Shown here: positions 1-64,000 of the stretch, piece by piece
Layout: each line of letters begins with the position of its first letter
How positions within the stretch are numbered: position 1 is the first letter of the stretch
DNA from: Amphiscolops sp. MND2022
Lineage: Eukaryota
Assembly: GCA_964187785.1 (NCBI GenBank)
Contig: OZ076412.1
Coordinates: forward strand, 59,830,001-59,894,000
Direction of reading: 5' to 3'
Length of the DNA: 64,000 nucleotides
Program-made: the position numbers and the translations under genes
Notes under the pieces: generated by a model
Databases searched by the model: none
Told to the model about the DNA's origin: nothing
What the model saw: the letters and a program-made list of their open reading frames with translations, nothing else

Positions 1-283
1 GTGTTTGTATGTTGTTCTATGATCGCACCATTGGATAACGTTGTTTAGCTATAGTATAGATCGTTTCATTTTGGCAGATACTTTTCTTAGTAAAAAGTCT
101 TAACGCAAAAACCATGTTTTTTTTTAAATTTCTGGGCTCTTGAAATGTTGTATCATCCTCATGGTTTTCTCAATTACATTTTGTGATGCTTCTATAAAAA
201 GAGTTGGAAAGCTGTTCTGGCCTAAACTTTCCGAATAGTTTAGTATTTCCAATAGTAACCATTATTCAGGTCTTTTGTAATGA

Positions 284-902
284 CCCATGTTGAGCTTTCC
301 TTGAGAATCTGTAAAGATCTGTGAGCCAATTTTCCTTGAGGATCTGTAAAGATCGTGCCACTGCTACGTGAGGACAACTGCTGATCTGCAAGGATCTTTA
401 CAGATGTTCAAAGATTTTCTGGACAGATTTCTCAGGAAAATTTTTTCCGGACCTTCTAGTGAAACTATGCATTTCATTTGTTAGCTTCTTCAGTAGATAT
501 TTTTGCTGACCAAGGCTCAGTCAGTTGAAACTCTCCATCACTCAAAATTCTTGAGCAGGAAATCTTGTCTCCATCACGGTAATTTTGGTGTCTGGGGAAT
601 GTTCGGTGTTGGTTATACACTGTAATTTATCCATTTCACTTGAACTTCCCAGAAGTGGTTTTTCAACTTTGAGAGGTTCGTTTGCCATTTTGACTTCGTT
701 TTCGAGAATATTGACAGATTCGCACAGAAACTTTTTTTAAAACTTCAAATAAGAGGCGTGTTTTTTTCGTAGAGCGCTTTTTAACCAACTAATTTCTTTT
801 TCGAAAACTGAATTTATGACTATTCAATTTTCGAACAATCCTGGAATATCTGTCAGGATCTGTGCAGATCTGTACAGATTCGCAGGGAGTGCTCAACATG
901 GG
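284..902. mobile_element. Non-autonomous DNA transposon (MITE), CCC...GGG termini
   Basis: 12-bp TIR CCCATGTTGAGC (284-295) / GCTCAACATGGG (891-902), flanked by GA on both sides. Subterminal arrays of GATCTGT/ACAGAT motifs. Confidence 0.7.
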
Positions 903-3201
903 GAAGGACCACTTGCTTCTCTAGATCTTCTCATGGTTGCCAAGAATGTTGTTTTGGAGCGCGAAAAAAATGAAAGCAGAAAAGTACTCCAATGAAGAGT
1001 TCCGAAGTATAGTTGGATTTACAAAGTATCTCGATGGTCGTCGACCAATAGGAAAGCAAGAAGGAAAATTTCCGAGCCAATGAGATAAGAAGACATACTG
1101 ATTGCAAAGCAAAATTCTGAAACTTATAGGAACTAACATACATGTGAACATTTAAAACCTAGGTGCATGGCATCGTACTTCTAATCTGACGCCAGTATGA
1201 TTGTCGGGAGTTTTGCCATATACTTGTACACTTCATTTAAAAAAAGTTTGTAATAATTCAGGATCCTCAAAATGTCATCCTTTCAGCTTTCTCTTCCTCG
1301 TAATCAGAGATGCACCATGGGTCTAATAGATCCCTGGGATTCTCACATCAGCTTTGCTTCTTATCGTTAGTTTTCGCTTTTTGAGAAACAAACATTTTTA
1401 GTTTCAGGATGGTATTTTTCTTTTTTCCAAACACTTTCATTCAATGATTGCCTGAAAGTGTTGGGTAAAAGCAAAATACCATTCTGAAACTAGAAATATT
1501 CGTTTCTATGATACCTTCCAGACGCTGGTGGCTTCCAGACGCTGGTGGAATGTTCTTCCCAATTGGCCTTGAGTTAATTATTGATCGATATTGAAAAATG
1601 TTGAATGAGGAAAAAGTAATCAGCAAGGTCATCACGGTTATGAATCGCAACTTGAAGTGAAATATTCAAATCAAGCTTGGTAAGCAGTGGCGCAACTCTG
1701 CGTGCATTGCGAAAATCTTTCTATGTATTTTTCTGCTCTGAACAGACATGAATAAATTTTTAATTATGTACCTAATATCTTGATCGATGTGACGTGCATG
1801 GCTTGGTGTTTAACAGCATGTTTTACTTAATGATATCCCGTACAGACTTAATGGCATTCCATTCAAGGCAGTTAAATCCCCGACCAGGTCTGACCTGGTC
1901 TGACCGTGGACAGTCTGGCCTAAGATGAAAGATGTAAAATTGGTGACATTCTAGAGCCTAAAGTGATCTCATAAAATCTGAAAAAGAATATTCTCATATG
2001 ACAAGCGAAGGCATGGCTTTCCAATTATTCTGCCCGTTAACCAAATTTTTACCCTATCTTCATCATAAGTCTCAAAATTGATGTAAATGTGATAATTACT
2101 GGACGTTAACGTGTCATTTGCAGGAAAATTTGGAAATTGTGTCGCAATTGCATTATGAGTATGTTTATTGCGATGAAAGTCGAATAAACAATTGTAAACT
2201 TCTTCGAAAACCTTGAAGCTAGCTTGATTGTTTTAGGCTATGCTGTAAGAAGTAAAAATGATCAGATCATAATTCATTCCCGAAAAAAGCTTCTTGATTC
2301 AGAGATAAAAGAAATAGTGACAAAAATCAATTCGGAGGAAATAGATTAATCATAATGAAGAATAGGAGGAAACACGCAAAATCCTTCTAATGGAACTAAA
2401 TAAGTTTAAACTTACCAATAAGCGCAGTGGACAGCGATATTTTCTTGTACTGTTACAAGACGCTTTTTGGAAAAGGTCAGCGGTAACGGATTGTTGTCCG
2501 GCTGATAAATGTCTCTACAGATCTAAAAACTATTCTCAAGTATCTATGCATATAAAGTTCAAAAACGGTAATTTAAGTATGAGTGTTTAAAACGCTTTTC
2601 TTTTCCTCCGGACAAGAACTGGTATGATTCGAAAATAACTTCCACTGACGTTATTAATTTTTCGGATCTACATCATTTTCATCGTTATACATATTATATT
2701 GTTTGGAAACAAATAAAAAAATCGTTTAATGTCCAACAAATCCCTTCTCAAATAAAAAAGGCTTCTTCCTAACTGAAAACTTCCAAAGAAAAGGCAGAAA
2801 GATAACCTTTGATAAAATTAACACATTTTAAAAAGCTTTTTTATCTTTAACCTTTTGTTTAATTGAAAACCTTTTCCGAGAGTCACAAATTTGCCTAATG
2901 AAACCGTGAAGGGTATGCTTTGGTATCCTCTAGTTCTGCAAACGAGGAAAAGACAATCCAGCCGGGACACTAACGTAACATATTCCGTCTCCCAAACCAC
3001 GCTAGCTAGAAAAGCCTTTCAATTTTTTATGTTGGAATGGAAGAGTTAATTTGTTTTAATAGATAATTTGAGTTAATAGAAGAAGCTTTTGTTAATGTTA
3101 GCTTTACTGGAAAGGAAAACTTTATGATTAAAATAACCACCATTTGCATGCACCAAAATATTGCACCATTTGCATGCACCATACATAGTGCTATATATCA
3201 T

Positions 3202-3452
3202 ATTATTTTGGGATCACAGCTTAAGACCTACCATGTCTGGACCAATTGACAAGTTTTATAAAGTAGCTTTTGTGGGAAGGACTAAACTGAAACAGGCGCA
3301 GACATAGAAAAGCAAAACTGAGACATGATGTCTCAGTTTTGCTTTTCTATGTCTGCGCCTGTTTCAGTTTAGTCCTTCCCACAAAAGCTACTTTATAAAA
3401 CTTGTCAATTGGTCCAGACATGGTAGGTCTTAAGCTGTGATCCCAAAATAAT
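3202..3452. repeat. Perfect palindrome, 125-bp arms with a 1-nt spacer (G3327)
   Basis: 3202-3326 is the exact reverse complement of 3328-3452 when read base by base. Confidence 0.97.
3368..3422 (+). CDS. Candidate 55-nt internal exon (FSPSHKSYFIKLVNWSRH) of an unidentified gene
   Basis: Pyrimidine tract plus acceptor (ttttgcttttctatgtctgcgcctgtttcag), donor gtaggt, and only one open frame. Joins in phase to 8803-8825. Confidence 0.35.
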
Positions 3453-3637
3453 TTACTCGAGGTACTAAAGGTGTGAATGCTAATTGTTGCTCTTTTTAGT
3501 CGGCGCTTTTATTAATAAAAGAACCCGACTATTACAGTCATTCGTTTTTTCTTTAGGACAGACTCGAAGCGGCGAAATTTTTGTTCAGTTTGTTCAACTA
3601 AAGAAATACCTCGGAAAGGAATCTAAGTTATAGCAAA

Positions 3638-4500
3638 GGATGCCCCTTTCATTTTTTACTTTTTAAACGTAACATACAAAACCGGACGAGACAAGAGGGT
3701 CCCCCTTTCAATTTTGTTCGGCGCTGTGAGACTTTTTTTCGGATCTGTTTTGTCTCCAAAGGGTCCCCCTTTCAATTGTATTGAGGTCCCGTCTCGTAAT
3801 ATCCGGAGTAAAGCGCTATATCCGAACTTTTGACATTATATTCTATATTCGAACTATAGTGCGTTTTAGTAAGGAGGAGGCGGAGGTTCGAATAAAGGAG
3901 TTTTTCATACCTACGCATATTTTTAAAAGTGCACTTTTTGAGCCTTAGATATAGCGCCGACTTTAGACACTCCCGTCGTGTTATTGTATCTCCCGCCAAT
4001 GCATTTTCATCATGACCACATCCCTGATCTACCGATCAGGATTTTGATCAAACGCCACAAAAAGCGTTGACAAAGTTTCCCGTTTTTCCGCACCAACACT
4101 GGCCTAATTCTCTAAACACTACACAATGATCAAACAAAATTTAACAAGACGGGAACGTCTAAAGTAGGTGCTATATCTTAAGCTCAAAAAGCGCAAAAGA
4201 CATTTTTTGAAAAAATCTTGAATTTTTTGAATTTTTTTTCTTCCAGAAAATGTCGCATAGTTCCGAAAAATGTAAAAGGGGGGACCCTTTGGGCTTTATT
4301 AACATATATTCTGTTTCAAATTATCAAACAACTCGAAGGGGGGACTCTTTTGAGACATTAAAAATATTTCGAAAAAAGTTGCACAATACCGAAAAAAAAA
4401 TCGAAAGGGGGAACCCTTTAGTCTCGTCCGGTTTTGTAGGTTACGTTAAAAAAGTAAAAAATCAAAGGGGGGACCCTTTTGCACTAATTTCCGCTGACCG
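3638..4500. repeat. Nested inverted-repeat (MITE-like) elements
   Basis: ~3638-3693 is inverted relative to ~4421-4475 (gtctcgtccggttttgta..ttacgtt). An inner IR pair lies at ~3935-3982 / ~4143-4190. Related copies occur near 52960-53090 and 62820. Confidence 0.55.
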
Positions 4501-5099
4501 GACTTGGCCTTATGGTAGTAGTTTTAGTAGTTTCGATTGTAAGAAATGTGGCCCAATCAGAGTGAGATTGTAGTCTGACGAAAAAAGAAGAAAAAAACTA
4601 GCCACTGTAAGAGTCGGGCACTTTTCACTAGAAAAGCGCCAACTAAAAATAACAAGTTTTTGGATCTTCATAGACTGAAACAGACACTTTTTCCTCGCAA
4701 ACGTATGCTGAGTAAATAATTGTATTGATTCCAATGCTTGATAACTTCGTACCCGAGCAATGTCCAAAAACCGTACAAAACGAAACGTGCAAGAAATTGT
4801 CAAAAATAGACTTATAGTCTTTTTTGGTTCAACCAGGCAGTTTTTTTCCAAGAAACCATATTTTCCCATTACAAAAACTGTGCTATGTCTCCGAAAAAAA
4901 ATTTCTCAATTCATACCATCAAAGAAGTCACACTCTTTCTGGGCATTTTGTGGGGCTAAAAAGTACGTTAAGTAGTTATTTGAATTGCTTCAGAAAATTA
5001 AAAAGTAAATACCTACCGATCGTTTTTGGGAGTCTTTTGAGGCACATTCCACAAGACACAACAAATTCAGCTCAACAATAAGCTGCTGTATATCTGATA

Positions 5100-5750
5100 T
5101 ATCTTTTATTTCTCAAACTCTTTGGATAGTGTAACTGGTTGAATTCTCAAACGTTGGACACTTCCAGCGTTTCTGGCGTTTCTCGGGTCATTTTATTTTG
5201 GCGTTGGAGGACTTTCATGAAAATTCTTCGGGCTCCGTTTTGGCAAAGCACATCATGTATCTGGTTTTTAGCGCATCATGTAGCTTCAAATATTATGGAT
5301 TATTTAGGTTCGCAACTTTTGACAACTTTGTCCTGATGAAAACGCGTTGAGTCCATGCTATATAAAAAAGAACGTCCAGAGTCCGTCTGTATCTTCACTA
5401 GAACAAAGGTTTTCTTGATTGAATGCCTTTGGATTTTGAGCCAAGTCAGTCGATGCATGCCTAAGGATTTAAAAGTCTGACGAGCTGTTTCGACAAAAAA
5501 ACTTGTAAAAAAGACAAAGAGCTCCAACTTTGAATGAGAGACAGTTGAATTAAAACCTTGTTTCAATCGAACAAAGCACGATCGATCATCAGATCTGAAG
5601 ATCAAACGTAACAGCCTACCAATTCGAAACTTCCTTAAAAACAAAACAACATCATACTTCTGAAAATGGAAAAATGTAATCCCGGCGTTCCGAGACTTAC
5701 AACTGGACACTGGCAAAATACGAAAACAATCCAGAACCGAGAACCTTTAC
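5100..5750 (-). pseudogene. Possible Tc1/mariner(IS630)-type transposase relic
   Basis: Broken frames read CFVRLKQGFNS (cf. FxDESGF), YSMDSTRFHQDKVVK (cf. VMDNARFH) and IIFEAT*CAKNQIH (cf. LPPYSPxLNPIE). Heavily degenerate. Confidence 0.3.
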
Positions 5751-6849
5751 TTCAATATCTTCCGTAGATCTGATTTTCTGAGAAACAGTTTTTCAAGAAA
5801 CCTGACCCTCGTTTCATCATGTGAACTTTTAAAAGGTATAATACAGTGTTTTTCTGAAAGAAGAATAAGTTCAAGGCAAATTAAACGTTGTTCTCTAGCA
5901 GAAAGTTTTCATAAGTCTCATAGTGCTAAAAAGCTTCACAAACGGGAATCTTTCTTTTCAAATAATTCCATATTAGCTTTTTGGAAGAACAAAAAGTTGA
6001 GAAAAAAATGTTTAAACTAATGACATTTTTCAGTGTTAAACGTCAAAAAGGGTGCGTGGTGGCGTACAAAAATATAGTGGCATAATCATTTGGCGAGGTG
6101 AATATTGCTGTAAATTTTTTTAGCAATTTTTAACACAATTCGATTGCATGTAGTATCCTTGTCAATTCCAATCAGCTGTATTGCATACAAAACAAGTCAG
6201 AAACAACTTGTCGGTGTTTTATGATGTTTTCACCCCACAGTCAGAGCAGACATCATGTAATAATCAGATTCAATCAGAACTAATCCTCTTAACACAGGGA
6301 TTCATTGTCTAATACTTCCGTTTTGAGCGTGGATCTCGTTTAGATTAGATGACGGTTTATTGCTAAACACGTTTGGTGATATTTCAGAAGAACACGCTTA
6401 ATAGACGAGACACAAATAACTAGAACAATGAGACCAAAGTACCAGTTATTCAGAGTAGGCACCCAAGTCAGTCGGTATCTGTGACGTAGACTTGTATTGA
6501 CGGAGTTCAGGCGTCTTTTAAAACATCAATAATCGGCACAGCACTATTCAAGCTAAACATATAGAATATTAGTTGTATCAGGCCAATATCTAAGTGTCAA
6601 TTTTTTCAGAGGATGCCTATTGCATAGCCATTTAGAAAACTATGAAAAAACTTTACTCTATTATGATTCTGTTGTTGCATAGGTCACACTAGAGCAGGCA
6701 TAGTAAAAACGATTCATCATGAGAATATGGCTTCGCGAAAAATTCCACCGCTGACACCGGTAAGAAATGGAACGAAAATAATGGATATTAACGTGATTCG
6801 TTGAAAATCCAACGGCCGTTCGATGGTAGAACTTTGCTAAGGAAAACTG

Positions 6850-7520
6850 GTATCAGTATTGTAATATTTTCTCCATTCTTTTAGAAAACGTCCTGAAGGA
6901 AATTTTCAAAAATACATCGTATGAAGCTCAAACACACTTACATATACCTCCTGTGGAATCGTCCTAACATCTCCTAACCTTTAAACAATTTATCTTTTCA
7001 ATTAAACAACTTCCTCCATTTTCAATCACTCAGTTAGATTGAAATGACAAATATAGCATTGCAAATATTTGTCAATGTTTGAAAAGTTGTAAATGTTCAT
7101 CTGAGAACCCTAAAATTGATTTTAAACTGCCTCGTAAAATTTGCAGAACCCTTGTCAAGACAGTTTTATTTGATTCGAATTGATTTTCGTTGCAACGTTA
7201 GAAAAGACTCAATGCCAGGTAACATTGAATTGTCGATTGCTTTAAATAAATGGAGAGCCGGTACACCTATGTACGACGCTTGAGATCTTTTGAGATATGA
7301 AAAATCAAACTGGGTTTTTCGATCCGAAGAATAAAACCACCATTTCGGGATTTTAAACAGATGTTCAAAAACTATTGGCAAAAAATTAGCCGTTGTTAGG
7401 ATAAGAAATATTCGAAGGTCTTAATTTTGTTATCAAGCGGTCCTTGCTAACAAAAAACTCTAATAACTCAATTGGTTTTAGGGAATTTTCCAAAAGCACT
7501 TGGTAGCAATTCGAAGATTG
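6850..7520 (-). pseudogene. Possible piggyBac (PGBD-like) transposase relic
   Basis: Reads KDRLITKLRP...PEMVVLFFGSK, resembling DKLYKIRP...DEMVVKYFG. Many stops and frameshifts. Confidence 0.35.
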
Positions 7521-8802
7521 CCATTTTTAGGCAACGCAGTTGCTTGTTTTTTTTTCAATGCTGAAGATGATAATTTTTTGTAGCTTTTTCTGAATTGGTT
7601 ACTCTTCGAATTTTTGAAATTACCAAACGCATTGCTGCGTAATTACGATTGTTGCAGTACTAATAGTAGTTGTTAGGTAACCTGCTGCGCCGTTAATCCA
7701 ACGCGACTTAATTTTAGATGACATCGTGGTAGTAAACCGAAGACCGGAAGAGGAATATGAAACAAATAATCGATCTTCCCCATCTTTCCTTATTTTTTTG
7801 CCCATTTTCAGCTGATGTTTTTCAGAAGTAAATAAATGAAGGAGCTACTAAAAACATGATTAGAAACATGATTTCTCATTAGAAATCTTCAATGTTCAGT
7901 GAAAACTGAGTTTTTTAATGTTTTAAAACAATTGGCAATTGGCAAAAATCAATTGGTTTTGAACCAATTGGCAAAAATCAAATTGTTCGAAAAAATTATT
8001 CTCTCATGAGAGCGTTTTTTCAGCAGCAGCGTTTTTTAAAAGAAAATCAAGTCTAACTTTGTACTATTCTTTTTTCTCTTTTTCTATCTACCTCTTTGTA
8101 TCTACACTTTTTCTGCACGGAACTTGATTTTTTTTGAGAATATATTTTCAATGAAGTTCTTAGAATAATAACTTCAACAATAAATTTTTTGCAGAACAAT
8201 TTGACGAGATTTTGAAAGCATCTGCCTAAAAGCTATTTCAAAGGTTAATTTTCTCGGTTCTTCGTGGGCATATTATTCTCATTTTTTCTGTGGAATTTCG
8301 TTTTCATCGCTTGCAAACTACAATGTTGGTCATGATCAGCTAATAAAACTCATAATCTCAGAAATTACATATCGAAATGTCTCTGAATTACCTCGAAATC
8401 TTATCATGGCCTGGGAGTCCATTGCTTAGTGTTTCGTTTTTTTTTATTTTTGAGAATATTGCTGAGAAAACGAAACGAATGTTCCAAGTCAGACGAGGTT
8501 GATCCAGAAAAATAATGTGATGAATAAAATCTGCTGTTTTTTTATTCCAATTTTCAGCAGATCCGCTTCTTTTTAAGCAGTTGCTCGAAATCTACACAGG
8601 GAATTTTAATTAATCTTGAGTGGATACTACTTTTGAAGTAATAATCACCTGCACGCTTTGAGTTTATTTATTCAATCAAAGGCACAAAGATGGCTTGATT
8701 TGAAGATGCCAAAAGCAAATAAATCAAAATTTATAATCCATTATAATCCTCGGGTTAGAAAATGATGGAAAAACTTATAAGCATCAGTTTTTTGTTTTTC
8801 AG

Positions 8803-8825
8803 ATGGTCGCTACTGTTACATCAAG
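8803..8825 (+). CDS. Candidate 23-nt micro-exon (DGRYCYIK)
   Basis: Strong acceptor ttttttgtttttcag and donor AAG|gtgaaa. Phase-compatible with 3368-3422. Confidence 0.35.
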
Positions 8826-9007
8826 GTGAAACTATCAGCATACTTTTTGCTCATTAACCAGACGACGTAGTAGTTTTGTTGAATAGGTCTATTCCGGAAG
8901 TATTGCAATATGATAGCATACCAACTTAGTCAGCGATTACCAATTTTTTTGCCCTTCTCAAAACTTGCAATCAGTAATGAGAGGAAAAATATGGACAAAC
9001 GCTGCAT

Positions 9008-9773
9008 CCCAGCGATCGAAGACACGCTACGCTTGCCAAGATCATGGTTAATCTTGCTAAATCGTGGTTAACCATGGTACCCTTGTCAAGATCATGGCTA
9101 ATCATGATACATGGAACGCTTGTCAAGATCATGACAAGATCATGGCAAGATAAAAATGGTAAGACGTGAGCTAATTTCAATTGCATAATTTATTATTTTC
9201 ATTAAAATTCTCGTCGTCTCCAATTTCTGAATAAGCCGTTGTGATAACTTCGGACAAAACCTTTATTTATTGAAAAAAAAGTTTTTTAAACTGGAAAGTT
9301 TACAACACTTCTCAATATTTTGCTGCACTTACTGACCGAGCTTTGTTACTTGAGAGCACGGCATTGTTACTGCTATCATAAAGTATCATACAAAGCAAAC
9401 TCCGAGTCAAGCTATTGCAACTTGCGGGTTTGCGATATCGGTGAAAAAACCAACTTTTCTAGCTATGATTTGGATTTGTTAATCTTGCTAATACCTCACC
9501 TGTTGAAATTACTGAAGTTCGAGAATGGAATAGAAACCGGTGCAATAAAAATAATTATGATTCGAAAACAAGAGTTACCAAAAAACAGATTTGCTACCAT
9601 GGAACTCTCGTCAAGAACATGGTTCATTTTGGCATCCTTACCAAGATCATGGTAAAACATGGTACGCTTGGCACGATCTTGCATAATCATGGTATCCTTG
9701 GCAAGATCTTGGCAAGGCTAGCTGGCGATTTACCATGGTTCTTGGCAAGCGTATCATGTCTTCGATCGCTGGG
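9008..9773. mobile_element. MITE with CCCAGCGATCGAAGAC TIRs and CAAGATC(A/T)TG subterminal arrays
   Basis: CCCAGCGATCGAAGAC at 9008 and GTCTTCGATCGCTGGG ending at 9773, with AT on both flanks. Imperfect IR extends ~35-40 bp. Confidence 0.75.
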
Positions 9774-9879
9774 ATATGCTGCATATAACCTTAGATCGCT
9801 GGGATATGCTGCATATATTATTGCGAAAAAAAACGCCGTTGGCAGGCACATTTCAACTGTTTATTCTCAGAATTACTTT

Positions 9880-12050
9880 GAACATTCATTCACTCATTCA
9901 TTATCTTTTTTTTCTGGTAATTAATTGCAGGTTCCAAGAGCTGCTTCTTGGATCTGAGAAACGATTGAGTTTCCAGAGTAAGAGGAGATATGTTCTTTCT
10001 GCATACATCAATACAAAACCCCACAAATTTTTTCAACAGTATCAGGAAGTTTTCCGTATATTTAAAAGGAATAGAATTTTCAGGGTTAAAGGATCTTGTG
10101 CAAAGGAAAAAGGCTGAAAACCAATGCAAATCGACTCGATCTACCCAATAAAATCGCTTCAATTTCTCGCGAGAGTTCGTCCCAAAAACTATTTTTTCCA
10201 GCTAATCTCAAAAATGTGGACTCTCAAAAAGTTGACGAGGTGAGGACGATAAGAAGGGTAAGTCAAGCGTCGATTTGCATTACAGCGCCGGATGTAGTGA
10301 CTTCCAATAAATAGCGACTGGACAAAAAACAATATCAAATCAAAACCTACAAAGCAAAGCAAACTACACAAAAGTCTTCTGAAATATCCGCATGATAATG
10401 ATTTAAAACAAAAATTTACGAACCAGAGAAAACAATGGAAAGAATCATCAGGAAGACAAGAGACAAAAGATAATTATTACAAACAAAAATCTGAAATTGT
10501 TGGGATTATTTCAAAGTCTTCAAACAATTCGTTTCTTCTAAAGATTCTAGTGAACATGAACTGCCTCAATCATTACTAAAGGCCAGCAAACTCAATCATT
10601 TTTTTTCTTTTCGGTAAGCCTAAATCTTGTGTTCAAAATCAAAACTCTATGTTCGATTGTTGAAATACTCTCCTCTGAAAAAACTATTTGGTTCAAAACT
10701 ACGAAAGTAAAGACGTATAGAAATATTCCGTCCTTGGAAAACAAACCCTGCTGTGCCAAAAATTTGGGAGCCTGTTTTTTGTGGCTATATAGTTCGAATT
10801 TTCACTAACTCTTTCAAGCACTTTATTTTCCAGACTGCTTCTAGTTATCGAAAGTAGTGGCACTTTTCAAAGAAGGGTCAGTCGATGAAGTTAATAACTA
10901 CGGGCTAATTTTTCTAACGACACTACCTTTCAGTAAGGTTTTTGGAAGACTTATATACAATCGTCTTGTGGACGTTTTCGGAAAATATGAACATCTATCC
11001 TCCGCTCACTTTGGTTTCCGTCGCATTAGTGGTACTAATGATGCTAAATCTGTATATGTAGACAACTTTCAAACTTCTTTTCTGGTGAAAAATTAACTGC
11101 TCATTCGTTTTGTTGACTTGCGCAAAGCTAGTGATACAGTAGACCATGGCATATTGAGGCTGCTGCCTTATAATTGCGGCATCGGCGATTCAACTTTTGT
11201 CTTCCTTGATAGCTATCTGTCAAAAAGAAAAGAATACGTCCAGCTTGGCCTTTTCAAATCGTCAGTCAAACATTTGAATCACCGTGGGTTTGTTTTAGGT
11301 CCTTTCTTATGTATTACTCATAACAACGATCTCTCAGAAGCGAGTCACCAGACCCAGTGTGTGCTTTGTGCTGACGATACTTTCTTTATTTATCGAAATC
11401 GAACCTAATTAATTATCGTTACCGTGAAAACAAAAATTTTCCATCTCAACATAAGCACTTCTGACTTGAATATCAATATGGGTCTCGGTTGTCCAATTAT
11501 CGAACAAGTTGAGTCATTCAACAACTGGGCTCAAAACTGGATTTTCAAAACTTTTACGTTACTCAGAGAATATCCAAGTATTGTGGCTCACTGTACCTAA
11601 TCCGGAGACTGATTCGTCGAAAACATTTGTTGCAGTTTTACAATGTTTTCATTAAACCCGTCTTACAATATGGTGTTTTATTCTATGAATGCAGGCACGA
11701 GTCTGTACTTGAGAATATTTCGAAACTTCAGACGAGAATACCTCGAATCCTTTTTGTTCAAGAAAACTTTCGAAGACATTTACACTAATATGGTCGAACA
11801 AAAATTTGCAACTGTATATGAGCTCCATATGTATCAATTGTTCAAAGAAGTTGCGAAAACGTGACTAGTTGAAGATTGAATTTGTTACCTGAAAAACCGA
11901 AAGTGAATATAGACACCAGACAAATTCAATAGCAAATTGTATGCTTGAAACATCAAATCAAGTGCTTTTAAGTTTGCGATTCAATTTGTACAAGTCAATG
12001 CAGAACCTCGAAGATAGTTGTAAGAAAATTGTCTCTGAATTTTTTTCAGT
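9880..12050 (+). mobile_element. Decayed non-LTR retrotransposon (CR1/Jockey group), RT-bearing ORF2 relic
   Basis: ORFs 10857-11096 and 11118-11408 give LFKEGSVDEVNNY, FSKVFGRLIYNRL, HFGFR, DLRKASDTVDHGIL, GFVLGPFL and CADDT (YADDT equivalent). Confidence 0.85.
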
Positions 12051-13303
12051 ATTTCTGGTCTATATATTTGTCATCTATGTCGAAGAGAAAGACGTAGTGT
12101 GGAAGCGCAAAATGTGTCATGAAACTGTTTTCTTGTCTTTATTGTAAGTACTTCAGTCAATTTTTCCTCCATGAAAATTCCAAGTCCTTCACAAACTGAA
12201 CATCCTCAAAGATGTATTGAAATTGGGGTAGTGTAATAGGGCATTTTACCTGTCACTGTCTATAGGTAGACATCTTTATTTTCCAATATCTCATGTAGGT
12301 AATTATATTGATGATAGTATAAATGTAAATACTACAAGTTTAATTGCAATTATTCCACGACTGAAAATTGATTGCATATCTGCAACAAAGGTAGCAATCA
12401 AATATTCGTTTAAACAAATTATAATTAATTTCTTCAACAAGTGTTTTTCAGGATGGCTGCGACTAGAAGTTAAGGCATGTTTGGGCATCGCGTTGAATCA
12501 CATTAACCCAAGTTGAAAATGTGAAGGAAAACCAAAGGGATATTTTTGGCACCAAGGGACTTTTTTCCAAACTTTTTCTACCGAAGTGCCCCTTTGGTTT
12601 TAAGCAAATACAAATCGTTTTGCGAGCAAAGAGGTCCACTTGAAGTTTGTTTCGGCACAACGCCATTTCTCGTCTGAAAAAATTTTCAGATTATATTTCC
12701 TGAATTGTTTTGAAATTTGTTTTGAAAAATGTTTCCACACACTGGTTATTGGAGTTTTTCTGTTTTGTGTTAGGAAAACCGTTTTCCGAGTCTTAGGGTT
12801 GACAGCTTTTGTTCTTTTAAAGTCATGTGCGATTAATGAGAGTTTTCTCAGTACCTGTTGAAAAGTCCCACGGTTTTTTCTGCACTATGCGTTTTATTCG
12901 AAACTTTTTTTTCGATAAAAAAAATTTGGTCAAATGTTACCCCTTCCTTTTTTGAAAAAGTTTTGGCTTTTTTGAAAAAACATTTTGCGAAAATAGATGG
13001 TCTCCTTTTTTCGACATAATTTTTCTTGATGTTTCGTGTATTTTTTGGAGCTGTAAATTTGATGAAACTTTTCACTATAGTGTCCGTTCGCATATTGAAA
13101 ACATTTTGCTCTCCTTGAACTTTGATGGGAGCGCCTACTTGTTTATTTTAGTGTGATATAAGAAGGAATGAAATGCGTTTGGCACACCAGATAAATCATA
13201 GATTTGCGCCAACTCAAGAAAAGTTCAAATTTTTTTGAAAAAAGAAGCTCAGTCCGTTTTCGACAGAACAATATCGGTATTCCTACCTTTGCAAAGATAA
13301 AAA

Positions 13304-13380
13304 TTTTAGCCCAGACTGGGAATCAAACTTCTCGGTCTCAGACACACGCACAGATGCGGTAACCACTGGATCAAGTGGCA
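13304..13380 (-). mobile_element. tRNA-derived SINE relic
   Basis: Minus strand has an A-box-like tgatccagtggtta and a degenerate B-box-like agtttgattccc at tRNA-like spacing. Confidence 0.4.
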
Positions 13381-16300
13381 AATACTTTCCAGCATTATCT
13401 ATCTACTAGTTCTTGGCAGGAGCTGTTAGAGAAGGAAGAAAAAAAGCCCACTGAAAAATGAATTCATTTCTCAGCGAACCGAAAATAGTATCGAAATTCC
13501 ACTTCTAGGATAACATTCCAGTAAAAACTCAACTTATTTTGACCCCAAAAAGCAATCTAGCACAAAGCGTTTTCAGTTTTTTGGGAAGTTGAAAATGTTC
13601 GAGATTTTAATTCAGTTTTGGCTCAGAAGTTTATTTCAATCACTTTCGATTTTCATAGTGAACATATTTTAGACTAATCTTTTGAAATGATTTTCTTCAC
13701 ATATTGCGGTCTGAAATATCAACTGAAGCTAGCCAGTAAACTGGCTCAATGTGTAAATTACGGAGTCTATGTGGTGCTACAAGTATTGATTGTGAATAAT
13801 ACAGTTCACATTTTGGACAAAAAATGAGGTTTGCCGTAGTGTTGAACAACCCAAATTAACTTGCACTAGCAGAGACTCAAAAGGTGATAATAAAAATTGG
13901 TTGGTGTTTCGGAATCAAGCAACCAAGAAAATCTGTTTTGGAGCTTTATCGTATTTCAGTCATTTTGGGCCATCATGAAGTCCTTGTAAGAAATCATGAA
14001 GTTGGTTTGAAAAAAAAACGTATGATGCGTCTAAACTGCGTAACAGGCGAAGCTTTGTGCATGAGTAAAGTTTTGGAGTTGTTTTTATATAGATACTTCG
14101 ACTTAGTTCAAACTAAGTTTGAAAAGTCAAAAAACGATCAAAACCTTCAATTAGGAATCTTTGAGAAAGGAGCTTGAGAACCGTTACGAAATAAGTACGA
14201 ATTTTTGAGATATGGGGGAATTGCTGCACTCATTATAAGTTCAATGGTGTTTGTTACGTTTTCGGAAACTTGGCATAATCACGAGTTAGTTAAGAAAACG
14301 TCAGAAGCAACCGAAGGTTCTCCTAGTGTTCTCTGTGGACAGAGGGTTCAAGAAGCCCTACATGTGACTAATAGGATTGCCGTATTAGGTAACTTGGTAA
14401 TAGAGAGTACCTCGGTACTCGCTATAGTAAAAGAATAGGTGCTATTGAAAAAAGTACCATTTGGAAGTAGGGAAAAACAACAAACTTACAATTGATTAAA
14501 AAAATTGAGAATCGAAAATTTCTTGGTCTATATCTTCCTCATCAAAATGTCGAGACTTTTTAATGTTCAAATTTGGACACCTACTCAGGTGTGATATCAG
14601 GTGGAAATACCGCTGATACATCAGAAGTGACAAGCTAGAACACGCTCAGGAATTTTTTTTAAAAACCCTAAAAATTTCCGATTTTCAACAACCATTTTCA
14701 CAATAACGAAGAATGTTAGGATGAAACTTTCATCAGATTGAATATTACATCCGCCAGTGTCAGCTGTTACTTATATTGGGCCGGTTTGATGTGGTTCAAG
14801 TAGTGAAATTAGCAAAATCAACGAAAACCGTAAAATAATCGGAAATCTCATCCGAAGCTAATAAAATCGCGCCGATAGAAAATTTCCGTAGAAAGTTTAC
14901 ATCGTCAGAAAAGTAATCAATGGTAGTAGTTTTTTCGGATAATTCGGATAGCTAGATGCAATGGTTTGTCGGAAAATGTCCCAAGCATATACAAATAGGA
15001 ATCTCAAAATACGCGAAAAAGTTTTTTCGCAAACACATCCAAAAAATTCCAATTTTAATTGCCATTTTTCAACGTCCAGTAATAAAACCTTCAGCCATTG
15101 AGATGAGGGGTCCTGATACGTTTGGCCGATTTGATGTGGTTTGTCAACCGAAAATAGACAAAATTGGCAAAAACTTTTATATTTATTATAAATTTCACGT
15201 TTCGGAAGCAAAAAGGCACCCCCAATTGCATGGCGTACGTCAAAATACACTTTTTTGCAGAAAAAAATAGATTTTGTTTCGCAAAAAACACAAAAAATTT
15301 CCGATCTTTAATTGCCATTTTCTCAACGCCCAATTATTGTAAGAAAATGAAATTTTCACGACCTTAAAGAAGTCATTCTCTTGCGACAGTTTGTACCTAT
15401 TTTGAGATGGTTCGATATTGTTCAAGTGGTAAAATTACGCAAAGTTGAAAAAACCCTAAACATTTTCGCAAAAATCGTGTTTTCGAAGCAAATAAAATCG
15501 CCCAGGCCGAAACTTTTCGGAACTTTACATGGCCAGAAACGGCATTCAGTTGCGGTTCTGTTTTCAAAGTTTTGATTTGTCTAAGTGAAATATGCTTGGA
15601 GAAAAAGAGCCGAAATAAAATCTAAGAAATGAGGCAATATATGACTTTTCCCCAATTTTTTAAATCTCATCAAAGGGTCCCCTTTTTGGTTATTTTGACT
15701 TTTTGCACACAATTTTAAAATAAAAAAGCTCAGAAAATTACAGTGAGAGCTTTTTTTTCTGATATTGAAAAGTGTTTTTCGGGGAACTGATGAGTTTTTC
15801 ATTGATTGAGGAAAATATGTTTTTTCGACACAGTGCGACTTGTTTCAGTACAATTTTCATACCTCCATCACTTTGATATTTTTGGGGCTGAAAAAAGTGT
15901 TTAGCGAGCGTAAAGCTTCTCTTTCAGCACAATGAGTCTTTCGAACGAAAAAAAATCAATAAATTTTTTTTTGCAAAAAATCAGTTTTTTCGATGTTTCA
16001 AGTTGGTGAAAAGCGGTGTTGTTCGAGTCTTATCCGTATCCCCTCTGATATTTTCCGGCTCTGTATTTTTGATAAACTTTTAACAAAAGTGTCCCTTGTG
16101 TGTTTAACAAACTTTTCTCTTCTGAACCTGGAGCGGGGCGCCAAACCGTTTCGTTCCTGGCTTCTTTCTTTTTAGAGTTTGGAACCGACTTTTTCTATTA
16201 AATACTAGATAAATGAAACAAAAAAACATTCAATCTGAAAAGAAATTATGAAAAAAAAACGAAAAGTGAAATTCTCAATTGTGGCGTAATATGACAGGGA

Positions 16301-18485
16301 ATTAGATATTCGAGGTGAAAACTAGGATTGTTATTTCAATCAGAATATTTCTGGATATTGCAGTTTCCAGTATTTCAATCAAAACTGAAAACAAATCCAC
16401 TTTTCACCCCCGCGATCACTTTGTTTTCCCGCGTAAGTTCCTCAAGTAAGTACCCTATGTGATCACCATTAGTCAAATCGCACGCTGGACATGGCTCTAC
16501 TTTGAAACTTTTAATGTGAACGAATTTTATTTGCATCAAAGTCGGGGTAAAATTGATGAAGTCTCAGCTGCTTTCAAAATTAGAACTACTTCTTAATGAA
16601 ACCGCCAAATTTATGTTGGTGCTTATAAGCAGCTTTATGAAATTAAATCCAATCAGTGAAAAATTAATGCATTGAAGTTTTCTTGAAAAATTTATAACTT
16701 CATGAAGAATTAGCTTGGTTAAATCTTGTAAAAAGCTGTTTCAACCAGGGTGCACCAATCTAAATTGAAAGTGGGAGCGAATAAGCAATTTCAATTGGTT
16801 GCTAACGACGCTCACGTCATAGGGGGTCGATTGCATGATTACAATACTGTAATATAATAAAACTGGCAAAACTTATTAAAGAAACTTGTAAAACTTTATG
16901 GCTCCGAATTGTCGACATCTTAGGATGCATCTTTTAGACAGCTTGATAAAATTCAATTGAATTAGTCGAACGTTTTTGCATGGAAGTATTTATGATAGTT
17001 CAATGAAATCAGGATAAATTTGCGTAGCAACCAGCAAATCGTTTAAAAATTTCGAGCAGTTTCAACAAGGGTATTTAAACTTTCTGCTGGTCATTCGGCA
17101 ATGCATTCTTAGTATTTCGAATTGATGTACACAGCGAAATCCTGGTTTCCAAATTGTCTCAATTCTAGGGAGCCTGACGTTTTTAAAGGAGGTAAGCAAT
17201 GTCCTAAATTATTCAGAAAAATAAGAAACCGTGAATATTTTAGAGTCCCCAATTTTTGTACTTGAGTTTGAGTATTCAAAATATTGGGAGAAGAACATCA
17301 CGAATGAATAAAACATACTTCAACTTCAGCATTTCGAGCAAAAAAATTGTGCAGTTTGTTTGATATAAAAGGCGGTTCTTTGTGCAATTTTCAATTTATT
17401 TCGATAATATAATATAGGTTAGCCACAAAATATTCGTTGGCAGCATCATCATAATTTATATATATTGTTTCTAACTAGGAAAAATCCAATGTGAGTACTC
17501 CTAGCGAACAATGTTTTTACCTAACTGTCCTATAGCTGTTCAATAGCTGTTTTCAAACAAACTTGTAACCCTTTTCCTTGCAATTTTTTGATTGCCAGAG
17601 TTAATTTTTGTTGATGAGCGTTGCACTAACTAATGGAATATTTCCATTAAACAAGCTTTAAATTGAAATTCGTCTTTGTACGGTCGTTTGCTCAAAAATA
17701 ACGAAAATGGCAATGTTCAAAAAAACAATCTTTCCAAACAGAAGCCATGATCAGTGTATTGTTCGTTCATTCACCAGTTAAGTGGATTAAGTGAGTTGCG
17801 AAAGATTTGAAGAGATAAAAGGATTTTGGCATGAACAAATAATAGAAAGGCAATTGTGTTTTTAAGACCAAGCAATTAGAGCATAAAATTGTCAAAAAAA
17901 CTTCTGCAGCCGCATTCAGTCTTTTTGTTTTTGGCGTCCTGGTTAACCTAACATCCAATTCAAACATTGTTCCCGTTTAGTTGAAACAGCTGTCACGAAA
18001 AAGTGAGAATATTTCCAATTCATGTCATCTCCGAATGTGCGAATCGCTTGTTTATTCTTGTTCTAGGCAAATCTCTTGAAATTCTTACTAAGAATCTTAT
18101 CAAAAGCTTGATGAAACCGATGATTCGCAGTAAAAAACATGAAGTGTAGATTACAATCACTTTGCAACTGTTTTTTTCTACCACTTTTTGTTAGGACAAC
18201 ACAACAAGATTAAATTCAAGATTTGATTGCTAGATTGAGCGGCTGGAGCGTAATCGGCTTGCTAATCAAACCACAGTTCGTGATGGTGTCTGGTTTACAT
18301 TCCTTAACTTTATCTAGCTTCTCTCTTGAAATTCTTGGCACGATGGTTGTATGATAGTTCACATCCTTGGCGTTCTTTGTAAGATTCTGGCCGAGGTTTT
18401 TACTAAGGGTTTCAAGTAATGATAAATTTTTCTGATGGATTCTATATAAGAGTTTTCACCCTGTGATGACTTTCAGGCTCTGCAT

Positions 18486-18563
18486 GCATTTTTGCTCAAC
18501 CTAGGCGTGTATTGATCTTACTCATGAGTAACATCAATACACGCCTAGGTTGAGCAAAAATGC
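18486..18563. repeat. Zero-spacer palindrome, 39-bp arms, one mismatch
   Basis: gcatttttgctcaacctaggcgtgtattgatcttactca|tgagtaacatcaatacacgcctaggttgagcaaaaatgc. Confidence 0.95.
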
Positions 18564-18998
18564 GTTCGTTGCAAGGTTCTTGCGAGAATCTTTCAAAATC
18601 TTGCAAAACAATGCATTTTCCTTGGATTTCCTGAACAAATCTTGAAAGAACTTTGCTTGAAATGCCTTCCATGTAAGATCATTGCAAGCAACAATTTCGC
18701 AAATACTGTTATCTTAGTATGGTAAGTATGTTTCGACAACCCAATCAATTTTCCAATGAATTTTTTTCCTTGCAAGAATCTTTCAAGGAAACACTATTCC
18801 TTGCAAGAATCTTCCAACGAATTTTTTTCCTTGCAAGAATCTTTCAAGGAAACAGTATTCCTTGCAAGAATCTTACAAGGAAATTTATTCCTTGCAAGAT
18901 TCTTGCAAGATGTCTTGCAGAAAAATGCATTATCTTGCAAGACCTTGAAAGAAAATCTTGCAAGATCCTTGCAAGGAACGCATTTTTTTCAACCAGGG
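18544..18998. mobile_element. MITE built of TCTTGCAAGA arrays (..TTTTCAACCAGGG end)
   Basis: Right end ccttgcaaggaacgcatttttttcaaccaggg matches the degenerate left end cctaggttgagcaaaaatgcgttcgttgcaagg in inverted orientation. Interior is many cttgcaag units. Confidence 0.7.
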
Positions 18999-19999
18999 AA
19001 GGAATTGATTTCCTTGCAAGAACTTTCATGGAATGTGTTTTCTTTTGAAGTATTATTACAAAGATCAGATTTCCTTGTAAGATCATTGGCAAGGAACGCA
19101 TTTTTCTTGCCATATAAATACGAAGTCTTCAATTTCACAGGCTCTCACAACTTTTTCAATTACAAAATTATCTTGAAATACAAACAAGCCGAGAATAGCT
19201 CAGTCAACTTAAAGTCAGCGTAACTGCAAGAACAAAATATGCAAATTAGCCGGCCTGTCTATTTTGTCGCATTCCTGTCTGTATCAAAAACAGAAGATTG
19301 AGAATTTTGTTCTGTAGCAAGAATCGATCCAGAGTTTAAAAATACTCATTCAGCTAATAAGTGTCAGAATTTCATGAATTTGATTTGCTAAGTTTGTTTA
19401 AAATGTCCTGCATCTATTCGTCGTCGTTTACGGATTCAAATAGTAATTTTTACAACTTGGACGAAAAATCACTAAAAAAAGTGTGCTTTGCCAAATACTT
19501 TTGAGCATGTCTGAGGACTACCTATTGACTAATTAAAACAATCAGATTTTAGGCGGCAAGCGAGAACAGACGAAAAAGCTATTTGGAGAAAAAACAGGTA
19601 CGAAACTCGCAGAAAGACTATCAACAGATGCTTTCGTAACCTTGGCGAGATGCACTTCGGTGATGTTACAGGTATTCGTTACCTGGCATTGTCAAACTCT
19701 CGAAAAGCTATACTTCGTAATTTTCTTCATTTCGGTGATAGAGCGTGCCTGGGAACCACTTTGTGATGTATTTTTGAAATTTTGTATGCAGGATATTGTC
19801 ACTACTACCTATCACAGACTGAGGTCAAATGGAAACTATGCAGCAAAAAAGACCCTACCACGGAACATTCGGGATCGAAAATGGACTTTCTGGCAATTCG
19901 AACTTGTCCTAGGACAAAACTTAAATTTTCTATTTCACTCGTTTTTGACTTTGGAAGTTAAGCGTCACATTGAAAGTTAAGGATACCCAGAGAAGTCTT

Positions 20000-22150
20000 T
20001 TTCTTGTTGGGAACAAATTTGATTTTTTCATTCTTCTCCAGAAACTTCACGTGCTGTTAAAATCCAAGTATTTTGCCTTCTAGCATTGCGCCTAACTGAG
20101 CAAAGTTTCGTTGTCAGACTCTTAAGCGTTTTGCAGTTTCCGTTGCAAAACAATTGTATGCCTTTCCCAGACCTATCTCATGGGAATTATATTTTGTTCA
20201 AAATGCATACAATTGTGCGAATCCACTAGTTTTCAGATCTGAATAGGTATTGAGTTTCGTTACTTTCCCCGTTATTTTCTGTCTGTTAATCTAATCCATT
20301 GTGGCTTGAAGGTGTTCATTTATTCTCCAACCAAAAGCGTCTTGCAATAGTAAATGAAAAACTCCAAGGCCACTGTGACTCTTGTTTTGATTATCAGTGC
20401 AACCCAATTATCAGGAAAAGGTGAAAACGTAAAGGAAACACATTCAAATTTACGGAATAAGAAGTTTCTAGCAGTTTTCACGTCTGCAAATGACTTGAAA
20501 TTAGTGAACAGACTCTTACAGGTCCATGAAAGGAGTCGCACGTGAACGCTCTTGAACTGGAACGGGTATGCTTAATGTGAAGTAGTAACAAAGAAGAAGC
20601 TGTAACGTATATTTAAACCGCTAATATTATTTAGGACCAAACATATTAAACGATTGAAACACATTGCCCGGAATCAGTCCTTCTAATGATGACGATCTTC
20701 GTAGTACTTTCCGGGCTGTACATGCTACCAATGTCATGAATTAGTTTCACAAAACCAGCGTTCAAGTAAACTAAGAAATCTTGAGTCATTCTTAGGACTT
20801 GGGCTCAACCAAATTTGGAAAGCAAACAAAACTACGAGAAACAGGTGTATAAATCTGAGTTATGCAACAAAATTAACGCAATACAAAAGTAGGGACATTA
20901 GGAAGACTTTGTACATGTCCCCAAGAAGAAATACGCCCCAAAAAGAAGAACGCTTTTACAATATTACATGATCAATTGGTATCAAATTATCTTTTTGCCT
21001 TTTTGGTCAGATTTTTTGTGAAATGTAATACGGATGAGAAACGGACTTTTCATTTCTGCAAACATTTTACAATTCTCTCTCGATGCTTGCTGGTCACATG
21101 CTCAAATTACAAATGCATGTCATCTTATACCATGAATCCGCACCAACCAAAAAGCTCGTTTCATAGTTTCGTTATTGATATTTGTTACATGTGGATTTGT
21201 TTTGAAAAGGCGACACCTTAAAATTTTGTAGAACTTTTGGTCGAACTATTTTGGTCACTTCAGCTGTATCGAAAACAACACTGACGACAAGCCATGACTA
21301 TAGTCGACAGTTTTCTGAAGAAAAGCGCCGACTAAAAACGGAGATATTAAAAACCCAATTAATAACAACCGATATTAACAATTTCTGCTGTATCAAAAGT
21401 GTTCGAGAACGAGTTTTCAAAACGGATCGTTGAGTTTCTCGAGGACTCCAAACTACGGGGCCCGCATCTATCAAGAGTAAAAATTTCAACAACTGATGCT
21501 CTTCTTCATGCAACAGATAATAATCGATGTGATATTAATTTAAAAAACGTCATTGCGGCTGCCTTTTTGGAACTCGCAAAAGTGTTTGATTCGATCTCCC
21601 ACGAAATCCTTCTCCAGAAACATAATCAACGGAAGTTCACAGTAAGTGCTATTTCGACGGTTCGGAATTCTTTTGAAAAACCGGACGCATAAATTTGTTC
21701 TCGAAACTGCATCTTCAGATTTGATTTCGCTACATCAGGGTGTTCTACGGGGTACTATCTACCCTCTATGTTCAGCAAATACGTAAAATGTATGTGATAC
21801 GGTATTGCTAACCCATGCGAACTAGAACAGTATGCAGATGAAACGTTCAGTTTTGTCAATAGCAAGAAATTTGAGGATGCAATACATCTTTCAGTAAATA
21901 CAAAGATTTTAGTTCAAAAAAGTTTAGATATCGGCTATTGATAAAAAACTGATTTTATTGTTTTCTGCCGGAAACCCACTTCGCAGACCTCAAAAAATCC
22001 TGATTATTCTCTATGCCAAGTGGCAGTAGAAGTTACAAGTTTAGTGTGGCAGTTAGTGGAAGCAACAGCTTATAAAATCTGTCACGTCGTTGGTGTTGAA
22101 AAAAAGCCAGTGCTATAGTCTGCATTTGCTACGAAAACCGCTGACTAAAA
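20000..22150 (+). mobile_element. Second decayed CR1/Jockey-group LINE (RT core ~21290-21960)
   Basis: Reads KRIVEFLE, STTDALL, AFLELAKVFDSISHEILLQK, QGVLRGTIL (cf. QGSVLGPLL) and YADET. Boundaries are approximate. Confidence 0.75.
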
Positions 22151-23522
22151 ACTGCCACTTAGGTTTTGGAAAATTCAATAATTGAGAAGGAACCAAATGT
22201 ACTAAATAACACACAATTCAAACCTATGTTTGGACTAAAACACCGTAGTGGTATAGTTACAATACGAAAATGTGACAGTTTAAAAAACGACATGAAATAT
22301 TTGACATTAGTAGCGCCGTAGACAAGTAGGCAACTGACGGATTAATTCATAGGGGATTGTTTTCTGGGACGAACAACTTTGGGGGCCTGTCGCTCGTAAG
22401 ATCCTGTCGAAGATCTAATGCTGACAAAAACGGTGAAGTAATTCACAGACGGCACTAAAACTTGCAAAATAAAACGGTTTACACAATTCGGATCCCTGCT
22501 CAAGGCTAAAAAGCAAAGTCTCCCTAGTTGAAGAAATTCACATTTATTGCAAAATTCGCAATCTTGTACCATCTCAACCTTGCAACAGAAAAAAGATCCA
22601 ATCTGACTCAAAAAACAGTGATTTTAGACGTTATTTCACAAAAATAGGGAATTTAGACGTTATTCTACCAAAATACGGTTGATTTTAGACGCTATTCCTG
22701 TAAAATGTTTTTAGATTTTATTCCATCAAATATTTAAATCTGGACCATCAAAATTTTATGCCAATCTTTAAAATCTGGACCATTTCATCTAAAATTTATG
22801 ACAAAGTAACCCAAAATCCGTAGCTCAAAATGCAAAACAAAATCCTACCTATCTAGCGGCTTCAGGAAACGCGGTGCCGAAAAGTGTTATTTTAGAAAAA
22901 GCCACAAAATCAGTAAAAAAATCTTAAACGAAGCGCTTTTTTTAGAAGAATTTCTGACGAATAGATGCAAATTATGCAAAAATGTAATCAGACTCTCAAA
23001 AGAAATGTTGAACATTGTAACAAACTTGCAAAATTTGCGATTCTTGTACAAACTTGTATTCTCGTTAAGAAATGCATAATTGGTAAGAATTTTGGCCGAA
23101 TTTTGCATAATTTGTGATTCCCCAAAACTAGGGCTTGTATATTCTCAAGGACTGTTTTTGAAACCTATGAAAGTTGTCAGAGTGTAAAAACATCAAAAAG
23201 AGCAACTTTTGATTTAAAAATTTCATTGGAGAATTGCAAAGTGATTTGAGAAATCAAATAGTTGTTGCCCTTTTCCGGCTTTCTTATTGTCGTAAAAAAT
23301 GAAGAGGTGATAGAAATACAATAAAAGTTGCATAAAAAATAAAAGTGGCAGTGTTAACTTTGGAAAAAAAACTAAGTACGACAACTGCTGACAACACTCC
23401 AAAGCCAAAGCAGTTTTTCCCCAAAACAACTGGAAATAATTCTCCGTCAGCTTTCAGTTGTACGTACAACCGTTAAGAATCATTGCTTCATTTGCCAAAG
23501 GCTATTTCAATCTCAAGAAGAA

Positions 23523-23998
23523 CCCGCGTTGACCCTCTTACTAGCATCTTGGCTGTCTTGGCAAGATCTTGCCAAATTCTTACTACATCTTGGCAACCAT
23601 GGCTCCCATGGCAAGATTCTTATTAAGATCTTACTAAGATAATACTTATTCCAAGATCGTATCTTATCACGATGGACAAAGTTTTAAGATTATAAAAAAA
23701 CCGTATACCTTCGGTACAAGCAGCCGAGACTCAATCATTGCTAACACAAGTTTTACTGTCTAACAATATAAATCTGCAGAAATGTTGATTTTTGTTGACT
23801 TCCTTTGAGATTTTTTCTTTCCAAATAGGATTTTACAATAAAAGTTTTTTTGGGAACATGGCTCTCTTGACAAGATCTTACCATGACATCTTGCAATTCC
23901 TGTCAATATCTTGGCAAGATCTTAGCTAAGATTTTTCCAAATTCTTGGCAAGATCTTGCCAAGATCTTACTAAGATATCCATGAAGGGTCGACCCGGG
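23523..23998. mobile_element. MITE with CCCGGGTCGACCC TIRs and CAAGATCTTG arrays
   Basis: cccgcgttgaccc (23523-23535) and gggtcgacccggg (23986-23998), with AA on both flanks. Confidence 0.7.
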
Positions 23999-24014
23999 AA
24001 GCCTCTAGTCATAC

Positions 24015-24030
24015 ATTGAAGTGTATGGAA
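24015..24030 (-). CDS. Candidate 16-nt exon 2 of the small GTPase gene
   Basis: Strong minus-strand acceptor cattttctcttttgcag and donor gtatga. Reading frame is ambiguous (see findings). Confidence 0.3.
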
Positions 24031-24508
24031 CTGCAAAAGAGAAAATGTAGAATTATTATTCTCGTTTGTATCTAAATCAATGTCTCGATAAAAAATTAAG
24101 CTCACTCACTTGAACTGTTTTTTTTTCATCATTTCGGTATTTCGATATTCATTCACGTTTGAGTGTCTAGGATTCGTTTTTTTAATTTTCCTATTTTTTG
24201 TCAGATGTTAGTTTTTTGGGACTCTTCGCGGAGGCCACGTTCTCGTCGTGAGTCCTGTCACGTGTGGTATATCTATAATAATCCGCACTTGCAAAGAGCC
24301 TTCAACCCAGAATAAGGACATTTTTCAATTACTGAATGCTTTGCTTTCAGTTGAACTGAATGTCCGACATAATGCTTCTAACTTCATTTTGTTTCAGCTC
24401 AAGTAATGGAGAGTGGTCAAAAATAGGACCATATCCATCTTTTTTGAAGACAATTTTGGCTATCGGAACGGCCCGTTTCAAATTTTTTCAACCATGGCAC
24501 ATGGATTT

Positions 24509-24594
24509 CCATCCATGATTCATCCATGATTCACGGATTTCCATACAGTGCCCATGTCATGGCGAGCCATGCATCATGGATGAATCATGGATGG
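24509..24594. repeat. 22-bp perfect inverted repeat with 42-nt spacer (CCATG-rich)
   Basis: ccatccatgattcatccatgat (24509-24530) / atcatggatgaatcatggatgg (24573-24594). Confidence 0.8.
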
Positions 24595-24751
24595 CGGGCC
24601 ATGGTGTGACAACCTGGAACCGTTCAGAGCTATAGCTGGACTCTTGCAATATAATAATATGATGGTAATTATATATACGGTATAATATGATAATATGGTA
24701 AAAATTAATTCCCAATTAAAAGTGAAACATTGATCGCGTGACTCGACTCAC

Positions 24752-24932
24752 CCCTTGTGATGCACTCGTGTCTGTAGAGGTCTTCCACAGTGGATGAGTA
24801 GGAGTCTGTGAACTTATTGTGAAGCATCCTCTTGACCAGACTAGTCTTGCCCGTTTTTGGTGCCCCCAGAAACACGAGTTTGAACACTTCTGCGTCGAAT
24901 GCTATGTTGATTGAGCCCCTTCTCACGTCCAT
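24752..24932 (-). CDS. First coding exon of a Ras-family small GTPase (RASD/DIRAS-like)
   Basis: ATG at 24932 in AGTATGG context. FKLVFLGAPKTGKTSLVKR gives the G1 P-loop GxxxxGKT. FTDSYSSTVEDLYRH gives the switch I TxED motif. Ends at consensus donor G|gtgagt, phase 1. Confidence 0.85.
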
Positions 24933-27900
24933 ACTGAGCGTCACTACTTCTAACTTTGATCAAAACGCTACACGTTCAAATTTTAATCTTATATCAACTT
25001 CAAAGGAAAATGAAAAGTTGAGTAACATTTTTTTTAAAAAAGCGTTTGATTTCTTCAAAAATTTACGATGGATTTGTTCGAATGAATAGAGCGGACAGAC
25101 TGAAAACTCTTGAGCAATTAGCTTGCTCTTCGAAGCCCAGAAATTTCGGTGAAGCAGACGTTTGGCACGGCTAATTAGCCATTAAGCGAATAAGAACCGC
25201 GAAAAATTTAAATGATTTCATTAGCGGTTCGAATCAGCGGCAAGTATCATAATTTTCATGTCCAGTATATCCTCGCAGTGTACACACAGTTTCAAAATGA
25301 TTCTTGGAAAATGTCAACTCCTACCTTTGTAAAACCTGTACATGTATAGTGAAAAAAATTCCAGACTATTCTGCAAAAGAATGTTAATTTTCATTCATTT
25401 TTGGAACGTACTCAAAGTCAAACTTTTAATAGTTCGAAGAAAATTTTTTCCAGCGAAAAAGCGGTTTTGAAATTAGCGATTTCGCTATTAGCGAAAAAAA
25501 CTAACAATGTCAATCATCTGCCGAGAATTTCCGAAACTTTAACGTAGTTTTTTTCAGAGTAAAAATCGGATCAAAAAGTTATCTACACTTTTTTATACTT
25601 CAATGTCGAAAAAGGTGCAAAGTAGACTTCCTCATCAATAAATGACATTTATCCTTCACGCTTCTGATTATTTCTACGTGTAGCGTTTTACAGCGTTGGA
25701 TCACAGGTGTGTTCGAATGAAATATTTAAGGCTTTGATTTTCAAAAAAGAAGCGCCAGATATACGTCAAGACTGTGAATTTAAATTTGATATAATATCAG
25801 TGGGAATGATAAACAGAAATTCTGGATATGCAAACGTTGAGGCCAAATTCAACTCAACTGGTCATCTCTGTCTTGTACCAGTCAGAGAGTTTGTATGTGG
25901 AAGTTGAAATTTTCTGTGATTATTCAAAAATTTTGATAGTGCTCTTGAAGATCACAGGTTTTATTAAAAAGACTCAATTTTGCGTTTTTATGCATTCCGA
26001 CATTTGGTGATTTTTGTGTCGAGAATTTGCGGCATTTTGAAAGTTAATTCAGTGGCTTTCGTCTATTTGGTTTTGTTTTCAAAAGAAAACTGAAATTATA
26101 ACCAGATAAATAAATAAACTGAAATGCAGTGTTTAGGCCAACGATGCTAGGAAGTGAAGAAAAGGTGGAAAATGAATCGAAATTATGTAACAGAATTTGG
26201 CAGTTATGAATCAAAATTTGAGCGCTAATTGGCTGAAACTCAAAATATACGACGACTGCCGCCGTTGTATTGCAGTTATAAAAAAGTAAGAGCAATTTAA
26301 CAGATGAAATTGAAATAAAATGGGAAAATGGAAAAGTAAAGTAGGAGAAAAACTAAGCAAGTGTTGGAGTTGGAGTTGGCCTTTCCAGGGACAATTATTC
26401 ACGCTTGTTGGTGGTTGCTGCGACAGCAGAAAAGCGACAACAGTGAGGAAAAAGAGGAGAAAAGAATAAAACCAAGTATGATGTTTTTACTCTAACATTT
26501 TCATTGGTTACACTGTCTTTCACAGAGCTATATTTAATACGACGAGCAGCTAAAATTTCATCTGCGCGGATGGGAGAAAATAGTGGAGCTGTTAATTTTA
26601 GTCTTTCAATTTTCTACCAACAGATACAGTATACTCCGTATGTGACTAGTAAGAAACAGCACCGTGACATTTTCGCATTAAAACATTGAATGGTATAAGC
26701 AATATGTATATATACTTGTTATCCTTTGCGACGTGGGCTTTTTTCCCATTTCTTTTGCGTACTACGGTATTGATGAATTCGTGGTACAGCATTAACATGC
26801 CACTTAATAAAATTCTGCAACGTCGAGTAATTGCGAAACTGGCTAGGCAATTATTGTAATTATCACAAGCAAGACCCACCTAAAAAGCTGATTAGCCCTT
26901 TTTCTACTGCAGTAAAAACACCAAAACGCATCAATTATTAACTGCAGTGCAGTTTCCAAGGAGAAAAAAATGTTATTCAATATGAGTGTCGGTACAGCTA
27001 CAATCGATTTTCGCGCTTTTAAAAACTATATTTTCAAATTTGATTTTGAATCATACATAAGAGAAAAACCTGCTGAAAAAACATTATTTCTTTTGAAATA
27101 TTGCTTCAGAAAATGTCTTCAATACAAAGACTACCGATTTTTTGTTTCCCTAAAATAGAAGTCACAAAGCAATCTAAAGGCAACCCCAGACACACACGAA
27201 ACAAAGAAGTATCTTTTCACAAAGCCCTTAGAATTTCTTTCAATAGACGTTTATTGTTTTGGAGAGAAAGTAAAAGTGTTTCATATTGATACTATAGCTC
27301 TTTTGAGAAATGAATATTTTCAAAAGGTTGGAACTCAACTGATGAGTTACGCAGAAACATCGAAATTTTGAAGAGAACTTGCTACCGAAGAAAAATGCCG
27401 CCTTATAGGGAAGTTTTTTCGAAAGTAATTTTTCGACAAAAATGCCCTGTAGTTCATTTCCAGGTGAAATGGGCAGGTGAAATATTTGTATTCGGAAACG
27501 ACTTGAACACTCCGACGGCGACTTGGATTTGGACCAAAACGTCGATGGCATCAATCAACTGTCCACAAGAACTGTGAACCAAACAAAATAATAATTATGT
27601 AATCGCTTTTCTTGAAATACGATTGCAAACTTTCAATGAAAAGTTGCCTTCAGATCTTTACAATTGAAACAGATTTAGCCGTTAAGGAACGAACATAGTC
27701 ATTAAATTCTGAGAAAAAGCTATTTTCCACAACAACAGACAAGAAACAAACCTATCACGTACAATGATGATTATGTTTGCTTCACAACTGTTTTATGAAA
27801 AAAAATTGTGGACCACAGAGTGGTGGTGTTAATTTCAGTATCAGATCACGGTAATTTTTATGAAAGGTGGTTGGTAACAACTTTAACGGCACACTCGGGT

Positions 27901-28699
27901 ACACAAATTCAGTCGATATCAGAATTGGAACATGTTCAAAAATTTGGTGAAACCTTCCAAAGAGAAGTGTGACGTGGCACGAAGCATATGATTGCTCTTT
28001 TCGCTGTTTCTGCCATTTTGGATGCACAACGAGGACGAAAGGAGACAGAGCGAGAAACTGGGGAACGAATTAGCTAGGGAGCTCGTAGAAACTGTGAGAA
28101 CCTCTAGAAATACCCTTTTCTATGTGGTAACCAGGAATTATGCTATCTTAAGAGGCTAAAACCAGAAAATGAGTTTTTTGCCTAAATATCCTCGTTTGAT
28201 ACTTCTAGCCGCAGCTTGCAGCTGTGTGGTCAGCCAGCTTGATGTGCGCTTTGATGTATTTTCACTGTTTGTAGTCATATTTTCCCGCTCGAGAGCTTGT
28301 TAGGCGGTTTCAGACGTTATTCCCAAGTCATCGTGGAAATGGAAATTTACCCTTTTATTGAAAAGAAAGCTGCAGCGAGAACGAGCCAGCGCCGAAAATG
28401 CAAGCGACCAGAAAAAAGAGTCACAACGAACAAAGAGACGTTTGTGTCAGCGCATATTCAGAATGGACTCTTTTTCCTTATCGTCACAATCGTGCCGAAA
28501 CCCTACAATGCTAGCCGAGTGAACCTTGCTCCTTAGTGCCCATGGAGAACACCAGCTCGCGGGCTGGATGCACGGTCGACCATGGCTTCCATCATTTGCT
28601 ATTTTCCGCCGGTATTTGCGTTTGTCTCAAATTCTGCCAAGTCTCCACGATCTCCATACACTTCAGGTCACTATCTTAGTTGCTTGAGAATTTTTGTTA

Positions 28700-28790
28700 C
28701 TTGGTAGCGCAGTTGGTAGTGCGTCTGCCTGGCAGACACGAGGTCGTGGGTTCGAACCCGTCTTGATGCGTTACATTTTTAGCGGAAAGT
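28700..28790 (+). mobile_element. tRNA-derived SINE head
   Basis: A box gtagcgcagttggtag and B box ggttcgaaccc (28749-28759). No canonical anticodon or acceptor stem. Followed by a T-run. Confidence 0.65.
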
Positions 28791-29650
28791 ATGATACTTA
28801 GCGAGCGTCTTGTTGTTACTTTTCATTGTGGAGATATTTAGATTTTGTATACCTGAGAGACCCATTGTTGAAAAATTTCTCAACGCCCTTCCTTATCGTT
28901 AACATGCAAGCGTTCGACATTTGTCGTTACTATACAAAGATACTAAGTGTCAAAAGAAACACCAAGAGTGCTACTGCGCTACTACAATCACAGCACTATA
29001 AAAGGAACAAGTTTGTCATTAACCTGGAACAAACAGATATTGTTACAATCAACTAAGTTCAAGAATATCATCTTTGTTTTCTTGAAAAAAGCAAAATTTT
29101 TCAGATTTGTTTTTCCTATTTTTCTCTAGTTTCTGCGAAAAGCTACTAGAAGCGCTGGTAAAAAGCTGAGAAAAACCTTCCACTTGGAAAGGAGGTTGAC
29201 GATGGTTTTTCCACATAAAAAGTGAATTCCTCGACATGTGCCTGGGTTCGAGTCTCGCTGTAGTTGAAATAAATTGTGTTTCCAGAAGTAGCAATTAAAC
29301 AAAGGCTCTTACTTTGGCGTTTTTCGGCATTGCGCCACTTTTACTGAAAACTGTTTTCACAAAAATATTCTTTGATACAGTTTTTTTATGTTTCTTTCAT
29401 TCAACTTTTTCCCCAAAAATTTTAAAGTTTTGTATGTTTTCAGTTCAGGAAATTAGTTCTTCGAGTCCCAAAGGCAACCAATCCATTTATTTTGCCGCAA
29501 TGTGAGACCAATATAGGCCGAAATCCTTCTCAATAGTTTTTGTGTATGTATGAAAATATTTGGTTATATTTCAGCCTCGATGGAGTGCCCAACCTAAAAT
29601 ATAAGCCCCTTGCTTTGCCTTTTTGTCATCGGGCCAACTTTAAGAGCTAT

Positions 29651-30371
29651 TGTAACGTCAAGCTAGCAGGTACATGTTAGAGTCGGGACGATGTCCAGAT
29701 TGCCTGAACAGGAGACCGTTGCCTTAACACAACCTAGACACTAATTTTAGTCCCAAAGCGGTCTCCTAGGGGACTTTTCCGTTCCGCACGTCTCAGGAGA
29801 CTCCTCGAATGAGAGCTCCCTGGCAACGTGTCGGCACACTCAAAGTCCGGACACGTCCCACAGGCACGTAAAAACGTTCCTAAAGGTTCCTGCGGTCCTA
29901 TAGGCTCCTGAGGTCCAAAAACAGGGTTCAATCAAAGTACAATTTAATTAGTTGAATAACGTCTCAATCCACCAAAATAGGGATCTAGTAGATCCACCAT
30001 CATTGCCAATTTGCTAAACAACATGAAAGAATAATAAAGTTCACTGGAAATGCAAGATTCTGATCTTTTATGAAGTTCCCAGAGTATTCGGGGTGAACTA
30101 TTGTCGGTTTTTGATTCCTTTCCGGGTTTTCCAGGACATCTTCTAGATTAAACGGCAAACAACTGTGATTTTGGACGTTTCTTCTACCCAGTGATAGTAC
30201 ATCTTGTCTCCGGTTGGGTTTCGGGGGTTTGTTTGTGCGTTTTTTCCTTTTTTGCTTTTCAGAGACTTGCCAGGTCTGCCATTTTGAATGATTTCAGTTG
30301 ATATCGCAAACTTTTTGAATTTCAACGGAAGTTTCAAAAAACTTTTGCAACGTCTTTAGCTAGACGTTACA
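29651..30371 (-). repeat. 3' LTR (type A), 721 bp
   Basis: Ends TGTAACGTC...GACGTTACA. Collinear with 48566-49291. Confidence 0.9.
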
Positions 30372-30383
30372 CCCTCCCGGGCC
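30372..30383 (-). promoter_or_regulatory. Polypurine-tract-like primer site
   Basis: Minus strand reads ...GCCCGGGAGGG directly before the 3' LTR TGTAAC. Confidence 0.5.
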
Positions 30384-30897
30384 GTAGCTTGTCGTCATCG
30401 GCAAACGAGAGAGAATTTTCCATACCCAGCGTTTTTTCTAGCAGCATTTTCCCAATTTCTACTACGATCTTGTTATTCAAAATTTTTATATCAATTGGGA
30501 TCATTTTTGTAGCACTCCTTTTTTGACAGTCAAAGGGTTAAAAACCAGTTTCTTCAAAAACTAACTCGTTTACTTTTCAGTCTGGCTAAAACATCTTTTG
30601 GGGGTCGAACTCCCCACGCAATTCTTGAGAAACATAAACAAGATCTAGAACTAAAATTCTAATTGCACTTTTAAGCTTGTTACAAATGGGTTGGCCTAGT
30701 TTGAGGCCCTACCTAACAGGTAGTGACGTGGGTACTTTGGTGATGCTTAATCGAACGCAAACTAAAAACTAAGTAAGCACCTGGCAAAGATAAATTGCAC
30801 TTCATTAAGGCACAGGTTTTATTGAGAAGTTTGCTAGCTTGATTAGTTTAGTGGACATCAGTTCGGTTGTGCAGTGGGCAAAGTTTGTAGCTTGTTT

Positions 30898-33800
30898 TCA
30901 GTGGCCGGGCGTTTCTGCAGCCGTGTTAGGGTCTTGCAGCTCGTCTTTTAGGGCCTGAGTGAACGTTTCAGATAGGGTCTGTTCTTGTGGATCGAGGTTG
31001 GTGAGCTCATACAACTCAGTGGCCTCGCTGGCAGTGGCCTCGCTGACAGTGGCCTCGCTGACCATGGCGATGAAAGATTCGGAAGGGGTCAAGCTGATCT
31101 GGTCAACTGCCTCTGTGTTTTCCTCTCCGGGGACTACCTGAGCCGCGGCGGGTTGGTCTGGTCTTCAGGCAACTATCGAAAGCGAACTGCCGCCGACAGA
31201 CACTTCCGAGTTTCCTGCTGCCCGCTGTTCTACGGTAGAGCCCATCGCGTTTAAGCCTGGGAGTTGGTCAGCAAATTGCTGGTGGCCATATCTGGTGAAG
31301 GTCTTTTTGTAAGTTTTCATAGCGGCTGCGTAGCTTTCGAACACGACTCCTCCTTCTCCTTCTCGCTGCTTAGCCAGCAAGACCAGCAATATATCCATTG
31401 CCATCTTCGGATTGCTGGGCATTTCATTGCTGATGGGGAGGGGTCTGAGGTCCAGTTCTTTAGCAGTCTTCGGGATAGTGATTATAAGTTGTTAGCATTG
31501 CTGGTGTATCATGAGGTCCACCACTGGGGGTGTGTTCCAGGTAGTGATAGCTGTCAAGATAGCTGCGGTTCTGTCGCGCGGCTCTGTCCTGGCGCAGTAA
31601 AGTTGTGAGGTGTCTAGGACGCTAGGATACTTTAACTGCTCGGTTGCTGCGCCTTGCCTACGTCCTCTCAGGCGTTGAAAGACAGTGGATAGGGTCTTCA
31701 GAGTCACTTCTTCGTTCCAGCTTGCAAAATCCTGCATAGTGCCAGTTTCAGGGCTTATTGGTGTATGCAGACAATCCACTGGGTGGTATTCCATCGACAT
31801 GGGAGGTTGCACCGCGCTCTGGCTTTGATTAGAGTGAGGAAGTTATACTTTGTCTGTTTTCGATTTTTGATGATGGTTTATGCCTTCGGGGGTCTTAAGT
31901 TGGCTATAGTCCGTACTAGCGCCCGGAGGCTAGTGTGTGTGGATATTTCTTCTGGGTCTAAGAAGTGTAAGATCGAAAGTGTGAGGGTGCTGGCTTCGAC
32001 TCGAAGTGGTTGTGAAGGGTAACGCACTGTCATGAATGGACCAAATTTTGGCCAAACAATGGGAGCGATCACCGGAATTAGATCTTCTGTTTCCACTAGC
32101 TTTAGGCTAGCCACCTGAGATGGGAAAAGAAAACCTGGCAGGTCATTTGCATCACACTTGGTCAACTGCGTGTCGTCAAGGGTGTGCATCTCACCCAATA
32201 CATTTACCCACACCGAATAGATCCAGATTAAGATAGCTTCAATGTTCGCTTACAGTTGGGCTTGCAGCTTCATTGCCCCAGCGGGGTCCAGTGTTTTCAA
32301 AATAGCTTGTAGCCAACCTCTTTGATTTTTCTTGGACACTAGGAAGCTGAATGAGGTGAAACCGGATTTGTCCACAACCATTTTTCAGACCATGTGTACC
32401 GGACCCTTATAAAATGAGCCCAGGTCAGCGGCCATCAAGTAGGCCAGCACTTCACTGGTCGTCTAGGCCACCTTCGCATTGGGCCATGCTGCGTACCCAG
32501 AACGGTGAGATATTATATAGTAAGATCGGAAATGGTATCCCGTGTCTCTCTGCCACTTGCGCCAGTGTCTCTTGCAACAATGCCCCGTGCCAAGATTGGT
32601 ACGAGTGCTGTGGAGTTGCCCGGTTCTCCTATGCTATTTTGCGGGCAAGCAGGACCAGCAGCACTGGCGTGGGAGATACCATAGTGGGTTGCAGGTCGAT
32701 GGCTTGGATGGCCACTGGGAAGACAGTGGATTCGCTTCGATTGCCTTTTATCTCTTCGATGGTCTTGGAGAGAGCTAGCAGATCTTTGGGAACTTGGGGT
32801 CATGTGTCTTCTCTCGTCGCGAGTTGATTCGTCTCTTCTTCCAAACCACAGGTTGTCCATGATGTTGGTTCTCTCAGCTGTATTTTGCCCGTCCACTTAG
32901 CGTACTCCGTTCTCATCGAAGGTGCGGTGTGCCATTTGCATAACGAATTCAAATGCTGTTAGATCATCGGCCATCAGTTGTGAGTTTCCTTGATAACCAG
33001 TGTATGCCTGTAAGGCTTTGGAGACTTCGGCTCGCAGGGCTGGGTACCCAGTTCTCACAGGGTCATTGCACTCACCCTGAGGCTGGGAGCCACGATAATA
33101 AAGTTCAATGACTGTGCGAAGGCGGCTTCTGTAACCAGGTACAAGAATTGTTGCAGTTGTCTCGGAAAATGAACATCTCCAAGAGCTGAAACGAAGAACA
33201 CCTCCACGGTCAGTCTCCTACCCTGAACTTGTCGTATTACCTTCCTCATAAAATGCACATATGCCATTACTTCTGCAGTCATCGTCTCCTCTTTTAATCG
33301 TCTCTTTTCTCCTTCGAAGTGCTTCAATGTACCTCTGACGGCCAAGTGGTCGATGACGTTGCTGAAGATAAGCAATGAGGGAAAGGGGATTGTCTCCGTG
33401 TAATTAGATGTTGGACCACAGACATTGCAGGTCACTTCTGCCATTTCTCCCAACGACGTACAGGGCAAGTTCATTACCCGCACGTCCATCAGCGTATAGT
33501 GCATGTTGGGCGTCGCTTTCATCGTGGAGTCGATGAAGAAGGCGATTCTTGTCTTCTGGAGCACATCTTTCCCGATGGGGAGAAATGTCGTCAAGTCTCT
33601 CGCATAGTCTCGATTGCTGATTAACTGTTCATCATAACTTCCTTGCCGTTGCTTCGCCAAGTTAACACTCGCAGGGTGTGGTTTCATAAGAGATGATCGA
33701 TCACGGTGTAACTCGCCTCTTACGCGTTCAAACCAGGGGGAATGCGGTGGGGTAGGTGCATTGGTTTCCATATCGGGCGGAGGTAGTGCATCCCAATAGA

Positions 33801-34934
33801 GGCTTTTCCAGAGTTCTCACGTTCTGCGGCTCTCCTTGGCTCGTGGCTATCTCAAACTTCTGACGGTTCGTCTCCGAATCTGAGATTCCTGAATGGGGAT
33901 CCCGTTGCTGAGGCACTGCGTCTTTTGCAGTAATATCATACTGTCGTGCCTCTGTCTGCGACAGGAGCTCCTTAGAGATTCTTACTCTTCTACCCTCCGG
34001 CTGTTGCGTGGGAGACGGAGTAGGACTTGTGCTTTGGGCGTCTGATTTGGTTAGCTCTCTTGCTATCTTCTTCTGTACTATCTGTTCCAACCTATTTTGC
34101 TGTTCTTTCTGCTTCAAGACATCCCTCATGTCTATTGGAGCCTGCGCCGCCTTCCACATCGCCTTTTGCTGCTTTTGTTGTTGTTGTTGTTGCAGTTGTG
34201 GATCCTCTTGGTACCCTATCAAGTGTAGGGGATCCTTTGAATCTGATGGCATCAGTGCGTCGTAGGAGTCTTGAAGCTCTGTTACACTCTTGGTCAAAGT
34301 TACGTTGTAAGGTTTGCGCACCAAAGCTGTCTTAGTGGAGTTTGTGTTTGAGGCTTCTGGTTGCTATTTACTTGTGTGTATCCCTTACCTTTCCCCCTGG
34401 AAAGAAGAAGGAAGCATGAGATCCGTGTTGAGCGGGGGGATGAACCTCACGCTGCTGGGGGCTGTGGAGAGTGGCGGGGTGAAAACTTGCGGAGGTATGG
34501 TGGGCTAGATGCACGTTATCTGTTGTGCGGGTGGCGTTGGCAAAGTTCCCCGAGGAACAGTGGTTGTGGCTTGTTGTCTCCTGGTGAATGGAAGCAGGAG
34601 TGGTTGGAGTTGCTCCATGGCATGCCTAACAGGTTCACCCAAGGTTTGGTGAGATCGGTAGTCATCGGAGTGATGGGTCAATTCATGTAAGCTCCAACTT
34701 CTGTTGTGAAGTTCTGCTATTGAGATGTGTAGCACCAAGTCTGGGAGAGCAGTCAGTGGCCACATTTGGGCAACAAGCAGGGCATTCCTGTTACCAGAGT
34801 AGGAGGTACTCCGATGACTAGTTTATTGCTGACACGACCAGCCTGATTTACGTTGTGCCTTGCTGGGTTGAGTCAGCGGAGCTGTTAGTCACTGTGGACT
34901 GGGCAGGCGTGAGGATGCGCGATGAATTGTCCAT
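30898..34934 (-). pseudogene. Accessory ORF-B (~1300 codons before decay): Q-rich/coiled region, SGNH-like domain (~33050-33550), unknown C-terminal part
   Basis: Consecutive same-strand ORF fragments 34848-35051, 34505-34765, 33728-34324, 33055-33771, 32513-32896, 31878-32213, 31492-31812, 31165-31422 and 30898-31092. ATG in ATCATGG context at 34934. Confidence 0.6.
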
Positions 34935-35229
34935 GATAAGATCAATAAAGGGTAGCACCTTGTAGTGGTTACTTTGATGGTGAAACTTCGTGGAGGAACA
35001 AGTGCCGCGCGGAAGCAGTGGGACAGGACTAAACTGAAAAACAATTGACAATTGAGGTTAAAACAATTTTTGTTAATTAGGATCCAAGACCAGCCCGCAA
35101 AAACTTAAAACGTGTTAATAAAAAGAAGACGATTCACACGATTAAAAGAAGCCCATCGGCCTCAATGTTTAAGGTTGCAAAGTGCTAGTGATGCGCTATT
35201 CAATTTGTGTTTTTTGTTGTTGCTTACAG

Positions 35230-36330
35230 TCGTGACAGAGGCGATAGATACAGAGACCCTGTCATGGAGGACTCACTCGATGTTCTTCTCTATAAAATGA
35301 TCTCTTAACATTGCATACCAAGCTGGTAGTATCTTAATTGATCGTTCTGGATTGTATACAGGAGAAAGAACTTTCGCAGTGCGATTTTGGCTAAGCTGGT
35401 GTCTCAGGTTGGTCAGGCACAGATGTAAAAATTCGTGCAACATTGGATGTTTATTGGAGGCTCTTGTGCACAACAGGAAGATTTCATTTTCCCAAGGTGC
35501 GGTTGGCGAGTTGGCCAGATGAACCGCCGTGCCTATGGCTTGTCTCAATCCGAATATTTCATCCTGTCCGTATTCTCGAATGACATAGCGGGTCACTGCT
35601 GAGTAAGAAACTAAATCTGCAGGACAACACAACACTGTGGTGCCAGAGGCTTGCCGAATGTCCGAGTTGGCATCGGATAACCATAGCAAATAGCTTGGTT
35701 TGGTTTCAGGCTGAGCTATTAGCCAATTTCCCGTGGCGTTGCTAGAATCATCAGCTGACTGTGGTGCTAGATGTTCGAAATTCGCGATCTAGATGTTCTG
35801 CGATCGTGCCATACCATACGACGCAAGGGCCGGTTGCCCATATTGGTGCAAGACCAGTCATGCACTATGGAGAGTGCTTCAAGCACCGTTGTTGGCTTCT
35901 CGGGCGTGTAAGTTTGCTGGTCTAGGATGCGTACTTTTGCTTGTCGGCAGAGAACGATCGCTATTAACTGCAACCAATGTTGACTGAAAAACTTTCCGCG
36001 GTAAATGTCTGCTAAAAAAACAAAGGGTGTCCTCAAACTCTACCACAGTGCATAGGTTTTCCAGGCAACTCAACAGCGTGGTGGGTGATATGGGTGTTAT
36101 TTCATCTAAGTATGTGACCAGTAGCCACCAACCCTGGGTAGGTGGGTATACATCTCCCGGAGCGTAGGCAACATGGTAATTTTCCCACAACTGGTGTGCT
36201 GGCTCCCAGTGTGCTGGCAGTGATGTAGCGGATCATCTCTGTTTTCCAATCTTCAGGGTCCATCTTATCGTGGCAACGGGGGTATGATGGCGGGTAGCGT
36301 GAATTCAAGTCCGCCTCGGTCATGTTGCGT
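35230..36330 (-). pseudogene. Accessory ORF-A: TARG1/OARD1 (Poa1p)-like macrodomain(s)
   Basis: ORF 35273-35689 follows the TARG1 residue pattern end to end. The frameshifted fragments 36102-36323, 35879-36190 and 35767-36036 repeat the same pattern more weakly. Confidence 0.55.
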
Positions 36331-37429
36331 TCATACCTTGGAACTGTAGTTGGGACGGTGTGAGGGTGAACTGTTGTGGATCGCTTTCACCGTGGTCTCA
36401 AGTGGTGGCACCACTCCTGGGTCAACGCTAGTGTAGGTTTTCTCCACTGGTATGATAATGTGATGCGCCATCTGCGGGAGTTCCTGTCTTCTGGTCTGGA
36501 TCGTCAAGAAATTGTGTTGGGGGTGTTCAAGCGCTCGCGCAATTTAGGGTTCACGGGCATGTATGGCTTCTCCGCGGGCCATTCGAAGGTCCGGTGGTTC
36601 ACTCGTGACTAGATGGACACAACTACAGTTACGGGAGCCGCTGCTTCCAAATCTCTACCGTGGTGCCATAATTGCTCCGAACTGATAGCGGGGCGCTTGC
36701 GACGAAATGGCCCGTTCGGCATCTTGTTTGTTTGGTGACGGTCTCTCCGGGATTTCGAGTGAGGTCATGGCTAGTTCCAGAGTTCGAGACGGAGCTCTTG
36801 CGCTTGCCCTTGTTCTTAAGCCTCTTCTTGACCGGGTAGTTGTCCCTCTGGAAGACACGGTGGTTCTGCTTAAGGAACTGCTTGCGACTCGTGTTCGAAG
36901 TACTGCGTGGTGTCGGAACTTGCGCCGGGTTTGGGTCCTGGGCTCTGCCATCTCTATCAGTGTCTTGTTGAGGCTCGATTTCTAGAGACGGGTCTGGGCC
37001 TACTGAGCTTCCAGCTTGGGAACTGATCAGGGGAAGTTGCTCAGAGTGTCAGTCGAGGACGAGTTAGATAACAGCTGAGGTGATTTTCCAATGATGATGG
37101 TAATAGACTCCTTGTTAGTGCCTCTGGCTGAATCACCTCTTGGTCTGAGAACAGCGGCTCCAAGTCGCCCATTTCGGGAAAGACTACTTGCTGGGCGAGA
37201 TCTGGAATTGGTTGTTCTGACATTTTCCGATCTGACTCCGAGTCGGAGGGGTAACCAAAGTGACTGAACCTCCTGAGTATTCCTCGCTCAAGAGCCTTTT
37301 GTGTGTGAGTCTGGATTGTTCGTGGGGGACCGGTTGGAAGGGTTCCGACTCGAACGATGCTTCTGGCAGTTGTTCTTGCAAAAAAGGGTCGCGGGATCTA
37401 TCTGATGTAATTTCTTCGTTGATTTCTTT

Positions 37430-38700
37430 CACATAGGGTCAGCTATGATGGCTACATTCTGGTCTAACCCAAAAGGTTGATGCGTGGTCAAGTCCCATGG
37501 CGCAGGGACATGCTTCAAGCGCTCAAAGTGTCTAGTACGTAAAATCGTCCATCCTGCAGTACGTCGGTGACTTGGTGGGGCCCGCGCCGTTTGCGAATTA
37601 GCTTGTGTGTGTCTAATTTTTGTATTATGTGGCAAAAGACCCAAACAGCATCACCAACAGCGTGCGTTTTTGACTTCAGGTAATTGTCGAATTTTTGTTT
37701 TTGACCCAGCTGGGCCTGGTGGGTGTTTCTGGGAACGAGCTCTTCTGTTTATTGTTGTCGGGCAAAAAAAACCTCGACAGCGAATTCACGGTATATGAAC
37801 GAAAGTGGGATAGATATCTCAGCCCCATGCCGAGGCATGTATGGCAAGAATCCGATGGTTGCATGGCAGTTAGAATTGTAGGCTCCCAGTACTCCATCTA
37901 TGTGCTCATCCCAGTCCTGCATTTTGCGGGAAGTGTACACTCGGGGCAGGGTGAGCAGTGTCCTGATTTGTCGTTCCACAAGGCCATTGCCACGTGGATG
38001 AGCTGGGGTGGAGGTTACCTTGGTGACATTGGAGGCCTTTATTAGTTCTTGGGCTATTCATGCAGTGAAGTTGGTCGCATTGTCGGGTTTCATTCTTGCC
38101 GGTGTGCCATGCCGAGCAAACCACTAGTTGAGAAGTATATTGGCGGTTGTCTGAGCATCGTACGCGTCGTGGGCGCAAGTGATGCCTTCTGCAAATTTAG
38201 TGAAGTGATCGATGATGACTAGCAATCCCGTGTTTCCAGATTCAGACTTGCACAGATTCAGGTGGTCAAATTGGACAAGGTTGTTGAAGTTGCTACTGTT
38301 TATAATTTTCAAGGGATAGCAGGGGTTCCAAGCGGGATGTTTCGTTTGCTGGCATGTCAAGCAGTGCTTCATGTGGTTGACTACATCGCGCTTGATACCT
38401 GGCCAGGTGTGGCGTTCTTGTATCCTTGCCAGCACTTTAGCCACACCTTGTTGTCCTGACTCATCGTAAGCCCTGTACAAGAACTCACGCTGGTAACGTC
38501 GAGGCATGACAATCATGCACGGTCGTACGTGCATTACGCGTTGCTGCGAGGTAAAATTGACACACAAAATTTCATCTGGGTTCAGGAACAGCAGGTCTTT
38601 CTTCTGGTGGTAGTACCGCTTTGCGAAACCCTCGGGGAATACTGTGTCGTCCAATGTTTCTTCTTTCATTAATGTCTTCAATGCTAGGAGATAGACATCA
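37430..38700 (-). pseudogene. Gypsy integrase (HHCC zinc finger, rve core, C-terminal region)
   Basis: HTWPGIKRDVVNHMKHCLTCQQTK; LVQFDHL...GLLVIIDHFTKFAE; WDEHIDGVLGAYNSNCHATIGFLPY. Confidence 0.9.
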
Positions 38701-38989
38701 AGGTTCTGAGCCAGCCGTTAGTCTCTCAGGCCAAGCTGGGTCGATTGGTGCTCTTGCAGTTCCGTTCCTATCAATCGGAGGGCGTCCGCTTGTTGCTAGC
38801 ATGGTGCAGGTAGCCTCCTTAGTGCGCTCGGCCGTGTCAAAACGTGCCGGCGGAATAACGGTTGGTACATTAAGGATAGGCCTTTCATCTTCGAAGGTCG
38901 TAGGCCTTGATTCCCACTGCTAGGGATGTGGTACTAGGTCTGGTTTTCAGTCGGCTCTTGCTTCGTTTTTCCCTTATAGCACCCGGAAC

Positions 38990-39600
38990 TGAGCTCTCAC
39001 TCCGCTGGAAGTTCTGGGTGGTTTGGTATTGCTCGCCCGTGCTTATCTATGTATGGTACAATGGGAAGGTCCTCATAGTCTTGTTGAGATATGAAGATGA
39101 ATCCCTTGCTTCTTTCTGGCAGTTTCTCGAGGGTTTCGTCACAATGGACATAGTCATTGGTCCTCTTGCTCAGTCCTTCGGCATTCCTGTGTTGTGTGCG
39201 GGTTCGATGGACGGTCTTGAAGTGGTACAGGTCGAGGCGAGCAATCAAACATCCAATCATGCTTTGATCGATTGAATATGATTTCAGCCAGGAGAGGGCT
39301 TACTTATCTACGCGTAGCGTGAATTCTTGACTTGCGAGATACGAATGAAATTTTTCGATGAAGTAGAAAATGGCATACATTTCCAGTTTCGGGGCGCCAT
39401 AGTTCAGTTGTGTTCGAGTCAGTGACTTGCTGCCGTAAATGATGGGACGAAGGATGGTCTTTCCATTGTGTTCTTGTTCCTGTTGTAGGATCGCGGCTAT
39501 TGCTACTGCACTGGCATCCGTATCTAACACGAATCGTCCCTCCTCATTTGGGGCAGCCAAAGCGGTGGCTTGAGCTAATGCTTGTTTCACTGAATCGAAA
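38990..39600 (-). pseudogene. Gypsy RNase H
   Basis: FVLDTDASAVAIAAILQQ, YGSKSLTRTQLNYG, KLEMYAI, EFTLRVD, HRNAEGLSKR. Confidence 0.9.
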
Positions 39601-39699
39601 GCCGTCTGGTGGTTCTCGTTCCAAAAGAATTGCTAATTCTTTCGAAGTAGTTCCTGCATGGGTTGCACTTTGGAAATGAATGAAGTCACGATAGTAGTT

Positions 39700-40330
39700 C
39701 GCGAACACCAGGAAATTTTGGAGCTCAAGGCTTTCAGCTTTTGTATCGAGGAGGCATCCATTCTTGTGTTTTGGCCACTGCCTCAGGGTCTGGCTTTATT
39801 CCTTCTGTGGAGACTACTCTTCCGAAGTACTTTGTTTCTGGGCGCATAAAGTCACACTTTTCCGCTCGCATCTTAAAACCAGCTTTTCGGAGGCACTCGA
39901 ACACTTCTTTTATCCTCACTACCTGAGTCACGATTCTCTCCGTTGCAATGACGATGTCGTCGATGTATGCCCTGACGACATTCCCGTGTCGCTGTTGGAT
40001 TCTTTGTAAGGCTCTGGTGATGGAGCGCCGAAAGGTTCCTGAGGCATTGCATAGCCCAAAGAGCATGCGCCGCCATTCGAACATGCCTGTTTTACAGACC
40101 AACGCTGTCTTTTTGTGGTCACGTTTCTTGAGGGGGATTTGCCAGAAAGCCCATGCCAGGCGATGTTGGTGAAGATTTTGGCATTCCCAATCCGAGAGAG
40201 GCTCTCATCAATCCTGGGGAGGGGAAATGCGTCTTTCACTTTCACATCGTTCAGCGGCCTGAAGTCACAACAGAAGCGAAGTTCGCCTGTCTTCCTCTTC
40301 ACCATGACTATGGCCAATAGGAGGGTTGGG
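39700..40330 (-). pseudogene. Gypsy reverse transcriptase
   Basis: LRFCCDFRPLN, DAFPLPRIDE, EWRRMLFGLCNASGTF, YIDDIVI (39957-39968), KCDF. Confidence 0.95.
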
Positions 40331-41299
40331 TCAGTCCGAGGGCAAGCAAGTTTTGTACCTCCTGGTTGGCTTTGGCTGCTTTGTCCGGGGACATGCGCCT
40401 GGCTCCTTCTCGGTGAGGCACCACCTCTGGTTCTAATTCAATTCTGTTTTGCTACTTTACAGCGACCTATGTCGGCTTTGTTTTTCATGAAAAGGTCCTC
40501 GTACTCATTTATGATATCTTGCAACTTTTCTCTCGCCCCTTCCCCCCAAGAAGAAAAGACAGAAGAGACGTCAGTACCGGCTATTGCTTTCAGCAATTGT
40601 GGATCTGTCCTTCTTTTTATCTCAGTTTCTGACAATCGTACCTCTGACTTCTCAGTTGTAGATAAAATGTTCCGTGCAAAAAAACGAAATTCTGAACTAT
40701 TGTCCAAATCTAAGTCACAGTGCACTCGTTTTAAAAACTCAACTGGAAGCTTCAAAGCATCGCTTTTTTCTTTAATAGGAACAGAATTGAAGACAAAATT
40801 GGTGAGCACTTCTCTTCTGATGAGAGTTTTTCTCTTTATTCTCACCCTTCCATCCGCAGTTCGGTTTCTCAGGGCTAACAAATTTACATCGTCTTCTCCC
40901 ACTGAAGTGTATCTTCTGAAACAAATAATAAATTGGAGGTTTGGTTCCATGGGTGTACAATTATATTGCGAAAATAAAATGAGTTTGGTTGCTGAGTAAT
41001 AATCTTAGCACTCAATATTTCCCGTTCGAAAGGCCCTAGAATGGTTTCCTCGGCAGCAACGACAAACGATGGCTTTTGGTCACTAACCTCGTGAACTGCC
41101 CTGAAGATTCTAGGCAATTTCGGGTCTCTGATGGTTAATCGCATGGCCGTGAGGTCAACACGCACATTGTATGTGCGCAGGAAGATCCGTCCGAGTAGGA
41201 AGTCCTCGGCGCCGATGTGGTTTGATATGACTATGAAGTTGGTTTTTAGCGTGTGTCCTCCAAGCTGGAAGCAGACCTCCTCAGCAATGCCAATGTTAT

Positions 41300-41612
41300 T
41301 GCTGCTCGTGCCGTTGGCCGCGTACAGTTGGCCTTCGTAAGGTTAGATGCCTAGCGCATGTGGATCGGCTACTTTCTGATAGACGCTCAGCCATAGTATC
41401 GACACGCCTGATCCCGTGTCGACCATCCCAAACAATGGGATTGGTTCTTGAAGGGTGTTGCCGAAGGCAACCAACAGCGAGGCTCTTTCATCTATGCGAA
41501 CTTCCCCCGTTGCATCCTGTGCGCCGATGTTGTAGCACTTCAATTCTTGTCGGCCAAGGTATAATCCCTGCGGAAAATGTCCTTCCAGGACTACTACTGC
41601 GTCGAATTTCAT
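41300..41612 (-). pseudogene. Retropepsin aspartic protease
   Basis: LFGMVDTGSGVSIL, followed downstream by FLLGR in a shifted frame. Confidence 0.8.
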
Positions 41613-42029
41613 ATCGACACCGTCAACGTTAACAGCTATCGGAACTGGAGCGGTTGTCTTGACCTTCTCCAGGGGCGCAGTTTTGTCTCATCTTCTCTCA
41701 TGAAGTGGGGGAGAGGCCTGGAGGCCACGTCGTACTTCGTGTTTCTGCACACTTCTTGTTTCAGTTGGGCTAAGGTTAGGTCTTGGCGGTGTTGTTGTTC
41801 TGCTGATAGCATCAGGTGGATTGATATCATCGTTTCAGTGCAGTTTGGTGCGGGGGCTTCCAGTGTGGTTAGGACTTGCATTTTGCCACAGGTCGTGATG
41901 GTCCCCCAGCTTCCGCCACCGCGATCACTCGTATCTGGTTGTCGGATTCCATGTTTTCCACATGTGGGCTCATTGGGGCGTACCACGCTGCTCTCACTTG
42001 TTCTACTTGCCTAGTGGTTTCAGGCGCTA

Positions 42030-44094
42030 TACATTCGGATGCCGAATGCCTCGTTTGTCCACAATTGATGTAGAAGGCTACGGTCCCATGAATCGGCAGC
42101 GTTGCTAAGTATGTTCGTGGTTTACTCCATGTGGCTTCGAGGGTCAGGTCTACCTGCCAGATGGGCTGGTGTGGCACGAGTTGACTTGCTGTGGTATCGG
42201 TTTGCGGGCTTTGTCCTTCAGGGGACAATCTATCACGAAATGTGATGGGTCACCACAATTGAAACACGCTCGCTGGTGCTGTTGTCGATAAGTCACTGGC
42301 CGCGGGGGTACCTGCTGCGCTTTGGGTACCGGCGGAGGAGCGATTGGTTGTTGAACCTGATTGGGTTGGTTTTGCAGGGGAGCTGGCGGTTGCAGGGCTG
42401 GCAAAAAATGATCAGTGCGAGCGGAGCCACGCATACGCAGGTGTTGCTGCATTGTGATTCTCAACGCTTCCACTGTGTGTGGTTCCTCAGCGTATTTTTC
42501 TTGCGCATACATCAGGGCTATGTTGCGTTTCAGTTCAAAGTTACGGACTCCGTCAATAAACGGTTGCATAATTTCATGTCGTCGCACCGCTACTTCTTCA
42601 TTCGGGAAGCCTTGGCTACGCAAGCCTTCCAGGTCATCGAGATACTGCATGTAGTCCTCCTCACTAAGTTGGTTGCGGGTTCGAAATTGCGGTTGCTTGT
42701 GGATTTTGCTGGATCCCGTTCCGGCGCGCTAGCAGTGCTAAGACTTTCTCATCGGTATCTCTTTCCGCTTCGGGTTTGTTGGTAAGGTAGTCCCTCGCTT
42801 CATGCTCCAGATACTCGATTATTGTCCAGGCCTTGTCGAGAGGAGTTGCCTTGGCATGCGCTTTTTCCAGCTGGCGTTTCCTCAACATCATCCACCCTTC
42901 GGCATTTCCATCTCTCGCACCTCGATACTTCTCGATGCTTAGTTTTTTGCTTCTTTGACCGCTAGCAGCGGATCCAAAGCCTTGGAAATGACCGTCGAGA
43001 TTGCTTCGGCTGGGTTGTGTCCTGGGCGTGTCTGGAGAAGCGTCCTTCATTTCAACTGCGTCTTCTGTTTCACCTTGCTCTGGATCTAGGTTCCTTTTGG
43101 CATTAACTTTCCGCTGCGTGCTGGTAGACGCTGGTTTTGGAATGATGTCCCTGGAGGTCAGCCTAGGTGGATGAGTGATCGCACTGGTAAGCGCTATCTG
43201 GTATCGCATTTTTGTGTAGTCATACCGTTCGCCGCAGAGTAGTAATCTCCGGTATTGTATGCCCCGTGTGTAAAAGGGTCGAATGAGGAAACGTCGGTCA
43301 TGGGGTCCGTCCCCGCACGCGCGACTCTGCGTGCATCACTCTCGCCATTTTGCTCGCATTCGTCGAATCTTTTTTGTACGTCGCGGGCGGTTTCAATTTA
43401 GGTAGTGTCACCTTCTCTCCACTAGGTTGCGCTATCTTTCTGTATGTGACCTGTGTTGGTGGGGGACCAGCACAGGTAGAGTGCATGTTCGCCAGCTTGA
43501 ACGCCAGAGGCGCTGAAGCCGCACGGGCTGGCGCAGCTGCCGTTTGTGACACTACTGTTTTCACTTCCTGTGTCAGATCTTGCATCATCGTCATCAGATC
43601 TATCATACGATTGTTTGCTTTGGAGTCTCGGCGCTGCATTATGTCCGACATTAACTTCAGGCGTTCGTCAGCCTGCCGGTTCTTTTCCTTCATGATTGCC
43701 GACATTTGGGACATGCGCGTGGAAGCCAAATTTCACGTTGCTTGATAGAGGCCATACACGCTTCTTATTCCCCCTGGCTCCTACGCCCGCCGGCCTGTAC
43801 CTCCGGGAGTCCTTTTCCCATCTCCTCCATGTCTCTCATATATACGTCTGCCCGCATGGCGTGCTCGTTATTCTTGCGCGCTAACCGCGACTGCACCTGC
43901 GTTAGCTGGGCCAACTTGTTTCTAAAGTCTTCCCTTATGGCTTTGGATTCCTTTATACCTCTCAAGATGGTTGAGTCAGGAGCCGTGGTACTGCCCTCTC
44001 TAGACCCCCGGAGTGCAATCTGATTGTTATTGTTCCTTGCTGTCTCAGCGGGTAGTCGTTTTTGACCGGCTTGCCTGTTTGATGTTTTACCCAC
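42030..44094 (-). pseudogene. Gag-like polyprotein with CCHC zinc knuckles
   Basis: Fragments 43765-44094, 43298-43729, 42664-43209 and 42150-42650. Knuckle CFNCGDPSHFVIDC at ~42225-42267 and a damaged second knuckle YINCGQTRHSASEC. Confidence 0.8.
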
Positions 44095-45090
44095 TTCCTT
44101 GCCTGTTTAATGGTTTACCCACTCCTTCCCTAGTCAAAAAGTGAACTAAAGACAAACAGAATTGGAAGTTTTAGAAGTTCTTCATCTAATGCTCAGACTA
44201 ACTACAGTAGCACTTCGTTCTGGAGCATTGCCTACTAGATTCCGCAAATTTCTGGGTCGAAAATAGCTGGCTAACTAAAAAAGACCTCTTGATTACATGC
44301 ACGGGTGCCAATCACCACTAAGCAAAACGGAAACGTTGCTTCTCCACTAATTGGAGATGGTTATGCTACGACGAGATTCGAGATTTGTTTTTTTTTAATT
44401 ATAACTACTGAAAACTACTAAATAAGACTACAAGCAGAGCTAATTTACGTTTTGTCCAGCCGTAGGCTATGCGATTGGAGCTAGAAAAGAGGTTATAGCG
44501 CTTCTAACAAATTTTTGGGTGATCAGTTGAGTAATCACGACGCTTGCACCTTGAGCGTGTTCTACGTTACTCGCACTGCCCCACTGCCCTTTGGTTAAAG
44601 AGCACAAGAGGGGTTACTATTGAAAGGGGACTCTGGGGACGGACCCTGGGGGTGAAAAGATACTAGGACACTTGCTGCTGAGAGATTTGTACAATTCCGA
44701 TCGTGATACGAACAAGGGAAACACTGTTTTCTGCACACAGAGAAACTACTGTACTAGATTGTATGTTTCGAGACGCGCTGCGTTTCTATTCTAGCTTTTC
44801 AAACGTGCCCTTAAACGCGTGCTCGCTTTTGCACGGACCTCTTTGGTTGGAGTATGCGTGAACGCAACTAAAAGTTGGCACTTTAACGACTTTGACAGCC
44901 GCCGAGAGGAAAAACACTATTTCACGTCTTTCACTACTACGTCTCAAAACATTTTTCTACCGGACCCAAGATCTTAGGGCTAACTTAGCTCTACTAAATG
45001 TGCTTCAGGAAGACGTGCTATGAATGACTGGTATAATAATGGGGTCGTTTGAGGCCTCGCCTGCGATTACGCTTGCGAAAATTGTGTGAT

Positions 45091-45620
45091 TTGTCATAAA
45101 ATTTCACAAAATCAACAACTTTTTCATCAATATGCACGTCTGGCAAAAGTGAAAATCACTTCTAGAGCTAGTAGCGACCGGTAATTTTCACAGAGTATAC
45201 TACAGGGGCTGAATCGTGAGAAACTGAACAGGAGACCGTTGCCTTAACCCAACCTAGACCTTAGTTTTTATTCCCAAAGCGGTCTGATTTATCGTAAAAT
45301 TCCACAAAAACAACAATTTTTGCATCAATATGCACGTCTGGCAAAAGTGAAAATCACTTTTAGAGCTAGTAGCGACCAGTATTTTTCACAGAGTATAGTA
45401 CAGGGGCTGAATCATGAGAAACTGAACAGGAGGCCGTTGCCTTAACCCAACCTAGACCTTAGTTTTTATTCCCAAAGCGGGCTGATTTATCGTAAATTTT
45501 CAAAAATCAACAATTTTTTCATCAATATGCACGTCTGAGAAAAGTGAAAATCAATTCTAGAACTAGTAGCGACCTTTAAATTTCACAGAGTATACTACAG
45601 GGGCTGAATCGTGGAAAAAT
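45091..45620. repeat. ~198-bp tandem repeat, about 2.7 copies, in the element leader
   Basis: aatatgcacgtctg recurs at 45129, 45327 and 45524. The junctions between copies contain the LTR fragment ctgaacagga(g)..cgttgccttaacccaacctagac..cccaaagcgg. Confidence 0.85.
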
Positions 45621-45964
45621 TACCTGATCGCGCTAAGATTGACTGTACGTGACTTACGGTCGCTTGACAATGTTGTTAGAAAAATCGACTATGTTGTGAA
45701 ACCCACAGAAATTTATCAAACTCGCCTTCCGGGTGTCCTAGCCACCTGACATGTTGTATGTGAGCGTGAATTTTGCCTAGGTAACAGAAAACCAGAATGG
45801 CGGGGTGCCCGGTGCTATATTCCGCAGTCCGAGTTGACAAAACTATGATGTACACTTGATGTCACTTTTTTGGGTCTGAATTCACAAAAATATCAATTTC
45901 TCGAAGTTGGACAGTAGCAAGCTGCTCAAAATGCCTGAATCGTTCCGGGATCTAGTTCCGTGCG

Positions 45965-46414
45965 TACGACGTAGGGTAGGAGGCAACCAATCGGAGGAAG
46001 GAGGATCGGTCGTGAAGGACGTCACTCCGTTTTCACAGCTGGTGGAAAGCTTCACACTTCGTCCTCGCGGTACTGATACATTGTCAACATACTGAAATAA
46101 AGCTACAGAACCCTTTAAAACTAGTTCCGGATAGGCCGGATTAATTTTTTCAACAGGTCTGACATTATCAAAATGGGTACACTGTCTGCAACCGTCTATT
46201 TTTGGTTCCAGACCTCAGAAACATGCAGGAAACGCAGGAAAAACACTAGTACAAAACCAGAAAGGTTAAAAAAAGGCAAAAAAAACGATTTAGGACTCTC
46301 CAGAAAGTTTTTCTAGATCCGGACCTAGCAGTGCCGGAAAGCAGGAAAATCTCCAAGTATGACGCAATAATGGAAAAAAAGTCCCTTGAGGGGCGCCATA
46401 AAAACTATTCCAGA
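45965..46414 (-). repeat. Copy 2 of the ~450-bp post-LTR leader (copy 1 at ~48115-48565)
   Basis: Collinear similarity from taggaggcaac..gatcggtcgtgaaggacgtcac to ggggcgccataaaaactattccaga. Confidence 0.85.
46381..46398 (-). promoter_or_regulatory. PBS-like site, copy 2
   Basis: TGGCGCCCCTCAAGGGAC matches 14/18 to the recalled tRNA-Lys PBS TGGCGCCCGAACAGGGAC. Lies 16 nt from the LTR end. Confidence 0.45.
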
Positions 46415-47128
46415 TGTAACGTCAAGCTAGCGGCTACATCTTAGAGTCGGGACGATGTCCAGATTGACTGAACAGGAGACCGCTGCCTTGACACAACCTA
46501 GACACTAGTTTTTAGTCCCAAAACGGAGTGAGTTATCGTAAAAGTTCACAAAATCAACTTTATTTTATTCAATATGCACGTCTGGGAAAGGTGGAACCTA
46601 GTAGCGACCTGTAAATGTCACAGAGTTTCACTACAGGGCCTCAGTTGTGGGACAATTACCACTGATTGCGCTAAGAATGACTGTACGTACCTTACGTTCG
46701 CTTGACAATGTTGTTAAAAAACCGACTATGTTGTGAAACTCACAAAAATTCGTCAAACTCGCCGTCCGGGCGTCCTAGCCACCCGAAATGTTGTATGCGA
46801 GCATAAACGTTGCCCACAAAACAGAAAAACAGGTCGGCGGGTTGCCTGGGGCTATATTTGGCAATCCTAGATGACAAAACTATGATGAACCCTTGATGTC
46901 ACTTTTTGGTTCTAGGTTGGACAGTAGCAAGCTGCTTAAAATTCAGAAATTGTCGGGATATAGCGACGTGCGTACGAAAATGCCAAAATTTTCGTGCTGG
47001 GATACCTACAAAGTATTGCACTGTGTTCAACTAAAATTCAATTTTTTCGACACTTTCATTCGATTTTTGAGCATAACTGCGGCTAAGATTTCTCAATCTC
47101 TAGTAATGCTACCGCTAGGAAAATTACA
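46415..47128 (-). repeat. Variant LTR (type B), 714 bp
   Basis: TGTAA...TTACA ends and the same length class as type A. Shares only the ~110-nt sense-3' (U5) end with type A. Followed by the same PBS/leader. Confidence 0.55.
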
Positions 47129-48531
47129 CCACTAACGCACTTTTTGCGGTCTACACGATAGTGTAATTTGGTTTGAGCTGCTCCTTCTAGGAGAGATTTT
47201 GACCTGTTCCAGAAACGCTACTCCAATGTTCCAAAAATGTCGCGACAACAAAACGTTCTTGGCTATTTCTCGCTAACTTCCGGTCAGAATTACTCGCGGT
47301 TTTCTGCGTTTGAAACGTTATACTCTATACTAACAGAAAAATGGCAACCGTAACTTGGCAGGTTCCAAATAAAGTCTCTCAAAAGTTTTTCAAGTTGTAC
47401 TTTTTACAATCTCGGAACAGTACTGAAAATCCGTATTTTGACCAAGAAATTTTTATTTCTTAGTTCTGAGACATTCTAAATGGACTTAGCAGTAGTGTAG
47501 GAGGGTGTAATAACTTTATTTAGGGAAGTGGGGCTTTTTCAACAATTATTTTTGATGTTATATCTCTCATGTCTATGGTGTCCTCTCTTCAGGTCTATGT
47601 ACACAAAAGAAAACCAAGAGTTAAAGTTTCAGTTTATATTGGGGAAGGCCAGGAAACGTCCGTCCTAGCAATAGCCTGTTGTACTACCAGGCTCGCGAAT
47701 AAGGCTTCTGGGCTGCTCTGGAAGCTTGCAAACAAACACCCAAGGCTTCGCCCTCACCAAATTGGGTAATTCAGGCCGAATTTGGTGTTTTTTCAAACAA
47801 AAATCGCTGAATTGTTCAATGTTATCACAATTTAGTCAAACAAAATGTTTTGTTCCTGACCTACCAGGTCCGGTGGACTTTTGTTTTAGTATTCCCACTG
47901 GCTGTACCCTTTCCTACAAAATTTTGACTTTCAAAATCTATAGAATCGACTTTTGCGCTATATAGGGCAGTATAATCAAAGTAGTTGCACTCAAATTTTG
48001 TAACAACTATTCTGAATACCCGCAGGGTAATTTTCATAGTTAGTTTACGTGGTTATAAGCCTGGGAATATGCTTTTTAGGCCACTAATTATGCAAAATGG
48101 CCATGTAATCCGGTTGACGTGGGGTAGGAGGCAACATATCGCAGGAAAGAAGATCGGTCGTGAAGGACGTCACACCGTCATCTCAGCTTGTGGAAACTTC
48201 ACACTGCATCCTCGCGGTCCGGAGACATTGCCAACATACTGAAATAAAGCTACAGAACCCTTTACAACCAGTTTCGGATGGATAGGCCGGATTACCATTT
48301 TTAGCGGTCTAATATAGGCAAAAGGGGTACACTGTCTGCAACAGTCTATTTTTTGTTCCAGACCTCGGAAGCATGCACGAAACGCAGGAAAAACACTAGT
48401 ACAAAGCCAGTGAGGCTATCAAAAGGCAATGAAAACAATCTAGGACTCTCGAGAAAATTTTCCTAGAATTCGGACCTGACAGGGCCTGAAAGCAGGAAAA
48501 CCTCCAAGTATGACGCAAGAATGGATAAAAT

Positions 48532-48549
48532 GTCCCTTGCGGGGCGCCA
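48532..48549 (-). promoter_or_regulatory. PBS-like site, copy 1
   Basis: TGGCGCCCCGCAAGGGAC, 16 nt downstream of the LTR end at 48566. Confidence 0.45.
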
Positions 48550-48565
48550 TAAAAACTATTCCAGA

Positions 48566-49291
48566 TGTAACGCCAAGCTAGCAGCTACATCTTAGAGACG
48601 GGACAATGCCCAGACTGCCTGAACAGGAGACCGTTGCCTTAACACAACCTAGACACTAGTTTTTAGTCCCAAAGCGGTCTCCTAGGGGACTTTTCAGTAC
48701 TTTCCGCACGTCTCAGGAGACTCCTCGTATGAGAGCTCCGTGGCCACGTGCCGGCACACTCAAACTCCTGACACGTCGCACAAGCACGTAAAAACGTTCC
48801 TAAAGGTTCCTGTGGTCCTACAGACTCGGGAGGTCCAAAAACGGGGGTTCAGCTAAAGTACAGTTCAATTAGATGTATAACGCCTAAATCCACCAAAATA
48901 GGGATCTAGTAGATTCACCATCATTGCCAATCTGCTAAACAACATGGATTAATATCAAATTTCACTGGAAATAGCACATTCTGATGTTTTTTGAAGTTTC
49001 CAGAGTTCTCTGGGTGAACCATTGTCGGTTTTTGATTCCTTTCCGGGTTTTTCAGGCAATCTTCTAGATTAAACGGCACACACCTGTGATTTTGGACGTT
49101 TCTTCGCTCCAGGGTTAGTATATCTCGTCTCCGGGTGGGTTTTGGAGTTTTTGAGCGTTTTTTCCTGCTTTTGCTTTTCAGGGACCTGCCAGGTCGGCCA
49201 TTTCGAATGATCTTACTTGATATTGCACACTTTTTGAAGTTCAACGAAATTTTCAAAAAAACTTTTGCAACGTCGTTTGCTGGACGCTACA
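48566..49291 (-). repeat. 5' LTR (type A), 726 bp
   Basis: TGTAACGCC...GACGCTACA. Homologous to 29651-30371, with 7 substitutions in the first 62 nt. Confidence 0.9.
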
Positions 49292-49574
49292 TCGAAAAAA
49301 TCGAAAAAAGGTTCTCTTATAACTCTTCAGGTTTTTAGTGTGTAAAGTTGAGGTAAATGAGATCTTTGAGTTAACCTGAATTCTGAAGTCTTAAAAGAGG
49401 TTTCTTTTGAATATTTTCAGACTGATTACAGAACTGAGCGAGACTGACCCCACCTTTGGCTTTTGGCACTGAGGGACTTTTTTGGAAAAAATTGGCCTTC
49501 TTTTTGGTTTTGTGATATTTTCAAATAAATCGCAATTTTTACCGTTTATTTCGAAATGCATTGAACCTTGCGAA

Positions 49575-49793
49575 GACGACGAAAAGGTAACTACATTGAT
49601 TTCGAATTGACAATCCCGGTCTTTTGGATAATGAATGCATCAAAAGAAACCTCCGGGCCTTGACGAATCAACAAAAAGGTAACGGTATCTTTAGAACTGA
49701 AAAAGTCCGTAATCATCTGAAAACCGTTTGATGCATTCATCCAAGAGACCCGGATTGTCAATTCGAAACCAATTTAGTTACCTTTTCTTCGTC
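49575..49793. mobile_element. Small MITE-like foldback with ~67-bp imperfect inverted arms
   Basis: gacgacgaaaaggtaact...gaatgcatcaaa pairs with tttgatgcattc...agttaccttttcttcgtc. Confidence 0.6.
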
Positions 49794-50859
49794 TGAATCA
49801 TGATAATTCCTTTCGAAGCTGACGATGTCTTTTATTTTTTCAGTATTGCGTGACTCTTTTTCGAAAATTTTTAATTTTCCGTTTGGTTTTTTGTTTTTTT
49901 GACACTTGAGTAAAACTTTTTCCGAGTAAATTGGGTGTGTTCAGCACTGTGAGGTATTTCCAGAAACTTCATTCAAAAATTCAGAAGACTTTGCACTTTT
50001 GGAGGCTTAAGCGGGAGCCAACTTTCATGTCTTCTTACTTTATCCTAAAAATCTTGTGCATTCCCAAAGTGCGTCTTTATACGGTTCCGTGATCCCAATT
50101 TTTTTGAACTTGCTTTACTGTCTGTTACTTACCTGCTCACATGTGCGAATTGTTTTCAATCGAATAGTCAAAAATTTCTCTCACTTTGTTTCCATGCACT
50201 GCTACAAAACTTTTCTTTGCGATTAATATTGCAATCAACACATTTGCGTATTGATTGAAAACCCATCCTCTAAGCATTGAAATTTAAGATGCATTAAATC
50301 TGAATTGCATAACCTGTTTTCAAATTAAAACCAAAGATTTCGAACGTTCGAGTAGTCTGCTAATTTTGGTTATACCAGAACCTGTCCGTATGCCTACCTA
50401 AGGTCGAATCTAACATCGACCTCCATTATCGAGTGAGGCACACGTCAGATCATCAGAACTTGTCAATTCAATTTCAGTCGGCCCTTTATGAAGTAAAACG
50501 CAACTTCTATATAGTGGCTTTGGGTCGTGTTTGTTTCAATCAGGCCAAAGTGACACTTTTGCGCCGGATAACGCTAAAGTTAGCAGCGAATGCCAAAATC
50601 ATATAACCGATCCTATGTTTTTTAGGATCTCACGCTGTTTGTTAGATCATTTTCGACACAGTGCAATTTTTTTGAGAAATTAGAAATAAAACAAACATTG
50701 TTGTGTATTGATGTTTTTGTTAGAGGTGATTCTGTTTTCAAGCCTCCCATGCTTACTGTTTTCCGAGTAATGCGTTTTTTTGCCGGAAACCTTATGTTCC
50801 ACCAAAGTGTTTTTTCAGCTCTCAATGTAATGGCCACTTTCTACAAGTATTTCTATAAG

Positions 50860-51180
50860 TTACAACAAATTGTCATGATTTGGATATAGCGCAATATTTT
50901 CAAGCCTCTGGTTCCTCCTTAGTTAAACGCAATTGCTCACAGAGATAACGTCAAAAGTTCGGATATAGCGTGCCGGGACAAATGGTAGCACTTTTTCCGA
51001 ACATCCGCCGTATAATTAGTAAAACGAAATTTACTACTTATGTAACGTCAAAAGTACGGATATAGAGTGCCGTGACGAATGCGATAGTTTTTTTCGAACC
51101 TACGCCTCTTCCTTTGTGAAACCCAATATAGTTCGGATATAGCGTCAACAAAATGGATATAGCACAATATTTTCAAACAC
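50860..51180. repeat. Cluster of GGATATAGCG / AACGTCAAAAGT(T/A)CGGATATAG repeats
   Basis: Five GGATATAG copies. The same motif occurs inverted at ~3810-3840 and partially at ~52910. Confidence 0.5.
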
Positions 51181-53949
51181 TAATGTCGCAGGCCGCCGCC
51201 TGTGACGGGACAAAGTATACGACATGTGCCGGAAAACAAGAGCCAGCTCCAGGTACACTCCCTTTATATTGAAACCAAACTTTTTGTTGTTAAAAAATTA
51301 ATATTGTTTTATGATGTTGCTACATTTTAACTTTGAATACTAGTCTGCTAACATTATATACTGAAATGTTCGAATTTTTGATTGAATTGCCTAAAGCAAT
51401 GAATTGCGATGACAGCTGTAAAAGTTGTAATTGCTTGGCAAATGTAAAACACTGCGTAGAAGTTAGGAAACGAGTTCGATTGAGCCCCAGTACTTTTACG
51501 GCAACGACACTTGTCAGCACTTTATTGACAGAGCACAACTCAGCTTGTATTAGTCCATTACCATTATTTGCCGGTAACCGTCTTTTGACCATACTTCAAA
51601 GAAATGTAGTGAGAGCTAGGTAATTGGTCGGTTGCGGCCAAAGAAATTAATGCGTTCTCAAGCCGCTTTTATTTTGTGCAAGAAATAACTAGTCCCCAAA
51701 TTAAGGGTACATTTGCCATTACATGATGGAAAGCATCTAATATTAGTGTTTGTAGTAATAAATATTGATTTACTATGATGTTATTAAATACCAGTTTCCG
51801 AACCTATTCCGGCTAGTGGTTAATGTGCGATATTATACCCAATGGTCATACCAGGTTATATTATTAAATACTGGTTGCCTTCAATTTGGAGAGTATTTCA
51901 CTCTAATATCTTATTGAGGCTCGGGTGCCAGCCTTGCGTACGTCCGTTGGTGCATATTTTGAATGCATTTTGCCTGTAGTTGATAATAATTGTTAGTGAA
52001 CATTAGTACAATGTTTCATTTGAAAATGCTTTTGAAATACTGTTATTAGTATTAAAAATACTCCGACGCTTTGATGCCTTCGATTGATGACCATGTGCTA
52101 TTCTAGGAAAGCAGTTGTAAATGGTCACATGTCGTTTTCTTAGATAGTATGTTGATTTGTGGATCCACAGCAATGTGAATGTTATTCCCTCGGGGCTATA
52201 AACACTAGTAATTCTCCTGGGGAGGACTCAATTTTACGAACTGTTCTATTGTTGAAATTCATTGCAAGTTATACTTTCCTGATTGAATAAATGAAATATT
52301 CGCATGCGGATATTCTTCATGAATACTACAAAAAAAACAGAAAAGCAAGGCTAGAATCCCGAGAGAAGCAGAAACGCTATCGGACTGGGAAAATATGGAC
52401 ATAATGCTATGTAGCAATTAAAGGGAAGATATTGAATTTGGAAAATCGCCAGACCTAGCTACGATGCGTTAGTTGATCAAAACGCTAATCCTCACACCAA
52501 TTCTGGTGAGAATGAGATTAGGCGGTTTGCCGGAAACGGCCATATTTCAGGGTGCAATTGGTTCTAGTAGTGAGATAAATAGGCTGAAAGGAGAATCTAA
52601 CCAAAGAATCACTCAAGAGACTGATGAAATGTGTAAGTTTGCAAATTCAAAAGGCTATAAATGAGGCAATTAAAGAACAGGTGTTACCACAAATTCAAGC
52701 CTCTCTTAGGTCCGGTTCAAGACAAGTGCCCCAAAAGGGATGGAACGTTCCGACTGAGAGACCGGAATATAGATCCAAAGAAAATCTCAACCGCAAGATT
52801 ATAAGTAGTTCACGGGAAGAGTTCCCCTGAAATCCAGTTATTGATGACACTCAATAAGAGACACTCATTACACCTAACCTCTTCTTTATTGGAACGCAAC
52901 TTACGTTAGATATAACGTCAAAATATCGGATAGTATTGAAAAATATCATTTGCAAAATAACAAAACAATTGAAGTGGACCCTTTTGAGAAAATTGAAAAT
53001 TTTAGACGGAAATCTCACAGCGCCGAAAAATAATTGAAAGGTGGGCCCTTCAGTCTCGTCCGGTTTTGTATGTTACGCTAAAAATGTAGCAACTATTATA
53101 GTTCAGTTTCCGGGGCCAAATAGTTAATTTTGACTCCATAAATATTTGTGGAACTTTTGGTAGAAGTGAATTGGTCAGTTCGTGTAAATTGAGAAAAACG
53201 ATTGACTATTATAGTCGCGTTTACTTTCTTGAAGCGCCGACTACAAAACTTTTGTTCAGTCTTCGTCTTATTGGGTAGTAATACCGGGTCAAACGTATCC
53301 AAGGTCTGGTGCTTTTATCTTTTCAAATTGATTCACTGATTGCAGTTTTCTGTTCTCGGATCTATTGTCTTAAAAATATATTTTTCGGAAAAATGATTGA
53401 AGCATTTTCAATATTTTCTGCCTGGCGGAAACTTCGAGTTAAAATCAAGCCAACGCCTGTGTTTTGAGTTTTGAAAATTGAATTCTAGTTTCTGATTTAA
53501 CGGAAGTGAAAATTTTTCTAGATATGGAAAGATGAAACCCGGAAAAAGATCTGTTTGTTTCTAAACTTTCCTCATATTCGGTTTATATTCTTGAAGGGTC
53601 CCTATCACGCCAACTGTTTATAAAAATTTTTTTCTCAAAATTAAAAGAAACAAAAGGTTGTATACCTTGAATACTTTGTCCTTTTTTCGACTGTGATATC
53701 AAGACTTATTCAAAAACAGTTCTGTAAGGCTTTGAGGTACTTTCTAGTTTTTGCGCGTTAAGCGCGGCGCCGAAGTATGCCATTCACGATTGTCTTGTTT
53801 TCTTCATGTTCAAACTCTCGAGTCTAAGCAGTTTTTACATGTGAGTCTTGGTGAATTAAATTAAAATGTCCTTTTTCAGTTACTTTTTTCTACATTCCTA
53901 CAAACGTTTCATTTCTTTTCAACCGCTTCTTGTAACGACAGGAAATTAC

Positions 53950-54950
53950 GTTTGCCTTTTTGTTGTTTTGGAAAAATCTGCGTTTTAAAAACTTGAACTA
54001 TACTTCAAGCTCTTCGAATCATCTTTTCCTAGTGAAGAGTTCCTCGGTTTCGCTTGAAAAAAACTTGAGCTCCAGTTCAGCGAGATAAGTACAATGCTGA
54101 GTTACCAACCCGTGTCTTTATACAGAATCCAAATCCTTGCAATTTATCACGTTTCATCATAAATCTTTCTCCGTTCTCAGTGATCATTGGTCTGACTCCG
54201 GCAAACTTCATTGTGCTTGCCTCATCTCGGCTACACAGGCCGACCTGATTTTTTTGCTTTCGTACCCCACCTACTTGAAATTGAAGGATTGTCTAATTGA
54301 TATGTACTGTGGGCTAACTGATTTCTCTTCGGCAATTTTGTCTGCTAGACCACCTTTCGGTTCTTGACGTCTCGCTAACGTGCTTATTTCTTTCGTTGTT
54401 TCCTTTCGTTGTTTCCTCATCGAGATCGATGCTTCAGCTATTATTAATTACTGCAGCTTCAAACTGCTCGAGCCATTTGTACCAACCTTAAGTCTTTCCA
54501 CTGCGGCCTTTTTCCTAAAATGGCGACCCCCAAACCTGCTATCAATACATTGTACCAAAAATGTTGTAGGAAAAAGATACTTTCTTCGCATGCATAACAG
54601 AAACACAAAACAGTTCGTTTGTTTTAAAACTGAATTGTGAAATTGTCATAGACGAAACTGGATTTGTAAATTCAAGCATCAGAACAAGCGACTTTATTTG
54701 ACAGGTTGTTGGCAACAAAATACAAAGTGTGAAAAAGAATTTCAAGTGCGCCAACGCTCTATCGCAATATTCAACAGCGTTCATCAGTTTTTGAGAAATT
54801 TGAGATTCATCCAAATACTAAAGAGAAAAAAAGTACTCAAATAGAGTAAAGCAACACCAAAAACAGTAAAACACTCATGACCCAACTGAAAAAAGATAGT
54901 GGAACACACAACCGATACTTATAACAAAACTGCCAAAAATGGTGTTCTCT
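53950..54950 (-). pseudogene. BEL/Pao gag-like fragment (opposite orientation to the next element)
   Basis: Minus strand reads GWYKWLEQFEAAVINN (cf. WxxFWDQFxAAVxxN), preceded by a coiled-coil-like segment. Confidence 0.45.
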
Positions 54951-57449
54951 TGCACATTTCAATACACCTAATATCGGACGAAAAAGTCGGATGTCAAAAC
55001 GAACGTCCCTCGTCACCGTGACTAAGCAGGTGATGCTGTTCTCTCATCATTCCCATGTCGTTTATTTTAGTCAATTGACTGTGAAGTTAAATGTCTAAAC
55101 TGCCCTTTTTTGACTGAGTCTCGTGAAGGCTGTTTTTCTACCATTTCTGTTGTCTAAGAGAATATCTTGTTACTGCTGGGAACCTCTGTACTTTTCAGTG
55201 GCAATCGTCTGAGTTCGATTTTGAATCCATGTTCAAACATGTTTTTCAATGTTAGTCGACGTTTTGGGAAATGAAACGAAACTGATACAGTGACTTTTTT
55301 CTCAATCCGGTCGAAGTGACCATTTCATGTCGAATGCCAATTTTTTAAACCTAAAAGTTCTCCCTTTCGAACGTTGACAAGTTTATTCCAATAAAAAGAG
55401 ATTAGAGGATTGTTGGTGATTCATCACTACCAAAACTAACCTACCAAAGCAACTATCATACCGAATCGAAGTCAGGTCAACATATTCTGGAAAGCCTTGT
55501 TTCTTAATCAATAAAACCTGAATAGTGAGCCAAAATACCCGGCAAACACTTGAACATTAGGGGGTCAAACATCCTTCGAATACTACGCTGCGACAAAAAG
55601 CTACAAAGTATGCACAGCAGCAGATCTTTAAACGAGTCTTCACACCATTAAAACTGAATAGTCGCCTCCTTTTACACAACTTGTTTACTCTACCATTGGC
55701 ATAGTTATTCAGCAGAGTTTGTTTTCTTCACAGTGAACTTTCGTGGACAGCTGTTTAAGTAAAACAAAACAAAGTCTTCCTAAAGTGAGATGTCGATGCT
55801 CAAAAACAATGGAAACAAGAAATTCCTACTTTACATTTTAACGTAATTATTTATCTCATGTCTCATAAACCAAAAAAGTAATGCTAACATCCTCTCAAAA
55901 GGTGCGTATAGTGACTTGTTCGGATATTTCAAGGAGGCCAAAAACATCTTGGAATCATTTCATCTAGTATATCAACAGTTAAAATAAACGTCTCAGTCAG
56001 ATTATAACGCTCAAGGAAAAACGTTTGCGCGAAACCCAAGAATTCAATACATACTTCTTCGCAAGCCGAAGAAGTTGACGCAGCCAAAAGTTTCCGCTGA
56101 TCTGAATGATCAAACATCCATCAATGGTACTACAAGAAAATGTTTTCTTGATAATTAAAACCAAACCGTTGAAACTACTGGCAGTGACACTACTGCTTCA
56201 TAGTTGACGCTGAAGTGTAATGTGAATAGGAACAATACCAGAAATCCAAAATTGAACGTTTCCACTTCCGTTGGTAACCACAAAACCGGGAAAGTTTTTT
56301 GATCTTTCATACAGTTGAGTAGATTCAAATACAATCTTGAAGAGCTCACAAAACTGCAATGTTTGAAAGCTTCATTAACAGCTTTCGTGGCTTTTTTCGA
56401 ATTTTTACCTTAGGAGTCCAAAATTATGTGTCAGTGGCTCTGCACTCAATGTTATGAGAAATTGAAGGATTGTCTAATTGATATGTACTGTGGGCTAACT
56501 GATTTCTCTTCGGCAATTTTGTCTGCTAGACCACCTTTCGGTTCTTGACGTCTCGCTAACGTGCTTATTTCTTTCGTTGTTTCCTTTCGTTGTTTCCTCA
56601 TCGAGATCGATGCTTCAGCTATTATTAATTACTGCAGCTTCAAACTGCTCGAGCCATTTGTACCAACCTTAAGTCTTTCCACTGCGGCCTTTTTCCTAAA
56701 ATGGCGACCCCCAAACCTGCTATCAATACATTGTACCAAAAATGTTGTAGGAAAAAGATACTTTCTTCGCATGCATAACAGAAACACAAAACAGTTCGTT
56801 TGTTTTAAAACTGAATTGTGAAATTGTCATAGACGAAACTGGATTTGTAAATTCAAGCATCAGAAAAAGCGACTTTATTTGACAGGTTGTTGGCAACAAA
56901 ATACAAAGTGTGAAAAAGAATTTCAAGTGCGCCAACGCTCTATCGCAATATTCAACAGCGTTCATCAGTTTTTGAGAAATTTGAGATTCATCCAAATACT
57001 AAAGAGAAAAAAAGTACTCAAATAGAGTAAAGCAACACCAAAAACAGTAAAACACTCATGACCCAACTGAAAAAAGATAGTGGAACACACAACCTGATCA
57101 AACATCCATCAATGGTACTACAAGAAAATGTTTTCTTGATAATTAAAACCAAACCGTTGAAACTACTGGCAGTGACACTACTGCTTCATAGTTGACGCTG
57201 AAGTGTAATGTGAATAGGAACAATACCAGAAATCCAAAATTGAACGTTTCCACTTCCGTTGGTAACCACAAAACCGGGAAAGTTTTTTGATCTTTCATAC
57301 AGTTGAGTAGATTCAAATACAATCTTGAAGAGCTCACAAAACTGCAATGTTTGAAAGCTTCATTAACAGCTTTCGTGGCTTTTTTCGAATTTTTACCTTA
57401 GGAGTCCAAAATTATGTGTCAGTGGCTCTGCACTCAATGTTATGAGAAA
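54277..57449. repeat. Near-identical tandem duplication with internal deletion (A-x-B-A-B)
   Basis: 54277-54913 = 56458-57094 (637 bp, one substitution seen). 56107-56461 = 57095-57449 (355 bp). GAAA at the unit junctions. Confidence 0.95.
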
Positions 57450-60400
57450 ACTTTATGACAAGCCACGTATGTATCATTCCTCCAGATTATGTTATTTTCG
57501 ATTTGCCCAAACATGCGACACGACAACAACGATTACTCCCGGAGACCATTTGAAGTAACAAACGAACATCGTTGTGAACATTGGGTCTGCCGGTGAAAGA
57601 ATACAACCTTCTCAATTAACGGCTCACAGAACGAATACACTCAGCACCTAGCCCAAAATGAGAAATTGCGTTAGCTGGTATGTTTTTAAAATTACGCACC
57701 GAGTTGTTGATTTATACGAGATACAATGCTTTCGAAGCATCGAAGCCCAGTCCGGAACGTTTTTACACCGAACACAAACATGAGTCGCAACAGAACTGTT
57801 GCCAAGAAACTCGTAGTTACACAGTAAGACAGTGTGTGTGGAAATTCTCTCTTGTTGTGAACCAAATTTAAAACTTTACACTTATAACGTGAATATTGGA
57901 AAAGGACAATAAAAGTGAAAAATGGTGAAAACAGGCACTTTGAAAAACAAAATATGTCGTCGGTACGAATATCGTTTTCAGAATTGCAGAAGTGCTAGTA
58001 AATGTTGAGAATGTAATTGATCACATCACATATATCTAAACCAACAAGGTGGGCTTTTGAAGCTATGGCAGATAAATAGAAACATAAGAAACATGTTACT
58101 TTTCACATTGCTTCAAGTTCCAAACAAAAAACTTTAGCAAAAGCAGCTGTTCAAGTGCTGGGTAAGCCTTGTAGTGTTCCGTTGAAGGCTCTTCTAAACT
58201 CTGATTACCAGACGTCTTTGATTACTTATGTTGCTTCTCGGCAATTAAAACTAACCACACCCAAACACAGTTTCTGCTTCAGGTGGTAAAGCTTGTTTTT
58301 CCCAAAAATATCAAATTTTTCCTAACAGTTTTATCGGCAATCATCGAAATTTTGTTTGTGCAGATACGTATGTCGAAACTACTGGTCGCAATTCAATTGT
58401 TGGGGCAGATGTTTTTGGGAAACGAGAAAAACGTCTGTTTTCAAAAATATAGCGTTGCGTGAAACAATATTTAGTTGGGTTGTGATCGGACAGAGTCAAA
58501 AAAAATTTCACGCTAGGCTCAGGCTATTCATTTTTTATTGAAAAGTTAGGTGACTTTAGTAGTAATATTTTGTTCAATGGCCTTTCAAAGGAATGGCCTT
58601 TCAAAAGATCGAGCCTATGTGACTCTATACGAACCACTCAGAAACCCTTCTTTTTTACAAAAAAGATTTTTAGGTCACGAAATAGTACAAAAATACATCA
58701 AAGTCAATAGTGATTGTAAAACACTGGGTTACATGTATATGAATCTTGAAAACTAAAGCGACATCGAGTCTTTAAAATCGTTATCTTGCATCATTTCGTT
58801 ACCACAGCTGACAGTTTTACGACAAATCGCAGGGTCGCCTTCGATGCTTCAGCAAAAACACGTTTAAAAAATTCTTTGAAAACTATCTGAATGGCCGGAC
58901 CGAAACTACAGAGTGCCTTATTTGACATCCTTCTTTGACTTCGATTTGACTTATTTGTGCTCTTCGCCGAAATAGCAAACGTGTAGCACCCTGTTACAAT
59001 GCAAAAACCAGACTTTGATTTTCATCGAACTTAAGGCGTGCGAGCGTCCCAAACCCTGTGATTATTCGCAGACATGTGTTTTCTACAAGGTTACTTCTTG
59101 TTGTTTTAGTTCCCATTGAAATTTACTTGACTTAGACAATTGTGCCCTTGAAATATTTCGTCAATTTTTTGAAAAAGACACGTATTCAGATGATTTACTC
59201 AGGTTATTCTAATGTTTATTAAAGATTATCCCAGTTTGTTCTGATCTTGAGGAAGCAACGTAGTTGCTGGACCAACTGATCGAAGTAATCCAGACAGGCG
59301 GCTTCCTTTCTCGGGAGTGGTTTTCCAACAGTCCAGAATTGATCATCGAATACCGGGAAACTTTCGAGCGACTTAGGAAAATCTTTAGGAGAAACTTAGG
59401 AGAAACTTTGAGAAAAATATCATATCAAGTTGAGGAATAAAAAACTGAGTTCCTCTTTAAGACAAACCCTCGACATACAGAAAAAGGTATGCTTCCTAAA
59501 ATAACAAGTTTAATTGATCCTCTCGATTCTTTCATCAGGGCTTGTGAACTGTTCCTGTCACAATTGTTTGCGAAAGACACTTAACATATGGTCAGAGACA
59601 CTCACTGCCACGCCTACCTTAGAAAAAGAGTTGTTGCTATGCCTCAAAGACAATGGTGGCACCGTTTGGTCCACTTTTTAAGTGCTGAAGTTATGTTCAG
59701 CAGTTTTCGGTATTGCTTTTTCTGAAACAGGTCCAAAAATATTTTTTTTATCTCTTCGATGACAGATTGCCACTGAACGGATGGATTGTAACTCAATTAT
59801 TATTTCTTCTGGTTAGCAGAAACCACCAGCACTTTGTACACTTCCATTCGCAAACTCATCATCAGAAGTAATCCATTTGGTCATTCAAAAATTGTAATCG
59901 AGTAATCAGTGGCGGAAACTCAGGCTGTATTTGTTCTGATGGAGTCTCTGGAGAAAAAATGAAAACAACGCTGTGTGGTGACTTCGTTATGCGACACATT
60001 GGCGTGTCTACATTCTGCAATTACTCCAGCCGATGATATCCCAAACCGAACAGTCCATGCTACTTTTCTGACATGTCAAACCAACCACCTTGTACATCAG
60101 TTTTCGCGAAGTCAGATTTATTAGATTCCATGAAATATTTCGAATTTTCGTTACACATTTCATAGTTTTCAAGTTGATAAAAAAAACCAATGTGCTCATA
60201 CCAAACCAACACGTGCTCAAATTCAATCGTTGTCCTGCAAACGTTTACAGTTATTTCTGTCATTTCACCTGAAAGGAAAGTTTAAGATACACTGTCTCTA
60301 CAATTCAACAAACGTTTTTTATAAAATTTTGTCTTCATTCTGTAGGAAATCAAGTTGGGCTTTTAACAACTGAAGAAGCTTCGAAACTTCGGTAATTGCC

Positions 60401-61500
60401 AGAATGTTGAACGCAACTGCTAATTTTGATTATTTCGATTGTCGCAGTTGATGTAGTTCTGAACTCAATTAGACAAAGTTTTTACAGTTGCTGCTAGGCC
60501 AATGTAAATGCTATTGATTGAAATGGTTTAAATATAGTGGATTCTTATATACCGATACGTTTCAGATTGTGGGTGATCTTCTTGCAGATGGGTTCTTCTT
60601 TCGCCAGTTCGTGATTTGAATGACCTCGGGATCGATGCTACAGAAAAATGTCGAAAAGATGTTTTCTGCAAGTGTAGAAGACAATGTAAAAATTTTTGCT
60701 AGTTTTGAATTTACATCTCTACATGAGACAGCGTGTCTGGCAGCAATCGCACGTTTTTACTCGCGGAGAAGATGCCCCAAAGAATTTTTTTGTAACAATC
60801 AAACAAATTCCATCACCTCAAGAACAGAAGTTGTCACCGTATTCTAAATTGACTTTTCGCCGGACATGGAACTGATCTTGTAGACAAAAGCAGTTAAATG
60901 GTTAACTATACCAGTACATTCACCACTCTTTGGAGCTGTTCGGGGTACATCATTCAAACCCATGAAACACCGTCCACAAAAAGACACGAAGAAGCATATC
61001 CTTCCTACTGAATAATTCACGACATTAAAAACCCAAAATGATATCATGCTGATTGATAGTCCTTCGACTCCGTATTCACTGACACTAAGAGTTCCAGTGC
61101 TCTCACATCAGGACGAATTTTTCTAGCGCATCCATCATTCTATTTTTTAGCCTGAATTCCAACGCGAGACAAATCGTTTTGGCAACCTCAAAGGTTTTCA
61201 GCAAACTTATACTAAACGAAAGATTTGGAAAGAATGGAATCGAAACGGCCGTTCGTTTCTGCAAGTTATGTAAAAGGTTCGAATAATGGAGTGAACTTCA
61301 ATATGTGTGACACTGCATTAGTTGCAGAGGATAACTTTCACGTTTTTGATGGGCCTTTTGATCAAATTGTCAAACTTTTCAAAAGGAAAAAACAACCACA
61401 CAGGTTCACCGGAATATTAAATTATAAAATGGATCAGCAACAAGCATATCGTTACATTGAGCAAATTGCCTTTTTAAAAGTATACTAGTTCAGGCAGGAA
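55850..61500 (+). mobile_element. Decayed BEL/Pao LTR retrotransposon internal region
   Basis: gag PKLNVSTSVGN and LYDKPR; protease ALLNSDYQTSLIT (~58190); RT TTNRRVAFDASAK, GPKLQ, YSDDL and REWFSNS; integrase CLAAIARFYSRRRCPKEFFCNNQTN. LTRs not recognised. Confidence 0.85.
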
Positions 61501-63169
61501 ATAGTTTCATTTTATTCTGCATCGTGTAAAATTAATCACATGCCAGTAATTCTTTCATAACGTAATTCTTATCTTAACGCTATACTATTTGAAGATCTGA
61601 ACATCTTAGCAATAAACGCAGTTTCTTTTGGAGCACATACATCCTTTCATTGTTCCCTAAATTTCTTTTCTGTCATCACCTATCATTTCTACAGTTCTCA
61701 GTTCGATGATTTGCTTCAGCAACCACGTCAACGGATTCAGCCCTCTTTTAATTTTGAACCCGTTAATTCAAGGCGCCGGAGAGTACGGGTACTTATTACT
61801 ACTACATTAAGTTCCCAAATCAAATCCATCTGAACAAGGTCAGAAAGATCATTGTTTCCCAGTCAATAGAGCCTGGATTGTTAGTAGGATTTCTTTGGCA
61901 TGTACTAAATTTTCAGAACTTGAAAGCCCATTTTTGCTTGTTGTTTGTACTATGAAATTTTTTCGCATTTTTTTTAATTTCCAAAAAAGTCTACTTTTTG
62001 GTTTAATCAATTTTTGTCTAGGAAAAAAAATTTCAGCCAAATGAGGTATTTTAGCTCTGATTTTCACAAAACTTTCACTTTCCCTCGTTTCTTTTCTGCC
62101 TTTTTGGATTGAAAAAACACTTTCAAAATAAAATAGTTGCCCCTTCGAATTTTGCGGCACTTTGTGGGAAAAGTTTCATCCCAGAAACAGATCGTCGTTT
62201 TCGTTTTCTCTGCTGTTTTGGTAGAAAATATTTGAAATTTTTTAAATGTTTTTTGAGAATTGAAGCTGAAAGCCTCATAAGCCCAAATGCTCCCCACTAC
62301 CGGTTTTTTTCGGTATTGTTAATTTGAGCAATCAGTCAAAAGAAAATTCTTGGCGCTTTGAAAGTCTTTTGCTCTTTTTGAGCCCGACGGGGGCAGCTTT
62401 TGCTGTTCTCGGCTCCTTTCATTGTGTAATATGTGATTCCATTGTGTATCCGTAGTCAATATTTTTCTTTTTATAAGAGTCAAATGGTGGCAAGTATTTT
62501 TGATCCAAAAACATATTTTTCAGTGAAATAACAATCAGTACCTATTTCTTTGAGATAACAGCTAGGATTGAGTGACACAGTTTTAGTTTGTTTGCCTAGG
62601 ATCTGAAAAGTAAAAATTGTCGAAAGTCCATTTTAGTCGGCGCTCATGAGGAAAAAAGTCCGACTCCTCCAGTGGATAGTTTTCTATACGCGTAAGGTCC
62701 ACTTTTTCCTTCATTTGATCACTTACACCAAAGGTTCCCCATAATTGTTTTTCATATTTTGCAACAAATCGGAGTTTCAAAAAGACTAAAGGCTCCCCTC
62801 TTTCTCATTTGTAAAAACTTTCCGCTTTTTGAGCCTTAGATTTTGGCCATTCCCGGCTTTTTAGTATTTTTCAGCAGTAAACTTCTTTCGAATCGTCTGC
62901 TGTTTTACTGGTTTCAGGCGAAGAAGAGTCTTCGAAACTGAAATGTCTCGCCTTAAGTCGGAGTTTTTTTAACAAAGTAAAATTTTCTCGAAAACGCCGT
63001 AGAGCTGCAGTTTTTCAACTTTTGACTGGTGTCAAATTCAGACGTTTCGCTGACTTCGCATACTGAGCAAATATGCAAAAAAGATGCCGATTTCATGAAA
63101 AATGTTTTTCTAGCATATCATTATTTTGATCTGAACAAAAAATGGTGGTCTGACTTAGCCAGAAACCAA

Positions 63170-63873
63170 TGTAACGACCGGCTAGCGACGCACATCTAGG
63201 AAGAGGGACAATGCCTAGGATGCTTAAACAGGAGACCGTTGTCTTGCTACATACCTAGACACTAGTTTTTGATCCCAAAATGGTCTCCTAGGGCGACTTT
63301 TCTATCGTCTAAGGAGGCTTCTCTAGTTAGAGCTCCGAAGCGACGCGCCGGCATTTTCAAAGTCCGGACACGAACCACAAGCCTCTAAAAACGTCCCCTA
63401 ATACTTCTAATGCGTTCCTACGACTTCCGAGGTCCAAAAAGGTGTCTAACTGAAATACTTTATATTGAGGGAGTAAGGACTAAAATGGAGACCTACTAGG
63501 TCTAATATTATCCAAATACCCAGAAAATAGCAATGAACACGGCGATAAGCCCCAATTACGTTACAGTTCATCGTCGTTTGTCGATTTCCTACCTCCGGCA
63601 TCATTCTTCATCATCGGGCACTTTTTCGGAGAGATGGCACAACACTCCGATCTGCTCGTTCTTTTCTTCTGATCTCTTTCAATTTTCCCTCGCATTCTTC
63701 TTTTTTTCTCTGTATTTTTCCACATGCTCTCTTCTTTACTCTGTCTTCGCGTGGCTTCTTTTTTTGTTCATGTACTCGTAGCTGCCAGGTCGGCCATTTT
63801 GATTGTTCCATTTTGATATAGCACATTTCGAATTTTTCATCGAAATTTTGTCATGCCGGTGGCAGACGTTACA
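63170..63873 (-). repeat. 3' LTR (type C, 704 bp) of a sister Gypsy family; internal region runs off the right edge
   Basis: TGTAACGAC...GACGTTACA. Diverged but collinear with LTR-A over roughly its first 300 nt (aacaggagaccgttg, cctagacactagttttt). Same PPT-proximal motif as 30372 onward. Confidence 0.8.
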
Positions 63874-64000
63874 TCCTCTCCGGGCCGTAGTTTGTCGTCC
63901 TCGGCAAACGAAAGGGTGTTCATACCCAGAGGGTAATTGCGATAATGGGAATCGGCTGAATAGCCAGACAAAATTAATTCTATCGTTTTTGTTTCATTTT

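Follow-up and report, generated by a model that had tools for sequence, protein, structure and literature searches.

Genomic context

The window, i.e. the whole stretch of 64,000 nucleotides that was analysed, contains a decayed pol region in which reverse transcriptase, RNase H and integrase follow each other between two LTRs in the order of Ty3/Gypsy elements. On the strand of pol, a large accessory open reading frame (ORF) is located between the integrase and the 3′ LTR (Table 1). The pol region was assigned from profile matches to RVT_1 (E 5.9e-21), RT_RNaseH_2 (E 7.2e-29) and Integrase_H2C2 (E 3.7e-14), and from a match to rve_3 (E 5.8e-4) that was under its cut-off. The two LTRs share 86.8% identity over 729 nt, and a short purine run (30372-30378) adjoins the 3′ LTR. 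No target-site duplication was found between the two LTRs, the left side having GCTAT and the right side TCGAA; the copy is old or recombined. The accessory ORF ends ~530 nt ahead of the purine run and LTR, and its base composition (A.29, C.27, G.23, T.20) is similar to that of pol (A.30, C.25, G.23, T.22), the flanks having 36-37% GC. With pol profiles and LTRs around the ORF, the position inside a Gypsy element given in a preliminary description of this DNA is supported.

Table 1. Features of the element and of its accessory ORF, in window coordinates.
Feature	Positions	Strand	Basis or remark
3′ LTR (TGTAACG...GTTACA)	29651..30371	-	Repeat match and sequence
Accessory ORF, whole	30898..34934	-	Decayed in the window; ~1400 codons in open relatives
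C-terminal region, conserved, mostly helical, ~550 residues	31250..33000	-	Kept in four lineages
Proline-rich hydrophobic segment (19-mer)	32025..32081	-	Inside the best-conserved C-terminal block
SGNH-fold domain (predicted)	33000..33740	-	N-terminal helical extension ~33550-33740; five-stranded core and last helix ~33000-33550
Block V region	33040..33075	-	Frame changes in the window copy; Arg-Pro at the His-Pro position in open relatives
N-x-x-D-H motif of block III (oxyanion position: Asn)	33346..33360	-	Alignment counts
Asp-Ser motif of block I (nucleophile position: Ser)	33526..33531	-	Alignment counts and structural register
Small N-terminal domain	34630..34845	-	Conserved; without family match
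Possible splice acceptor (T-rich tract, then CAG)	35034..35046	-	Inferred; 100 nt upstream of the ATG
Macrodomain candidate of the preliminary description	35273..35788	-	Candidate only; no profile match
Decayed pol (RT, RNase H, integrase; Ty3/Gypsy order)	37752..40204	-	Pfam-type profile matches
5′ LTR, or LTR of a sister copy	48566..49291	-	Repeat match; 5′ region partly duplicated

Searches of viral contigs, metagenome contigs and GTDB genomes gave no locus from which the DNA context of the relatives of the ORF could be read. The link between ORF and Gypsy element comes from the window copy alone, plus a weak match to the post-integrase tail (E 0.005) in P0115, a relative from a distant lineage, a piece of which resembles this tail. 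The stretch of the possible splice acceptor reads F-Q-F-S-P in frame in the relatives P0007, P0018, P0027 and P0028, where it precedes a common Met, and the codons between this stretch and the common Met diverge. A spliced subgenomic RNA is the probable template for translation of the accessory ORF.

The segment upstream of the accessory ORF, which by eye is presumed to resemble TARG1-type macrodomains, had been named together with the SGNH domain as an accessory set. As a single decayed sequence it had no match in Pfam, PDB, Atlas, PHROGs, PADLOC or NCBIfam, a profile built from 15 phage Tk.4-type macrodomains scored it at -2.0 bits, below the best shuffles, and a phage tblastn search remained blank. 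While the SGNH member of this set is upheld by the fold model described below, the macrodomain found no support in seven tests; the segment may represent the terminal part of a long Pol tail behind the integrase.

Organization and decay of the accessory ORF

All motifs on which the SGNH assignment had originally been based (TRIAFFIDST, VRVMNLPCTSLGEMAEVT, PSLLIFSNVIDHL, EVMAYVHFMRKVIRQVQG, VEVFFVS and LQQFLYLVTEAAFAQSLNFIIV) were located within one minus-strand frame, 33055-33816, comprising 253 codons from stop to stop. A sequence search against 1.84 billion representatives yielded 78 relatives of this frame at E<=0.001, and 13 longer relatives have 54-74% identity to it; therefore, the frame is not due to chance. 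The frame had been taken for a second accessory ORF of its own, but it belongs, as one of several pieces, to an ORF of ~1400 codons that is broken in the window: using P0007, P0018, P0058 and P0013 as tblastn queries, the region 35051-30901 was covered by seven successive frame segments with stops. The start codon (ATG at 34934) and the stop codon (at 30900, minus strand) were read from the sequence.

The open relatives belong to clusters of 51, 118, 172, 210, 342 and 581 members and represent at least four lineages with a mutual identity of 27-48%. Common to four lineages is a layout of a small N-terminal domain, a loose linker, the SGNH domain and a long helical region. The N-terminal island (residues ~91-163 of P0007) is conserved in three lineages, was found in P0140 at E 5e-16 to 8e-20, and is followed by a long and poorly conserved linker. 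For the C-terminal region no sequence match was obtained in Pfam, NCBIfam or PDB, and its pLDDT in the AlphaFold2 model was mostly <50, with values around 50-80 for residues 490-570 and 890-945. The ~550 conserved residues behind the SGNH domain thus constitute a protein region without a match in the libraries searched.

A hydropathy scan with regard to a retroviral-type Env revealed no signal peptide, the N-terminal hydropathy being at most 0.54, which is in agreement with the earlier statement on this point. The sole strongly hydrophobic segment, rich in proline, lies in the interior of the protein, whose C-terminus is polar. This 19-mer is the top hydropathy peak in 7/7 long relatives (Kyte-Doolittle 1.83-2.28) and reaches 1.62 in the fourth lineage (P0184), so that the accompanying claim of a missing TM helix has to be read, for the full ORF, with the caveat of one conserved proline-rich hydrophobic segment. 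Among the candidates tried and rejected, Myb_Rap1 scored at chance level (E of at least 0.12 in 8 of 82 rows), and a likeness of one C-terminal helix to negative-strand virus nucleoproteins is absent from P0153 and had no supporting Pfam match.

Fold of the domain

The domain corresponds to approximately residues ~98-352 of P0063, a relative with 65% identity to the window frame. In the alignment-based AlphaFold2 model of a natural open relative it has a pLDDT of ~90 (block means 77-98, residues 101-370) and is predicted as a three-layer alpha/beta fold with five parallel strands (166-170, 187-191, 223-227, 280-284 and 313-315), the conserved motifs being positioned at the ends of strands 1-4 and ahead of the last helix. 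In a comparison of this model by VIA-align, for which a chance level of Z 7-8 is stated, Z>=8 was reached by 53 of 48,161 chains. SGNH proteins lead the list over the model span 119-356, and the best rows, both with rmsd 3.9, are 1bwp (PAF-AH; Z 12.0, 182 aligned) and 3p94 (Z 11.8, 181 aligned); a further structure comparison gave Z 12.1 for 1es9 and Z 10.4 for TesA (1ivn). The ZfL2-1 structure 4C1B is not among the 50 best matches listed in either structure search.

With Foldseek, neither PDB nor BFVD contained a match at E<=0.001, and searches with the domain sequence in Pfam, PDB, PHROGs, PADLOC and NCBIfam were negative as well. No sequence profile was significant for the domain, the best value (E 0.27) coming from Lipase_GDSL_2 in one of 82 rows, and hhalign of the domain to TesA alone had a probability of 0.1. 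The Atlas search provided only leads below 0.9, the second of which is a cluster with Lipase_GDSL on 41% of its members. Taking the model as the basis, it is nearly certain that the domain has the SGNH fold. This assignment in the preliminary description, for which an AlphaFold check had been suggested there, is borne out by the alignment-based model of the open relative and by a structure search led by SGNH hydrolases.

Active-site residues

In the family alignment, block I has Asp in 59/64 and Ser in 60/64 rows, so the Ser motif noticed at the outset is kept; the residue before Asp-Ser is V, M, I or F, not Gly. When the register was derived from aligned ends, a count which uses alignment end points only and not residue pairs, S172 (P0063 numbering, as for N228, D231, H232 and R329) corresponds to the nucleophile in 6/7 informative structures, the SGNH residues being those of Table 2 in PMC10792757. 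By the same register the catalytic His is matched by R329 in 6/11 structures, and in the other 5 the offset differs by 2. At block II the oxyanion Gly is absent and the motif reads (M/L)-P-(C/L); the Gly position is occupied by C in 41, L in 20, F in 3 and Y in 2 of 69 rows, parallel to the M-P-G of 1YZF, and the backbone amide may still serve the oxyanion hole. Block III has N in 56/63, D in 56/62 and H in 57/62 rows in the context x-x-N-x-x-D-H, not G-x-N-D. Its Asp-His pair is invariant in distant rows (21/21 each) and lacking in canonical SGNH enzymes.

The window frame contains no DxxH and stops exactly at block V; therefore, the residue at the His position is unreadable in the window copy and was read from open relatives. 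Arg-Pro was found at this site in 32/32 long open relatives, many of them near-identical. Over all rows Arg occurs in 40/44 and Pro in 44/45, and Arg is kept in 12 of 13 distant rows; His is present in a single row of 44, the decayed fragment P0099. Position -3 is variable, and D/E-x-x-H near block V was observed in 1/41 rows, with no conserved acid. Since Arg-Pro replaces His-Pro and a conserved acid is absent across the family, the degeneracy is a family trait and not a matter of decay, and the earlier view of a catalytically degenerate domain is supported in so far as the canonical His and Asp have been lost family-wide. From the aligned rows, a canonical triad is very probably absent in the family. 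As far as its block table goes, PMC10792757 lists a block V His for all enzymes and none for the non-enzyme OSK only; the helix after block III is described there as commonly bearing a structural Asp, and block II as non-Gly in some enzymes (1VJG).

Proposed function and alternative explanations

In the best explanation, which has a confidence of about 0.55, a Ty3/Gypsy lineage carries a large third ORF in env position, and the window segment is its SGNH-fold domain. The domain is probably a non-catalytic anion binder, i.e. a pseudo-esterase. Without a general base, the Ser would not be activated in the usual manner, and the former oxyanion hole (Ser, Asn and backbone amides) together with the Arg could form a pocket for phosphate or carboxylate; by virtue of such an anion pocket, the domain is proposed to bind and not to hydrolyse. 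The ZfL2-1 esterase suggests by analogy that the head group of an acidic phospholipid would be the likeliest ligand, and for a non-catalytic binder the chance of a lipid ligand is about even. The domain is only mildly basic, with a pI of 8.3-9.3 in 8 long relatives and of 7.7 and 5.6 in 2 distant fragments, and a net charge of only +2 to +8. Following this analogy we infer that the pseudo-esterase targets the protein, likeliest to membranes: the protein, and via the protein the RNA-protein particle of the element, would be tethered to the cytoplasmic side of a cellular membrane, perhaps aided by the conserved hydrophobic segment further downstream. Should the domain be inactive, these elements would need binding and not hydrolysis. 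It is quite doubtful that the ORF represents a new, non-viral Env substitute, in which head groups of acidic lipids are bound by the pseudo-active site, the proline-kinked hydrophobic segment of an undescribed helical domain enters the membrane, and particles pass between cells although signal peptide and fusion glycoprotein are lacking. Of about the same likelihood is a novel mode of catalysis by the SGNH fold, in which the Ser acts with the block III His and the Arg serves the substrate.

If the site were rewired to give an active hydrolase or acyltransferase, the Ser would be activated by the His of N-x-x-D-H, or by one located elsewhere in the protein or in a second copy of it, and the Arg would hold an anionic substrate. 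This would agree with the retention of Ser and His232 and with the invariance of Asp231 and His232 in distant rows; moreover, a non-Gly block II is tolerated in 1VJG, and rearranged as well as two-chain triads are known. However, every enzyme in the block table inspected has the block V His, and Asp231 is explicable without catalysis as the structural Asp of the helix after block III, so that this reading is unlikely. Slightly less likely still is an RNA-binding pseudo-hydrolase resembling the OSK domain of Oskar, which would scaffold the RNA of the element in granules or shield it from host silencing, with a backbone phosphate in the Arg pocket. OSK is itself an RNA-binding non-enzyme with SGNH fold, its match to the model (Z 8.7, rmsd 5.6, 168 aligned) includes the N-terminal extension, and the long, poorly conserved linker and the lack of a signal peptide would suit such a role. 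Yet OSK ranks 39th, below many enzymes, and is devoid of the Ser retained by the ORF family, and the low net charge of the domain argues against RNA binding.

It is very unlikely that the ORF entered the window copy as a mobile unit of its own or as a passenger and does not regularly belong to the Gypsy family, although no relative could be placed in a DNA context by the viral, metagenome and GTDB searches, and the element has no target-site duplication and a rearranged 5′ region. Strand, pol-like composition and the distance to purine run and LTR speak against a passenger; furthermore, no terminal repeats around the ORF are among the repeats listed, it has no transposase or RT of its own, its hundreds of copies require a carrier, and the piece resembling the post-integrase tail recurs in the distant P0115. 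A likeness to SGNH proteins due to a generic alpha/beta arrangement has been largely refuted already and is extremely improbable. The missing significant sequence and Foldseek matches would fit it, as would a single-sequence AlphaFold2 model whose 50 top matches include no SGNH protein (best Z 5.7), but that model has a pLDDT of 35, whereas the alignment-based model reaches Z 12 against a chance level of 7-8 with a list filled by SGNH-type proteins, and the conserved motifs lie at the strand ends and before the last helix.

Comparison with known systems

The preliminary description regarded the combination of macrodomain and SGNH as unusual for an LTR element and missed the Gypsy-like SGNH ORF3s already published. 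Rodriguez et al. (2017; PMC5408684) describe a GDSL/SGNH ORF3 with intact catalytic residues in the Vesta LTR retrotransposons of bdelloid rotifers and propose a membrane-related auxiliary role for it; by that account, activity is not shown for LTR elements. As here, the domain of Vesta belongs to a third ORF in env position of a Gypsy-like element and has no transmembrane anchor. According to its description, the Vesta ORF stands alone with ~1.3 kb and intact S, G, N and H, whereas the window ORF is set apart by Arg at the His position and by a length of ~4.2 kb with two further conserved regions. Extra esterase ORFs in such elements are therefore known, and the disarmed, much larger form was not found described. 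Over ~70% divergence, fold and Ser/Asn pocket have been retained in this successful high-copy lineage, with Arg fixed in place of the catalytic His. For the repeated capture of SGNH domains by retroelements, lipid handling, membrane targeting and particle assembly are among the reasons proposed in PMC5408684. The Athena-L Terminons treated in the same paper likewise carry GDSL derivatives without catalytic residues, but are described as Penelope-like and not LTR elements, and their derivatives are grouped with PC-esterases. In the account of the amphibian Ngaro SGNH ORF (bioRxiv 10.1101/2021.08.05.455354), this ORF likewise is an extra one, located 3′-terminally in a retrotransposon and with no proven function; unlike Ty3/Gypsy elements, Ngaro elements use a tyrosine recombinase and have split direct repeats.

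Among proteins of known structure, PAF-acetylhydrolase Ib and Bacteroides GDSL/sialate O-acetylesterases (1ES9, 1BWP, 3P94 and 7PZG) are the best matches and share the core plus N-terminal helical extension, but they are active enzymes with D-x-x-H, only 8-12% sequence identity and rmsd 3.6-3.9. Oskar OSK (5A4A; Z 8.7) shares the SGNH fold of a non-enzyme; it differs by the lack of Ser, Asn and His and by being encoded by a host gene instead of a retroelement. The ORF1p esterase of ZfL2-1 (PDB 4C1B), which represents the CR1/L2/RTEX non-LTR elements, has the SGNH fold within a retroelement protein and is reported by Schneider et al. (2013; PMC3905857) to be a slow enzyme that binds acidic phospholipids and loses hydrolysis upon loss of the His. 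Its full Ser-His-Asp triad, its pI of 10.8 and its Gag-like position have no counterpart in the ORF family. At the site of the transposon-specific H191 of ZfL2-1, four residues before N195, the ORF family has L in 40, V in 11, I in 7 and F in 3 of 66 rows.

Large accessory ORF and its relatives

In the preliminary description a segment of the Ty3/Gypsy element was read as an ORF with an SGNH/GDSL-hydrolase-like domain, and all of the motifs quoted for it were recovered in one minus-strand frame (see table). Searches of this frame against Pfam and PDB sequences gave no match, while 13 longer protein relatives with 54-74% identity and 78 representatives at E<=0.001, with identities as low as 26%, were obtained. 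The frame is real, but the true unit is a much larger ORF and not a stand-alone one. Open relatives of 1277-1439 residues cover the window from ~35050 to 30901, where seven successive frame segments with stops are found. The ORF has the strand and the base composition of pol, and ~530 nt separate its end from a purine run that is followed by the 3′ LTR. At 100 nt 5′ of the ATG a T-rich stretch closes with CAG, and four relatives share its few codons; judged from sequence, this stretch and its CAG may represent a splice acceptor of the kind used by env-position ORFs.

The relatives, all from ENA, form clusters of 51, 118, 172, 210, 342 and 581 members. At least four lineages (P0007-like, P0013-like, P0153-like and P0184) retain the domain together with the region that follows it, the identities being 47-49% for P0013-like to P0007-like proteins, ~30% for P0153-like proteins and 27-31% for P0184. 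Viral contigs, metagenome contigs and GTDB genomes yielded no locus, and hence no DNA context, for any relative. One of the 186 proteins tested, P0115, matched the post-integrase tail weakly (E 0.005). From the window copy, the copy number and this one weak link we infer that the relatives sit in Gypsy elements. In the relative P0071 the C-terminal region is present twice in tandem within one frame of 1402 residues.

Features of the window and of the decayed Gypsy element
Feature	Position	Strand	Remarks
LTRs	29651-30371 and 48566-49291		86.8% identity across 729 nt
Accessory ORF	34934 (ATG) to 30900 (stop)	minus	ATG common to relatives
Frame with quoted motifs	33055-33816	minus	253 codons, stop to stop
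Helix-turn-helix-like spacing	~32500-32620		P0007 ~828-870, C-terminal region; Myb_Rap1 scores weak (E 0.09-0.18); pLDDT moderate
Macrodomain candidate	35273-35788		
Second decayed frame	35879-36232	minus	middle like strand-helix part of macrodomain candidate, by eye
Coding-like sequence behind integrase	35270-37600	minus	~2.3 kb; basic stretch within
Cys-containing motif	near 36604-36705	minus	post-integrase stretch; present also in P0115
Tandem repeats of 198 nt	45025-45970		5′ leader; piece of LTR sequence in each
TGGCGCCC-type stretch	46380-46414 and 48531-48565	minus	16 nt inside each LTR end
Further LTR	63169-63929		same family, more diverged (73-74% identity); extends towards window end
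Direct repeats	54277-57449		near-perfect; 637 nt (99.8%) and 355 nt (100%)
Inverted repeat	3202-3452		125 nt, perfect, spacer 1 nt
Fragment like non-LTR reverse transcriptase	21366-21692	plus	judged by eye

Fold of the domain

The alignment comprised 82 proteins, namely the 75 left of 181 after redundancy and coverage filters, minus five and plus twelve long or distant ones; the tandem duplicate P0071 and the frameshift-garbled P0108, P0114, P0123 and P0147 were left out. An AlphaFold2 model of the natural relative P0063, with pLDDT block means of 77-98 at residues 101-370 and mostly <50 in the remainder, was compared with 48,161 chains using VIA-align (chance level stated by the tool, Z 7-8). 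A Z of at least 8 was reached by 53 chains, the best being PAF-acetylhydrolase 1bwp at Z 12.0 (rmsd 3.9, 182 aligned), followed by 3p94 at Z 11.8. The majority of the best 50 rows are titled GDSL/SGNH esterases, and the rest, e.g. phage tail proteins, we take to be of SGNH fold as well. A second structure comparison of the model gave 1es9 (Z 12.1) and TesA (Z 10.4). In Foldseek searches of PDB and BFVD nothing reached E<=0.001; SGNH proteins nonetheless dominated both lists. The SGNH fold, originally proposed from sequence alone, is thus borne out by the model and by a structure search led by SGNH proteins, and the best matches include an N-terminal helical extension reaching ~33740, outside the 33050-33560 first assigned to the domain.

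Active-site residues

In P0063 numbering, block I holds D171 (59/64 rows), S172 (60/64) and T173 (59/64), and in block II Pro is followed by Cys or Leu at the usual Gly position. Block III holds N228 (56/63), then D231 (56/62) and H232 (57/62), and block V, directly before the last helix, R329 (40/44) and P330 (44/45). In the 23 rows below 36% identity, Ser was kept in 18/19, Asn in 20/21, Asp and His each in 21/21, Arg in 12/13 and Pro in 13/13. Arg-Pro was present in all 32 open relatives of at least 1340 residues, many of them near-identical to one another.

The register was taken from the aligned end points of the structure matches and the block table available in PMC10792757. With these end points, which hide gaps, S172 coincides with the nucleophile in 6/7 structures aligned from strand 1 onwards, 1vjg deviating by 2, and R329 with the catalytic His in 6/11 (1es9, 1ivn, 3dc7, 3bzw, 1esc and 3skv), with an offset of 2 in the 5/11 whose alignment extends beyond the helix. 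The alternative His position, residue 331, is not His in the alignment rows either. Residue 329 is His in one decayed fragment and Cys in one; an Arg codon hit by CpG decay would be expected to yield either. DxxH is indeed absent from the window frame, as had been noted, because the frame breaks locally at block V and because Arg-Pro is family-wide; the term 'degenerate' was apt, with Arg in place of the catalytic His across the relatives.

Proposed function

Serine is a poor nucleophile when no base assists it; hydrolysis by the ZfL2-1 esterase was abolished on loss of His (PMC3905857). A rewired enzyme could draw on the invariant His232, a reading that appears unlikely. Retention of Ser, Asn and Arg over 70% divergence points, at the level of sequence, to a pocket under selection, and the domain is read here as a non-catalytic binder (probability about 0.65). 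In such a binder the oxyanion hole plus Arg would suit a carboxylate or phosphate group; several SGNH structures are listed with sulfate, phosphate or acetate as ligands (PMC10792757, table entries).

The leading ligand candidate would be an acidic lipid head group, because the ZfL2-1 domain is described to bind acidic lipids (PMC3905857) and a hydrophobic segment is conserved further downstream in the ORF (hydropathy 1.83-2.28 in 7/7 long relatives; 1.62 in P0184). Against a lipid ligand count the mildly basic character of the domain (pI 8.3-9.3; two distant fragments gave 7.7 and 5.6) and the proline-rich nature of the hydrophobic segment, which may be a buried core helix. The domain might alternatively be an OSK-like RNA binder, to which we give even less credence than to the rewired enzyme. 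No signal peptide was detected in the ORF by hydropathy, and therefore any membrane contact would come from the cytoplasmic side.

Comparison with known systems

SGNH capture by Gypsy-like elements is already known. GDSL/SGNH ORF3s with intact catalytic residues are described for bdelloid Vesta LTR elements, and GDSL derivatives without catalytic residues for Athena-L (Rodriguez et al. 2017, PMC5408684). By these published descriptions the window family is set apart from Vesta ORF3 by its His-to-Arg exchange. SGNH ORFs are also reported in non-LTR elements (PMC3905857) and Ngaro (bioRxiv 10.1101/2021.08.05.455354), and the membrane idea for such ORFs is repeated in PMC6431247. In the literature covered, mostly outside subscription journals and not including Repbase, we came across neither SGNH proteins in which Arg takes the place of the His throughout a family nor an ORF of such size and build. 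The combination for which no description was found is a 1400-residue protein, kept open in a high-copy family, that joins a conserved His-to-Arg SGNH domain to a large region lacking matches.

Macrodomain candidate upstream

The unusual accessory set suggested in the preliminary description depends on the upstream macrodomain candidate, which by eye resembles TARG1-type macrodomains. This single decayed sequence gave no match in Pfam, PDB, Atlas, PHROGs, PADLOC and NCBIfam, and against a profile built from 15 macrodomains of the phage Tk.4 type it scored -2.0 bits, under the best of 1000 shuffles. Rather than an ORF of its own, it may be the end of a Pol tail. For fish endogenous retroviruses, ORFs with macrodomains are reported (PMC4977317). 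The second decayed frame, without match in Pfam, PHROGs, PADLOC and NCBIfam, possibly repeats the candidate's domain in tandem.

Element and its setting in the window

The GC content at ~31000-44000 is mostly 45-53%, compared with ~36% in the flanks; the host is a eukaryote with AT-rich DNA. Reverse transcriptase, RNase H and integrase, all decayed, lie inside this GC-richer block on the minus strand, their order being that of Ty3/Gypsy elements, and the coding-like sequence behind the integrase is probably a long Pol tail. Comparison of the outer ends of the two LTRs revealed no target-site duplication; the window copy is therefore old or recombined. The 5′ region of the element is partly duplicated. 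The TGGCGCCC-type stretch, which resembles a tRNA-Lys primer-binding site, is present twice because an LTR end plus leader was duplicated at a spacing of ~2150 nt. The direct repeats at 54277-57449 are either a recent duplication or an assembly artefact.
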